The notes below the pieces were generated by a model. That model was not told where the DNA came from. It worked only from the letters and a program-made list of their open reading frames with translations, and ran no database searches. Of a stretch of DNA of 64,000 nt, positions 1 to 64,000 are shown one piece after another; the first letter of the stretch is position 1, and the number at the start of each line of letters is the position of its first letter. The DNA comes from Takakia lepidozioides (taxonomy: Eukaryota; Plantae; Bryophyta): NCBI GenBank assembly GCA_030704615.1, contig CM060734.1, forward strand, positions 34,348,001-34,412,000, in the 5' to 3' direction. Both the position numbers and the translations under genes were made by a program.

Positions 1-479
1 ATGGAGCTGGTCGTATCGGCGAGGCATGATCCCGTCCCGTCGACTGTACAATGGGTTCGACACCATCGTTTGTATGAACAGGGTTGTGTACGTCGATCGG
101 TCCTGGCAGTACATCACCCCTAAGCTCCATTGGGGCACTACCGGTGGCTTCAGCGTGTAGTGGGGGGCGAGGGTCGACCTCAACTTCATTTTGAGGACCA
201 TGTTCTGGGGATGACACAATTGCAGCTTCATCTTCATCTGCGATACGTATTTCTTCTTCAAGAAGGTCATCAAAGGTCGGCTGGATATAAGCATCATCCT
301 CTGTGAATGTAAACGGGTCATACGCATTTTCGGGAGCATCATCGGATCCATCTTCACTATCGGAGGCAGGTGATTCCCTCTGAGATGATTCTCTCTGAGG
401 CTCAGTATCGTCACTCAGCAAATCAGCCTCAGAAGCAGAGTCTTCGGAATGCAAATTCCTCTCATAACATGCTGCAGCA

Positions 480-1700
480 TCATCCGCTGCCCTCTCACGT
501 AGCAGTCGGCAATTGGTATACACATACACCAATTTGTCAGCCCTCGCGGGATTCAACCTGTTGCGAACAAATGAGTAATTGCTCCAATTGCGTTTGTAAG
601 ATGAGGCAGAACACACTTGAGCAAGAATACACTTCGCAATGGGATCCAATGTTCTTGCTCCAGCTCCAATCAGATCCCACCATTCATGTGGCAGCTTATT
701 GAGCTCTTTTGGATCCGGCATGTCCTCAAAAGAATCGCGGCGATTTGAGAAGCATTGGTACTCGGATATAGCTCTCTCTGCATGGTTTGGCGGAGCCAGT
801 GACATGAGCATTCGCACGAGGCCGGCCTTGGCATCAGCGTCGTCTCGGAGCATGGTATTGTCGAGCAAGAATGGATTGAGCAAAGCCCCCGCATAATGCA
901 AGTCCGTTCAAACCATCGAACGATGGAGGTAAAATGCATCCTCAGCACTGTCTGCAAGTTCAGGTTTCAAAGAGAAGGGAGGATGCATCAAGGATTGGAC
1001 GTGCTTCTCAAGATTTTGCATTAGTAACCATGCCTTGCCCATTACTGGTTGCTTTCCATTAAATTCCTGCAAGACGATTAACACCGGCTCAACCATATAA
1101 ACAAAGTTTTCACATTTCTTCCAGAAATCATCGCTGCGAATGCTGTTTCGAACTTTTCGACTTTTGCCCAATGACTTGGCTTTTCTGGAGTCCCGCAATG
1201 TCCGTGTGTATGCATCCCATTGAGGATCGATGATGGTGTGCTCCAGACTGCTCTTTACCGTCACCAACCGATCCACCATCAAGAAGTTAGTGACAAAACG
1301 AGTTTCGTCTGGATTGCGGAGGCTGTATTTGGGTTCGTGCCTCCTATATATTGCCAAAGGGATGTGGTGTATGCGGATGAACGACATAACAGTCTTCGCT
1401 CGCTTGACAAGTTGTTTCACCCACTGTTCTTTTCCCCAATCTTTCAAAAGGAGGTCAAGGATATGAGCAGCACAACCTTGATAGTACATATGGGGATAAC
1501 GTGCGAACAACATGTCTGCAGTGTTTCTCATGTTAGCGGCATTGTCGTTGATGCTTCACGTCAGAGGCACCACAGTGCACATGAGATCTCATGTTGTGGC
1601 AAGTTGCACACGAGAGGGAGCATTATTGAGCAAGGAGGTCTGCAGCCACCACAGTAGCTCTTCATTGATAAGAAAGCCCTTGCATTTTTTTTTTAATCCA
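480..1700 (-). pseudogene. hAT-superfamily transposase relic (DUF659-type core and C-terminal dimerisation region), frameshifted
   Basis: ORF 908-1531 has CAAHILDLLLKDWGK and ETRFVTNFLMVDRL, typical of plant hAT transposases. An RNWSNYSF dimerisation-like motif reads on the minus strand near 560-590. Boundaries approximate. Confidence 0.85.
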
Positions 1701-2039
1701 TCAACCTCTGCATTATTATGTTTTTCTCTAAAGTAGTTTGTAATTTGTTGGGGATTTCTGAGCTTTGTTGGCTTCTGTTGCGGCAGATTGGACAAGGAAG
1801 GGAGTGTGTGTGAGCAGCCTATTCGACTAGGTAGCCATTGCTTTAGCCAGCGAATCTCCATCATGTTATTTAAATCAAGATAATCTCACAAGTTGCACAT
1901 TCTAATGTAGTATGTTTATGTCTTCTTATTGAATACTCAATGTTTGAATAAAAACAAACAAATCTTTGGGCATTGTAACCATTCTACAGGGAGACGCAGT
2001 CCACAACATGATATATCTAGAGCACTGCAAACTAGCAAC

Positions 2040-2350
2040 CTCTCAGCTGCTTGTGGAGGATCTTCATTATACCATGTGGAGGAAGTACGTGCTGATGCAG
2101 CAGATAACATGACCATAATTCAGATGAAGAGGAAGGATCAGTTTGATGAAGGTAAATTAAAGACTTTTAAGACGGGAGATTTGGTACTGTGGTTGTAGAA
2201 GAAGGGGAAGATTAAAGCTTCTAAGCTTAAATCACCATGGAAATGACCTTATGTCATACAGAAGATGTATGATAAAAACACCACCATGTTACAAACCATT
2301 AACAAAGAAATGCTGGGAAGAGTCAATGCCAATAAGTTGAAGGGATACAG
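2040..2350 (+). pseudogene. Gypsy integrase C-terminal GPY/F region with in-frame stops
   Basis: Translates as FKTGDLVLWL*KKGKIKASKLKSPWK*PYVIQKMY...GRVNANKLKGY. Confidence 0.75.
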
Positions 2351-2497
2351 TGGTATCCATGACAAACCATTGCAACACGATTTGCATGTTGAAACACAAA
2401 AACAGTCACGGGCTGCACCGGTGATATCAACGGAGTATGGAACACTTGTCGCTAAACCGAGCGTGTGAGACCAGGGCGGGAAGTACAGGTGTTCGCA

Positions 2498-2625
2498 TAG
2501 CTATCACAGCCCATCACAGTGTCACACAGCCTATCACAGCCCATCACAGTGTCACACAACCTATCACAGTTCACCACAGTCTGACACAGCCCAACACAGC
2601 CCATGCGGGTTACACAGTCCATAGG
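2498..2625 (+). repeat. Short tandem (t)cacagc-type repeat, also present inside the LTR (~6560-6730 and ~48450-48560)
   Basis: Repeated atcacagcccatcacagtgtcacacagc units seen directly. Confidence 0.85.
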
Positions 2626-2937
2626 GTTAGTGACAGGTAGACACGGGTTAACGTCAGAAAAGTGGCCGTCAAGTGAAAGAGAAGTTTGGAAGTCAAACTC
2701 GGAGAATGTGTCACGCGGACAGGGGCAATCGGAGGCATGTCTAAAAACGAACACGTGGCCACTAGGGCGAAGCACACCGCTGTGCATATATTGCAAAAGT
2801 GGGTATCATCATGCAAGAGGACAAATCAGGCCATCAAAGTACCTACCCGGTACATCAGCCAAAACTATTTGTGGGCCCATTAATGCATTCAGGGTAGGGG
2901 TAACGGAACCCTTTCCGAGTACAGAAAAGAGGGACTT

Positions 2938-5900
2938 TTGCTACATGTACTGTCATATTGGACATTCCAGGTGGGAATGTCCACGGAGGGGGTAGAATTA
3001 AAAAATTACCTAAGCAGGCAACAACCAATCAGGAGCGAGAATTTCATGCAGGTGGTTCCCTCCAAGAAACAAGAACAAGAAATTGGAAGGGTTATGAGCG
3101 GAAGAGTCGGGGTGGCTCTGAATAGCCAGTGTCTCGACGGGAGGGGCAATCAAAGCTATAGCTTTGTAGCTATGGCGGATATAACGGATTACATGCTCGC
3201 TTTACTTCTCACGCAATGGCGCAAGGACGGACGAATTGAGAGTACATTCTCTCTCACTCGATACTTGCAAGCCCCACAGGCTTACACGCACTTACCTGTT
3301 CCATTATGTGCCAACCATACATTTATGCTTTCTGCCCTGCAAGCTTTCCTTCAGCTGTTTCAAACAAGGCCTTTTTGTTTGTCTAGAATGAAGAGAGTGA
3401 GGGGAATGGAGGATATCAGGGTGAAGAGCACCACGATTCTGCAGAAGCAAACAATTGCTACACCGCAGGCAGTGCAGCTACTGAGGGAGTTGCGATTGGA
3501 AGGGCTGCTACGCAAGGACTGGTCTTTGCATCATTGGCAGTATATGATTCAATTTCTTCAGAACTTTGAGCCTCGGACGGGAGTTACCCAGGTGAGGGGA
3601 GCAGATATAAAAATTACTCCCCAGTACTTGCAACAATTTTTTGATTTGCCACCGGGTCATGTGGATGTGGATGAGCACAAGGCAAGATTGCAGATAGGGG
3701 ATTTGTTCCAAGAAGGAAGTTTCTGTAAGACTCAAGGTTACGCTTGTACCAAAGCCGAGTACCCAGGGCTCAGAGAAGTTGGCCAAATATTGAACGTTCT
3801 GTTTGCCATGAAACAAAACCAACAATATTTGAGTAGGTCATTCACAGAGGAGATCCTGAAAGCTTTGAGGGGCGAGGATGTAGCTTGGGCAGAGTTAATG
3901 TACAATGGTCTAGTGGAAGAGATGAAGAGGTTACAGGGCACTGCTGCTAAATCTCCGATCATTGTGTCTGGTCCAGTCATTGCCCAAATCATTCTTGACT
4001 CTTGCATACTTGATACTCGGGAACGTAAGGAGATGAGAGTGTTTGAGGCAGTAACCACTGCAATTGAAGAGCAGGGCTCTTCACATAGTGAGGGTGGACT
4101 GGCAGGGCAACACCAGTCTAAGAGACAGAAGCGGGGTATGACTGTAGTGGCGGATCCACTGGCTTCACGGAAACCGCAAGATGATGTTTCCTAAGCTCTT
4201 GTGTAGGATAGGGCACAGCAGCACAGAGGGCTGTTATTATTCGAAGCACGGCCTTCGAAGAGGGAAGAAGAAGTCACTTCGGTACCACAACCATCACAGC
4301 CAGTTGTCTCAATTGTCTCAGAGGTTCCACAGTTAGAACATGTCGTGACACCAGAGCCTATTGCTCTGGACGGAGAAAGGTTGGACATTCCCACTACAGA
4401 GCAGGTCGTAGCAGAATTTGAGAAGGGTGACCTTCTCTATGAAAACTCTGGCTTGGTAAGGGAATCAGTGGTTCCAGAGATGCAGAGTTTGTCTAGGGAA
4501 ATCCCTGCTGTGCATGTAATAACCACACCTGTGGCGGAACTACCAGGGGTAGAATATAAGGACATTGCAGCACCTTTGGAGGATGAGGGGGTTCAGGAAG
4601 AGGATCTGGTGGGACAATGGCCTGAATGGTTGGTGAAACATCACACTGTGGAGGATCAGGGAGAACAGCAACAAGTTCACCATGAAGACCCACAGCAGGC
4701 CATGCTTATGAGTTCCATAAGCAGGACACTCAATTTGTTGGGCACTTATGTGAAATCCCATGTTCCATCTACACAATTGGTAGCTTTGAGGGAGGAACTC
4801 AGGAAGGAGTTTGAGACTAGACTTGCCACCGAGTGTGCAAACAAGGTGGATGTGGAGGCCAACCTTAAGTTGCAAAAAGAATTGGAGGACACAAAGGTTG
4901 CTTTGCAGATGGCTGAGGGGAATTTGATTGAAGCAGGTCTCGAGGAGGAGAAGTTGCATGAAGCACATAAGCAACAGTTATACCAATTGCAGGTGAAGCT
5001 TGAGGGCAAGTTGCAGGAAGTGAACGTGCTACATACAGAGTTGGAGGTAGTTCATCAGAGAATGACCATACAGTGTGCCACACTAACTACTGCTCTGGAG
5101 CAAACTGTATCAGAAGTTAACAGACAAGGGGAGAGATGTATGATGGCAGAAGCTGAGATAATAGAGCAAGGGAAACTCATTGTTGATTTGAAGGCTACAA
5201 TCTGTCGCAATGAGAATACTTTCCAACAATACAGTCAGGTTGAGACTGACCATGAGAGGTACATCCTGGAGTTGCAGCAAACACTCATGGTCAATAGAAA
5301 TGAACTCTCTCTGGCTAACAAGGCTTGGAAGGAAGCCAATAATCTGGTTGCTGCCTATGCCGGCCTGGTTGAACCTCATGCGAAGCGCATGAAGGCTTTA
5401 CACCAGGAGTTAGATGTGTACAGACTCAAGGAGGAGCAGACTCTCAGGGGTGCCACACAAGACTTGGTGGATAATCACCTTATGCAAGTATGGTTAGCAC
5501 AAGGGCCGGTAGAAGGCAAAGCACCAAGGAAGCTCACCCAGGGTGAGATGAGTGATCTCATATTGCAGGTGCAGAACATTGCCACAATTACTATAGACAA
5601 TGTCTATAGTAGGATAGCAGAGTTATAGGATGATGTGGAAGGCCTGCAGACTCAAGTGGATGACCTGAGTTCAAATATTGACAAAAGAGTCTTTGTTCCT
5701 GAGGAGCAGCTGATGGCTACTTATTTGCATGCCAAGACTCTAATTTTTCAGTCTTTTTCGCAGGGGGTGCAGGAGATGCCAGTGGTAGAAGTGCCAGTGG
5801 TGCCAATACCACAGCAGGTGCCTGTGCAGGTAGCTGATCTTGTTGCTACTACAGCAAAACCACAGCCTGAGGTATGGGGGGATGCTGCTTTTCACCCACC

Positions 5901-6384
5901 TAGGACTCATGCTGCACTAGAGTACAGTCGGGCAATGATTACGCCCTTCAACCAAATTCCCATTGTGATGGATTTGGCTTGGAAGGAATTTAGTCCTCCG
6001 CAGTCGTTGGCACATTATTACCAGATCATGCGCATTTGGTTGCCAGTGGCAACTCGGACTAAGGTTCTTCCGAACAATCGACCCATTGAGGATCATCACT
6101 TTGCAAGGTACTGGTCTGAGGCAGGCACCATGCTGAAGGACTTAATTGCCTTCCAGGTTGTACATGGGTACATCTACACCAAGACCAAGGAGGTATCTTG
6201 TATTGTCATGGGCTCTGGATTATACTATGCTGCTTGTTTCATGGCACGTCATCACATTGTACTCAATCGCCTCCATCAGCCAGTGACAGGGCTCGGGCTC
6301 GCACACGGAGTCCTTCACGAGACTCTCACCGTCAGAAGGGTGCTCGCTCACAAAGGTTTGCTGATCCTAAACAGTAAACCGTGA
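2938..6384 (+). pseudogene. Large extra ORF downstream of pol: Athila-ORF-like N-terminus plus long coiled coil, broken by in-frame stops
   Basis: ORFs 2938-4194, 4345-5628 and 5635-6384 share one frame and are separated only by TAA/TAG codons. The motif QFLQNF...QVRGADIKITPQYLQQFFDLP resembles Athila/Tat accessory ORFs; E/L/Q-rich heptads follow. Confidence 0.65.
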
Positions 6385-6415
6385 GGACACGGCTTTTTGA
6401 GAGGGGGAGGGGTAA

Positions 6416-7361
6416 TGTTAGAGGGCTGATTGGGACTTAGACGCTTTTACGGGTTCTGTGGGGTACCCCTAATTTTTGTACAGACTTACGGATGGTAGAC
6501 TGAGACCAACATGAGCCTTAGGGGTGGCAGGCGCAGGCTTTAGGGAGGGTAGACAACCAGATACAGCTTCGCACAGCCGGTCACAGTCCGTCACAGTCTA
6601 TCATAGCCAGACACAGCCCGACACAGTTAGACACAACTTCGCACAACCAGTCACAGCCCGACACAGCTTTACACAGCCAGTCACAGCTCAGTACAGTCAC
6701 AGCTCGGCACAGCTTGACACAGCCTGTCACAGCGTACATGGGGAACAATTATCATTGACAGGGAACAACTGTGTGGGAACGACATCTGCAGAGGGAACGT
6801 GTTACTTCAGGGGTGACGGTTAGTTAGTGAGGTGGTTAGAACTGCTTGCGGGTAGATTAGGCATGGGCGGCAACAGGAAGGGAATCACTTCTTGAGGAGC
6901 GCGACGTGGTCAGGGGAGGAGGAGACGAAACGGAGAGCGGAAACAATGAAGAGGAGATGATGACTTGATTGAGGCTGAATTCATGCAAGCTGTAGAATCA
7001 TACAGTAGGGTAGATTAGGGACATCATGGCATAGGCCTGATACTTGATTAATCTTAATTTGATACTTAATCGATACAAACATATTGTGTAGAGAGACATG
7101 AGAGAAGTTGTGGAATGAATGAATGATTGATTGGAACTTGGTAGATACTAAAGCAATCTGATGTTTCAGTATACACAGTAAGGTAAATTGAGAACATGAA
7201 GGCAAGAAGGAATACAAATAGGAAGCACAACCATGATTCACTAGCTATAGGTTATGACTGATTGTTCTGAGCGGGCTGAGTGCTTAGAGATATCCAACTC
7301 TTCTATCTTGGAGTTTCCACCTCGGATAGCGAAGAGATGGGTGAGTAAAAGCCGCTCGACA
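6416..7361 (+). repeat. 3' LTR of family X
   Basis: Starts tgttagag right after the PPT and ends gctcgaca; homologous to 48321-49172. Confidence 0.9.
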
Positions 7362-8434
7362 CCACATCGCACACACCAACCTATTTTGCTAATACACCCT
7401 ATACCAAACCCTCCAGACCCTAAGCCTCTTAACCTCCTCTCCATCCTCGCTAAAGGAGCCACTCAGCAAGCTAGGGCATTTATGAGCCACACCAAACTCC
7501 ACATTAAAAAATGGACACTCTCCACTATACTTCAGAGCATGATGTCAGGGCATAGTCTAGCCAGGCAGGTGCAGAGAGAGCGTGTGCATAGGCATGAAAG
7601 TAACCATGGTGGGACAGTATGGTCTGGAGGTTTACCTTAATAAGTGTCGGCATTGATGAGTAAGAACCACTGAGTTTCGGGGCGTTGCATAAAGAGTTTG
7701 TGGATGTGTCAGACTGTCTGGTTATGACGGGTAATATGCAGTCCATGTATGACCGGGTGGGTACATTGGCTCAGAAGATGCGGCCATGTGTCTCTAACCT
7801 AGTGAGTGTGTGCGCATAGGGGGCAGTTTGGTGAAGGGAATAGGTGCGGCCAGAAGACGTGTTTGCGTTGATGGCACTGTTGAACGCAATTTTCCACTTT
7901 ACTATGGTCTGTTCATCTCCTTCACTCTCTCTTTCCATAAATTCTACACTTCATGCATACAACAACTGGATAAACATACCACAAATTACAGATGTTGCAG
8001 AAGATACTGAAGACACTTGCGGTGGCCAATGCCATCCTTCAAGCAAGGCTGGTTATGAATAGTACTCATGTTCATCCACAGCCTGTGTCTGACCAGACTC
8101 TATTCCTCCACCATTCCACCAGGATCTTGACTGGAAAATTCACAAGGGCGCGCGTGAATGTTCACAGCAGCCCAATGTGCTGAACCTCGTATCTTTGTAG
8201 CTAACTCTGCTTACACCCCAGGATGGCTTGGCCAGTTCTCAATCACAATCACCAACCTTGCAGTCTTATGTCTCGAGTCTGGTGATCTAGAACTTCTCTG
8301 TGAAACAGGCATACAGGCAGCTCAGCAGACAGTCCTTAACCGTAGCACAACCAGCGCTAACGAGCATGGCTTCAGACAACAAGCAAGAACACTGAAGAAA
8401 CCAACATCGATATTGTTCTAGACCAATCCACTAA

Positions 8435-8970
8435 GGCCCCCGCCGCACCATCCTGCTGCACTCCTACTAATTACTGCTACATAGAAAATTGCTGCCGCAC
8501 TGATATGTTTAAAATGTTTTAGCCATAACTATAGTTATCTATCCTAAAAACTTCCTTCCTACTTTAGAGCGAATCTAGCACTACTACCCCCCCCCCCCCT
8601 TCCCCCCAGTGCTAAATCTAAACAGGCGCGCCGTTTTTGGGCAGTTGCCCGTGCCATTCTCTACCATTGCCATTCACATTCGCCATTGAAAGCCTCGAGT
8701 AATGTGCAACATTGTGCTCCTGGCTCGTGATCTTGTCTCGTCGTTGCTCCTTTGGCTATGGCGAAAAGGAAGGAGGCGCGAGAAAATGGTGAGAGGAAGT
8801 CAGGCAGGGGCAGGCGAACGTATGTTTAAAACTAACAATATGCACTTAATACGTGTTAAGCTAAAATGTTGGTGCCGCAGGGATATTGTTAGTTGGAGCA
8901 GCTGTTATGAAAACGGGCCTGCTAACCGTTAGCAGGTGTTCTACGCTAACAGCCCGGTGCGGCGGGGGCC
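8435..8970. mobile_element. MITE, PIF/Harbinger (Tourist)-like
   Basis: Perfect 15-bp TIR ggcccccgccgcacc (8435-8449) / ggtgcggcgggggcc (8956-8970), flanked by taa / caa. Confidence 0.8.
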
Positions 8971-9097
8971 CAATGGGAACTGCTACCTGTGCCCGCTAGA
9001 CAAACAGCTTAAATGTCATTATTAAATCAAAGCACTGAATTCAGGGAATTCCAGCCCACACTGATGCCCGCATAGGAAAAAGTGCAATATCATAGTA

Positions 9098-9600
9098 GAG
9101 AGAGAGAGAAGACTCCGGCCAAAGCCGGCGTAACTAAGAGCCACTTCGCCTTGCGGCTACTGCCTTCTTTCGGGGGTGGGCCCTATACATAATGCGGGTG
9201 TCCAAGGGACACCAGGAACCAAGGGTGGAGGATACCCAAGGTATGTGGGGTGTCTGTGGGAGTTTAGGGAGCCAGGAGGGGGTTGGACTCTGTTCTTCGC
9301 TTGTTCGTAATGATAGCTGTGAGAGAACGGAGGGCTGTGAGGTGAATATCTTTGAAGCATTTATGGATAGGGAATATCGGGATATAGAAGTTATCGTGTA
9401 GTGCTGTTATATTAGCATTACGGATACCACCTCGGGTGCCGGCCGTAATAACATAGAGGGGGGGGGTATTCCAGCCCCTATGACAGAGAGCAAGGATAAG
9501 TGGGGCATATTTTTGCCGTTTTTTCAAAATAGAGGAGGAGGGTATCGATCATGGCAATATGTGAATTCGATGAAATAGATGGTGATATGAGGGGAGGGGG
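9098..9600 (-). mobile_element. 3' fragment of a non-LTR retrotransposon with a restriction-like endonuclease (Dualen/RLE type) and a (TC)n tail
   Basis: KKRQKYAPLILALCHRGWNTPPLYVITAGTRGGI fits the RLE C-terminal K..KY..L...GW...G.RG pattern. The 3' end is homologous to 16097-16177. 5' boundary approximate. Confidence 0.7.
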
Positions 9601-10304
9601 AGGAGGGCGGCTGAGTATTGATGGGAAACTATCCAACTATTTCTGGCTCTCCAAAGCTACGACTGAAGCTCAAATTAAACAAACGCTTAAATTTCGCTAC
9701 GCCCAATACACAATAAGACTCCTCAATAGGAATACAGTTAATTCAAAGTTACAAAGTTTTCTTCTATTTCTGGCATGCAGCTCAAGCAACGAGCCTAGAC
9801 GGGCTGTGGCCCAGGAGTTCTTCTCATATCATTTAGAGTGTTGGGAAACAGGTTTGAAAAGGTGAGGCTCCAAGAACGTAAGAAAGGGAAGCATTGTGAT
9901 GAAGCTGGCATGATGACGTCTTGGGTGACCTTCGCCTGGAGGTACATGGGCAGATGGACATCACAACCAACACAAGATTGTGCTCGACCTTGGATCAGGG
10001 ATGTTAGCTCTACTTTCACAAAGGGAGGGTGTGACCCACTGTCAATCCCAAAGGTTCCCTTGAGCGCTTTTGTCTGAAGTCCCGTGTGCTTGGACTTACG
10101 TGTGGAAACCAAGCTTGGCCAATTGAGCGGCCAAACGTTGGACAAAAAGACAAGGCTCTAAACATCTCCCAAACAAATGAACCATTTTCAGACCCTGTTG
10201 GTATGTTTCAGGAACCCGTTGCTGATGGAGCGATCTTCTTAGATATGGTAGTGAATTTGACTGTAAAGGTTCGTAACTAATAAGAGTGTGGTTGAATCAG
10301 GCAC

Positions 10305-11145
10305 AGCCTCTGATTGGACGTGAAACTGGCTACCGGCGTCAAATGCGGGAGTGTAAAGGATGCACGACAAGTTTTCGACAAGATGGCCAAACGAGATGTG
10401 GTCTCAGGGAGTGCGATGTCTCATGGATGTGGCTGGAAAGCTTTCAAGCTGTATGAGCAAATGCACCATGAAGGACTGACTGCCAACAGTGCCACATTTG
10501 TTTCTATTCTCAATGCGCGTGCCAGCCTAAGGGCAGAGAGATTCATGCTGAATCGACAAAGCTTGAAATTGTGCCAGATATCATTCTGGATACGGCCCTT
10601 GCGGCCATGTATGCCAAATGCTGGAGCATGAAAGATGCACATCAAGGTTTTGACAATACGGTTAAAAGAAATGTGGTCTCCTGGAGTGTGATGATCGGAG
10701 GATGTGCCCAGAATGGGTGTTGTACAGAGGCCGTGCATCCATTTAAACACATGCAGCAGGAAGGCTCGAAACCAAATGGTGTCAAATTCCTCTCTCTTCT
10801 CTCTGCATGTAGCCATGTCGGCCTAGTGAATGAAGGCCTCCGGTGCTTCAATCTCATGAGTCGAGATCATGGCCTCACTCCTACTGTGGAGCATTATGGC
10901 TGTATGTTCGACCTTTGTTGGTCGTGCAGGTCGATTGGATGAGGAACAGGCTTGATAAACAAAATGGCAATCGAACCAGACGTTAGGTTGTGGAGGGCCT
11001 TGCTTGGCGCCTGTCAAATGTAGTATGGTGCTGTTGAGATAGCAGACGTGCTGCTAAACTCATCCTCGAGGGGGATCCACAGCATGTTGGAGCTTATGTG
11101 CTCCTTTCAAATTTCTATGCTGCAGCGGGTAGGTGGGAGGAAAAG
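10305..11145 (+). pseudogene. PLS-class PPR gene remnant with E domain
   Basis: Motifs KCGSVKDARQVFDKM, RNVVSWSVMIGG, FLSLLSACSHVGLVNEG, VEHYGCM, WRALLGAC and YVLLSNFYAAAGRW; frameshifted. Confidence 0.9.
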
Positions 11146-11689
11146 CAATAGTCAAATGCCAGACTGCATTTAATTTGTTAAAAGAAGAACTGGTCGTCCT
11201 TTTGAGCAATTTGTGTTTGCATGTGTAGAGAACATAACTGGGCACTGTTGTTGGTGAGTGCCAGTACCTATTTGTGTGGTAAGGTAGCTTGGGATTACTG
11301 CATACTTCGGGGTTTTCCAGTCTGTATGAGCTAGAGTTGGGACGTTGAAGTGAGGGAAGGGAGGAGGGAAAGGAGTTCAACCATGTCGGGTGCACCGTCG
11401 AATAATGTTCAAATTATGGCCTTCAATATGGTGAACCAATTTTGCACATATAATATGAGGTGTACCTGATCTGTTTGGTGTTGAATTGTCATGTATACTA
11501 TGTGCTCTCTCTCTCTCTCTTGGTGAGTTGTTCAAACTGGCAAGGGCAAAGCTCTGGGGCTCACTAAATTTTTCCACTGCAGAGGGGTCAACTCTGAGGT
11601 TAAGAAAACCATGCTTTGTCGCGTTATTAGACCTGCCTTGGAGTAAGGATCTGCAATATGGGTTGATAACTCCAACCAGGCTAAGTCTC

Positions 11690-12600
11690 TAGAATCCATT
11701 CAAGTGGGGGTGCTTAAGGAGTGTATGTCGGCATGCTCCAAAACAGCCAATGTGGCTGTTCCGGGTGAGTTTGGCATTCCGTCCTTAAGCTCCCGTCGAG
11801 ATGAATTCAAGGTCAGATGGTGCAACATATGTCCAACACCAGATATCCTAAGTTAATCGACTCTATATCTTGGAAAAAGGACCGCCCTGTCAAACAGGCT
11901 AAGTCCTGGCAGAAGAGAGTAGAAGAGATTCTCAAGGACCTGGACCTGGATCCGCAAGTCTTGACCCTGCTGGATAAATCTGACTTAGAGGCTGTAGTGT
12001 CCAAAGCCATGTCTGTTGCCATGAGATTGTCTGATGAAAATGAAGTTGGGCAGAAAACTTCCCTGAACTTGTTTCCAGTCAGTGACATGGGGGAGGACAT
12101 CTTAGATGACCTAAAGGGTCTACCCACTCTCGGCACTAGACTGAAAATTAAACTCAGGGCAGGAAGCCTACCGTTGAACAGCAAACAGAAGCAGAGAGGA
12201 AAGGGAGAGTGCAATTGCCCGTTGTGTGGGCAATCTGAAGACAGAATTCATTTTCTGATACACTGTCCGGGGTTCTCTCACCAAAGAGACGCTCTCTTCA
12301 AATGTATTAAGGGAATTGTGCCTGTACCCTGTTTACGTCTCGAGGCTGAGCCAAAAGCCCAGGCCCTCCTGAGGCCTAGTTTTTGGGCAAATTACACACA
12401 GCAGATTGATGCTTGTGTGAAGGGATTTCTAGAGGATATCTGGAAAACCCGGATTAATTCTTTATATGGAGGTAAGTCTTACTACCAACGTCAGCCCCTG
12501 ACAGAGGTAGGTTCTGTCCCTTTTGTTCCCGCTCAAACTGGGCGCGGGGTCAATGGCCACAAGGCTACGGCAAACAACGTCTTATGAATACAATCTCTCT
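11690..12600 (+). mobile_element. 5'-truncated LINE, 3' end of ORF2 with C-terminal zinc-binding motif
   Basis: ORF 11817-12587 has KLRAGSLPL...CPLCGQSEDRIHFLIHCP; short tctctc tail after the stop. Confidence 0.75.
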
Positions 12601-13270
12601 CGTGGTGATGTTGTGAAGTTGTAAGATCGAACCAGGAAGGTTGATGCCCTCCCTCTCGTAATATACACCATCACCACCCTCACCCCTCTAGCAAGAACCC
12701 CCCCATCGACGATCTTATCTCAATATAATTTGCAAACAATTTTCAAAACCCGTTGAAGAAAAGTCAGTGGAACAAGCAGGAAGCTGAGCAAAGCGATCGT
12801 ACCAAACAGGAATTTGAAAGGCAGGATTGCAAAATTTATGTTTGCAAACATATTGCCACAGATTCAGAAATGACGCTTGAAAACTGGTCCGAAATTGAAA
12901 ATTTGCTTAAACTTTGTCCGATTAGCTCCTCTCCGCTTTCTCTATTTGCTTTCTCTTTCTGGCCAAAACATGAGATGGCAGATCAGATCTGTGAACCTTA
13001 TCAACTTAGAGATCTCAAACTGAAAACTAGGAGGACCCTTCGCAGTGTGAGGAGCAGCATTATATGTGCAGATTTCTTGTAGTTGGTGATGGACATTGGT
13101 GATGGCCCTGAGCGCTGGGAAAACTGAGTCAGGATGCCGGTAGCGCTTGTGCAGGCTGTGCCAATGAGCATTGCTAGGCATGAGCTCCTGCACACACATA
13201 GCTGCGCACAGCGTCGGCCCAAGGTTCCGCCTCGCACACGCCCAACTGCGTCCCTTGCTCCTCGAGCTAG

Positions 13271-13367
13271 ATGCGTGGAGAGCCGTAGACTTGGTGAACT
13301 CGTACACTGTCATCTGCGTCTCCGGGACGAGTGTTCGAGTTCACCAAGTCCACGGTTCTCCCCGCAT
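13271..13367. other. Isolated 38-bp-stem hairpin, pre-miRNA-like
   Basis: atgcgtggagagccgtagacttggtgaactcgtacact pairs with agtgttcgagttcaccaagtccacggttctccccgcat (3 mismatches, 1 G:U). Confidence 0.6.
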
Positions 13368-16096
13368 GAGGTAACAGTGTGAGTTCAGATTCCATCAAAA
13401 CAATAAGCAGATTCCGCGGATTGTCTTCCCTGCGCCACCTCCTTGGGGTAGGAGAAAATATCGTTGAAGAAAGCGCCATGCCGCGTTGCTCTGCTGTCGA
13501 GGTGGGTTGATGACCACGGAAGGGACGAGAGGTAGAAGCTCGATCTCATCGCGGGAAGATGCTCAGATCGTTGTTCTACCTTGCTAGCTGTGCAATCGCA
13601 CAAGAAGGAAGACCAGTATTTGACAGGAGAAGAGAAGCAACTTGGGCGCTTCTCAAGGCAGAAGTAGGGAGGGAGCGAGGGAAGAAGGTAGGCATACTCG
13701 GCAATTAAGTGATACTTATGCCATTCTGGAGCGCGCTCTGGAGCTGGGGAACCATTGTGCAGTCCTCCCTGCAGCAGCCAGCTAGTAAGTAGTACTACAA
13801 TCACACCGACTTTCTGTACCTGGGGGAAGGTACAACACTGCAATACTTTTGGCCAGTGCACTCCTTTACTCTCCCTCCACCTTTCACACCTATCCCAGTA
13901 CTGTACCTAGGACCCAGTCATTTAATCTCCCTCCACTTTTCAGACCCATCCCATCTCTGTACTGTGTACCTGGGGGAAGGTACAACATTGCAAGACTTTT
14001 GACAACTATTGGGCGGGTTCTTTGATGTCCTTGCGAAGCCCCCGTTTGTAAGGACCCAGCCAGGATTTCTTAGTTAGAGAGCATGGCACCTTATGAGGAG
14101 GGATTTTCCTGCCAAGTGAAGATGGCACCCTTGTGCTCTTGTATAAGCCTTCTGACGAGGGAAAAATCAAAATGCGAAATCCTTGCTGTTTCTTTACGCA
14201 GGGTGAGGCCCCTCATTTCAGGAAGGCCCCTGTCATGGGGCCTCACCCGACACTAAAATACTTACCCTTGGCACTGTAGGATCAATGCCCAGTTGGGACC
14301 AGTATTGTGCCTGTATGCGTGGTTGAACCTTGGTAAGGAATATAGATATGAATACGTGTATATTGAAGAACATACCATGGGGGTATGTACTCAGTTGTAC
14401 ATGTATTGAGGGGAGTATGTCCTTAGGGTTTCACCCACACATACCATACCAGTATGGGTAAGCACACGCGTAGCAAGGTCCCCATACCAGTGTTGCAGGC
14501 GAGGTCAGTGCGGATGGAGCTAGGTATGAGTGTCAGTTAGTGCAGCTAGTCTAAATCTGTACTATCATTTTGTTAACTCAAATTATTTTGTTGCAATTTA
14601 GACTTCATTTGCCTTTCACTGCTTCATGCTACTTTGGATTACCTCTGTCTAGTACTGTTTCATAGTTCAAACCACAATTAGCTTTGTGCTTTGTTCTATG
14701 TATGGTGAGCAATAGAAATACCATACCAATGCTCATATGTCTAGGTAGTATCATTTTTGTTCAAAGACAATACCAATACCACGATGTACTTATTGAGCTT
14801 TCCATTAAATAGCTGATGGTTCGACTCCTATATAAATATAAATATAAACAGTTCAAACAGTTTACATAGCAAGAGAGAGAATTTTTGTAGAAAAGAGCGT
14901 CAGATGTGAGACTCTCTACAAACTCAGTAGCACTCACCAGCAAGCCCAATGACACAATCCCCAAAGAACAACCTTAATCTAATAAAGGAGGTCATTTTGA
15001 TTGAGAGCCTAGCGAGCCGTCATGACAACTACAACTGAAGCACAACCCCCATTTTTGATCTACTTACACTATGCACCTTCAAGCACATAAGGATTGATTG
15101 AATCACATATCTAAAAAGGGTGCTTGCTACGACCTGGAGCAGCCGCTACCCTAGTCGTCCTGGAGCCACCACTCCAAGCTCCTGCTAGAGCAACTCACTG
15201 GCCCCACCACCCTCCTGCCACCACTCCTGTCGTCGTTCTTCAATGCTCCATAAGTTTCCAGATCGTAGGTTGTTCTAGAATATTCCTAAGCCCAACCGCC
15301 CCGTCGTTTTTTTCTAGAACTTTCCCCTATTTCTACGCAGGGACCTACACCTGCCCTCATTATTCGCACGTTCCAGTGGCCCAGCCCGCCCTCCCCATTG
15401 GCTGGGCCATTCGTCTTTTTCTGACCTTTCCGGTTAACGCCTTGGGATCCTTCATTTTCAGACCCTTCATTCCGTTAATTAATACAGGTGGCCTTATTAC
15501 ATTGGCCCCCTCTTTTAACTCCTGGACCACGCTAATTCCTAGACCACTCTAGAATTAACCGGCCCGAATGCAACTACTTTACATATTTATATGCAGACCA
15601 AAATATAAGTATTCATACCAGCCTATTCATATCCAAGTTGCTCATACCTATATAGATGTACCTATACCAGCCTAGTATTAAAAAAAATGGGTGGGACCTC
15701 TCATACGAGGACCACTCTGATGGATGTACGTCTTTGGTAGTTGAGTATTAAAAAATGGACGTACGTCCAACTCTGGTTGGGACCCATCACCCTTGCCATC
15801 TGGAGTCTCTCAATCCAATTTGCCACATCCTGGCTTTCTCTCCCGCAAAAAAAGTACATCTATTCCGGAGGGGCTCCTCATTCTAAACGTGTTTACTTCT
15901 ATTAAATCCTTTGATATCTAAAGTCTCATTCACGGAATTTAAACCATCTCTCATTGTGGAGAGGATGTCTTGTAAGAGTTGCGTATCCACCTTGTGTTTA
16001 AGTTCTCAACCAAAGTACAATAATTTTTTTGATTCAACAGTGAATGACTTTGATGCAAACAATTCCATTGACAGACCTAACCATGTGTCTAAAATA

Positions 16097-16177
16097 TTGG
16101 GCCCATCCTCGACAAGGGGCAGTAGCCGTACGGCGAAGTGGTTTTTAGACACGCCAACTTGGCCGGAGTCTTCTCTC
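16097..16177 (+). mobile_element. Extremely 5'-truncated copy of the RLE-type LINE (3' end only) with TSD
   Basis: Homologous to the reverse complement of ~9098-9185; flanked by the direct repeat tctaaaata (16088-16096 and 16178-16186). Confidence 0.75.
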
Positions 16178-16694
16178 TCTAAAATACGATATTCTTGGCT
16201 CATTCTGTGGCTGTTGGTCAATGATTACAATGTCTCCAACAGCAGGGTTTGTAGAGAATATTGAACTATCTAGGCTTGGCATTTTGAAAACACTTTGTTA
16301 TTCAATTCTATCCCTTGTACCATTCCCATATGGAATTTCCCATTTGTGAGCATCTCCATTCCACCTCCCCATGTCACTTCCCTATATTCAAGAGTATTTA
16401 TGCTCTCCCAATTACCTTCAACCCTTACCCATAGGATACTATTCTTCTCCCTCCTGCATGAGTCTAATGTGAATGTGTCCATCATAAAGTCTCCATGCCG
16501 GGTTGAATAAGTAGACTCTTGGATCCCTATAAGTGCGATTAGCACTGAAACATAGCAAAATATCTCATATTCTAGGTTGCTCAGGAATAAGATATTGGTC
16601 TCTTCCTAGCATTGAACAAGACTATTACCCCTTTTGAGACTAAGTTGTAACGTTCATGATCTTACTGCATCTACCTTTGTTGTGAAGACCTATG

Positions 16695-16705
16695 GCTCTG
16701 ATACC
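16695..16705 (-). other. tRNA-iMet primer-binding site of an older, degenerate LTR element; gag-like remnant near 15750-15870
   Basis: Minus strand reads ...gtgtgaca ggtatcagagc, an LTR end followed by the iMet PBS. FAGESQDVANWIE gag-like peptide lies downstream. Confidence 0.6.
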
Positions 16706-16752
16706 TGTCACACTTGCTAACAAAGCTCATTAGTCACAACAACAAAAGGGGG

Positions 16753-17105
16753 TGTCGTGCGCATACATATCGCTACACAACTACATCGCTATCCAAACCA
16801 CACCACACATAGATGCACAATAAAGTAGTCTGCCACAATCAGGCTCAAGTCGAGAGAGATGAGTTGCGCGACTGACGCTCTCGTGAAGATAAGATGGTTC
16901 AGGTGTCAAGCTCAAAATTGACACCTGACTTAACACTTGAACTAAATCCAAGTGTTAAATACAAATAACTAGTTTTATTCTAGTTAGTTTCACACTGTGT
17001 TTATTTAACTTGACAGCTGTCGTGCGCATACATATCGCTACACAACTACATCGTTGTCCAAACCACACCACACATAGATGCACAATAAAGTAGTCTGCCA
17101 CAATC
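16753..17105 (-). repeat. 3' terminal block of element 1: A (16753-16840), B (16840-17015), gc, A' (17018-17105)
   Basis: A and A' are 88-bp direct repeats with 2 differences; B matches 28221-28396; PPT-like aggggggc on the minus strand at 17106-17113. Confidence 0.95.
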
Positions 17106-17362
17106 GCCCCCCTAGCTGGTGGATAGGTCCCTCTAACTCCAGATAGCTACAAGATGTAATAGCCACAGCCGTACTAAGTTCTCTATCACTGGCCCTGTTG
17201 TACTCAAACTCTGTAGACCAAGAGGCCGGGTACAAGAGTAGCCCCATCGTTAGTCGCCGTCTTGCAATCTGTGAACTTGAGCCAGGATCTCGTGTGTTCA
17301 AGGTCTCCTAGTAGCTTGGCCTTGCATTTCTTGTTAGCCTCCCATGGTTGTATCCACTCCCT

Positions 17363-19342
17363 CTATCCAATGCATTGTGGACATAACCAATCCCCATCCG
17401 GAACCATCTCAAGAGGTGGAGTCAAGCATCCCATATGCCAACCTCTAGAGCATCGATCACACACCAGCATGGTGGCTGCCCCTTTAGCAGACCCACACAA
17501 CATGCACCTCAAACTTGCAGATACCACTGCCAGGTTTGGGTCAATCCTGCCATCGACATTCGGAAGGTGACATGGCGCACAATTACGCACATGGTCCTTC
17601 CAAGTTATGCCATCCCGACCCTCCAAGACCAAGATGCGTGAGGGCAAGACCTCTCGAACCCTCAAAATAACACGTCTTGCAGTCATATCCAAGGTCGTAG
17701 GAGCAGTCTGCTGTAGATAGACATAGTCACCAGGGTTGAATCTCCGAACCCCAGGACGATAGCCCCGACCACGTATGGTAGCATACCTCAACGTATCACG
17801 GTGTTGTGCAATGGCAAGGTTCTCGAAAGCCATGGGCATGACTTTCTTGAACAATTCTGCACGCTGCTCACATGCACGTGCCCACACGTCCGGATCGTCA
17901 AGGTTAAGAACTGTAGCAGCTTCTCTGCGAATGGATGTAGGCAAATCCGGCTCTCGGCCAAAGAGAAGAAAGTATGGTGAGAAGGAGGCAAGTGATGTTT
18001 GCTTGCTGAACCTGTAGCCCATGGCTAACCAGGGTAACTGAAGGTCCCAATCTCCTAGGTGTCCCTTCTGCAAGCCATACTTGCGCAAACCCCTCTTTAC
18101 TATCTGAACAACTCTCTCTGCCAAGCCATCGGCCTCAGGATGATCCCGAGAAGTGGTGCGGTGGTTTATCAAGGCCTTGTCACACAAAGCCTGAAACTCC
18201 CCCAAGAACTCTCTCCCTTGGTCCGTGAGTACCTCAGCTGGAGCACCGAATCGGCTAAGCACACAATCCAAGAATGCATACGCAGCTCCCTCACTAGCCT
18301 TATATGGAACCAATTCAATCCACTTGGAGAAGTGCTCCACCATCACCAATACGTACTTGTTGTGACGCATGGTCAGTGGCAATGGCCCTGCGAAGTCAAG
18401 ACTCCACCTGTAGCCCAATCCCATGATCGGAAGAGGGTGCAATTGTGGAGTAGGGGCGTTGAATGAAGCACGCACCCTGTCACACACCATGCACCTAGCC
18501 ACAAATTGTTGCACCTCTATGTGCATACCACGCCACCAATACTGCCCCTGCAGTAGACTATGAGTGCGTCGTACCCCAAAATGCCCCAACTCCTCATGGG
18601 CATGCCGCACTAACCGTGCCCGCTGTGTTGGGTGAGGCACAATCCTCACTCGACCATCCTCCCACACTCGGAGCAGGTGTGTCCCCTCCCACTTGAACCT
18701 CTTGGCTCGTTGTAGGATCCGATCCCTCTCCTTGGCAGTCACAGTGGCTGCAGTGCCTCCAGTGCGGAGGTAGTCCAACACAATTGAATCCTCATGTATA
18801 TCTTTGGCGCCACCTTGCTCATTGCTGGCCTCAGGGTCCTCAGACACTTGATCTATAGTCATCCCTGTTGCAGGTCCAACCTGGCCTCCCGCTGCCAAGA
18901 TACACAGGAATGCAGATGCATGCCATCCGGGCACCATCTCCTCGTCCGTCTCACCATGCCACCGAGCTCCAGTGTCATCCTGCTGGCTCGTGCATGGATT
19001 GCGACTCAACCTATCTGCATTGCGATTGACCAAACCCGGTCGATGCACAACCTGAAAGTCATATTCTTGAAGGATGAGTGCCCACCGTGCAAGCTTCCCC
19101 GTAAGCTTGTCTGACTCCATCAACCACTTGAGTGGTTGGTGATCCGTGACAAGGGTGAAGAGATTGCCGTATAGATAGCACCTGAAGTGTGCCACGGCCC
19201 ACACTGCAGCTAAGCATTCTCCCTCATATGAACTATACTTAGACTCTGCAACGTTGTTCGAACGGCTAGCATAAGCCACTACGAACTCTCTTCCCTCATC
19301 ATCCATTGTGTGAGCACCGCTCCAAGCCCCAGCATGCTCCAA
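17363..19342 (-). CDS. Pol C-terminus of element 1: RNaseH end, integrase (HHCC, DDE) and C-terminal PHD finger
   Basis: HEELGHFG...CMVC, LDFAGP, LTDQGREF, DGLAERVV, and CMLCG...LVCDRCSRGWHMGCLTPPL...WLCPQC (C4HC3). Confidence 0.95.
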   Translation of the reverse strand: MEHAGAWSGAHTMDDEGREFVVAYASRSNNVAESKYSSYEGECLAAVWAVAHFRCYLYGNLFTLVTDHQPLKWLMESDKLTGKLARWALILQEYDFQVVHRPGLVNRNADRLSRNPCTSQQDDTGARWHGETDEEMVPGWHASAFLCILAAGGQVGPATGMTIDQVSEDPEASNEQGGAKDIHEDSIVLDYLRTGGTAATVTAKERDRILQRAKRFKWEGTHLLRVWEDGRVRIVPHPTQRARLVRHAHEELGHFGVRRTHSLLQGQYWWRGMHIEVQQFVARCMVCDRVRASFNAPTPQLHPLPIMGLGYRWSLDFAGPLPLTMRHNKYVLVMVEHFSKWIELVPYKASEGAAYAFLDCVLSRFGAPAEVLTDQGREFLGEFQALCDKALINHRTTSRDHPEADGLAERVVQIVKRGLRKYGLQKGHLGDWDLQLPWLAMGYRFSKQTSLASFSPYFLLFGREPDLPTSIRREAATVLNLDDPDVWARACEQRAELFKKVMPMAFENLAIAQHRDTLRYATIRGRGYRPGVRRFNPGDYVYLQQTAPTTLDMTARRVILRVREVLPSRILVLEGRDGITWKDHVRNCAPCHLPNVDGRIDPNLAVVSASLRCMLCGSAKGAATMLVCDRCSRGWHMGCLTPPLEMVPDGDWLCPQCIG

Positions 19343-20340
19343 TCTGTATGCAGCTGAAAAGAACGCCCCCTAATAGGCCGTCTCAAGATGGGCGCCGAGG
19401 TCAACCTCGCCTTGAGCTCTTGAAAAGCTTGTTCTTGCTCATCTTCCCACTGACACTCCTGGTCCACCTTGGTCAGCTTGGTTAGAGCCTTTGCAATGGC
19501 ACTAAATCCCTTAACAAACCGTCTATAATAGTTTGCTAACCCCATGAAAGCTCGAACTCGGCTCACATCCATGGGGCGTGGAACCTGTGCAATGGACTCT
19601 ACCTTAGTCTGCTGTACCCCCAATCCTCCAGGATATATCATGTGACCCAGATACTCAATCTGGTTGTGGAAAAACTTGCACTTTCCCGGATGTAACTTCA
19701 ATCCGTGCGCCCTCAAGCGCTCAAATACCCCCTGAAGGTGTCTCTCATGCTCCTCCACCGTAGCACTAAAGATGATGATGTCATCTATGTAGCACCGAGC
19801 AAACTCCACCCCTGCTAGAATCCTGTCCATGACTCTTTGAAACTCAGCAGGAGCGTTTTTAAGCCCAAATGGTAAGAACCGCCACTGGTATAGGCAATCC
19901 TTCCCGTGCTCATTGATCCCCCAGAATGCCGTCTTTTGCTTATCCGCCTCCTTGATCGGCAACTGGTGATATCCGGATCGTAAATCCAACGTGCTAAAGA
20001 CCTTGGCATGCCCAATGGCATCAAAGATCTCCTCTGGTGTTGGCATGGTGATTACAGTCCGGTAATCACCGCACATACGTCTCTCCGTCCAATTGCCAAA
20101 GACATCCTTCTTGGCTGGCATCACTGTGGCTGAAGCATACTCTCCCCCAGATAGCTCCACCAAACCAGCCTCCCAAAGGTCTTGAGTTCTCATCTGAATC
20201 AAGAACCTCTCCATGTCACTGTATCTATAGGGTCTCCAAAAGATTGGCATGTCAGTAGCCAATTCAATGCGAATCTCTTGACCCTTCAGTGCTCCTAAGT
20301 CCTTCAAACTGAAGGCAAAGTAGTTCCTGTAAGCCCTCAA
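19279..20340 (-). CDS. Reverse transcriptase and RNaseH start, element 1
   Basis: RMCGDYR, LDLRSGYHQ, PFGLKNAPAEFQ, YIDDIIIF, YLGH, LHTDWS. Confidence 0.97.
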   Translation of the reverse strand: MRAYRNYFAFSLKDLGALKGQEIRIELATDMPIFWRPYRYSDMERFLIQMRTQDLWEAGLVELSGGEYASATVMPAKKDVFGNWTERRMCGDYRTVITMPTPEEIFDAIGHAKVFSTLDLRSGYHQLPIKEADKQKTAFWGINEHGKDCLYQWRFLPFGLKNAPAEFQRVMDRILAGVEFARCYIDDIIIFSATVEEHERHLQGVFERLRAHGLKLHPGKCKFFHNQIEYLGHMIYPGGLGVQQTKVESIAQVPRPMDVSRVRAFMGLANYYRRFVKGFSAIAKALTKLTKVDQECQWEDEQEQAFQELKARLTSAPILRRPIRGRSFQLHTDWSMLGLGAVLTQWMMREESS

Positions 20341-20769
20341 GAACCGCCGTATACGTCGTCTCTCTCCTCCCGTGACTATAGGTCCAACATCAGGCTCCCA
20401 GTTGTCCTCCGTGACTGCAACCTTGAGTCCAGCAGGCTTAGAGGTAGAAGACGCGTCCCGTGGTTGCTATGCTGCAACCTCTTGAGCAGTGACCACTGCC
20501 TCCTCTGTCCGTGACAATGTCTCACCCTGCCCCATCATCCCATCCTTGAGGACCTCCTCAACCCGAGACAAATCCCCAACCTGATCCATCACCGCCGCCT
20601 TGGCTGCCAACTCTTTATGAACCTCGAGCACCTCCCACGTGTGCCATGGATGCGGCCTGCACCTCGTGGTCCCCACCTGCTCGCCCCCACTCGCTGCCTG
20701 TACCGTCTCGGTAGGCAGGGAGACCATGAAGGGAAGTGTACTTCGCACTCTGCGCTGCTCAGCCATAGC

Positions 20770-21720
20770 CAAGCTGATGATCCAGGTCAAGCAATTGAGA
20801 TCCATTGCTTGCCCCAACACCTGACGACGTGATGCCTCAGAAAGAGAGGGCACCGCCGTGGTACCAGTGGTAAAACCCATCGCCCGCTCGCGCTCGTCAG
20901 CATTGGGCTCCACTAATTGTTGCAACTGGCTATCCCACAAGAGGCCAGGTCCACCATCCCGAAAAGCATGGGATCCTGGGAAGCTGAGCAGTGTAGGTAA
21001 TGCTGCTCGTGGTTGACCCACCCTGTTGACCACTGCCAAAGGCGAACGGTCATCGTGTCTCACACGTTGAGACTGCCTCCCTGTGTCCAAAATGCTATCC
21101 ACTGTGAGGTGTGCTGGCCACTGCACCCCATCAAATGCACGCTTGAGCAGTGCGGGTGGCATCAAGTTAGTCCACCATAGTCGTGGACGATGAGCCCGTG
21201 ACCCCACTGCAGCTGCATCCAGCAACAGTGCTGACCCAAGCCACGACCGGACTTGATGCACACTGGCCATCACCCTGGCCCGAGAATCACCCATCAATGG
21301 CACATTCTCCAAGATGTATGCTGGAGATACAGCTTGATGAAGCTGCAAGTGACGCAAAACCCGCACCATCTCCCAAAACAGACCCGTCCTTGAGTCTCGC
21401 AATCCATTGCCATACCCGGCTGATGAATGCCCTTGGCAGGGCCAACCTGCCACTACCAGATCAATGGAGCAACCTGCTCCAAATCCTGCGCCCCCTAGCA
21501 ACAAAATGTCTGCTGCAAGGCTTGTTGGTATCCACGAACTACAGACACTGGCAACAAATCAGGGTACTGATGTACCAACTGAGCAACATGGCGTCGTGAG
21601 ACGCGTCGTGTCTCATCCTTCTCCACATACAGGTAACGTCGAACTCGTACACCTGTCTGCAGCACTGCAGCCAATCCAGTGCTGATCCTGCCAAACAAGT
21701 CCAGAAGGCATATGCCTTCA
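20770..21720 (-). CDS. DNMT3-like C5 cytosine methyltransferase domain inside pol of element 1 (frameshift near 21500)
   Basis: Motif I LLDLFGRISTG; motif IV IDLVVAGWPCQG; motif VI YILENV; motif VIII DAAAVGSRAHRPRLWWTN; motifs IX/X ERERAMGF...SRRQVLGQAMD. Confidence 0.92.
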
Positions 21721-22099
21721 TCCGGGCACTGCCACACAAGAGGTGTGGTGTCCAATGGCGACAACTGAGGTGGTCCTGGTGCAATCACCGCACTCTCCTC
21801 TTCTCCTGACGGTACGAAGGCCTCTACCCAGGCTTGTTGCACCCGTCCATCAGCAGCCTGCTGCAAATCCTTACTCGTACCCCACAATGGAGTGTGAGCA
21901 ACCATGGCGGGCAACTCCGCCGTACCATGCATGTCATCCTGCTCTGCGGGAGGTGGCACATCCTCTGCATGGGCATTGCCCTCCAGCAACTCTCCAGGCC
22001 AACTAACTGCAGCTGTAAAGGCAGCTAGTGTTGGCATCTTGCCCCGCTGGGCAGCCGCAATACCTCCAATGAATGTCACAGGGAGCTGTACACAACGAC

Positions 22100-22520
22100 C
22101 CTCCCCTGACAGCCATCCAGGCCTATAGGAAGCTGACTCCTCCCAAAAATCCAGGGTGAAGCCCATGGGGTACAACACTGCCCCACCAACCAGGACATCG
22201 TACGAGACCGCGTCTATCACAATGGCCTTGGCTCGCATCACTGAGCCATCTGTAGGGTGATCCGGCTGTAGTACAATGGCCAACTCACGCCGTGTCATGC
22301 CCCGAGCCTACTCTGATCCTGCCAGAGATGTCTGTATCTGGAAAGGACAAGGCTCCATATCCGCCTCCATGAGGCCCAAACCTGCAATAGCAGCTCTGCC
22401 CAACATCAGTGGCTGAGCTCCCGAGTCCAACAAGACCCGCAGTGGCCGGTACTTCTTGCCTGCCGGTCCACTCAAAGTGAAAATGCCATCCTGGTTGTCT
22501 AACAAGACAACTCCAGGTGT
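22100..22520 (-). CDS. Aspartic protease, element 1
   Basis: VLLDSGAQPLMLG active site followed by YDVLVGG. Confidence 0.88.
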
Positions 22521-23058
22521 TACCATGGCGCGCTCAAAGGCTGGCCTAGCTGGCAGCTCCGTCAACCTGGCAGCTGCAGCTTGCCATGGCGCAACCATGG
22601 CAGTCTTGACCCTCAAATCCGAGGATCCCTCTCCCACTACACCTTCCACTAACTCCGCAGAAGATGAAGTGACCTCCCCACTCTTACATAGTGTTGCTGC
22701 TAGTCTGAACACTACAGCTGGTCTTACCCCGGCGTCGCAATCATGGTTGCCAAGAACAGTGGGGCTTGACACACAGAGGTGGCTGCCCCCAACAACACAC
22801 CGGCTGCACTAGCCTGGGTAGCAGGTGTCAGTGCTGTCACGTGTAGCTCTCCCCAATGGCATAGTAACCTCCGCCTCGGTAACATCGGGCGAGAACTAGG
22901 TGCCATGGATGGCGTCGACACAGTCTCCACCAATGTGAATGACTGAGGAGCCTCGCCTGACGGCTTGCCTCCCCATGCTGTGGATCCAATTCCACCTCTG
23001 CACCTCGTGGCTAAGGAACTCGTGCTACTCCTCGAGTCACGGCTGCAACAGACTCCAC

Positions 23059-24545
23059 CTACACTAGTGGTAGTGCTGCTCCGCACATGAATCCCATGCC
23101 TCCCATATCTCCTCCCTTAGGCGCAGGAGGTAGACCATCCCGCCTGGGAGCCGGTACCGCCTGAGCTGTAGCCATGGCAGCGAGCCTCTGCTCTAGCTGC
23201 TGAAGCCGGTTGGCCATGCCTTGGTCAACACCCTGACCTCCGCGTCCTTGGCCATGTTGAGCTTGCCCTTGGCCTGCACCTCGTGCCCGGCCACCTCGTC
23301 CTCTCTGGGCTGGTCCACCTCGCCCCCGGCCACCATTTTTCCCTTGGAACTGGCCTGGGCGCAACTCAGGATGCAAGTCATAACACTGGGCATCTCCATG
23401 CCCATACTTGCCACAATGCCCACACTGCAACTGTGCAGGCTGTGCTTGTGCCGGCCTTTTGCCACTCTCTGGGCAATCTCTCTTGACATGGGGTCCTCCA
23501 CATGTCCACATATCACCCCTGGTTGTTGTTGGCTTGCAAAAGATGCACGGCCTCTGCACCTGAGGTCCCCTATAAGCTCCATGGAACTTGGGTTGGGAAA
23601 CCTTGCCCCCCTGACCACGCTGTTGGGCAGTCCCTTGTGCCTGTGGGCTGGCAGCTGTGCCTCGTACAGGCATGTCCTTGCCAAATCAATGGTAACAACT
23701 CGCTCCTCCACCATGTTGAGCTCAATCCGCTCAGCCAACAGAAACACATCTGTTGATGTGGGTTGGGCCGCTTGTAATAGGGTTGCATCCCGCACCCTTC
23801 TCCTGAGCTCCTTGTCCAAAATTCCATACCAGAATTGGATTGCCTGAGCTTTAGTAACCCCTTGGGTCACACTTATCAAGCGCCTCATACGAGTGTAGGC
23901 CTCTCGCAGGCCGGGTTGAATCTAGGCACATGTGTTGTAGTCGTGGCAGGAGGAGTAGTAACACCTTTTGAACTGGTACCACCTGCAGAAGTACCGGCAC
24001 TACTTGTTCCACTACTAGTGCTGGCAGTGGGAGATATTGGTGCTGATGCAGCTACTGGTCGCGCCGTGCCTCGAGTAATAGAGACGTAGTCAAGTGACCA
24101 ATACATCCTCCACTCCTCAATCTCTGCTTCATGTCCTCGCCTGAACTCGTGGTAATCGTCCATAGGCGGGCTTTCCAAATTCTGGAACAGTCCCTTCCAC
24201 GCCATGAATAGGGTGAATAGCTGTGGATTACGCATCTGCTGCAAATCACACCAGCTGTCGAACTCCTGGATAAAGTCATCCAACTCGATTGTGCTTACAG
24301 CTCCAGAGTACCTACGAGGCCCCTTGGTAGCTCCATACATCTCCTCCATGTCGTCCCACACAATGGCGAATGAAACTGCACACCTGTTGATGAAGCCTCC
24401 GAGTCTGTGTCTGACTCTGCACTAGTGGAGGTGTGAGGTGAAGGTGGTCTGAAATGAACACCCTCGTCTGGTGAACCCACTCTCACTGCTACTGCCTGTA
24501 GCCGTACTCCCCTCAGAACCCCTGGGTAACTCCGTGATGACACTC
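23059..24545 (-). pseudogene. Gag of element 1 with two zinc knuckles; internal deletion near 23910
   Basis: LDDFIQEFDSWCD, YTRMRRL, WTCGGPHVKRDC, CGHCGKYGHGDAQC. Lacks the VVEFF...SESLRE segment present in the other two copies. Confidence 0.9.
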
Positions 24546-25176
24546 ACAATGTGCACCTCCCCCACGTGACACTATAAGGCTCTAGTACTAATTCTAATAG
24601 TGACACGGGTGGGCACCTGTTGCAGTTTAAGGGTCATATCCCAATGGCTCAGGGCACCTGCACTTGCATCCACCGCAAGAACTCCTATGGTTGGCTGGTC
24701 ATCAACCCAGTCTCACCATAGAAGAAACACTGGTGGTCTTGCTGGTCATCATCCAGCCTGGCATACTCTAGGATTGACCGGTGATCCAATCCGGCCTAAT
24801 CCCTATGAAAGCAAGCGCCCACACAAAACCAACATGGCGTACAGTCAAGCATGCAGGTGTTGGGGGGGATCCAAACACAAGAAATCAAACATCAACACCA
24901 ACCCCCACACCAAAATCCATCTGCAATGCGATCCTGCAGAATATCCCAGCCCAAACCCCGGACTGACTGGCCTCCACCAAAGAGGCTTTGGCAACTACAA
25001 GTACAAGGTAATGAAAATAGTATAGAGATGGAGGGGAAGAATAGAAGCCCGACCCAACAAGATCAACTGCCAGACTTCTCTCAAAGTGCCTCGCTCTGCA
25101 TGATGGTAAGGTGTAGGAGGTATATCTATGTCCAGAAACCTGCCACTAACCTTGTCCCAAGCTACAGTAGCTCGCT

Positions 25177-25701
25177 CTAACCAACCCTCCTCCTATTTCT
25201 GCCAGGTAGAGACAAAGCAATACTCCCTATCTCCCGCTCACTGAACACTAAAGAAAACAAAGGTAGGGTCTGATAGTCTCTCAACTCGAAAGCTTTGAGA
25301 CGATTGCGGGTATCCTCATTGCGGATGACTGCATCCCCTTCAAGCAAAACAAATTTGTCATTGCTAATGAACCCCCCCGCTCGTGATTGCCTTGTGCAGA
25401 GCGTGTCCGGCTGCAACCATGTCTGATTGCACAAACTTGTGTAGCTCATGCTCCTCTGCTCCAGTACACCACGGCCTTGTGGCTGACACCTTGGTACCCG
25501 GGGCTGTCTTTGGCTGTGTTCCAGCCTAGCTTTCACCCACTTTGGTATTTCACTTACAGCTGCAGAACTATTGGCTCCAACAGAGTTCTGACTGTCCAAA
25601 GCAACATTGAGGCCCTCAACGCCAACTACAGCAGTTTGTTGTCTACTGCTAATGCCTGACTCCCAGTATGCAATCAACTCGTCCAACTGTTCTCCACTCA
25701 A
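25177..25701 (-). CDS. Possible small ORF upstream of gag, function unknown
   Basis: 174-codon frame; homologous but disrupted sequence at ~45850-46370 in element 3. Confidence 0.3.
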   Translation of the reverse strand: MSGEQLDELIAYWESGISSRQQTAVVGVEGLNVALDSQNSVGANSSAAVSEIPKWVKARLEHSQRQPRVPRCQPQGRGVLEQRSMSYTSLCNQTWLQPDTLCTRQSRAGGFISNDKFVLLEGDAVIRNEDTRNRLKAFELRDYQTLPLFSLVFSEREIGSIALSLPGRNRRRVG

Positions 25702-26354
25702 ATCAGTCTGAGTTCTTGGGAGACATAAATCATGTCCCCTTGTTGCACAGGCTACGAGAAGAGAACCTGCCCTTCAATTACGTCCTCATTTCCCCCAGCC
25801 ATACAAGGAGTACATCCCCGATTTATCTCTCATGTAGACCAGAACAGTTCTAGAAACATGATTGTGGATCTTTCATGGCACACTCACTCCTCTAAAATTC
25901 CATAGATTTTAGTAGAGTCCCAAAAACAAAAACCAGGTCTAGATAGGTAGATATCCCATTTCTGCAGCTATCCCCTGAAAGACTGAGTCAAACGGAGCTC
26001 ATTTGACAAAGATATGACCAACCAGGCTCTTTAAACATAACACCTTTTTTCTTTCTTCCCCCCCCCCCCCCCCCCCCCCCCCCCCTTTTTTTTTAAATAA
26101 GACAGAACAAATACAAAGAATTTTTATTTTTATTTTTTAATACTTGTCTTGGTTCCCTGTTCCCAGGTTATCTACGGGTTCCCGAGGCCGTTCCCCTCGC
26201 ACTGTGAGCACACTACTGCCCCATTTCCAGTGCAGTTTGAGCATAGAATGCTGTTGGCTTTACTTGGAGGCGTGGACTGTGATGCCTGGACGCACACACT
26301 GCGGAGGACCACCATCACCGCATTTCCGAGCGCACTCCACAGCAGCAGTCTTCC

Positions 26355-26389
<35 letters not shown>

Positions 26390-26679
26390 ATGGCGGGACT
26401 TACAACAATAGCACAGGGCATCACAGCGTCCTTGGCATCAGCGGCATGGCGTGGGTGCCCTCAGATGCAGCTCACAGTAAGGGGCGATCTCGCATGGAGC
26501 AACCTCCTCTGTTGCACCAACTGTGCGCCGCCGAGAAGTGCTTCATCTGGTGGGAGCGACCTCAGGGTATGCAGCAGCTACTGCTAGCACCTGTGGTGGA
26601 GAGCGGGGTTGGCGCGCTCCACTACGCAGTGAATGCCTGGAAGTCTAGTACACCACAACACTCTCTCTCTCAACCTGCC

Positions 26680-26885
26680 CTTAGAAAGAAAACCATTCAA
26701 AGTGATCCCTCCCACTGCATTTGTCTCCGCAGCGTTTTTATAAATTAGATCCTCCCATGGGCTGCCACAAAATTGCAACAATCCATGTGTCTCTCTTTCA
26801 TTGTCAGAACCACCAGAACTGCATGATTGGAGGCGGCTATTGAGAAAAGCTCCTCCAGCTCCTGAGAACGCAGTGCACCATCCCC
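26680..26885 (-). pseudogene. MIRO: Captured fragment of a mitochondrial Rho GTPase (MIRO) gene
   Basis: GDGALRSQELEELFS and SPWEDLIYKNAAETNAVGGITLNGFLSK match the second EF-hand region of plant MIRO; the spacer between them ends in a splice-acceptor-like ttttgtggcag. Confidence 0.75.
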
Positions 26886-28220
26886 TCTTTGAGAATCTTG
26901 GACTGCAGACTGATGTGCAGGGCCCTTCTTCAGATGTGCAAGCTTTTTCATTGACAGCCCCTGTGGAAGTCGACCCACAAAGCTTGATGCAAAGACAGCC
27001 CACCGAATCTTGATTTCCTTTTCGAAACCCACTGTATGGTGCGGATGCCTTGCTTCATTCTTCGAATCTATGTACCTCTTCTTCCTCTTCTTCCAGCACT
27101 TGCAGAATTTCACATAAGGCACTTTTGTGCTCCCTTTGGTGTTGAAATCCTTTTGGAATGTTGAAGTATCGGTGGAATATCGGTGCCAACGTATGGCCCG
27201 TACACAGTTCAGATTTCGTGTCAAAGACTGCTTCCAACACCTCCCTCAAGGTGAGACCAACCCTGCCCTGAAACGCGAGGACAGCCTCAGCTTCGTCTAA
27301 TATGAAGTAGACTTTTGACATGTAAAAAGGAGAATCAACACCCTCCTCCAGCCGTGCCTACTGCAATGTAATCACAATGTAGTCACAGACACCAGCATTC
27401 TCTCCTTCGCCACGCATTTTCGCATAGTTCACCATCGGCTGGGGAGTTGAGCCAACATTGGAGGATTCATAGTTGGGAGGCATCCGCTTTCTTTGCCGCC
27501 ATGATCTTATATGCTTGTCTTTTCCCTAGCTCCTACTCGTAGCCGATGTCGAGAAGGCAATGTCAGGTTCTGCTACGTGCTCACGATAGCCGAATCTCTG
27601 ATCGTCATAAACAGATTGCTTTGCTCGGCCCTCAGTCCGTTAGTTGCGTAGGATATCACACTGCGAAGTCATCAACGTAATTCCTGCCCATCATCTGGTA
27701 GCAAACTACTTCTCCCGCAGGCCTTGCCTTGTACAATCGTAATCATGAATGCCAATGACAGCACAGTGTCTATAGCCGCACCCTAGCAAGCTGTTTTCCC
27801 CCGTGAGTTCATAAGTTGCTAAGTGGTGATCACAAGTAGAGCGGCAGCTCCGCCTCTCCTCATAGGCTCAAATCATCAAAAAACAAACAGATGGCATCGT
27901 CTCGCCCCACCTGCACTTGCACACCCTTCCAAGCATTGCTCACCTTCTTTCAACAAATCGTTTCTCTCACTTTTAAAACAAAAACCACAAGTGCTAAAAC
28001 TAAACTCACCTCTGGCATTCACAGATGCAAGCCTCATCTCTCTCGAGTGATAAGAAAGAACTAAACTCCAATAACAAGATAAACACAAACCAACACCATC
28101 ACTCTTTAAAATAGAAGTCGAGCCAGGGGCACCCCAAGCTATGGGGACTCCACCCCATAACAACCTATCCTCCCATCATAAACACACTCAGTTCTAAACG
28201 CATACAGGAGCTCGGTCGCG

Positions 28221-28396
28221 CAGGCTCAACTCGAGAGAGATGAGCTGCGCGACTGACGCTCTCGTGAAGATAAGATGGTTCAGGTGTCAAGCTCAAACTT
28301 GATACCTGACTTAACACTTGAACTAAATCGAAGTGTTAAATACAAATAACTAGTTTTATTCTAGTTAGTTTCACACTGTGTTTATTTAACTTGACA
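28221..28396 (-). repeat. 5' terminal repeat B of element 1, with no adjacent A copy
   Basis: 176 bp; I count 5 differences from 16840-17015. Confidence 0.95.
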
Positions 28397-29682
28397 GGGG
28401 GTTTAGAAAATCAACACAATAATGTCGGATATACATGGATTAACCCAAGTCTAAAACACACCATGTTGTACTTTTTTTGTCGTAAGGGCTACGTTTACTG
28501 AACCACATGTTCATTTGACATTATCTACGCAATGCAAAGTCTAATGCATAATTGACCACCAATCGACATTGTACGCTTAATGCCTAAATTGACAGACCAC
28601 CAAAATCGACATTGCATGACCACTGTAAAATCGAATAGACTACCAATCGACTTTAGCACCGATCAACAAATTTGATCCATCTGTAATTCCAATCTATTTT
28701 TTATTTTTATTTATTGATATTTTATTATGTGAGGGAAAAAATAAACCCCTGTGGGGCCATAAGGCAACACACCTGACGGTGAGGGACGAACCCAGAGTAC
28801 TTTTAACGGAGAGAAATCCATCCAAGAGGATGAGGTGGAATGCTACGATTAAGAAAAACAACTAGGAGAGGGTCAAGAGCGAAAGTAGTGCTCACGAGAT
28901 GCGAGCTTTAAATGAGGGCAAGGGTATGCCGACTAGCCCTGACAGATTCCTACCACTGCTAAACAATGAGAAGAGCATCCTATAAGTGAACTTTGCATCT
29001 TTAGAACAAGGAAGCCAGGATTTGCTTGAGAGAAGAAAGCCTTGGAGAGATCAGCTATGAGCGATCCATTTCAAGCAGGGATTGGAGCCCAAGAGAGATA
29101 ATAAAAGAGAACACTTAGAGTAAGGCATTCTTGAAGACATAGACCAGGGAGCATGTTTTCACAGCTGGCGTTGGAGGTCGCTACTTGCCGAAGCTAAGCC
29201 AAGTTGAGTTCCTGCCATTGATGTGCTTCCAATTAATTTCCCTATCGAACTCCGGTGAGTCATGGTAGCACAATGATTGCCCCTTGCCAGGAGTCCGGTG
29301 GGTCTCTGGTCCAGAGACAGATTGTCGAGGAAGAGCAGTTGCATATGATGTTAATTTTCCCCCAAGAGCATTTGAATTTGTTGTCACAGCAATTATAGGG
29401 TTAAGTGCAATTCCTATGTTTGCATTTGGATTTTGAAAGTCAATTGATCTCATAGGAGCCTTGGAGTTGGAGGGGAGTCCAGTGATTTCATGATTTGGAT
29501 GTGACATTGCGGGTGTTGCTGGGCTATCTTCAGAATCAACAAGTATTGTTGTGGATGTGATGATTGGCCCATGTTGTGGGGATGACTGATCTCGTGGGGC
29601 CTCCATTCGCTGAATTCCGCTGTAACTCCGGTATTGGTGACCATAGAATGCCAGCTGACATCTCCTCGCCGCCATGGATATA

Positions 29683-31191
29683 CTAGAGGGGGGACCTAGT
29701 GTTCACAATAGATCTGGAGATGTCATTTTCTAGCTCCATTGGGTCATTTGGTCTGCGGTGTTTTTTGGCAGTTGGTGCTGCTGGTGACGAAGGAATCCCA
29801 TTTAGGGACCAGCATGGGCTATCACCGTAGATACTAGATGTAGTTTGTTTCAAAGCAGCTGCCTGATCCTGACTAGGCATTATCTGAGTTGAGGGTACTT
29901 TCTCTTTAGAAGAGGCATTCCCCATAGGTGCTTGCATAGTCTGAGTTGAGGGTACTTTCTCCTTAGAAGAGGCATTCCCCAAAGGCGCTTTGGACCCATT
30001 GGTGCAAATGCCGTCTGCTGGTGTAATTTGATTCCTGTGAGAGGTTGCAATCAGCGGAGCAGAGGTTGCCAGAAGTGAAGTAGAGGCCAATTGGATTGGG
30101 GAATTGCGTTTTCTCTTTCCAATAGGACAGTCTGCTTTCATATGACCCTGCTTTCCACAGTTGAAACAACCTGTACCAGGCGAGTCTTCCATTAGTTTGA
30201 CTAAGAAGAAGTTTCCCTTGTTGTCTATGGGCAGCCTGATGTAGTTTGGGATTTTGCCCTCATTGGGCATCATAATCACAATTTTGGGCAAACCATTCTC
30301 CTTCATTTTGGAAGCAATTGTGACTCCTTTCCATGCCTGTTCTTTTCTCAAGTTGTCCAAGCACATCTCAGGGTCAAACACAACCAGACAACCCAGGTAG
30401 TAACCAAAGGAATTCCCAATGTTAGGGAGGAAATATAGGTATTGGTCTGGGATCCCACAGACAGTAACAATCCTTGGGGCCCAAATTTTCCCATTCATGT
30501 TTCCCATCTGAGGAGACCATGGAAAAATGTTAACATTGAACCCCAGCTTGTGGGGGTTGAACGCCAGGGTATGATCTGCTGCTGCTTTGGTTTCGAACAT
30601 TATGGAAAAAAACCCACGTCCTTTTGGATGACAAAAGTGTTGCTGCAGATCGCCCGATCCTCCAAGGTGTGAGGTCACCCAGTCCCTAACATCGGTTCTA
30701 TTTTGCTTCTTCCCGGGAAAATGCAGGAGAATACCTCGTTCTTGGCATCCAGAGACCTTGTCACAAAGGGAATCCAAATCAATGGCTATTGAGAGCGCCG
30801 CTTCTTCCATTTCAGCCTGCGATTCTTCAATATCGCCGTCCACAGACAGTGCTTCCTCTGGCTCGTTGGGCATACTGGAGGCAGTGTGAGGTGGGGGGAC
30901 TGATCGGTCAGCTGAAGACGCTGCTGCAGTGGCCAAGGCATTGACGTTGTCGTTGTAAATTGGACCTGAAGACGCCGCTCCAATGGCTAAGGCACGGACA
31001 TTGTCCATTCGACCTATTGCTTGAGCTTGGTAGGCTAGGAAGAAGGCATCACCCGATTGCCTCAAATGCCTAGCAGGTGGGGGCGCTTGCATGATCGAGC
31101 GATTGATTCTGCTTCTGGGGTTGATGCGCACACCCTTGAACTGAAAATTAGGACCCATCTTCGACTGATAAAGTGAGGTTCGCTCAATCAA
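29683..31191 (-). CDS. Plant L1-type LINE ORF1 (DUF4283-like region and CCHC zinc knuckle); no ORF2 recognised; A-rich tail at ~28697-28728
   Basis: GRGFFSIMFETKAAADHTL...IFPWSP, VCGIPDQY...IGNSFG, CFNCGKQGHMKADC. Confidence 0.85.
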   Translation of the reverse strand: MIERTSLYQSKMGPNFQFKGVRINPRSRINRSIMQAPPPARHLRQSGDAFFLAYQAQAIGRMDNVRALAIGAASSGPIYNDNVNALATAAASSADRSVPPPHTASSMPNEPEEALSVDGDIEESQAEMEEAALSIAIDLDSLCDKVSGCQERGILLHFPGKKQNRTDVRDWVTSHLGGSGDLQQHFCHPKGRGFFSIMFETKAAADHTLAFNPHKLGFNVNIFPWSPQMGNMNGKIWAPRIVTVCGIPDQYLYFLPNIGNSFGYYLGCLVVFDPEMCLDNLRKEQAWKGVTIASKMKENGLPKIVIMMPNEGKIPNYIRLPIDNKGNFFLVKLMEDSPGTGCFNCGKQGHMKADCPIGKRKRNSPIQLASTSLLATSAPLIATSHRNQITPADGICTNGSKAPLGNASSKEKVPSTQTMQAPMGNASSKEKVPSTQIMPSQDQAAALKQTTSSIYGDSPCWSLNGIPSSPAAPTAKKHRRPNDPMELENDISRSIVNTRSPL

Positions 31192-32199
31192 TAGAGGGAG
31201 TTGTGGCTTGCCGAGAGTCTAGAACACGATCTGGAGAGAGGCTTGGGGAGATACACACTTGGTATAGGCAAAAGGTGGTGGAAGGATGAGAGTAGTGAAA
31301 GGCGGTTGACTGTCTCATCGGCCTTTAATGAAGGATAACTACAGTCAGGCCAAAATATCGGCACTGTGAGAATGGGGGCGCATTGAAGCGAAGGAGTTTC
31401 TCGAAAAGAGCATCAGGATGAAGGTAGATGGATACATGTTTGTATTTAGATAGGCTTGATGAAAATTGACACTAGTCCAGATTAACGTTTTTATTACTAC
31501 GGGTGATATAAACCTTGGTAACCATGACTATATATGTGACTACAGAGTGACGAAACCCATTGTTGGACGAAATTTAATATATTTTAATCTAATGACGTCA
31601 TACATATTACTACATGACTAGGAGCCGCGGTCAAACATTGTTGACCAAGAACAGAGGCTTGGTTTATATAACTAGTAGTCATATGCACTACTACACGTCA
31701 ACAAGTGCTACATAAGCTTATGACTAAATGACTACACCATTACTACACATTGATGACATGCCATAGAAGCTTATGACTACATGACTACATGAGGTTTCAC
31801 AACTCTGTTTATATGACTACATCACTACACGTGGCATCTTAAGGCATATACATGAATGGATTCATCCATTGGATGACCTCATCCATCTATCTTTAATGAG
31901 GCACTTGTGTCATTGGAATGACACAAAGTGCAAAAAGTTAAAAAGTTCAAAAATTTGATTTAAGGTTGCCCACGTTCAGCCGTGAACAGAGGGTTGGGAC
32001 TTAGCCTCCTTTTGTCTCATGTGCTACGATCTGTTTTGTTTTCTTAGTATCGAGCCGAAGCAGTGAGAACTTGTGTCATGGAATGCCATGATCGCATGAT
32101 ATGCAATACAGGGGCGTGGGATAGAGGCTTTGAGACCTATTCTTGAGCAAATGATGCAGGAATGGCGAGGATATGCACATCAGGGGCGTGGTATAGAGG

Positions 32200-32818
32200 T
32201 GTCAAGTTATTTTACCACTAGTGTGAAACTAGCTAGGAAATAGCTAGTTTTTACATATTGACATTTGGGATTGGCCCAAGTGTCAATCCAGGGGTCAAGG
32301 CAAATTTAGGCCCTGGAGTGGTTATCTTCACGGCAAGCACGGGAGGCTCATCTTTCTCGAGTTGAGCCTCACCGCGCCTAGCTATGGCGCCGTAGTGTGG
32401 ATTCCCCATGGCGTGGGGTGCACTTGGCTTTACTTGTATTTGAGTGATGAGGTTATATATGCATGAGTTTATGCTTCAGATTTGTGAGCTCGTGCTTGTA
32501 TTCTTCTTCTTTATCACTCGAGAAAGATCAGCTCGTATCTGTGAGTGCCAGATACGAGTTAGTTGTAGCACTTGTGGTTTTTGCTTGAGAATGAGAGAAA
32601 CCAGGTTGTTATGCAAGGAGCATCGTGGAGCTCTTGGTTGTTAGAAGCGAAGGCGATGTGGGTTACGAGGTGGTAGACCTTGGCATTCGATCTTCAGCTT
32701 CAGAGATGAAAGCACCATGCTGCATTGCACTTTGTGGAGTATGTTGAGATTGGGTTTCAATCTCGAGCTTCAGCATTGAGAGGGCTCTTGTCATGGCAAG
32801 AGCAGGGCTGGAACATGA
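32200..32818 (+). mobile_element. 5' end (B repeat and leader) of a third, diverged subfamily of the split-repeat Gypsy
   Basis: Starts tgtcaagtta; colinear similarity to the element 1 5' end (gtgtgaaacta, ttatcttcacg, gctcatct..agttgagcc, tccccat..tggggtgc). Confidence 0.75.
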
Positions 32819-33559
32819 TGTCAAGTTAACTAAACACGGTGTGAAACTAACTAGAATAAAGCTAGTTAGTTGTATTTAACACTTGGATTTAGTTCAAGTG
32901 TTAAGTCAGGTGTCAAGTTTAGCTTGACACCTGAACCATCTTATCTTCACGAGAGCATCAGTCGTGCGGCTCATCTCTCTCAAGTTGAACCTGCACGACC
33001 GAGCTCCTTCTCTGCTTAGAATCTGAGTGTGCTTATGAAGGGAGAATAAGATGTTGTGGGGTGGAGTCCCCATAGCTTGGGGTGCCCCTGGCTCGACTCT
33101 TAGTTTTAATGAGTGATTGTGTTGTATTGAGTGTTTCTGTGTCAACAGTGTGAATCTAGTTTCAATCACTCGAGAGAGATCATCTATCTAGTTTTCTAGT
33201 GCTAAGCTAGATATGATGTTTTTGTTTTTAAGCACTATTAGAATATAGCTTGGTCACAGGGAGCATGCAGTTAGACTGGCTATGTGTGCCGAGTGGAGCA
33301 AAACAAGAAGGCGGAAACCATTTGAAGGAGGTTAGCTATTTCATGAGCATGAGCGGCATGAGCGGAGTAGTAAGACAATCGGTTTTCATGAGCAGAAGTA
33401 CAAATTTCGAAAATAAAAAACAATAAAAAAACAATAATTTAATGCAATGTGTCAGGAAAAACAAATATATTATTCGGCCCCTTGAAGGGAAAATTGTAGT
33501 TTTGACAGTTGTGCTCATGATATTTCGTCTTCCGCTCATGCCAATTCCCAGCGACATGT

Positions 33560-34000
33560 GCAAATATGGCGCCGAATTTCGCGGTAATAGGGTCCGTAAC
33601 CTGAAAAAACGGCGACGTATTTCGTGGTAATAGGTCTCTCTAGCGAAAAATGGTGCCGAATTCCACGGCTATAGGTCCCCTCATGACAGGTAATTCGGCG
33701 CCATTTTTCCAGTGCATGTTGGGACTTAGCCAGTTTTCGGCGCAAAATAGGGAAATTCGGCGCCATTTTTCCAGACACTGTATCAGTGCATGTTGGGACT
33801 TAGCCAGTTTTCGGCCCAAAAAAAGAGAAATTCGGCGCCATTTTTCCAGACACGGTACCAGTGCATGTTGGGACTTAGCCAGTTTTCGGCCCAAAAAAGA
33901 GAAATTCGGCGCCATTTTCCCAGACACATGTACCAGTGCATGTTGGGACTTAGCCAGTTTTCGGCCCCAAAAAGAGAAATTTGGCGCCATTTTTCCAGAA
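33560..34000. repeat. Left subterminal array: four ~75-bp tandem units plus scattered aaattcggcgcc sites
   Basis: Unit cagtgcatgttgggacttagccagttttcggcccaaaaaagagaaattcggcgccatttttccagacac repeated over 33709-33998. Confidence 0.92.
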
Positions 34001-34153
34001 ATGGCCCCACAACTGCTTCTGTTGGATCTCAGTTTGAATGGAATATTGCCTCATTCCAGGAGTTTTGGGGTGCATTTCATTACACTGCAAAAAAAAGTCT
34101 GATACAGCAAAATGCAATTGAAAATATCCATATGGAGGATTCCCTTTGCCCCA

Positions 34154-37100
34154 TCAATGATTTCTGGAATCCCTAAGGAGGAGTTTGTGCAGCTCGTTCA
34201 CGCTCAACGCCGGTGCATGAATAAAGTAATCAATAGTCACGTTCATCCTCAACCTCTTCAGGTAAATGTAATACAGATGCTTGCACGGATAATACTTCGA
34301 ACCCTTCTTTGCTTCCATCAACGAGAAGTCCGTACAATTGCAAGTCGGCTCCACTCCAATCGTAATTGTGTATACATCGTCGCGTACAGCCGAGCCGGCC
34401 GTTGCCATCCGATACACACGCCCAAGGCCGGGTGGGGGTACGTCCACGGAGCTCTGAATAGTGCAAGCCATCCCAAGAGCATTGACAATCCGAGTCTCAT
34501 TCAACTTGTTGGGAGGGTGTCGTCTCTTCACTCTTCCGAATCGCATTGTGGGATGTGCAGAATTGTCCAATCCGTCTCTACTGGACCGAGCAGTCTGCAA
34601 TGGCTGGGTCTGAGGAACCGGAAATGCGTGGGCCGGGATGTCTGTGTGTTGCACCATTCGAAATCCTGCTGCAGATAGAGTGTCCGCCTCATTTTGAGAG
34701 AGGCTGCAACCCGGTGCAACAGGCCAGACGCCCGGAGGCTCCGGCATTCCCTGAATCCCGTACTTGGGCTTGCCAAATACACAGGTCATTATGTCGTGCC
34801 TACAGAACCAAAATGTCTGCGTTGTGGCGTGAGCAAATGTGGGAGTCAAAAATCTGTCGCTAAAATAAGGTGCAGGTACAGCACCGTGTGGGTTCCTCCG
34901 AATCATCTCACCACAGCGTGCTCTCGTATCCACCCGGATGGCGCAGCACTTCCCTCGAAATGCCGGCAATGTCCTCGCAATTCTCCACTGTGACTCCGAC
35001 ACTCTTGTCTCCACAATGGGAATGTTGTACTGCTTTACTACAGATGGCTCGTTATGTTGCCGGGGCACACGCCCTGTGCTCAAAGGAGATGACGATCTTG
35101 AACGTGCAGGACTTGCGGTGCTTGACGAGACCTCCTCGGGCAACATCACCGGACCACGAGGGAGCGTGCGAATATTCTTGTCAGCTCACCATGAATCCTC
35201 TTCTCCGCCAGGTGCCTCGTCAAGTCTTCGTCTCACTGGACGGGTATGAACATCTCCTTCCAAATGTTGGCCTCTTCGCAACAATGGCGTGTCCCGAAGG
35301 CCCTCTCGCAAGGCCGCTGCCCACTTCCGAGGATTCTTCGATCTAGAGGCAGTCCGCATCAGCATTTCTTGCCTGTCCGGCCCCAAGCCCCACTGTTTCC
35401 CTTTCAAGAACTCGTTATACCTGCATTGTTGCATAATTGACCTCACAATGTCCTCCGTTGTGGCAGTGAGGATGTCCACCAGATGCGCCATAGAGGAGGC
35501 ATGCCAGGAAGAGTGCACTGATTCGGCCATGTTTGTCATGGGCATGTCGGTGTCGGAGTCGAGACACATTTCCTGCACAAGCACATGTTGAGGTTACAAG
35601 CAAGTTACAAATATGGCTAAGAATAATATTCAACGGGACGCGAATTCGTGCAACTCACCTCCCGCATATAGTCGCCGAACTGGAGGAAACGATAATGCCA
35701 CCATGCTAGCCAACTGACCATTGCTCCCTCGTCTGATTTCCTTACAGCACCTGACGATGTCCACCAAGCCCGTATACATGCAAACTGTGTCTCTGCATCA
35801 TCCAAGGTGGGAGCGCGCTTCCACGCAAGGCACATGGAACGGTGCTCCTCTCTGAAATCTGGCGCCACGAGCCTGGTTGTGTACTGCGAAAGGCTCTGCG
35901 GAAAATGGAACCCACAAGATCTCTCCTTGCCTTCCATGGGAACATGGGGTCTTGCCCGTATACCCTTTGGATGGCAGCCCAATTTGGTTGTGCGTTGTCC
36001 GCCATGAAACCACGGAAATTGGGAGGGGGCAATCCCGCCTTGGCCATCTGTTCGTTTATTCCCTGCCAAAGAAGCATCTCCGATTGTGTGTCCTCTCCTT
36101 TCATCTCACAAATAGCAATTGTCATTAGCATCCTGCAGTGGGTGTCGTAGACATGTGCACCCATTGTCACCCACTGGTGATTTGTAATTCGCTTGATATG
36201 GTCGAACATGACCCAACTGTTTGACAAGTCCCCACTCGTCATCCTGTCGACCAGTTTGACGCCGCTGCCAGGTCCACTCGTGGACATTTTGAATACGAAA
36301 CAACGATCTGCCTCAGTCCCTTGTCCTGGAAACCTACTTCCATGAATGTAGTCATATCCACATCGTCGCTTCACCTCCAGAATGGAGTGCATATCCGAGC
36401 CACGCCCAATTTTCTGTTTGCATGAGACAATGTGGTTTCGGACATTCGGTGAACATACGTGGGACACCGACTCCAGCAATGCCTCCATTTCCTTCTCGTC
36501 GAGAGGAACTCTATCGGAGCCGTCTTCCGACATAATTATGGCCAATGCCATCTTATGGACGGCTTGGAGCTGTATCTGTTTGGGTTTGGCACCCGGTCTC
36601 AACTTAACCTCCTCCTGAACGAGCTGCTCTGCTTCGTGGGCAGCCTCCCGCGAGTTCCCCCTCGCCAATTTGTGACAATGGGAACCAACGTGTATGCAAG
36701 CTCGGGTGAGGTCAGGGAAATGGTGCAACACATAGAACTGCTTGGCATTACAAACAGACATGCAGTGTGGTGGTTCTTTGCAATGCGCACACTTAAATGT
36801 GGAGTTCGGAACCTTCTCCTGAGCTCGAAATGGTTGATGAGCTGTGCCTGTCCAATCGGTCTCGTTCCTGTGACCTCTGGATTTAAAGTGGAAGCAAGTT
36901 GGGGAGAAACACCGCAACGCGCCCGCACAAACAACGTAGCGTACCCGCACACCATCGAGCATCTTCATGCTGGTGGTTTTGGTAACGCACCAAGGATGAC
37001 CGTCATGTTTTCTATCCATATCTGTCAACATTCCGGACGCCCTCGAGTAGTCCGCCCGAGGAGGGAACTCAAAGAAGATATTACCGTCGACGTCGGCGGG

Positions 37101-37760
37101 AAGGCATGTAACCGATTTAATTGCGAACTTGCTGTAGTCCAGCCCGGCCAGCTCCGACCGGTGTCCCTCCAGGTGAAGCCCTCGCAGAATTTCAAGAATA
37201 GATCGAACTGCGGTGCTCGTGCTGGGAATATGACTCCCTCCTCCACTGACGTCCATTGAGGACTTGCCTGATCTCCAGGACAACCTCGGAACTTCCATGA
37301 CCTCGTCTGAGTCGGAGAGGTTGTGAACAACCCGGTTCTCGCTCATCTCCATGGATGGGTTCGGCTCTGGATTTACTTCGTTGCGGACTTCTCTCTTTGA
37401 GGTAGCCACTCTCTGATTCGCGGATTGTTTCGTGGAAGGCGCCAGGATAGAAGGTGCATTTGGCGGGCAAATGAAGTCCCCAACAGCCCTGTATATGACG
37501 CTGTCCGATGGTGGAACTCGCCATTCCCTGCCATCGCCGAAATCATCGTGGAGCACAACAATACTCTCGACAACAAGGCCGTTTGAGTCCTTCCTTTCCT
37601 CTTCCAAAAAAACCGACCCCGGTTTCAGGTGGTATTGAACGCACAGATATTTCTCCATCACCCGGCAGATGTTCCCTCTGCACGGAAATGAAGCTCTATG
37701 CTCGTGAGGAGGGCAATACACTGTAGCGCTCGGGTTTTCCGCCATGGGAGATGTGCACAC
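34154..37760 (-). CDS. MULE transposase: GCM/WRKY-fold-like N-terminal zinc domain, catalytic core, SWIM finger (intron near 35590-35658, frameshift near 35945)
   Basis: WCVTKTT..YVVCAGALRC..CAHC..C..CIHVGSHCH; VMFDHIKR; GFMADNAQ; SCGFHF (CxxH); YTITIGVEPTCNCTDF..PCKHLYYIY. Confidence 0.85.
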
Positions 37761-38049
37761 AAGACTGCCAGGATGGCGTGCGGGGAAGCTCCCTGGTAGA
37801 AGGGGGATGCAGCGATGGGAAGGAATGCGGTGCCGATTTGTCCGAGCGACGAAGCCTGATCCAAATCCAGGGAGCCAACTATCTCAAAAATCCACAGTCA
37901 CAGTGTTAATGAACCTTGTCTCCGGAATGCGGCCCCTGGTCTTTGCGCAATAACTGCCAACGGTATGCAGTCAGAAAGTGGGGGGCCGTCCGGATGATGT
38001 CGGCTGAAGGGGAGAAGCCGGCACCGTGCCGTCACATTACTACCCCCGA

Positions 38050-39480
38050 ATGGAAATTCGGCACCCAATATCCAACAGGGGCCGCACGGATGAAGTCGTC
38101 TGGGGCAGAGATGTCGGCACCTGTCCGATCCCCCGGATGGAAATTCAGCGCCGAATTTCCATTCGGATCCCCCCAAAGGAAGTCCTGTCGGGGGGTCAGG
38201 CCGAAAACTGGCCGACATAAAAACCTCCGCGGATGCAAAAACGGCGCCGAATTTCCATCCGAGGCTTTTCGGATGCAGTCGGCTCGGGGGAAAGGCCGCC
38301 ATCTGGCCCTCACATTACAACCCCCGGACGGAAATTCGGCACCGAATATACAACAGGGGAAGCCCGGATGAAGTCGCCTTGGGCGCAGAGGCCGGCGCGT
38401 GTGCGACAGAGAACATCCCCTGGATGGAGATTCGGCGCCGAATTTCCATCCGGGCCCCCCCAAAGGAAGTCGTGTCGAGGGGTCAAGCCGAAAACTGGCC
38501 GCCATAAAAACATCCCCAGATGGAAAAACGGCGCCGAATTTCCATCCGGGGCTGTTCGGATGCAGTCGGGGAGGGGGGAGAGGCCGGCACCTGGCCGTCG
38601 GACGAAAATTCGGCACCGAATATCCAACAGAGCGGCGGAGAGGCCGGCACCTCTCCGACAGAGACCATCCCCCGGATGGAAATTCGGCGCCGAATTTCCA
38701 TCGGGGCCCCCTCAAAGGAAGTCGTAAAAACCTCCCAGAGTGGAAAAAGGCGCCAAATTTGCGTCCGAGGCTGTTCCGATTTGCATCTAGCAATCAAGGA
38801 TTCCAAGAAAAACGTGTCTACAAGTGCACTTCAGCCACAAAACAAATAGTTGGGTTTGTTTTTCTCCGAAAAATCAATCGGACATGCTCAGAATTACCTG
38901 CAGGAAGGTAATTCAGCGCTTTGAAATACCTGGCAAATGGAAATTCGGCGCCGAATATCCATACGCCAGCGATCCGACTTACCTGCTGGATGGAAATTCG
39001 GCGCCGGATTTCCATCCATCCGGGATTCCACTTACCTGCTGGATGGAAATTCGGCGCCGGATCTCCATCCATCCTCTCCGACCAACCTTGCGGATGGAAA
39101 TCCGGCGCCGGATTTCCATCCATCCGCCTCCGAATTACCTGCTTGAGGGAAATTTCGCGCGCCGCCCTACCTGCGCGGATGGAAATCCGGCGCCGGATTT
39201 CCATCCATCCGCCTCCGAATTACCTGCGTGAGGGAAATTTGGCGCGCCGCCCTACCTGCGCGGATGGAAATCCGGCGCCAGATTTCCATCCATCCGCTTC
39301 TTAATTACCTGCGTGAGGGAAATTTGGCTCGCCGCCCTACCTGCGCGGATGGAAATTCGGCGTTGAATTTCCATCCTGCTGCGCTCTGAATTACCTGTAG
39401 GATGGAAATCCGGCGCCGGATTTCCATCCTGCAGCGCTCCGAATTACCTCTATGTTGGAAATTCCGGGCCAAGTTCCGTC
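38050..39480. repeat. Array of about 18-20 palindromic sites, consensus ggatggaaatYcggcgccgRatttccatcc
   Basis: Perfect palindromes at 38675-38702 (28 bp) and 39092-39121 (30 bp); higher-order periods of ~280 bp (38050-38760) and ~85 bp (39090-39380). Confidence 0.95.
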
Positions 39481-40254
39481 GATTTTCATCCGACATGGAG
39501 GGCTTCATCCGACATTTAATTGCGCAGTTGGGCAATAAATGTCCACCGCCATCCGTTTTCATTCGGGCTGGCGACACATGGCTTCCTAGATACGTACCCT
39601 AAATCTGATGCTAATCTTGGCTTAACATGCCATTCGAGGCATGTACCCCAAAAACGGAGATCTTTTTCCATTTTGGCTTGGACTTATGCCGCCTGAAGGG
39701 CGTGGCTCTCCTGAGAGAGACCTCACATCCAGACCGCAGCAGAAGTTGAAAGCTCTGTACTACGGACGACGGCCAATCTCTCGCATGGCCAAACTGAAGC
39801 TCCAGCAGGAGATTCCAGTGTCTTGCTCACAACCTGCGCCAACTGAAGCCGAGTACTCTCAGGCAAGCCACTTCTGCTTTCGCTTTGTTCGATTTTGCTT
39901 TTGCTTTTGCTTTCGCTTTCGCTTTGTTGCCTCGCTTTGTTTTTGCATCTTCATCCTGGCTTCGCTGGATGAGTGAACCTTAGATAGTTGAGTGAACCTT
40001 AGATTGTTTGCAATGCGTGTGCAAATCCGGCAGCTCTGGAAAAGGCTGCTTGTGCATGTCATTCTCAGGCAATGGTTGCATTTGTTTTCATTGTTGTTGC
40101 ATGGCTCTCCATACTTCCTAAACTTGTTATGTTTTCATTTTTGTTACACGATTGTTGCTATGGTGGTTGCGCTGCTCGTTGCGATGCTGGTTTTGGCACC
40201 GATGTTGGTTCTCACGATTTTTGGGAATGACAAAGTGACGACGAGCCCGGCACG

Positions 40255-43200
40255 TTGGTGGTATCATCGACAGCTCCAACTCATCGCATGTTTGAATCGC
40301 CCAACTTGGGGCGAGAGGGCAAACTTAAACCTTTTGTTGGTGGACGGGAGGACTTGCAACGAGAGTTCGACAGAATAGGCATTGGGGAGGTTGGTGCAGG
40401 CGGCATGGCAGGTGAAGGGCGTGAGGACATGAGGACAGCAGATCCGACAATGGAGGTTGTTGATGCACATGCAGTAGGGCCCGCCCACGCAAAGAAAAAG
40501 AAGAAAGCTAAGCACATGCAATCCCCGGCGAGAGAGCCATCACGGGCTACGGAGGGGGGAGTGAGCAGTGCGCACGAGGGTGTCAGTTCGCCTCAATCAA
40601 AGGTGGTCGTCCTGGAGGGCTCCCCTGCTGCTAGCCCTAGTAAGAAACAGAAAGCCCGTGAGAGGGGAAAAGAGAGGGCAAAAGAACAGACGAGACACAA
40701 GGCTAGCCAGGAGGAAAGAGAAAAGGCCACTGAAGAGGCCAGGGGTGCCCAAATGACAGATGCCAATGTAAGCGAGGGACGCACAGAGACGGTGGATCCC
40801 TCCAAGACACCACAAAGAGGCAATAACACACCGGTTAGACCATCGCGGGCAAGAGCAGCCCCTGCAATTATCCATATGGTGGAGAGTGGAGCAGAGGAAA
40901 GAACACCAGAAAGAGCACGGATTGTGCAAGTTCGAGGTGAAGCCAGGGAGAGGGCTGTAGAGACGGGGAGAGTGCTGGAGGTGGTTTCGCAGGTGGCTGA
41001 CCCTGTTGAGGAGGATGACAGGGAGCTTTCTGACCAGGATGACATCCTCCCGGACATCCCCAGGCCCCAAACCCGGAGCATACAGTCTGGATTTGGCGGT
41101 CTTGGTGGGCTGCCGGAGAACCCCTCTGCAGCAGACGTCATGTCGGAGGCGGATATGAAGTTGGCCGCTGCCAAGATGTTGGAGGCAACCCACAGCAACA
41201 TTGGCAGGGTGCTGGGGGGCATGGTGTACCCGGCCAAGCTTCGAATTCCCCTTTGCCGCTTGGTGTCATTGCAGGTGGTGAGACCTGCCCTCCCAGGCGA
41301 TATCGACAAGCTGAAAATCTCTTTCCGGGATGGATATCGAATGGGGTCTGCCGCGTTTTACGTTTCCATTGAGAACGACCACGGAGCTTCCCGTGCCCAC
41401 ACTTCCGATGAGGTGGACAAATGGGGTCCCCATTGGCAAACGCGAAATGAGGAGTTCGAGAGATCGATTGCTAGTGATCCTCATCAGCACTTGTCCGGTA
41501 AGATGTTCTACGTGTGGGACGGCAATCATCGCCTCCTGGCATGGATGGAGCACATTGCCCAAGCCCACCCCAACGACCTCGATTGGCATTTCGCCGTGGA
41601 CTGTGTTGTGCTGAAGGTTGCGGGGCCCAAAGATCGCAATCTTCTCAAAGCTGCAATGGCGGACATCAACTCGTAAGTTACAACGCCTCTCGCTTTTGGA
41701 CTTTGAATTTGGAAGTCATTTCATTGCGAATCCTCATATATGATGAAAATTCCCATTTCAGTATTGTTTGATGGAAATGTGGCAATGCAGGGTGACTGAG
41801 AATGCCTTCATTGCCACCAACTTGTCCCATATGCTCTTCCGAGTGAAGGATGTCGGGAAGCAGGGGGTGCAAGAGTTTGCCAATTCCCTCAGTGTCGACC
41901 TCCTGCGCAAGTCGGAGGCAAAGGCAGACAGAACCTGGTATAGGCTGAGCGTCGACGCCATGGTGGACTACATATTTCGGGTAAAGCTCCAGACAGTTTT
42001 GTTGAGCTAATCTGTCTCTCCTCCCCCGATAGAAGAAAAGGTCTTCACCGTGATTTCTAATCTCCTCCCCCAATAGAAGAAATTGTGTTGAGCAGGATCT
42101 CTAATCTTATGTGCGCATTCTTGACAGACGAAAATACAGCAGGATTTGGCACATGCGCGGAGGTTCTACATGGAGTCAGAGGAGAAGAATCCAACCGTCC
42201 TGGCACTCGAATCGTATGTCAAAGCTGCGGAGGTGAGGGCCCGCATAAAGTACAAGTCGTGGATGGTAAAGTACGTGGCCATAGCTGATCCCGCCCTTGG
42301 TGCCGACTTTCTGGTGGAGGTGGGGAAACACTACTCTCGCGCTCTGAAGCCCACGATAACATTGGAGAAGCTCCATCGTCTAGCCACATCCTGTGTGGAT
42401 GCAACAGAAAAGGTGATACATTCTTAACCAAATTGTGGTGGCAACAACTCCTTTTTGTGGTGTTTGACGCTTACGAATATGTTGGGTGATTGGACAGACC
42501 CGGTGGCTCCAAATCTGGAATGGTTCCCAAAGTACCAGGGACATGTGGAGCTTCCCCAAACCGGACAAACTAACCGCCCGCTTTGTTCCTCAGGTGCTTC
42601 AATGTGGGCAGGGACGTTGTCCGACAGGCATGTGTTCGCCTTCGAGCCAGATACTGCCCTCCACAACTCGGAACTTGCAGCGGCTGAACGTCTGCCGAAA
42701 GAGGAAGAGGCATCCTTGGAGGATGAGGAAAAATCCGAGAAGGAACAGGGGGAGGAAGTTGGGATCGAGGCCGAGGAGCCCCCGGTTTACGAGTGAGTGG
42801 TGGCATTGTAAGTTGCCTCCAGATTTCGTGAGGCACCTCCCTCCGCTCTCTTATTTCATTGAAAACCCTTTCTGGTTGTGCTGGTATTGACATTCTTGAA
42901 GTGGATTTGTTCTTACTGTAGGATGCCAAGTACTGCCGGAGGGACGTCTACACCGGAGTTCATGGGCAGGAGGAACGTGCCTTTTTTTGCCAGGGGGGAT
43001 TTCATGCCTAGTCCAGAAAGGGAGTACATCCTTCCTACTTATGCTGCCCGGCTTGCTTCAGTGTCCATTAGGAGGTGTTCCGAACCTAGTCGTGTACAGC
43101 AGATTTTAGACGAGGCAAGCCTCAAGAAAATGAAGATGAGGGAGGAGGCAGCAGCTATTAGAGCCCGTCGGGCTCGTAGATTTGTCTTGGATTCTGCTGA

Positions 43201-43381
43201 GGAAAGTGGGGGAGAAGACGCAGAAGATTCCCAGGAGGTGAGGTGGACAGTCCCCCAAGGAGAGGACGGGATTTTTGAGAGGCATAGTGGAACTGATGCA
43301 TCACAGAGCTCGGAGGATGAGGGGGATGAGGGGGATGAGGAAGAAGGTGGGGCAAGTTCCTCGGAGGGTGTAGGAGAGTAG
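40255..43381 (+). CDS. Multi-exon MULE accessory gene with a ParB/Sulfiredoxin-like domain, disordered N-terminus and acidic C-terminus
   Basis: RIPLCRL..VRPALPGDIDKLKISFRDGY and FYVWDGNHRLLAW (DGNHR at 41518-41532). GT-AG introns 41673-41790, 41981-42127 and 42413-42497 splice in frame. Later exons less certain. Confidence 0.75.
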
Positions 43382-43609
43382 TGCCCATTCCGGCTATGAC
43401 AGTTAGAACACACTTGTATAGACGTGGCTTGCCACAAAATTTGCAATAAAATGTTGCATTTCAAGTCCACTGGTGCCACATTCCAACTTCACATGACCCT
43501 ATTTCCGTGCCTCCTAACCCTATTTCCGTGGACCCACAATGGTCTGCTCATGCTCTTTTTTTTCCGCTCATGCTCATGCCGCTCATGAAATAGCAGCCCC
43601 CATTCGAAG

Positions 43610-45560
43610 TGTTGCTGCAGCAGTTCAAAGCCAACAATAATCGCCCCGGGGATGCCCGTTTGTTTGAGGCTGGTGGAAGCATTCGCAGGGTTGGCCTACA
43701 CATTCTCATTTGGAGTGTGCGCTGCAGGTAATCCTGTTGAGGTGGGGTCCCTGGTGTCAAAACCAGGCTGCTGCGGTGGTAGGAGGGTCAGCGTGGCCGC
43801 GGCGGATAGTTTTGCTGCAGAGCTCGTGATTCCTAGACGAGGGGATCGGCGTGATGGAATTCCAGCAGGGCAAGTGGGCTGTATCCACCCGTCGTTGCTT
43901 CCGGTATCATGCTTGCATCTCCCAGCACTAAGGGATGAGTGGCCGAGCTGTTGGGAGGGGGAAGCTTAGCAAGAACCACATTGGCGTGATTGTAGAAGTT
44001 GGCGAGGTTAGCACCAAGGTTCTCGGTAATGGAGTCCTTTAGAGAGACTAGGTAGGCGTGCTGCTCCTCCTTCTGAGCCACCATGGTGGTGGCGACCCTA
44101 TTGTCCAGAGCTGCTAAGTCCTCCCATATGTCGGTTTTGATTGAAATGGCATGTTGAGCTAATTTTTTGTCGATTCAAGCATAAGTAGGTCCTGGCCGTG
44201 TTCCGAGCTTGGATTTGCGTTGATGCTGATAGAATTCACGGTGTCGGCGAGCGCCTCATTGATATTAGCTACGCGCAAGCGATCCAAAATCTCATTGGCA
44301 GGTGGAGCACGTCCGTTCAGACTGTGGATGTGCGGGTCGAACTTGACCAATCGATCAATGACAAGGGATGGAGGCTTATTGTACCATTGGAGACTCGCTT
44401 GTCATGTACAGGGAGAGGTAGTCGGTAGTGGCGAGGAGGTCGTATGCTTTCTTTACTTTTTCTTGCACCGGGGTCCCGGAGGCCATCTCCATGACGAACG
44501 CCATGTCGCCTTTCAAGAGCGCGATGCCATCAGTCGCAGGGTGTAGCAGTTCGGTTTTGAGGATCCCATACCACATCTTGTTTCCATGTTTTGTGAATGT
44601 CGTGATTGGATTGTACAAGACAGTTCCCAGGGGGATTTGCATTTCTTCGAGTCTCTTCTTGGCGCGATAAAGGGCTTCCTCTTTTGGCATGTCAGTATCG
44701 CTATCGAACCTTATCAAGATGTGACATGGAGTAGCAGATAGGCCTGAGTTCGGGTCAATTGGAGTGCCCTTTGGTAGTTGAGTAAGCGGAAGAAATTGTC
44801 CCTCGTGTCCATCAGGACACACAGCAGAGAAGAATAGCTGTGGGACGTGAGGGAAGGCCTTGAGGCAGTGGCGCATTTCGTGAATTTCTGAGACCCGAAG
44901 GTCCAACTTCTGAAGCTCTGCCGTTGTTCTTGTTTCCGTGAAGAAGGGCAATTGCGCATTGTGGGCATGTTTCTCGAGGGCAGGATAGCCCATCCATAGT
45001 TGGCGCGTAGAAAATGAGTTGGAGGTGCATATGTGACAGATCTGGAGCAACTCCTTGTGACTTCTTGGGGTCAGAGTGGGAGCTGCCCGTATCACTGTTG
45101 ATTGTGCTAGAAGCGCGTTTGTTATTTGGGCAGCTGCCAGCCAGGGGAGCAGCAGGTGGTGTGGTCGTGGTATTGCGGAGGGTCATCCGGTGAACGTGCA
45201 GATTGGACGCCGATGGAGATTGTGCGGCAGGAGTGTTTGGGTCGTGGCCCACCCTGTCCATTGCCATATTCTATGTTGAGCGGTTTGGTATGCCTGTTCT
45301 GTTGCAAAGAACTGCTTGTCAGACAGATGCATATCGCTGACGTCGGCATCTTCCTCTTCGGGAGCATGCATAGAAGTAGCGTTGGCTGCATGGGAGGAAT
45401 CATTACGAATTTTAATCCAAGGTGGGCCATGGACTTGAGCAGCCAGCTTGCGAGATGCAAAGCAGTTCACCGGTGTATGTTTGAAACACTTGTAGGTGAA
45501 ATCCAGGGAATCTGTGAGAACTACATGGACGTGTTGGGAACTTGTAGATGACTTGGGAGC
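43610..45560 (-). pseudogene. Degraded unknown coding sequence, antisense within the variable leader of element 3 (possibly LINE ORF1-like)
   Basis: Chain of minus-strand ORFs (44376-45095, 44159-44350, 43833-44084) with protein-like composition; no motif recognised. Confidence 0.35.
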
Positions 45561-47024
45561 AGTTTTTAATGGCGAGAACGTTTTGGTGTTAAAAAAAAAA
45601 GAAAAAAAAGAAAAAAAAAAAACCCCATTTTGATCTAATTTAAATGATTTAGAGCCTAATTGGTCATATCTTTGTCAAATGGACTCCGTTTGACTCAGTT
45701 TTTGGGGGAATAGCTGCAGAAAGGGGAAATCTACTGGTTTTAGTTTTTTGGACTCTGCTAAAAATCTATGGAATTTTTTGAGTGTGAGTGTGCTAGGATA
45801 GATCCACAAGGGGACAAGATTCATGTTTCTCAAGGAACTTAGACTGATTTGAGTGGAGAGCAGTTGGACGAGTTGATTGCATACTAGGAGTCAGGCATTA
45901 GCAATAGACAACACACTGCTGTAGTTGGCGTTGAGGGCCTCAATATTGCTTTGGACAGTCAGAACTCTGTTGGAGCAAGCAGTTCTGCAGCTGTAGGTGA
46001 ATACCAAAGTGGGTGGAAGCTAGGCTTGGAACACAGCCAAAGACAGCCCCGGGGACCAAGGTGTTCGGCCACAAGGCCGTGGAGTACTGGAGCAGAGGAG
46101 CGGGATCTACACAAGTTTTTGCAATCAGACATGGTTGCAGCCGGACACGCTCTGCACAAGGCAACCACGAGCGGGGGTTCATTAGCAATGACAAATTTGT
46201 TCTGCTTGAAGGAGGTGCAGTCATTCGCAATGAGGATACTCGCAACCGTCTCAAAGCTTTCGAGTTGAGAGACTGTCAGACCCTATCTTTATTTTCTTTA
46301 GTATTCAGTGAGCGGGAGATAGGGAAGTATTGCTTTGTCTCTACCTAGCAAAAAGAGGAGGAGGGTTGGTTAGAGCGAGCTATTGTAGCTTGGGACAAGG
46401 TTAGTGGCAGGTTTCTGGACATAGATATACCTCCTACACCTTACCATCATGCAGAGCGAGGCACTTTGAGAGAAGTCTGGCAGTTGATAGCATAGATCAG
46501 GACTAGATCTTGCTTGGTCGGGCCTCTATTCTTCCCCTCCCTCTTTTTACTATTTCCATTACTTTGTACTTGTAGTTGCCAAAGCCTCTCTTGGTGGAGG
46601 CCAGTCAGTCCGGGGTTTTGGGCTGGGATATTCTGCAGGATCAGCACTGCAGATGGATTTTGGTGTAGGGGTGTTGATGTTTTGATTTCTTGTGTTTGGA
46701 TCCCCTACATCACCTGCATGCTTGACTGTGCGCCATGTTGGTTTTGTGTGGGCGCTTGTTTTCATAGGGATTAGGCCGGATTTGATCACCAGTCAATCCT
46801 AGAGTATGCTGTCGATGCTGAGGCTGGAGTGATGACCAGCAAGACCACCAGTGTTTCTTCTATGGTGAGACTGGATTGATGACCAGCCAACCATAGGAGT
46901 TCTTGCGGTGGATGCAGGTGCAGGTGCCCTGAGCCACTGGGATATGACCCTTAAACTGCAACAGGTGCCTACCCGTGTCACTATTAGAATTAGTACTAGA
47001 GCCTTATAGTGTCACGTAGGGGAG

Positions 47025-48240
47025 GTGCACGTTGTGAGTGTCATCACGGAGTTACCCAAGGGTTTTGAGGGGAGTACGGCTACAGGCAGTAGCAGTGAGA
47101 GTGGGTTCACAAGACGAGGTATTTGGTTCAAACCACCTTCACCTCCACCCTCGACTACTGTAGAGTCCGACACAGACCCGGAGGCTTCATCAACAGGGGT
47201 GCAGTTTTCTTCGCCATTCTTGTGGGACGACATGGAGGATATGTATGGAGCTACCAAGGGGCCTCGTAGGTACTCTGGAGCTATGGGCACAATCGAGCTG
47301 GATGACTTTATCCAGGAGGTTCGACAGCTGGAATGATTTGCAACAGATGCGCAATCCACAGCTGTTCACTCCATTCATGGCGTGGAAGGGACTGTTCCAG
47401 CATTTGGAAGGCCTGCCTATGGACGATTACCACGAATTCAGGCGAGGACATGAAGCAGAGATTGAGGAGTGGAGGATGTATTGGTCACCTGACTACGTCT
47501 CCATTACTCGAGGCACGACGCGACCAGTAGCTGCATCAGCACCAATATCTCCCACTGCCAGCACTAGTAGTGGAACAAGTAGTGCCGGTACTTCTGCAGG
47601 TGGTACCAGTTCAAAAGGTGCTACTACTTCTCTTGCCACGACTACAACACATGTGCCTAGATTCAACCCGGTGGTGGAGTTCTTCCAGGAGTTGCGGACG
47701 AACTACCAAGGCATACGGACAGAGAAGCTGCGAAGTTTGCAAGACTTCCAGCGCAAATCCAGTGAGAGCTTGCGAGAGGCCTACACTCGTATGAGGCGCT
47801 TGATAAGTGTGACCCAAGGGATTACTGAAGCTCAGGCAATCCAGTTCTGGTATGGAATTTTGGACAAGGAGCTCAGGAGGAGGGTGCGGGATGCAACCCT
47901 ATTACAAGCAGCCCAACCCACATTAACAGATGTGTTTCTGCTGGCTGAGCGGATTGAGCTCAACATGGTGGAGGAGCGAGTTCTTACCATTGGATTTGGC
48001 AAGGACATGCGTGCACCAGGCGCAGCTGCCAGCCAACAGGTACAAGGGACTGCCCAACAGCGTGGTCAGGGGGGCAAGGTTGCCCAACCCAAATTCCATA
48101 GAGCTTACAGGGGACCTCAGGTGCAGAGGCCAGTAGCTTCTTTTGCAACCCAACAGCAACTAGGGGTGATATGTTGGACATGTGGAGGACCCCATGTCAA
48201 GAAAGATTGCCCAGAGAGTGGCAAAAGGCCGGCACAAGCA
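47025..48240 (+). pseudogene. Gag of element 3, frameshifted near 47320 and truncated
   Basis: FDSWNDLQQMRNP, FQRKSSESLREAYTRMRRL, CWTCGGPHVKKDC. Confidence 0.9.
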
Positions 48241-49172
48241 AAGGGTGCTCGCTCACAAAGGTTTGCTAATCCCAAACAGTAGACCGTAAGGACACGGCTT
48301 TTTGAGAGGGGGAGGGGTAATGTTAGAGGGCTGCTTGAGACTTGGACGCTTTTATGGGTTCTGTGGGGTACCCTTAATTTTTGCGTAGACTGAGACCAAC
48401 ATGAGTCTTAGGGGTGGCAGAAGCAGGCTTTAGGGGGGTTACACAACCCGACACAGCTTCACACAGCCCGACACAGCTTCGCACAGCCAGTCACAGCCCG
48501 ACGCAGCTTTACATAGCCAGTCACAACTTGGCACAGCTTGACACAGCCTACCACAGTACATGAGGAACAGTTATCATTGACAGGGAATGACTGTGAGGGA
48601 ATGACATCTGCAGAGGGAACGTGTTACTTCAGGGGTGACGGTTAGTTAGTTAGGTGGTTGCGGGTAGATTAGGAGAGCGGCAACGGGAAGGGGAGGACTG
48701 GGAGAAGAGGGCGACTTGTTCAGGAGAGGAGGAGACGTAACGGAGAGCGGGAAATAGTGAAGAGGAGATGATGACTTGAATAAGGATTAGTTCATGCAAG
48801 CTGTAGAATTATACAGTAGGATAGAATAGAGACACCATGGCGTAGGCATGATACATGATTAATCTTAATCCGATACTGAATCGATACAAACATACTGTGT
48901 AGAGAGACACGAGAGAAGCTGTGGAATGAATGCATGATTAACTAGAACTTAGTAGATACTGAAGCAATCTGATGCTTCAGTATACACGGTAAGGTAAATT
49001 GATAACATGAAGGCAGGAAGGAATACAAATAGGAAGCACAACCATGATTCACTAGCTGCAAGTCATGACTGATTGTTTTGAGCGGGCTGAGTGCTTAGAG
49101 ATATCCAACTCTTCTATCTTGGAGTTTCCACCTCGGATAGCGAAGGGATGGGTGAGTAAAAGCCGCTCGACA
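48241..49172 (+). mobile_element. Second 3' end of family X (last ~80 bp of internal region, PPT, LTR 48321-49172) fused to the truncated gag
   Basis: Colinear with 6336-7361; abrupt junction at 48240/48241. Confidence 0.9.
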
Positions 49173-49429
49173 CAATCCGACATTACCTGACTATAGACAC
49201 AAGCAGCACACATGAGGTTGAATTTTGGGTTGATGGTCGGTTAAATCCTCCATGCGTCATGACACAAGGTCAAGGACAATGTGGTGAGCGCACCTTCTTC
49301 TTCAACCTTTTGGCAGTTTGTTTTGCCCTCTCATCATTAGGGTTGGGGTATTTGCTGGAAGAACTTCACGCCGTCAGCGTGAGCTGAAGGACTGTCAGGC
49401 AGGGATAGCTGAAAGACTAGGGATAGAGG

Positions 49430-51435
49430 ACCAGATTCATCCAAGAGGACCGGGTTTCAGACATAAGATTACTTTTGATTCCCTGTGGATCAATAGCTAC
49501 AAGAAATCTGCGTGGGTTGATGGTCAACTGGAAACATAAGCGGCAGCAGCACAATTGATAGAACAAGGCACTACTAATGAAGGCACCTTCAACACATTTC
49601 AGCCTGTTTTCCCCTGTTATCAGAGTCGTACCTAAATTTTCGTGTTGAATTTTGCAAGTTAGCTGGTTGAGTGAACCTTTGATAGTTTGGAGTGACTGAC
49701 ATGATACGGCCAACATGTGACAACAGGGAAGTATCCATAAACAGGTAACAGAGACGAGGAGAAGCTGTGGAATGGATACTTGTCTGACCCCAATCATCAA
49801 TGGTGGGAGAATAGAGACAAAAAGGTGAATGCCTGTGGGATTACATAGAGTAGCAGATGCAATTGAGCATAGTCCTGAACTAGTGTGATAAGCTGAGTTG
49901 GGTGTTTCCTAGAACAAATCTAGGCTGTCATTGTTAGCTGCTAGCAGCTCCAGGCAATGATGAATGTACTATTTGTGGAGAGGCATGGATAGCTGAAGGT
50001 GCAGGGATAGAGTGTGGGTCCAGACACACTCACATTATCTAAAGTGGATTCACACCAAATGTTTTTCTACTCAACACCCTTGTCAACATGTATGTTAAGT
50101 GTGGGAGCATCATGGATGCTCACCAAGTGTTCAACAGAATGCCTCAACGATCTTTGATCACGTCGAATATAATGTTGGCAGGATTTACCAAGCATGGGTG
50201 TGGTAGGAATGCTTGTGGAGAGGGGTGAAGCCCAACCACATCACATTTGTTTGTGTTTGCAATGCGTGTGCAAGCAGGGGAGCTCTGGAAAGGGGAAAGA
50301 GGTCCATGGTGACATCGTCAAAGCTGGAATTGTACCAGATGTCATTCTGAACACTGCCCTAGTGGACATGTATGCGAAATGTGGGTGCATTAAGGATGCG
50401 AAGGGAGTTTTCAACACTATGGCTGAACAAGATGTGGTGTCGTGGAACGCGATGCTTGCAGAGTATGCACAGCAGGGACTTGGTATGGAGGCTTTGGAGA
50501 CCTAGGATCAAATGATGGAGGAAGGGGTGAAGCCCAACCACATCACGTTTGTGTGCATTTGCAAGCCTAGAAGCCCTAGAAAAGGGCAAAGAGGTCCATA
50601 CTGACATTATCAGAGCTGGATTGTACTCGATGTCATTTTGAAGTACAATACCCTGGTGGACATGTATCCAAAATGTGGGTGCATCAAGGATGCAAAGGGA
50701 GTGCTCGATAGTATGGCTGAACAAGATATGGTGTCATGGAATGCCATGCTTGTAGGATATGCACAGCAGGGGCGCGAGATGGAGGCAAGACCTATGAGCA
50801 AATGATGGGGGAAGGGGTGAAGTGTAACCAGATCACGTTTGTGTGTTTGCAATGCTTGTGCAAGCCTGGCAGCCCTGGAAAAGGGCAAAGAGATGCATGG
50901 TGACATCATCAAATCTGGAATTGCACTTGTCATTCTGAACACTGCCCTAGTGGACATGTATGCCAAATGTGGGTGCATTGAGGATGCAAAGGGAGTGTTT
51001 GACAGTATGGCTGAACAACATATGGTATTGTGGAGTGTGATGATTGCAGGATATGCACAGCAAGGGCGCGGGATGGAGGCTTTGGAGACCTAGGGGCAAA
51101 TGACGAGAAGCTATGGAATGATTACTTTTCTGACCCCAGTCAATGGTGGGACAACTGAGGCAAAAAGGTGAATGCCTGTTACATTTCAGAGAGTAGCAGA
51201 CGCAATATCAGCATAGGAACTAGTGTGATAAGCTGAGTTGGGTGTTTCCTAGAACAAATATAGGCTGCTGCTAGCAGCAAGGCATGGATGAATGCATGAT
51301 TTGTGCATAGGCATGGATACCTGAAGGAGCAGAGATAGAGTGTGGGTCCAGATTCATCCGAGGGGGTCAGATTTCAAGCACAAGATTACCTATGATTCCC
51401 TGTGGATCAATAGCTACAAGAAACCTGCATGGGGA
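49430..51435 (+). pseudogene. PLS-PPR tract (~50040-51100) flanked by OSB-type PDF motif exons
   Basis: Repeated LNTALVDMYAKCGCIKDAKGVF..DVVSWNAML. Splicing 51102-51167 to 51352-51433 gives DEKLWNDYFSDPSQWWDN*GKK/IHPRGSDFKHKITYDSLWINSYKKPAW. Further copies at 49434-49535 and 49753-49824. Confidence 0.8.
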
Positions 51436-51639
51436 GAATCTGATGGTCTATTCCGTGGGACTCAATCTGTCACTGAAGTCTTGCGTTATGAGGATCAGAA
51501 ATGCTTGGCAGCTTACCTGCACGAGGCCTTGACCTTTAGGCAATCCCCTGAGCAGTAGTTGCTTTTGGGCTGCTATTGTATGTAGCTAGTTGCTAGTCCA
51601 GCACTTCTAAGGAGTTTTGATATATATTTCTAGTTGGGA

Positions 51640-51890
51640 GACAGTTCAAGGTGGGAGATCATGTTCGGCTACTTGATGTCAACATCAAACGCACCAAGGT
51701 TGGATGTGGACTTTTTGTTGGTCTGCAAGGGAGCATGGTGGGTGACGGGTACCCTGTGGTGCCACTTGATTATGTTGCTTTATCCATCAAAGAGGCGAGC
51801 ATAAGTAATGCTCCTCTGAGAGAGTTGGGGCAGGTGGTAGGAAACACCACAATTTGGAGCCTGAAGCTCCTGAAACATGATACAATGTAG
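51640..51890 (+). pseudogene. Last exon of a CACTA TnpA/ORF2-like gene
   Basis: GDHVRLLDV..KVGCG..G..VPLDYVALSI..APLRELGQVVGNTTIW resembles the C-terminal domain of En/Spm ORF2 proteins; lies just inside the right subterminal repeats. Confidence 0.55.
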
Positions 51891-53369
51891 TTGAAAATAT
51901 GCCACAGTGGTGATATATAAATAGAGCTCTTCAATTGTAGGAGTACTAGTGGACTGCTTCCCCTATGTGGGCTTGGGTTTTGGGACTTGTAGCTTTTGAG
52001 GCTTGGTTATTTATCCATGTGGCATTTCAGGCTTCTTGATTGTAGAGCCTTTGTGGCATCCATGGGAATATTTTTCCCATTGAATTTTTGCAGTATGAGC
52101 GACATTCTAGAGACAATCTATGTATTTGTGTGAAATTCTTTCATTCAATTAAATATATTGCTCTGTATATTTAAACACATCTGAATATCAAAATGATAAA
52201 TAAAATTTACATGAAATAAATAAATAAATAGCATTAATGGTTTTATAAACTAATTGAATAAAGACACGTGTTAGATGACCTACTAGAACCAGAACAAAGC
52301 TATAGTGATTGAGTCATATTTGTAGTCATAAAATATGCCACAGTGAGTAGTGATATAGTCATAAGTGTAGTCATATACATCCGGGGGGTCACATGTGTCA
52401 TGGAGAGACCTCTCCATGTTGGCGCTCATTTGTAGTGACGTAGTCGTAAGTGTAGTCATGACACGTAGCCTTGTAGTCGTATAATTATGACTACAACACT
52501 ACACCCCACGTCACTCTGAGCCGTTGGGCAGGTGCCACGTCTGCAGTGATGACCATCACTTCGCACTTATCACTCCGTAGTGATGGTAGAACTGACTTCG
52601 TGTTTGTCACTGCATAGTGATGTAGTCATAATCGCACTTATCACTGCAAATGTAGTGATATTTGCAGTCATAAAAATGATAGTCTGTACCAGTGTGAGTT
52701 GAGGTTGAAAAATTCCGGAGCTCCGTTCATCAGGGGACTTCTTGTTTTGATGAGCCTGAGTAAAGGATTGCAAATAGAAGAGACGGCAAAGATGGTGTCG
52801 ATTAGATAGGAAGGGAAGTGACTCTGTCCCGCATATCGCTGATCGCTTGGCGAGCTTGAGTTACCGTTGCTTCCCTCCCCTCACCGCAATATGCGGAGCT
52901 ACATCTCGCCCCCCTCAACTTCTAATTTTGATTTCCAATATAGCTCATGGACATGAATTCTCAAATTGCGCCTCATTTCCATAATAAAATTATTTATCTT
53001 GTGTCCATGTAGTCAAAAATGTGCGTCTTGACTGAATAACTAGGAGAGGATCCATTCTTCCACAACCTGTAACATTATCTGAAACAATTCCTCGCTTCAG
53101 ATCCTGAAGTTCATTATCCAAACGTGACAATTCTTGCAATTCAACTTCGAGTGTTCTCTAAGGTGGAGACCCTCATGGTAGAGCTGCAAGGCATCTCTCA
53201 TCCTCGTAATGAAACATCTCTGCAAGGAATCTAAATAGGCAGTACTAGCAGCCCCACATTTTGCATTAGAGAAAACAATGAAAGATGAAATGTTCTTTAG
53301 TCTCAAGCCTGGCTTGTCCAGCACACACAAGACAAAGGCATTCCACATGCTGCAGCTTATCCCATCTGC

Positions 53370-53535
53370 CAGAAACTAAAGATCTCTGAAGTACCTGCTC
53401 AGTAAGATCTTGTTGGTAAGATCTTTCCTTGAAATCCACGGATGATGCATGAGAACTACTCAACACTTCGTAATTTGGATCACTGTTGAGGGCAATGCCT
53501 TCCAACACTGTCAAACTGCACAAATTTCCACCCAA
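53370..53535 (-). pseudogene. ABC1-like kinase (ABC1K) gene fragment
   Basis: CSLTVLEGIALNSDPNYEVLSSS resembles the RSLTVLEGIAL..DPNYKVL motif of plant ABC1K proteins. Confidence 0.65.
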
Positions 53536-54115
53536 AAGCTACTGGTCTCTCAGTGACATAACATCCCTTCTCTGTAATTAAGATATTCTTTACAAGTGTT
53601 ATATTTAGGGCTTTGTCCAAGTCCAGTAGCTTCAAACCCTTCTTCAAATCCTTCTTGCTTGTGCACGATGCTTGAGCAGTGGACATCAATAACAAGATGG
53701 AGAAGGCCTCACTCGTGCAGTGCCAGCGAAAGGATCATCACATCTGTAGTTGCCGATTACAACGCATGCGCTTGCTTAGGAAATCAGCCACAATTAGGTC
53801 CATATCATGCAAGAATATAGGGTATGGATGGAGTCCTTTGAACAAAGGTAAAAGGAGAGACACCTTAAATGTTCATTCTTTTGTTATTGAAGTTAAGGAA
53901 ATTTGTGTCCTATTTCCTTGAGCTTGAAAAATCTTCGTCAGCTTCCTAAGAACTCCCAATCTGTTTTCTAGTGAGATTAATGAAATCAGTGAGAACATGA
54001 AAGGTGATCTCTGCTTGATATATTTTCAAATGATAGGGACTTAGGTCCTCCTTGGCAGGTCCTCATCAGCCATCCACAGATCTTTGAGTTATATGCATGA
54101 ATTACAACAAGGAAT

Positions 54116-54658
54116 TATCGTGCACCTAAGCATCGTGCCACAACATACATCGCTATCCACCATACATTCTAAGCACACAATCCTAGAAAGCTATGCCACA
54201 ATGATAATGGAAGTGAACACACAATGGAAACACTCCACTCATGAATCCACTCAATCACATAAACTAAGTCAAGCCAAGGGCACCTTTGCTAAGGGAATCC
54301 ACCCTACAAAGCCCTCACCACACTCCCTCTCAATACCTAGAGCTATGGAGGTAGGAGAGGCTCATGGAGGCTCAACTACAAGAAGATGAGCCCTCCTCAA
54401 CACTCACAAGGGGAAAACCCATCCCCATGTCCCAAGTGAGGTTTGACACCTCACTTGGCATGTGAGACCAAATGAAGTCCCAACACACAAAATACAAATA
54501 AAAATATCCAAAATGTCCTAGTTAACTAGAAGTAGGTAATTCTAGTTAACCATGACTAAAACCATGACAGCTGTCGTGCACTTAAGCATCGTGCCACAAC
54601 ATACATCGTTGTCCACCATACATTCTAAGCACACAATCCTAGAAAGCTATGCCACAAT
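54116..54658 (-). repeat. 3' terminal block of element 2: A (54116-54202), B (54203-54569), gc, A' (54572-54658)
   Basis: 87-bp direct repeats; junction tgacagctgtcg; PPT-like aggggggc at 54660-54667. Confidence 0.93.
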
Positions 54659-54913
54659 TGCCCCCCTAGTTGGTGATTAGGTCCCTCTAACACCGGATAA
54701 CTGACAAGTATCCATCTCAATAAAATCATCGCTTGGTCTTCAATCGCACATGTCCCAGTATCTAAAGTTAATAGATCAAGAGGCCGGGTGCAAAAGTAGC
54801 CCCATCGTTACTCGCCTTCCTGCAATCCATGATCTTCAATTAAATATCCCTGGCGTTGAGCTCCCATCAGCTAGACCTTGGATCACTTGTCAATTCCACC
54901 ATTGTCATGCCCA

Positions 54914-56968
54914 CTACTTATGTCCAAGGCATCGTGGACACAACCATTCTCCACTAGGAACCTCCTCAAGTGGCGGTGTCAAGCGTTCCATGTGCCACCC
55001 CCTTGAGCATTTGTCACACACCAACATGGTCGCGGCACCACCAGCATGCCCACATAGCATGCACCGCAACCCTGCAGGTACCACTGCAAGGTTGGGATCT
55101 ATCCTCCCATCCACATGTGGAAAGTGACATGGCGCACAATTGCGCACATGGTCCTTCCATACCATGCCATCTCGACCCCCCAGAATCAACACTCCTGAAG
55201 GCAACACCTCCCGGACCCTTAGAATCACACGCCCTGCTGTGACATCCAAAGTCGTAGGCGTTGTCTGCTGCAGATACACATAGTCCCCAGGGTGGAAACG
55301 CCGAACACCTGGCCGATATCCCCCTCCACGTATAGTGGCGTACCTCAACGTGTCTCGGTGTTGGGCAATAGCAAGGTTCTCAAAAGCCATAGGCATGACT
55401 CTCTTGAACAACTCTGCCAGCTGGGCACATGCTTGTGTCCACACATCCAGATCATCAAGGTTGATAACTACTGCAGTCTCCCTGCAAATAGATGCAGGCA
55501 AATCTGGCTCTCGGCCAAAGATAAGGAAATACGGCAAGAACGAGGCAAGTAATGCTTGTTTGCTAAACCTGTAGCCCATGGCCAACCAAGGTAGCTGAAG
55601 GTCCCAATTTCCTAAGTGTCCCTTCTGCAAGCCATACTTGCGCAAGCCTCGCTTGACTGTTTGTACAACCCTCTCTGCCAGGCCATCAGCCTCGGGATGA
55701 TCCCGAGAAGTAGTGCGGTGATCTATCAAGGCTTGCTCACACAAAGCCTGAAACTCCCCCAAGAACTCTCTCCCCTGGTCCGTGAGTACCTCGTCTGGAA
55801 CACCAAATTGGCTAAGCACTCGATCTAAGAATGCATACGCAGCCCCCTCACTTGCCTTGTCAGGCAATGCCACTAGTTCAATCCACTTGGAGAAATGTTC
55901 CACCATCACCAGCACATACTTGTTATGGCGAATCGTTAGTGGCAATGGGCCTGCGAAGTCAAGATTCCAACGATAGCCCAAACCCATAATGGGTAAAGGA
56001 TGCAATTGTGGAGTAGGTGCATTGAAAGAAGCTTGCACTCTATCACACACCATGCACCTTGCCACTAACTGTTGCACATCCGTGTGCATGCCCCGCCACC
56101 AGTACTGTCCTTGCAGCAAACTATGAGTGCGCCGCACCCCAAAATGTCCTAACTCCTCATGGGCATGGCGTACCAATCGCGCTCGTTGTGTTGGATGAGG
56201 CACAATCCTCACTCGTCCATCCTCCCATACTCGGAGTAGGTGAGTCCCCTCCCACTTGAACCTTTTGGCTCGTTGTAGGATCCGATCTCTCTCCTTAGCA
56301 GTCACACTGGCTGCTGTCTCTCCAGTACGAAGGTAGGCCAACACTGCTGCATCTTCATGTACATCCTTAGCACCACCAAGCTCCTCACTGATCTCCGGAT
56401 CGTCATGCACACCATCTACATGACCAATGCTATGGGATGGACCAGCTTGAGCTCCCATTGCTAGGATGCACAAAAAGACAGATGCATGCCATCCTGGCAC
56501 CATCTCCTCATCCGTCTCACCATGCCACTGAGCTCCAGTATCATCATGCTCGCTCGTGCATGGATTACGACTCAATCCATCTGCATCCCGATTGACAATA
56601 CTGACTCGATGCACCACCTGAAAGTCGTATTCTTGAAGCATAAGTGCCCACCGTGCAAGCTTCCCTGTAAGCTTGTCTGATTCCATCAACCACTTCAATG
56701 GTTGGTGATCCGTGACAAGGATGAAGAGATTGCCATAGAGGTAGCATTTGAAATGTGCCACTGCCCATACCGCAGCTAGCTCCCCTTCATAGGAACTATA
56801 CTTCGCCTCGGCATCATTGCTTGAGCGGCTAGCATATGCCACTACGAACTCTCTTCCCTCATCATCCATCTGTGTGAGCACTGCTCCAATCCCCAGCATA
56901 CTCCAATCCGTATGTAGCTGGAAAGGCCGCCCCCGAATAGGCCGCCTCAGAATAGGTGCAGAAGTCAA
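54914..56968 (-). CDS. RNaseH, integrase and PHD finger of element 2
   Basis: LHTDWS, HEELGH..CMVC, LDFAGP, TDQGREF, CMLCG..VCDKC..WH..WLCPRC. Confidence 0.95.
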   Translation of the reverse strand: MTSAPILRRPIRGRPFQLHTDWSMLGIGAVLTQMDDEGREFVVAYASRSSNDAEAKYSSYEGELAAVWAVAHFKCYLYGNLFILVTDHQPLKWLMESDKLTGKLARWALMLQEYDFQVVHRVSIVNRDADGLSRNPCTSEHDDTGAQWHGETDEEMVPGWHASVFLCILAMGAQAGPSHSIGHVDGVHDDPEISEELGGAKDVHEDAAVLAYLRTGETAASVTAKERDRILQRAKRFKWEGTHLLRVWEDGRVRIVPHPTQRARLVRHAHEELGHFGVRRTHSLLQGQYWWRGMHTDVQQLVARCMVCDRVQASFNAPTPQLHPLPIMGLGYRWNLDFAGPLPLTIRHNKYVLVMVEHFSKWIELVALPDKASEGAAYAFLDRVLSQFGVPDEVLTDQGREFLGEFQALCEQALIDHRTTSRDHPEADGLAERVVQTVKRGLRKYGLQKGHLGNWDLQLPWLAMGYRFSKQALLASFLPYFLIFGREPDLPASICRETAVVINLDDLDVWTQACAQLAELFKRVMPMAFENLAIAQHRDTLRYATIRGGGYRPGVRRFHPGDYVYLQQTTPTTLDVTAGRVILRVREVLPSGVLILGGRDGMVWKDHVRNCAPCHFPHVDGRIDPNLAVVPAGLRCMLCGHAGGAATMLVCDKCSRGWHMERLTPPLEEVPSGEWLCPRCLGHK

Positions 56969-57920
56969 TCAAGCCTTGAGTTCCTCAAAGGCTTCCTCCT
57001 GCTCCTCCTCCCACTGCCACTCCTGACCCACCTTGGTCAACTTAGTAGGAGCCTTTGCAATGCTGCTAAATCCCTTGACAAACCGTCGATAGTAGTTTGC
57101 CAACCCCGTGAAAGCACAAACTCTGCTAACATCTATGGGGCGTGGAATGCGTGCAATGGCCTCCACCTTTGTCTTTTGAATACCCAATCCTCCAGTGTAT
57201 ATCATGTGGCCCAAATACTCAATCTGGTTGTGGAAGAACTTGCACTTCCCAGGGTGCAATTTCAACCCATGAGCTCTCAAGCGCTCAAACACCACCTGAA
57301 GGTGTCTCTCATGCTCCTCAACCGTAGCACTAAAGACGATGATGTCATCAATGTAACACCGGGCAAAATCTAGCCCCGCGAGAATCCTATCCATAACCCT
57401 CTGAAACTCTGCAGGAGCATTTTTCAACCTAAACGGTAGGAAGCGCCATTGGTACAAACAATCCTTCCCATGTTGGTCAATCCCCTAGAATGCCGTCTTT
57501 TGCTTGTCAGCCTCTTTGATTGGCAACTGGTGGTAACCGGATCGCAAGTCCAATGTGCTAAACACCTTCGCATGCCCAATGGCATCAAAGATTTACTCTG
57601 GAGTTGGCATGGCATATCTATCGGACTTAGTCTGACGGTTCACATGACGATAGTCCCCACACATCCTTCTTTCTATCCAATTGCCATAGATATCCTTCTT
57701 AGCTGGCATCACCGTTGCCAAGGCATACTCCCCGCCTGACAACTCAACGAATCCAGTTTCGAACAACTCCATAGTCCGTGACTGGATCAATGACTTCTCC
57801 ATGTCACTATACCGGTAGGGCCTTCGAAAGATTGGCGTGTCACTTGCCAAATCAATACAAATCTCTTGGCCCTTCAAACTCCCCAAATCCTTCAAACCGA
57901 AGGCAAAGCAATTTCTATAA
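56969..57920 (-). pseudogene. Reverse transcriptase of element 2, with stops
   Basis: RMCGDYRHVN, KNAPAEFQ, YIDDIIVF, YLGH. Confidence 0.95.
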
Positions 57921-58419
57921 GCCCTTAGAAATCGCTGGATCCTCCGTCTCTCTCCTCCGGTGACTGTAGGTCCAACATCTGGTTCCCAGTTGTCCTCAGT
58001 GACTGCAACCTTGGGTACACCAGGCTTGGAAGTAGGAGACGCATCCTTTGGTTGCTAGATAGCAACCTCTTGGGCTTTATCCGCCCACCCTAACCGTGGC
58101 GTAGCCTCCACTTGCTCCGCCATAGCCACCTTGAGAACATCCTCTGGGGAAGAAACATTCTCAACCTCTTCAAAAATATTGGCCACCTTGGCCTCCAACT
58201 GATCCTCAATGTATGGCTCTCCCCACTCCTCATACTGCTGCTTGAGAGATCCAATGACTCTCTATTTGCGCATCTCATCCCACATCTGCCATGGGTGTTT
58301 GCACCCCATGATCCTATGCTCGCCCCCACTCACTGCCTCAACCGTCCCGGTTGGCAGAGGGGATACAATACCAAATGGGAGTGCAGAAGTTGCCACCACT
58401 GTCTGCAACCTCCGTTGCT

Positions 58420-59380
58420 CAGCCATGCACAAGCCAATGATCCATGTCAAGCAATTTAGATCCATTGCTTGACCCAACACATGTCGGCGTGATGCCTCTG
58501 ACAGAGCTGACACAGTTGTAGTGCCCGTGGCAAATCCCATTGCCCGTTCTCGCTCATCTGCATTGGGCTCCACCAATTGTTGTAGCACAATGTCCCAAAT
58601 CAACCCAGGACCATTGTCTCAAAAAGCATGAGACGAGGGAAAGCTCATGAGCGTAGGCAAGGCCGCATGTGGCTGCCCCACTCAATTTACCACTGCTAGA
58701 GGTGGACGGTCATCATGTCGCACCCTCTGTGGTTGCCTCCCTTGGTCCAAAATGCCCTCAACTGTGAGATTGGGTGGCTGTTGAATGGAATTGTATGCTC
58801 TCTTGAGCAGCTTTGGTGGTGCAAGATTGGTCCACCACAATCGAGGTCGATGCGCTCGTGATCCCACCGCTGCTGCATCTAATAGCACCGCCGATCCAAT
58901 CCAAGACCGCACCTGATGCACACTGGCCATAACCCTGGCCCAAGAGTCCCCCATAAGAGGAACATTCTCCAAGATATAGGTTAGAGGTTGCACTTGCCTT
59001 GTCTGCAAGTCACGCAACACTCTCAACATCTCCCAAAACAAATGCGATCGTGCATCATGCAAGCCGTTCCCATGACCTGCGGGAGAGTGTCCTTGGCAAG
59101 GCCATCTAGCTATCACTAAGTCAATGGCACCATGCTGGTCCAAATTATCCGCCCCCAACAAGGTAATGTCTGCTGGCAAGGCCTTTTGATACCCTTGAAT
59201 TGCTGAGAGAGACAACAACTCAGGATACCGGTGTGTGAGCAAGGCGATGTGGCGTATAGAAATACGCCGAGCTATCTCATCCTTCTCTACATATAAGTAC
59301 TTGCGTACTTTAATCCCAGCTTGCAACACTCCTGCAAGCCCAGTGCTCATGCCTCCAAACAAGTCTAGCAAACAAATCCC
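58420..59380 (-). pseudogene. DNMT3-like methyltransferase domain of element 2
   Basis: LDLFGGMSTG, IDLVIARWPCQGHS, YILENV, RAHRPRLWWTN, ERERAMGF, RRHVLGQAMD; stops near 58620-58684. Confidence 0.92.
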
Positions 59381-59395
59381 TGAGTCAGGTGGTTG

Positions 59396-60607
59396 CTAGG
59401 TAATGGGCAGTGTATCCAAAGGAGCTAACTGAGGAGGTCCAGGTGATGTCACTGAACTCCCCTCAATTACCAATGGATAGGCCTCCTGCCATGCTTGTTG
59501 CGCATACTCATCTGCTACTCGATGCAAATTCCTAACTGTACCCCACAGTGGAATATGAACAGACACATGAGGAAGCAAATCAGCCTTGTATGCCAATTGT
59601 TTGTCCTCATCAGGTGGTGGCCTATCATTTGCATGGCTATTGCCCTCCAAGAGCTCACCACCCCAAGCCACCACCCCTGCGAATGCAGCAAATGTGGGCA
59701 TCATGTTCCTATGATCCACCGCTACATTCCCAATAAACTGCACTGGGAGCAGTGCACGTTGACCATCCCCTGACTGCCATTCCGGCCTATAGGATGTTGT
59801 TTCCTCCCAAAAGTCCAAAGTAAAGCCCATCGGGTATAACACAACCCCACCAACAAGCACATCATAAGACATCGCGTCCGTAACAATGGCTTTAGCTCTC
59901 ATGACAGAGCCATCTGTAGGATGATCTGGTTGTAATCGAATGAAGAGCTCATGGCGTGTAATCCCTCGTGTCTTCTCTAAACCGCCCAAAGATGTTTGAA
60001 TTTGGAAAGGACAAGGCTCCAAATCCGCCTCTGTAAGGCCCAAGCCTGCAATTGCTGCTCTCCCCAACATCAATGGCTGTGCTCCCGAGTCCAACAAGAC
60101 CCGCAGTGGCCTATACCTCCTCCCGGCTCGGCCACCCAACTGAAACACACCATCCTGATTGTCTACCAGGACTACCCCAGGAGTCACCATACTACGCTCA
60201 ATGGCTGGTCTAGCTGGCAATTCCTGCAACCTTGCAGCTGCCACTTGCCATGGCGCAACTGTGGCTGTTTTCACCCTTGAATCCAAGGCATCCATGCACT
60301 GCACCTGATCCGCTATCCCCGCAGATAGTGCCGATGCATCACCACTCTCACAAAGTGCAGCTGCCAGTCTAAACACTGCAGCTGGCCGCATCCCCGGCAT
60401 TGCAATTGTCGTGGCAGAAAACAATGAAGCTTGGCAAATTGCCGTAGCCACCCCCAACAATGTACTGGCTGCACCTTGCTTTGCTGCACCACCCACTGGC
60501 ATTTCCCGAGCCACACCAACTCTCCCCAATGACACTCGTGGCTCTACTTCTGACACACTTGGGCGAGCGGGTGCCATCGATGGCATAGTTGGCATTGTCT
60601 CAGCCAA
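59396..60607 (-). CDS. Aspartic protease region of element 2
   Basis: VLLDSGAQPLMLG ... YDVLVGG. Confidence 0.9.
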   Translation of the reverse strand: MAETMPTMPSMAPARPSVSEVEPRVSLGRVGVAREMPVGGAAKQGAASTLLGVATAICQASLFSATTIAMPGMRPAAVFRLAAALCESGDASALSAGIADQVQCMDALDSRVKTATVAPWQVAAARLQELPARPAIERSMVTPGVVLVDNQDGVFQLGGRAGRRYRPLRVLLDSGAQPLMLGRAAIAGLGLTEADLEPCPFQIQTSLGGLEKTRGITRHELFIRLQPDHPTDGSVMRAKAIVTDAMSYDVLVGGVVLYPMGFTLDFWEETTSYRPEWQSGDGQRALLPVQFIGNVAVDHRNMMPTFAAFAGVVAWGGELLEGNSHANDRPPPDEDKQLAYKADLLPHVSVHIPLWGTVRNLHRVADEYAQQAWQEAYPLVIEGSSVTSPGPPQLAPLDTLPIT

Positions 60608-60706
60608 TGTGAAAGACTATGGAAGCCTTGTTTGCCGACTTGCTTCCCCTCTTCGTGGATCAAAATCCACATCCACTCCTCTTGGCTCAGGAGCACGCGT
60701 TGCTGC

Positions 60707-62137
60707 TCAAGTGACAGCAGCTGTAGAGTCCACATGCAATGGTTCTGCAAGTGCGGCTCCACACATGAAGCCCATACCAATCTGGTCTTTCCTAGGCATA
60801 TGAGGTTGTGCAGGTGGGGCTTGAACCTCAAGCCTTGGAGCTGGAGCAACATGAGTAGTGGCCATGGCAGCAAGACGTTGCTCTAGCTGGGCAAGTCTAT
60901 CCAGCATGCCTTGGTCATGACCTTGACCTTGACCCTGTGCTCCTTGGTTTTGGTTACGACCTCCACCCCGACCTCTGCCTCCTCTACCTCTCTGGACTAT
61001 ATTGCCTCGTCCTTGGCCACCATTGTTCCCTTGGAACTGGCCTGGCCATAGCTCAGGATGCAAGCCATAACAATGGGCCTCCTCATGCCCATACTTTCCA
61101 CAATGCCCACACTGTAGTTGTATAGGCTGTGCCTGTGCCGACCCTTTGCCTCTCTCCGGGCAATCCTTCTTGACATGGGGTCCTCCACAATCCCAACAAG
61201 TCACACCCGACTGTTGTTGGCCTGAGAATGAAGGAAGAGACCTCTGCATCTGAGATCCTCTCTGTCCTTCCCTCGGCTTCACCTGAGCCCCCTTGTTGCC
61301 TTGACGTTGGGGTAGTGGTTGTTGTTGGCTAGGAGCCCCACTTCGTTGTGTCTCTTTACCAAATCCCACCATGACCACTTGCTCCTCCACCATATTGAGC
61401 TCTATCCGCTCTGCCAGCAAAAACACGTTTGCTAAGGTGGGTTGGTCCACTTGTAGGAGAGTTGCATCCCGCACCCTTCTCCTTAGCTCCTTGTCCAATA
61501 TCCCATACCAGAATTGGACTGCTTGAGCTTCCGTAACCCCTTGGGTTACATTTATCAATCGTCTCATGCGCGTGTAAGCCTCCCTCAAACTCTCAGTAGG
61601 CTTGCGCTGGAACTCTTGCAAGCTCCGCAATTTCTCCGTCCTTATCCCTTGGTAGTTTTTCCTCAACTCCTCGAAGAACTCCACAACTGGGTTAAAGGCA
61701 GGCACGGGTGTTGGTGCTGCAGCAGGAGCTTGGGTGGACTTCCCAGCTCCTGTTCCACTTGACGTCCCACTGCTGCTTGCAGTAGCTGTTGGTGTAGTTG
61801 TCGGTGTCACCAATGCCCTTGTGCCTCTAGTGATGGAGACATAGTCAGGTGACCAATACACCCGCCATTCCTCAATCTCCACCTCATGTCCCTGCCTAAA
61901 CTCATGGTAGTCATCCATGGGCGGCCCCTCAAGGTGCTGAAACAACCCTTTCCACGCCATAAAAGGCGTAAACAGTTGTGGATTGTGCATCTGCTGCAAA
62001 TCACACCAACTATCAAACTCCTGTATGAAATCATCAAGCTCGATGGTGCCCACAGCTCCAGAGTACCGACGTGGCCCTATGGTAGCTCCCACAACAATGG
62101 CACGGAAATGGCTTGCACCCTCGGCGAGAATCCTCAT
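60707..62137 (-). CDS. Gag of element 2 with two zinc knuckles and an RGG-rich tail
   Basis: LDDFIQEFDSWCD, FQRKPTESLREAY, CWDCGGPHVKKDC, CGHCGKYGHEEAHC. Confidence 0.92.
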   Translation of the reverse strand: MRILAEGASHFRAIVVGATIGPRRYSGAVGTIELDDFIQEFDSWCDLQQMHNPQLFTPFMAWKGLFQHLEGPPMDDYHEFRQGHEVEIEEWRVYWSPDYVSITRGTRALVTPTTTPTATASSSGTSSGTGAGKSTQAPAAAPTPVPAFNPVVEFFEELRKNYQGIRTEKLRSLQEFQRKPTESLREAYTRMRRLINVTQGVTEAQAVQFWYGILDKELRRRVRDATLLQVDQPTLANVFLLAERIELNMVEEQVVMVGFGKETQRSGAPSQQQPLPQRQGNKGAQVKPREGQRGSQMQRSLPSFSGQQQSGVTCWDCGGPHVKKDCPERGKGSAQAQPIQLQCGHCGKYGHEEAHCYGLHPELWPGQFQGNNGGQGRGNIVQRGRGGRGRGGGRNQNQGAQGQGQGHDQGMLDRLAQLEQRLAAMATTHVAPAPRLEVQAPPAQPHMPRKDQIGMGFMCGAALAEPLHVDSTAAVT

Positions 62138-64000
62138 AACTCTGAGTCTGAACCTTCCTCAGAAGACACTGAAGGTGAAGCTGGCCTAAATTGCACACCT
62201 CGTCTTGTATACCCACTAGTATCGCTGGTGCTTGTACCGGCACTCTCCTTAGCAACTGGTGGCACCTCCATGATGAAAACTCACAACCACACCTGTTGTA
62301 AACCTGTCTGCCTTTAAGTGAAGGAGCCTTCTCATTGGGACCCTTACAAGGCGAGACATTAATGGTCATGAGTGACGACACAATTCTTTGAGGAGCTGCC
62401 AGGGAAGAAAGGAGGAGTGAAGGAGCTTTCTCATTGCACGTGGAAGGTAGCGAAGCCCAAGTACAATGTCGTTTCGTATGAATGAGAAGGGACAGTACTA
62501 TACTTCAGCACTACATTCGCTATGCTTGAATATCTTACGGGGACAGATGCAACATGTATTTGGGCTCACGTTTTAATGACCTGCTGGAAGCTGAATATGA
62601 CATGCATAGTTGTATAGTTTCTGACTTCTCTATTGCTTCTTGTAGTCAAGGAAAAGAAGGTTAAGAATGTTAAATGTCGAATGCAAGTAGCCAATGTGGA
62701 ATGAGCCTGTTGAAAAATGATGATTCGACACACAATTGTTGTTTGAGCAACAAATTGTCAAATGAACAATAGTACTATCCATTGGACATTCCTTATCCCA
62801 TCCATATCCCATCACGTTCAAACGACAGTTTGTCAATTAGGCTTGTCAAATAAACCCCCTTTTTGTTGTGGTGAGTAATCATTTGACAGACCAAAGCTAC
62901 TGCAGCGGAAGAAAAATAAATGACGACCAATGAACAATTTATTTTGGGAGGGGCAAAAGCATATATATATATAGACGGCTACCGAAGGAAGCGTAATTTA
63001 TGGTGTCTCTTCACCGCAAGGGCTACTACCTTCCAGCTCAAAAGCATATATACAAACTTACAAAGTGACAAAACCATGAAAATGATGATGGGAAATACAA
63101 TTTCTAAGGTACATTTGAAATACGTCCTTATTGTTTTTTTGCAGCAAGAGACCTACATCTAGCACTAATCAGCATTTCACATCAATTTGTCTTATACTTC
63201 CTACAATTGTGGTGTTCCGGGTTCTGTATATGACGGCATCTGAAAGAAATTGTTCGCATACTGTCTAAGTCTTAATCAAGATCCATATACCATTTCAACA
63301 TGATATCATTTATTTTCTAAAGAGAAATTATTCAACTTCAAACACAAATGATTGTTGAATGTACCTTCGGAATAAATGACATTTGAAGGAGTTGGATTGC
63401 AACCTAAAAGTTGACATTGAAGTTTGAGATTGTTTGTTCAATTTAGATATGATAGAGCTTTATTGCATTATGCCTAATGCACTATGACATAAATCAGCTA
63501 TCAAGGCTTATTTTTTAATACTATGGCTTATCAAGAGATTGCCCTATTGAAGACATTAACATATATATATCCAAAAGGAGGATGAGAAGATTTAGACATA
63601 GGATTAGAAGGGGAAATTTTGTTTGAGATGACTTGATTGATTATCTAGATCAAGTAGATATTAGATTTTATTATACATAGCCACGTATCCACCTCCAAAA
63701 ATGGGGTGAGAAATACACGATTGGGAACTAGACTTAATAAATGTGTCCCCTTGAGAGAGTATTAAACACTTTACACAATGTATAAGGTTTTGTACTTCAT
63801 CCCTTCATTCTACCTTGGGGCTACTAGATGTTAAAAGGCTCATTTCTTACTTCCATTTGTTCTCTAGGACAATGAGATTTTGTACTTTTTATTCTAATAC
63901 TAAGCTTGCTTTACAGGTCATCCATAATTTGCATGTGGATGCCTTGAGTGTCGTAGCCGAAATAATTGAGAAGTGGGGCAATGTGAGTAGACCTTTCATC

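Follow-up and report, generated by a model that had tools for sequence, protein, structure and literature searches.

A palindromic end junction inside a DNMT3- and PHD-carrying Ty3/gypsy element as its probable integrase attachment site

The palindrome described here is made up of the right and left ends of a DNMT3- and PHD-carrying Ty3/gypsy element, joined to one another. Judging from its sequence context, we consider it likely that this palindrome is the element's only integrase attachment (att) site, that it lies inside the LTR and not at the ends of the cDNA, and that it is cut by the integrase, which would create both ends in this way, whereas in textbook retrotransposons the ends of the DNA copy are trimmed. 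A wider proposal, which we put forward with measured confidence, is that in a lineage spread across bryophytes, charophytes and probably green algae the att site has moved from the cDNA ends into U3; integration would then be obligatory by integrase cleavage of the encoded junction, host end-joining would close the true cDNA ends, and the integrase would be one with a lineage-wide D(34)E spacing.

The window, i.e., the whole stretch of 64,000 nucleotides that was analysed, contains the 12-mer TGACAGCTGTCG at 17011-17022 and again at 54565-54576, as a first-pass annotation of this DNA had reported; a search of the window found these as the sole two matches with at most one mismatch (chance expectation: mean 0.30, two matches being reached in 4 of 100 shuffles). 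The palindrome of element 1, GACAGCTGTC (17012..17021, no strand assigned), comprises the end of B1, a GC spacer at 17016-17017 and the start of A2, and is the putative integrase cleavage site; that of element 2 lies at 54566..54575 (likewise without strand), with its GC spacer at 54570-54571. In element 1, the junction reads as the right end (..CACGACA), GC and the left end (TGTCA..), and GC is missing from both inserted ends, which bears out the annotation's description of two termini joined by two extra nucleotides absent from the integrated ends. The flanks, which it had called divergent, are so mainly on the A side; the B side can still be aligned between the two elements.

The two copies sit in minus-strand retroelements that are homologous to one another, with 80% identity across 3.5 kb, and for that reason they are not independent evidence. 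Reads over 16985-17031 give no alternative letter at 5% or more among the rows listed, and one run that we guess to be RNA covers B1 and does not cover the junction. A perfect 10-bp palindrome is ordinary by itself (there are 65 in the window), and the region is rich in nested fragments; both would suit a reading in which the palindrome is fortuitous and the 3' block is either an assembly artefact or what a tandem or nested insertion left behind. That reading is scarcely credible, for a contig from a second organism label spans the junction (with an element-2 type A in front), target duplications flank the whole A...B unit and none is found at the junction, the same layout has been published for Klebsormidium, and the conservation given below already refutes it. 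The weight of the junction palindrome thus comes from its position and from distant relatives, not from palindromy alone.

Plant-type elements have the layout A1-PBS-ORFs-PPT-B1-GC-A2-B2. Element 1 spans 16753..28396 on the minus strand, the strand of all its parts below, as A1-leader-gag-PR-DNMT-RT-RH-IN-PHD-PPT-B1-GC-A2(truncated)-B2, and both it and element 2 are interrupted by stops and frameshifts. A1 (28048..28396, 349 bp) forms the left end of the inserted element and begins TGTCAAG; B2 (16753..16840) forms the right end, which closes on CACGACA, and has two differences from B1 (17018..17105, 88 bp). B1, the putative start of the true 3' LTR, is immediately preceded by the polypurine tract (PPT, 17106..17113). 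A2 (16840..17015) corresponds to the first 176 bp of A, whose full length is 349 bp, and is thus short by 173 bp, the loss falling exactly at the start of B2. A1 and the 368-bp A2 of element 2 can be aligned over their whole length (score 83 vs. -61 +/- 14 for shuffles); a boundary for A at 176 bp was rejected, as primer pairing is weak there (shuffle P 0.11). We also rejected the idea that a primer-derived site in B2 is marked by the two B1/B2 differences, which elements 1 and 2 share; the same site decays randomly in either copy of relatives.

The coding part of element 1 contains RNase H, the integrase (H2C2 and rve; D325-D383-E418, D(34)E) and a PHD finger at 17363..19369, the reverse transcriptase (RT) at 19279..20466, which starts behind an in-frame TAG and has Ty3 RT as its nearest solved relative, a DNMT3-like C5 methyltransferase region at 20467..22307 that is split over two frames, and broken aspartic-protease-like and gag-like frames at 22308..24421, recognized through weak matches in the homologous frames of element 2 and of a related locus (L078). 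The in-frame TAG, followed by CAA CC, lies between the DNMT and RT frames at 20467-20469 and 58055-58057 of the window (both minus strand) and in L007 and L057, i.e., in 4/4 copies checked; from this context it is likely to be a read-through stop. In the 3.6-kb leader of element 1, a frame at 26587-27054 (minus strand) has a weak EF_assoc_1 match (E 0.0036, short of the curated cut-off), possibly a captured piece of a host gene for a Miro-type GTPase.

Element 2 (minus strand) is represented by its 3' block at 54116..54667 (PPT 54667-54660, B1 54658-54572, GC, a full-length A2 at 54569-54202 and B2 54202-54116) and by a coding region from gag to PHD at 54914..62158; its 5' end is absent from the window. 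Three further pieces lie on the plus strand: a 5' end (A and PBS) of a third subfamily at 32200..32528, another such 5' end from a further copy near element 1 at 32819..33180, and an internal fragment with leader and gag at 45651..48243 that is 91-94% identical to element 1. Element 1 sits just before a stretch that resembles the LTR end and PBS of another element (16690-16752 and 28397-28440), with a similar stretch at 62845-62900; the PBS resembles one of the Met-tRNA type. A separate repeated element (6336-7362 vs. 48241-49173, 82% identity) contains 10-bp tandem repeats (2505-2612, 6552-6745 and 48442-48569), 33670-33999 and 37982-39470 are occupied by arrays whose units of 53-96 bp are built around a palindromic GGCGCC core, and there are PPR gene fragments at 10340-10942, 32066-32200 and 50072-51103, the one at 32066 being broken by the 5' end at 32200.

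The window frames thus contain RNase H, H2C2 and rve integrase, PHD, RT and C5 methyltransferase domains, and the order gag-PR-RT-RH-IN is as in Ty3/gypsy, with the DNMT inserted between PR and RT and with weak matches for PR and gag. The best PDB match of the RT is Ty3 RT (E 2e-51, the next at 5e-29), the methyltransferase is closest to DNMT3A, and the integrase, in which the DDE triad and the zinc-binding domain are present, is closest to the foamy-virus and Ty3 integrases. Between its second Asp and the Glu there are 34 residues in 89/89 motif-matched homologs (of 120, 31 being unmatched), a spacing one residue shorter than in Ty3 and HTLV-2 (35). No family match to a tyrosine recombinase was found in 26 window frames and 24 further frames, 19 of the latter from four complete relatives. 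The Ty3/gypsy trait of TG...CA termini with a 4-6 bp target duplication is present; two complete terminal direct LTRs are absent, the inserted ends being A and B and the PPT adjoining the internal B1. Named homologs come from Riccia, Calypogeia, Sphagnum, Marchantia, Closterium, Klebsormidium and Tetraselmis; the comparison with K. nitens is at the protein level only (44% identity to one protein, P0088). Together with the PPR fragments of the window, these homologs suggest that the host is a seed-free land plant. The plant families have the DNMT between protease and RT; in ten distant loci (L027, L039, L048, L052, L053, L055, L059, L060, L062 and L063) it follows RT/RNase H and precedes the integrase.

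Relatives were sought among metagenome contigs with an alignment of 27 integrase-PHD sequences, and the best 80 of 496 loci were analysed; a viral contig collection gave no relative. These 80 comprise 28 plant-type loci with the junction (22 distinct insertions), 9 distant loci with the junction (8 distinct, at 44-49% protein identity, and probably algae), 16 in which B is directly followed by flank, 4 that are rearranged, 18 that are truncated or broken beyond the integrase, and 5 distant loci in which the junction was not found in the 1.5-1.7 kb covered. Matching was ungapped, so that copies with indels at the junction were missed (in L022 it is deleted). The 30 distinct related loci and the two window copies add up to 32 distinct junctions, a count that overstates independence because the plant-type loci come mostly from few metagenome series and three families.

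All 32 read CA, two bases, and TG or its decay TA (30 of them from the best 80 of 496 loci). Within the same set the spacer is GC in 17, AC in 7, GT in 3, AT in 3, TC in 1 and AA in 1, and hence GC or its C>T/G>A decay in 30/32; it is GC in 8/8 of the distant loci. AC, GT and AT are the changes expected from C>T/G>A decay of methylated CWG; this motif is underrepresented in both moss-type loci tested (0.55 and 0.62) and shows no such shortage in distant loci (1.2-2.6). The outer arms of the junction vary yet remain near-palindromic, L059 having a perfect palindrome of 16 bp, and the CAGCTG core is kept while the flanks change. The order PPT-B-CA-nn-TG-A is common to the 32 elements (again 30 from the best 80 of 496 loci), down to 44-49% protein identity, and it is this order that refutes a scar or artefact. 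The first-pass annotation had suggested comparing the junction across copies and species, and such a comparison, over several plant-type families and 8 distant loci, finds it conserved. The long layout is documented outside the distant loci, whose contigs stop early or continue into the leader; the contigs of L051, L059 and L002 run from the junction through A into the leader, and that of L051 has identical ends of 123 bp, a picture that either collapsed repeats or one-LTR circles would give.

Of 12 complete relatives, 10 have a 4-bp target duplication flanking the inserted ends, which is exact in 7 and differs by one transition in 3 (chance 0.022 each), and none has one of 5 bp; L025 and L073 are the complete relatives without the 4-bp duplication. 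Element 1 was left out of this count because of the G run at both flanks (G5 at 16748..16752 and 28397..28401, plus strand), in which 4 and 5 bp are indistinguishable. Read from these flanks, CA ends with 4-bp duplications are the signature of concerted DDE integration, the spacer being lost on insertion. The short form, A-ORFs-B, was found in 15 distinct loci among the best 80 of 496, four of them with 4-bp duplications. A single case, a short-form copy in L025 (L025:2514 and its 3' end), has two extra bases beyond the terminal CA and a 6-bp near-duplication, and may represent an aberrant integration that kept the spacer.

The same signature bears on the question of what opens the junction. 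It is very unlikely that another agent does so (a host nuclease or a tyrosine recombinase acting in trans), or that cleavage begins on a single strand and another kind of step produces the second end. Integrase cleavage is here read from sequence, and foamy-virus junctions, from which 2 nt are also lost, were at first explained by asymmetric processing (PMC1180852, the part available), which leaves some room for such an agent; against it stand the CA ends with 4-bp duplications, the lack of a recombinase match in the frames scanned, and a CAGCTG core that persists amid changing flanks.

Where reverse transcription would begin and end is indicated by the priming signals. In the plant families a G-rich tract stands immediately before B1, and the first base of B2 agrees with that of B1 to within a few nucleotides; among the best 80 of 496 loci such a tract lies 49-207 nt before the junction in 30/30 related loci. 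A search behind A1 for a PBS of the tRNA type (TGG) found none. Instead, A1 is immediately followed by 11-12 nt whose reverse complement occurs inside A, 150-183 nt from its start; in element 1 this gives a predicted PBS at 28036..28047, immediately after A1, and a 12-nt predicted self-primer in A1 at 28230..28241 (both minus strand), which is also the predicted transcription start. The complement was followed in 15 5' ends from four families, where 11-12 of 12 pairs form within a family vs. 3-8 across families, and the copy at 32200 has a compensatory change in primer and PBS; L003, without the primer stretch, is outside the 15. Mean pairing probability is 0.69-0.98 in 12 of these ends and 0.16-0.32 in 3 decayed copies. 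Nine of the 15 have a TATA-like box 22-32 nt upstream, and none was found in the window's own three 5' ends or in three of the L017 family. Inverted matches of 11-12 nt, a comparison without a control that is left out of the argument, occur in the distant loci L051, L059 and L062, three loci being too short. In the family of L007, L056 and L057, a second PBS-like copy in A lies directly upstream of the predicted primer, with which it forms a short hairpin. We infer that the element primes itself in the manner of Tf1, from a predicted RNA start; the Tf1 primer, in work by Levin from 1995, is said to be 11 nt long. Because the PPT adjoins B and the PBS adjoins A, the true LTR is likely to be B-GC-A, with the att site inside U3.

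The route that we favour would then run as follows. An RNA starting ~150-180 nt into A would prime itself as in Tf1/Tf2, and ordinary LTR reverse transcription would give B-GC-A...PPT-B-GC-A. The integrase would cut CA^GCTG after CA on both strands, so that each of the two ends would bear a 3' CA-OH and a 5' overhang of 2 nt, as processed retroviral ends do, and the GC overhang would be removed by host repair. The free cDNA termini (the end of A and the start of B) would be joined by host end-joining, either before insertion (as a 2-LTR circle) or after it, which would produce a variable A2|B2 joint. Opening at the 5'-LTR junction would yield A-PBS-ORFs-PPT-B-GC-A-B, which is the long form observed and the only form whose RNA would keep both the junction and terminal redundancy; the short form would be a dead end, coming from the cutting of a one-LTR intermediate, from the cutting of both junctions, or from later B1xB2 recombination. 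The first-pass annotation had proposed that an internal att copy acts either as cleavage site or as template. Both roles are indicated by the priming signals, since a junction in the U3 of an LTR B-GC-A would be copied from the 3' part of the RNA into both LTRs and then cut (the cutting by integrase being a prediction); its notion of a stored extra copy is less apt than that of an only att site.

The A2|B2 joint differs from the commonest joint of its family in 10 of 20 distinct relatives, the departing joints showing 1-3 nt microhomologies, a PPT or PBS base left behind, B shortened by 5 nt, 17 nt inserted (L013) or 215 nt of A missing (L033). Joints of this kind are likely to be end-joining scars of the cDNA termini. 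The same joint recurs in 5/7 of one family and 5/13 of another, and identical joints within families fit inheritance of B2 as well as blunt ligation. For the short joint of element 1 there is one listed contig, at about single-copy depth (69.6 vs. 74.9 in the flank), with 27 letters on its shorter side, which is below the bridging threshold, and the run may be the source of the window; the loose ends of at least 15 contigs join B to sequence resembling the end of a full A, with low agreement.

The weakest step is the choice of junction. Equal use of both junctions of a 2-LTR circle was rejected, as the alternative opening (A-B-GC-A-PBS) was seen in 0 of 17 distinct 5' ends. A timing assumption is needed because such a circle has two identical junctions and the other opening is nevertheless missing from these ends; we suggest, tentatively and as somewhat less likely than not, that the integrase takes the 5'-LTR junction, which would be the first completed as duplex after the second strand transfer, the 3' junction being re-formed only after 9-11 kb of plus strand. 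For this step, one could also imagine that the element's DNMT methylates one of the two junctions and so steers the integrase to the other. The junction has CG and CWG sites and decays like methylated DNA, and the DNMT is DNMT3-like, but host methylation explains the decay equally, and the distant element L051, which looks complete, carries the junction and gives no DNMT match at E 1e-3. Control by the element's DNMT is, given L051, less likely than a timing bias, and we regard it as improbable.

The single permutation and the shared joints would also be accounted for if the junction were a template only. In that case the RNA would run through B2, and extra strand transfers between A and B copies, as for Ngaro/PAT, would rebuild a linear cDNA with spacer-bearing ends that the integrase merely trims; the A1-B1-A2-B2 layout is indeed as in PAT/Ngaro (PMC4157794, in its available part). 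We find this unlikely: the PPT adjoins B and the PBS adjoins A, so that standard priming sets the cDNA ends at the start of B and the end of A; an A2 that has lost most or all of its transcribed part exactly at the start of B (element 1 and L033) would be hard to inherit via RNA; and one 2-nt spacer would need to supply both ends. Among the points that count against an internal att site itself are the missing alternative opening, the 2 of 12 relatives without a duplication, the 5' ends in which no TATA-like box was found, the poor pairing in the 3 decayed copies, the lack of the primer stretch in L003, and the same joints within families.

The layout of these elements is already known, having been drawn for KnitGypsy-Dnmt3; the junction and the proposed mechanism are new within the literature searched. 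For KnitGypsy-Dnmt3 of Klebsormidium nitens, de Mendoza et al. (2018, PMC5890265, available in part) note in their Fig. 4c legend a DIRS-type repeat structure combined with gypsy domains, and this element resembles the present one in its gypsy domains, in the Dnmt3-like domain in pol and in the DIRS-like repeat layout; it was reported from one alga, whereas here the element is in a land plant. In the text of PMC5890265 that was available, we found no junction, termini, target duplication, priming sites or mechanism for it. The name KnitGypsy is confined to that paper in the literature searched, and a 2026 preprint (10.64898/2026.05.21.726589, available in part) names Gypsy-DNMT3 once. Our search, with most subscription journals and Repbase outside its coverage, found no paper on an internal att site in a lineage of the KnitGypsy-Dnmt3 type. 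LTR-finding programs that need two terminal LTRs would miss this whole lineage in seed-free plants.

Tf1/Tf2, Sushi and the plant element Tcn1 likewise have no tRNA PBS and carry, right after the 5' repeat, a PBS that is complementary over a short length to the predicted start of the RNA, but they have ordinary LTRs with att at the ends, whereas here there are PHD and DNMT domains and a probable internal att site (PMC5341516 and PMC6317226, as far as available). Ngaro/PAT elements share the split direct repeats A1-B1-A2-B2 and an internal B|A junction matching the joined ends (PMC4157794, same part). Here, in contrast, there is no recombinase match, and there are a DDE integrase, a Ty3-like RT, a PPT, TG...CA ends and 4-bp duplications. 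Elements of the DIRS order (Ngaro/PAT) are not known to have a target duplication. If our reading is true, it also shows how a shift of the attachment site within an ordinary LTR can give rise to split repeats like those of Ngaro/PAT.

The circle junctions of the IS3 and IS30 families offer another likeness, in that a DDE enzyme opens abutted inverted ends with a 2-3 bp spacer; those are bacterial DNA transposons with a transposase-made junction, whereas here the junction would be carried in the RNA. Work on HIV-1 has reportedly also dealt with the circle junction as an integrase substrate. In vitro, the palindrome at which two LTRs of foamy virus meet is cleaved by the viral integrase behind the CA of either strand (Delelis et al., 2005, PMC1180852); what our element would share with it is a palindromic junction that gives processed ends when cut, with 2 nt lost on integration. 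Whether a closed palindromic end junction is a real integrase substrate has so far been argued, in the available part of that paper, from in vitro and inhibitor work. The present family is natural and abundant, its anatomy leaves little other route, and it makes sharp predictions for the cDNA ends, the cut site and the overhang. In foamy virus the junction comes only from ligated cDNA ends and is a side route (PMC1180852, the same part), whereas in the present case the element itself encodes the junction, and integration would have to pass through it; if this is true, these elements provide a natural and essential version of the disputed route in which a circle junction is the integration precursor.

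Follow-up and report, generated by a model that had tools for sequence, protein, structure and literature searches.

Retrotransposons that carry a cytosine methyltransferase have been described in dinoflagellates and in the charophyte Klebsormidium by de Mendoza et al. 2018 (PMC5890265); the original prediction for the present locus had cited this paper to the same effect, and the accessible portion of the paper says so. According to that portion, KnitGypsy-Dnmt3 of Klebsormidium nitens has the Gypsy domain set, a DDE integrase, a non-permuted DNMT3-like domain, DIRS-like repeats in the order A-coding-B-A-B and a Ka/Ks under 0.2, and all of these properties are shared by the two elements described here. 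In KnitGypsy-Dnmt3 the methyltransferase domain and the reverse transcriptase (RT) lie in one ORF, whereas here they are in the same frame with a conserved stop between them, and a single open ORF with RT and RNase H is found only in other relatives such as P0173. Land-plant copies, target duplications or readthrough are not reported for KnitGypsy-Dnmt3 in the accessible portion of PMC5890265. Judged from their sequence, the present elements would work like KnitGypsy-Dnmt3, but they are not filed as members of it because the single-ORF feature is absent and common ancestry is putative. SymbioDIRS-Dnmt3 of Symbiodinium, as described in the same portion, also has a DNMT3-like domain, A-coding-B-A-B repeats and two coexisting domain orders, and its domain methylates CG de novo. 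It has a tyrosine recombinase, whereas the present elements have a DDE integrase with a PHD finger, TG/CA ends and 4-bp target duplications.

The window, that is the whole 64-kb stretch of DNA that was analysed, contains two minus-strand Ty3/Gypsy-type elements with the order gag-protease-C5 methyltransferase-RT-RNase H-integrase-PHD, as found by translation and Pfam. Downstream of the methyltransferase both elements match the Pfam families RVT_1, RT_RNaseH, Integrase_H2C2, rve and PHD. Element 1 is a whole insertion (16753-28396, minus strand, as are all of its parts given below unless stated otherwise) with TG...CA termini and a CCCC target-site duplication at 28400-28397 and 16752-16749. 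It is composed of repeat A1 (28221-28396) at the 5' end, a leader, the ORFs, a polypurine tract, B1, two bases, A2 and B2. ORF1 (20467-24421, start approximate) encodes Gag, an aspartic protease and the C5 methyltransferase and carries several frameshifts and stops. The protease active-site DSG was read in translation at 22419-22427, and the counterpart protease in the relative L056 matches Pfam Asp_protease_2 with an E of 2e-4, below cut-off. ORF2 (17363-20466) encodes, by Pfam, RT (20025-19636, with YIDD near 19791), RNase H (with a frame change near 19300), an H2C2 zinc domain, the DDE integrase core (18412-18137) and the PHD finger (17506-17372). The polypurine tract (17104-17113), which relatives also carry, immediately precedes B1 (17018-17105). 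B1 ends in CA, and together with the GC that comes next and the TG that opens A2 this makes up a palindromic B/A junction; repeat comparison places A2 at 16841-17015 and B2 at 16753-16840. Between A1 and A2 there are 5 mismatches in 175 bases, which suggests that the insertion is moderately old. The leader holds a copy-specific insert (26180-27830, no strand assigned) that is outside the family and where contig depth drops from about 3e5 to about 6e2. It includes part of a BSD2-like gene of the host (about 26255-26184, PF25436 E 2e-7), and a GA repeat and a run of C are also present. Loose contig ends suggest that the insert is made of pieces of several host transcripts, as by template switching.

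Element 2 (54118-62300, minus strand) represents a second subfamily with the same domain order; its B1 and B2 are at 54658-54574 and 54202-54118, and no 5' repeat was found for it within the 64-kb window. A third copy (45651-48243, plus strand) is truncated, retaining only leader and gag, and shares 92-94% identity with element 1 along most of its extent. The plus strand also bears two isolated 5' ends of A type (32819-33180 and 32200-32600), which belong to related subfamilies.

It had been predicted that the motifs of a C5 methyltransferase occur in canonical order between protease and RT, and this was confirmed. In element 1 the domain lies at about 21731-20750 (PF00145 E 8.9e-12), and motif positions read by hand from the translations are about 21701-21675 for motif I, 21441-21436 for the catalytic PC of motif IV, 21309-21301 for the ENV of motif VI, 21192-21181 for motif VIII, 20895-20872 for motif IX and 20817-20794 for motif X. 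The same domain in element 2 was found where it had been placed, at 59395-58400 on the minus strand, with an E of 4e-11 and two internal stops. Both scores exceed Pfam's curated cut-off, and in both copies motifs I-X are linear and non-permuted, unlike those of DRM. When the domain was compared with solved structures, DNMT3A came out on top (E 5e-13), with DRM2 near 1e-3 and M.HhaI near 3e-3; a profile of 22 sequences gave 9e-20 for DNMT3A, 6e-9 for DRM and 1e-5 for HhaI. An AlphaFold model of the element 2 domain, with X at its stops, reached a pLDDT of 94.8 and superposed on DNMT3A with a Z of 29.1 and an rmsd of 2.5 A over 272 residues, DNMT3A and 3B matching end to end. The same model gave a Z of 24.6 with a bacterial CpG methylase and 23.6 with M.HhaI. 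DNMT3A spans model residues 3-327 and DRM only 5-133. Identity with DRM was rejected on the grounds of the linear motifs, the partial alignment and the weaker profile E, in agreement with the original prediction. The closest solved relatives are DNMT3A/B/C, and by its sequence and modelled fold the domain is a non-permuted, DNMT3-like C5 methyltransferase. The same linear motif order and fold are seen in animal DNMT3A/B, to which structural alignment gives 24-26% identity, and in DNMT3a/b of Physcomitrium (Yaari et al. 2019, PMC6453930, in its accessible part). The host plant DNMT3 carries DUF3444 according to that part, whereas the element domain is without DUF3444, PWWP and ADD and, unlike host and animal DNMT3, is intronless and fused to Gag-protease.

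The claim that the peptide is conserved while the DNA has diverged also held, as the two window domains are 75% identical as protein with a pS of 0.70 and a pN of 0.17. The dN/dS of the domain between them is about 0.10 (pN/pS 0.24, interval 0.20-0.29), a rough value because synonymous sites are near saturation; the protease and RT of the same copies gave 0.14 and 0.06. Comparison of L056 with L065 and L057 gave 0.13-0.14 for the domain, the value for the unsaturated pair L056/L057 being 0.14. Overall the protease ranges over 0.10-0.14 and RT over 0.05-0.06, so that the domain is close to the protease and above RT. The methyltransferase domain has been under purifying selection, and neutral evolution, which had been named as a possible refutation, was not borne out. 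Young decayed copies of the moss-like group have dN/dS values of 0.28-0.76, alike in all domains, and are for that reason uninformative on selection. Both window copies are disrupted, as had been stated: element 1 shifts frame near 21470-21500 and its motif I glycine is replaced by arginine; element 2 has TGA stops at 58684 and 58621, and the glycine that precedes its motif IV is likewise replaced by arginine. The search for intact copies that had been proposed yielded L056, with unbroken ORFs of 1369 and 1047 aa, and five full-length ORF1 models from Marchantia.

The explanation that we favour on balance is that of a decayed Ty3/Gypsy-type element whose Gag-frame DNMT3-like enzyme, placed before a leaky stop, would be loaded in the particle and would methylate new cDNA. 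It builds on the domain order, the fold, the selection on the domain, the stop with its context, the A...B-A-B repeats, the TG/CA ends, the 4-bp duplications and the DDE integrase. Ribosomes would make Gag-protease-methyltransferase, and a readthrough minority would give the full polyprotein with RT, RNase H, integrase and PHD. In the particle, where it would be present in Gag-level amounts alongside the RNA, the enzyme would methylate the cDNA during its synthesis by RT, before integration. The internal B/A junction would template the missing ends, and the integrase, perhaps steered by the PHD finger (a role given in the accessible part of PMC6673714), would insert the cDNA. The pre-methylated insert would resemble host heterochromatin from the start, and host enzymes would maintain the methylation.

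The element's own cDNA is rather likely to be the main substrate. It could be argued instead that the active enzyme works in the nucleus in trans. The abundant Gag-frame protein, freed by the protease, would then methylate genomic copies, elements that compete with it or defence genes of the host, and not the cDNA in the particle. Gag-level amounts would presumably exceed the need of one cDNA, the family is very abundant in the host DNA run (84,431 contigs matched, a count that gives no copy number), and de Mendoza et al. bring up both self-limitation and an influence on the methylome of the host (PMC5890265, accessible portion). However, no chromatin-targeting domain is attached to the enzyme in ORF1 by Pfam in L056, and all layouts found have the domain joined to Gag or Pol, which fits packaging, so that action in trans seems rather unlikely.

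In intact copies the enzyme is probably active; all SAM-binding and catalytic motifs are present in intact relatives. The related dinoflagellate domains methylated CG de novo, and the Klebsormidium domain expressed in yeast gave no methylation in a test that its authors call inconclusive (PMC5890265, accessible portion). The yeast result could also mean that the domain has been kept to bind nucleic acid or to modify the element RNA and not to methylate DNA. Two further observations are consistent with such a role. In 72 of 150 distant relatives (the best 150 of 481 clusters) motif IV has Glu-Cys instead of Pro-Cys, altering the residue before the catalytic cysteine. In addition, no footprint of self-methylation by extra CpG loss was found, CpG observed/expected being 0.41-0.54 in the elements against 0.55 in the window and 0.29-0.83 in other ORFs. 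It is nevertheless unlikely that the domain serves in this way, because the motifs are retained in intact copies and DNMT3 is the nearer fold, the tRNA enzyme DNMT2 reaching a profile E of only 4e-4 and a Z of 22.9.

The methyltransferase had been placed within pol, and this part of the original prediction has to be corrected. In element 1 an in-frame TAG at 20469-20467, about 116 codons past motif X, separates ORF1 from ORF2 and is followed by CAA CCA (predicted leaky stop, 20461-20469, minus strand; consensus UAG CAR YYA). Element 2 has TAG CAA CCA in the same place (58049-58057, TAG at 58057-58055). The conserved stop between methyltransferase and RT puts the enzyme at the end of the Gag-protease frame and not in Pol. 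Stops were surveyed in 82 sequences, i.e. the best 80 of 113 metagenome loci and the two window copies, and an anchor at the RT start was present in 62 of these. A stop lies 14-26 codons ahead of the anchor in 58 of the 62 (43 TAG, 15 TAA), and the four without it look frameshifted. CARYY follows the stop in 55 of the 58 and the full CARYYA in 9, and the three without CARYY have a second stop directly behind. The 58 rows are not independent, since one family dominates and some duplicates are included in the count. The largest, moss-like group has CAA CCC (43/58), one base off the consensus, with an ATG right after it. UAG CAR YYA together with in-frame ORFs is found in both window copies and in L008, L056, L057, L059, L060, L065 and L076; the two ORFs of L056 share one frame and are joined by TAG CAG TTA, and L065, which the RT-start anchor missed, has TAG CAA TCA. 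The stop context is kept across five groups that are only 44-68% identical in the domain, with synonymous sites near saturation, and the second codon after the stop varies among Pro, Leu and Ser with YY kept. The weight of the conservation rests on these five diverged groups and not on the row count, and the TAG of the window copies is a family-wide feature, not damage. Among 915 host contigs no variant of at least 1% was found at 20461-20471, although this is weak alone because only 28 of 181 positions vary. Many database protein sequences, those of Marchantia included, terminate at the stop position.

CAR YYA is the readthrough consensus of tobacco mosaic virus (TMV), which gives 6-10% readthrough in stable Arabidopsis lines (PMC2754532, accessible part), and in-frame stops between structural and enzymatic ORFs are likewise known in MuLV gag-pol, SIRE1 and Tca2 (PMC2194720, accessible part). 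The six-base context is the same as in TMV, the readthrough in the present elements being predicted from sequence, and the stop here differs from all four in lying after the protease and an enzyme cargo. The stop is very probably read through in a minority of translations. It could instead be a true end, with the cDNA methylated all the same and ORF2 expressed through re-initiation, splicing or an internal promoter. The ATG of the moss-like group, two codons past the stop, and an early ATG after the stop in L065 would suit this. Simple readthrough did not carry translation past the similar-looking stop of Candida Tca2 in baker's yeast (PMC2194720, accessible part), and no conserved RNA structure was found 3' of the stop in four folds (z -0.4 to -2.8). 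On the other hand, the first ATG of ORF2 is at or inside RT in the window copies and L056 (residues 73, 85 and 117, the last in L056), a CAR YY context would be useless without readthrough, and an RT not joined to Gag would have to reach the particle by some other route. A true end is decidedly unlikely on these grounds, and readthrough is retained as the reading. Some relatives have no stop and a single ORF, namely P0173, P0350 and Closterium P0468, in which the methyltransferase is followed by RT; Gag-level amounts of enzyme are thus not essential.

The A...B-A-B split repeats with TG/CA ends are complete also in L028, L064 and L074, and the B/A junction is kept out to L056 and L065. A 4-bp target duplication was found in all eight two-ended relatives (5 exact, 3 with one mismatch). 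None of 19 5' ends is permuted so as to carry a B end ahead of the 5' A repeat, which speaks against a circle that has two equal B/A junctions and is cut at random. PAT, Ngaro and VIPER elements have the same A1 5' end and B1-A2-B2 3' end (PMC6681497, accessible part); here, in contrast, a DDE integrase and target duplications are present and no tyrosine recombinase was found (0 Pfam families in 12 leader frames). Membership in the tyrosine recombinase order DIRS was rejected because of the rve integrase, the 4-bp duplications and the lack of a recombinase. Troyka was rejected as well, since its termini are CG...CG with 3-bp duplications (PMC12440569, accessible part) and those here are TG...CA with 4 bp. 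No primer-binding site was recognised. B1 differs from B2 by two substitutions that are the same in both subfamilies (17105-16753 and 54658-54118), though not in the moss-like family, so B2 would not be wholly recopied from B1 in each cycle. Single-B ends were observed in L014, L016, L018, L022, L031, L040, L052 and L067, with target duplications kept where both ends are present, and these copies likely arose by B1 x B2 recombination. In PAT/Ngaro elements the internal junction has reportedly been proposed as the template that restores the ends. By analogy it is reasonably likely that the B/A junction templates both ends during reverse transcription and that the integrase then inserts a fixed-ended molecule.

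It had been suggested that the lineage persists in a land plant with several subfamilies, and this finds support in named records and in the two subfamilies of the window. Homologues of the domain number 207 near domain length and 48 longer. Named among those listed (120 of the 207 and the 48 longer) are Marchantia polymorpha, Marchantia paleacea, Calypogeia fissa, Riccia sorocarpa, Sphagnum species and the chlorophyte Monoraphidium, the annotated relatives in Marchantia, Calypogeia and Sphagnum being 55-71% identical. With the named liverwort and Sphagnum relatives, the kind known from Klebsormidium reaches land plants. A Marchantia cluster has 18 members, and 5 of the 15 listed are Gag-protease-methyltransferase models of 1278-1281 aa; motifs I, IV, VI and VIII are intact in all five, and one model is 70% identical to element 1. 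A tree of retroelement domains only groups element 2 with liverworts. In a quick integrase tree (two short rows dropped) the window copies fall with Riccia, Calypogeia and one moss-like protein (SH-aLRT 98), and two named K. nitens integrases, from DNMT-bearing copies or not, lie outside the 20-row clade that holds the window copies. The host of the window is probably a land plant and likely a seed-free one, as inferred from decayed PPR remnants, the BSD2-like fragment and the tree. The PPR remnants (49900-51100, 10300-10940 and near 32070) are of the long-short repeat type, which is typical of land plants. That the window is algal DNA, leaving no land-plant finding, is highly improbable: a Coleochaete transcript has an ORF2 69% identical to that of element 2, but the integrase grouping and the PPR remnants at three places argue against it, and land-plant presence stands anyway on the named Marchantia, Calypogeia, Riccia and Sphagnum records.

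Distant relatives form 481 clusters at 50% identity (E up to 1e-30). Among the best 150 of these the methyltransferase lies after RT/RNase H or before the integrase in 86 and before RT in 15, and 49 have the domain only, so that a second layout (RNase H - methyltransferase - integrase) is commoner there than the pre-RT layout. Examples are P0160-P0166 and P0172; many have the Glu-Cys motif IV, and the sole named source is the chlorophyte Monoraphidium neglectum. P0527, an ORF2 of the family, is filed under an uncultured cyanobacterium and probably stems from a plant or alga whose DNA entered a metagenome bin. More tentatively, the elements might belong to an ancient, green-plant-wide clade of PHD-bearing Ty3 elements with a single DNMT3 capture that moved between two positions. 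In its land-plant branch the enzyme would sit on Gag at a leaky stop, load the particles and give pre-methylated copies, DIRS-like split repeats would be combined with a DDE integrase, and near-intact copies would survive in Marchantia. This wider picture is possible, though we hold it with less than even confidence. In the literature covered, mainly non-subscription journals and the main text of the 2018 paper, neither a land-plant occurrence of such elements nor the conserved stop was reported, and the accessible parts of PMC12344493, PMC8566409, PMC10952607 and PMC6890710 add no such report.

Several other features of the window should be mentioned. A 713 aa ORF without Pfam match (35742-37883, minus) adjoins one of 343 aa that shows a weak SWIM finger (34154-35185, minus), and the pair is possibly a Mutator-like or unnamed transposon. 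The intervals 2884-6384 and 40231-41676 on the plus strand and 29683-31218 and 908-1555 on the minus strand hold further long ORFs that fit no clear family, an ORF with a zinc knuckle that resembles a LINE ORF1, and a DUF659 transposase fragment. CHG observed/expected in the window is about 1.0 against 0.54-0.67 in moss-like relatives, a weak hint of little CHG methylation in the host.

The present analysis adds to the first reading of the locus a putatively leaky stop, split repeats with TG/CA ends, 4-bp duplications and a DDE integrase, full-length models in Marchantia and a second layout. The question why retrotransposons keep an enzyme that silences them dates from 2018, and the lack of genetics in the known hosts has helped it to persist. 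With full-length ORF1 models in Marchantia polymorpha, for which mutants and methylomes exist, the question becomes testable. The conserved stop predicts that the enzyme is made at Gag level and is in the particle, and it offers a clean switch for testing. The split repeats together with the DDE integrase represent an unstudied replication route, and the elements would probably escape programs that seek paired LTRs. Where a high-copy family brings a de novo methyltransferase of its own, it could add to plant methylomes and inflate the counts of host DNMT genes.
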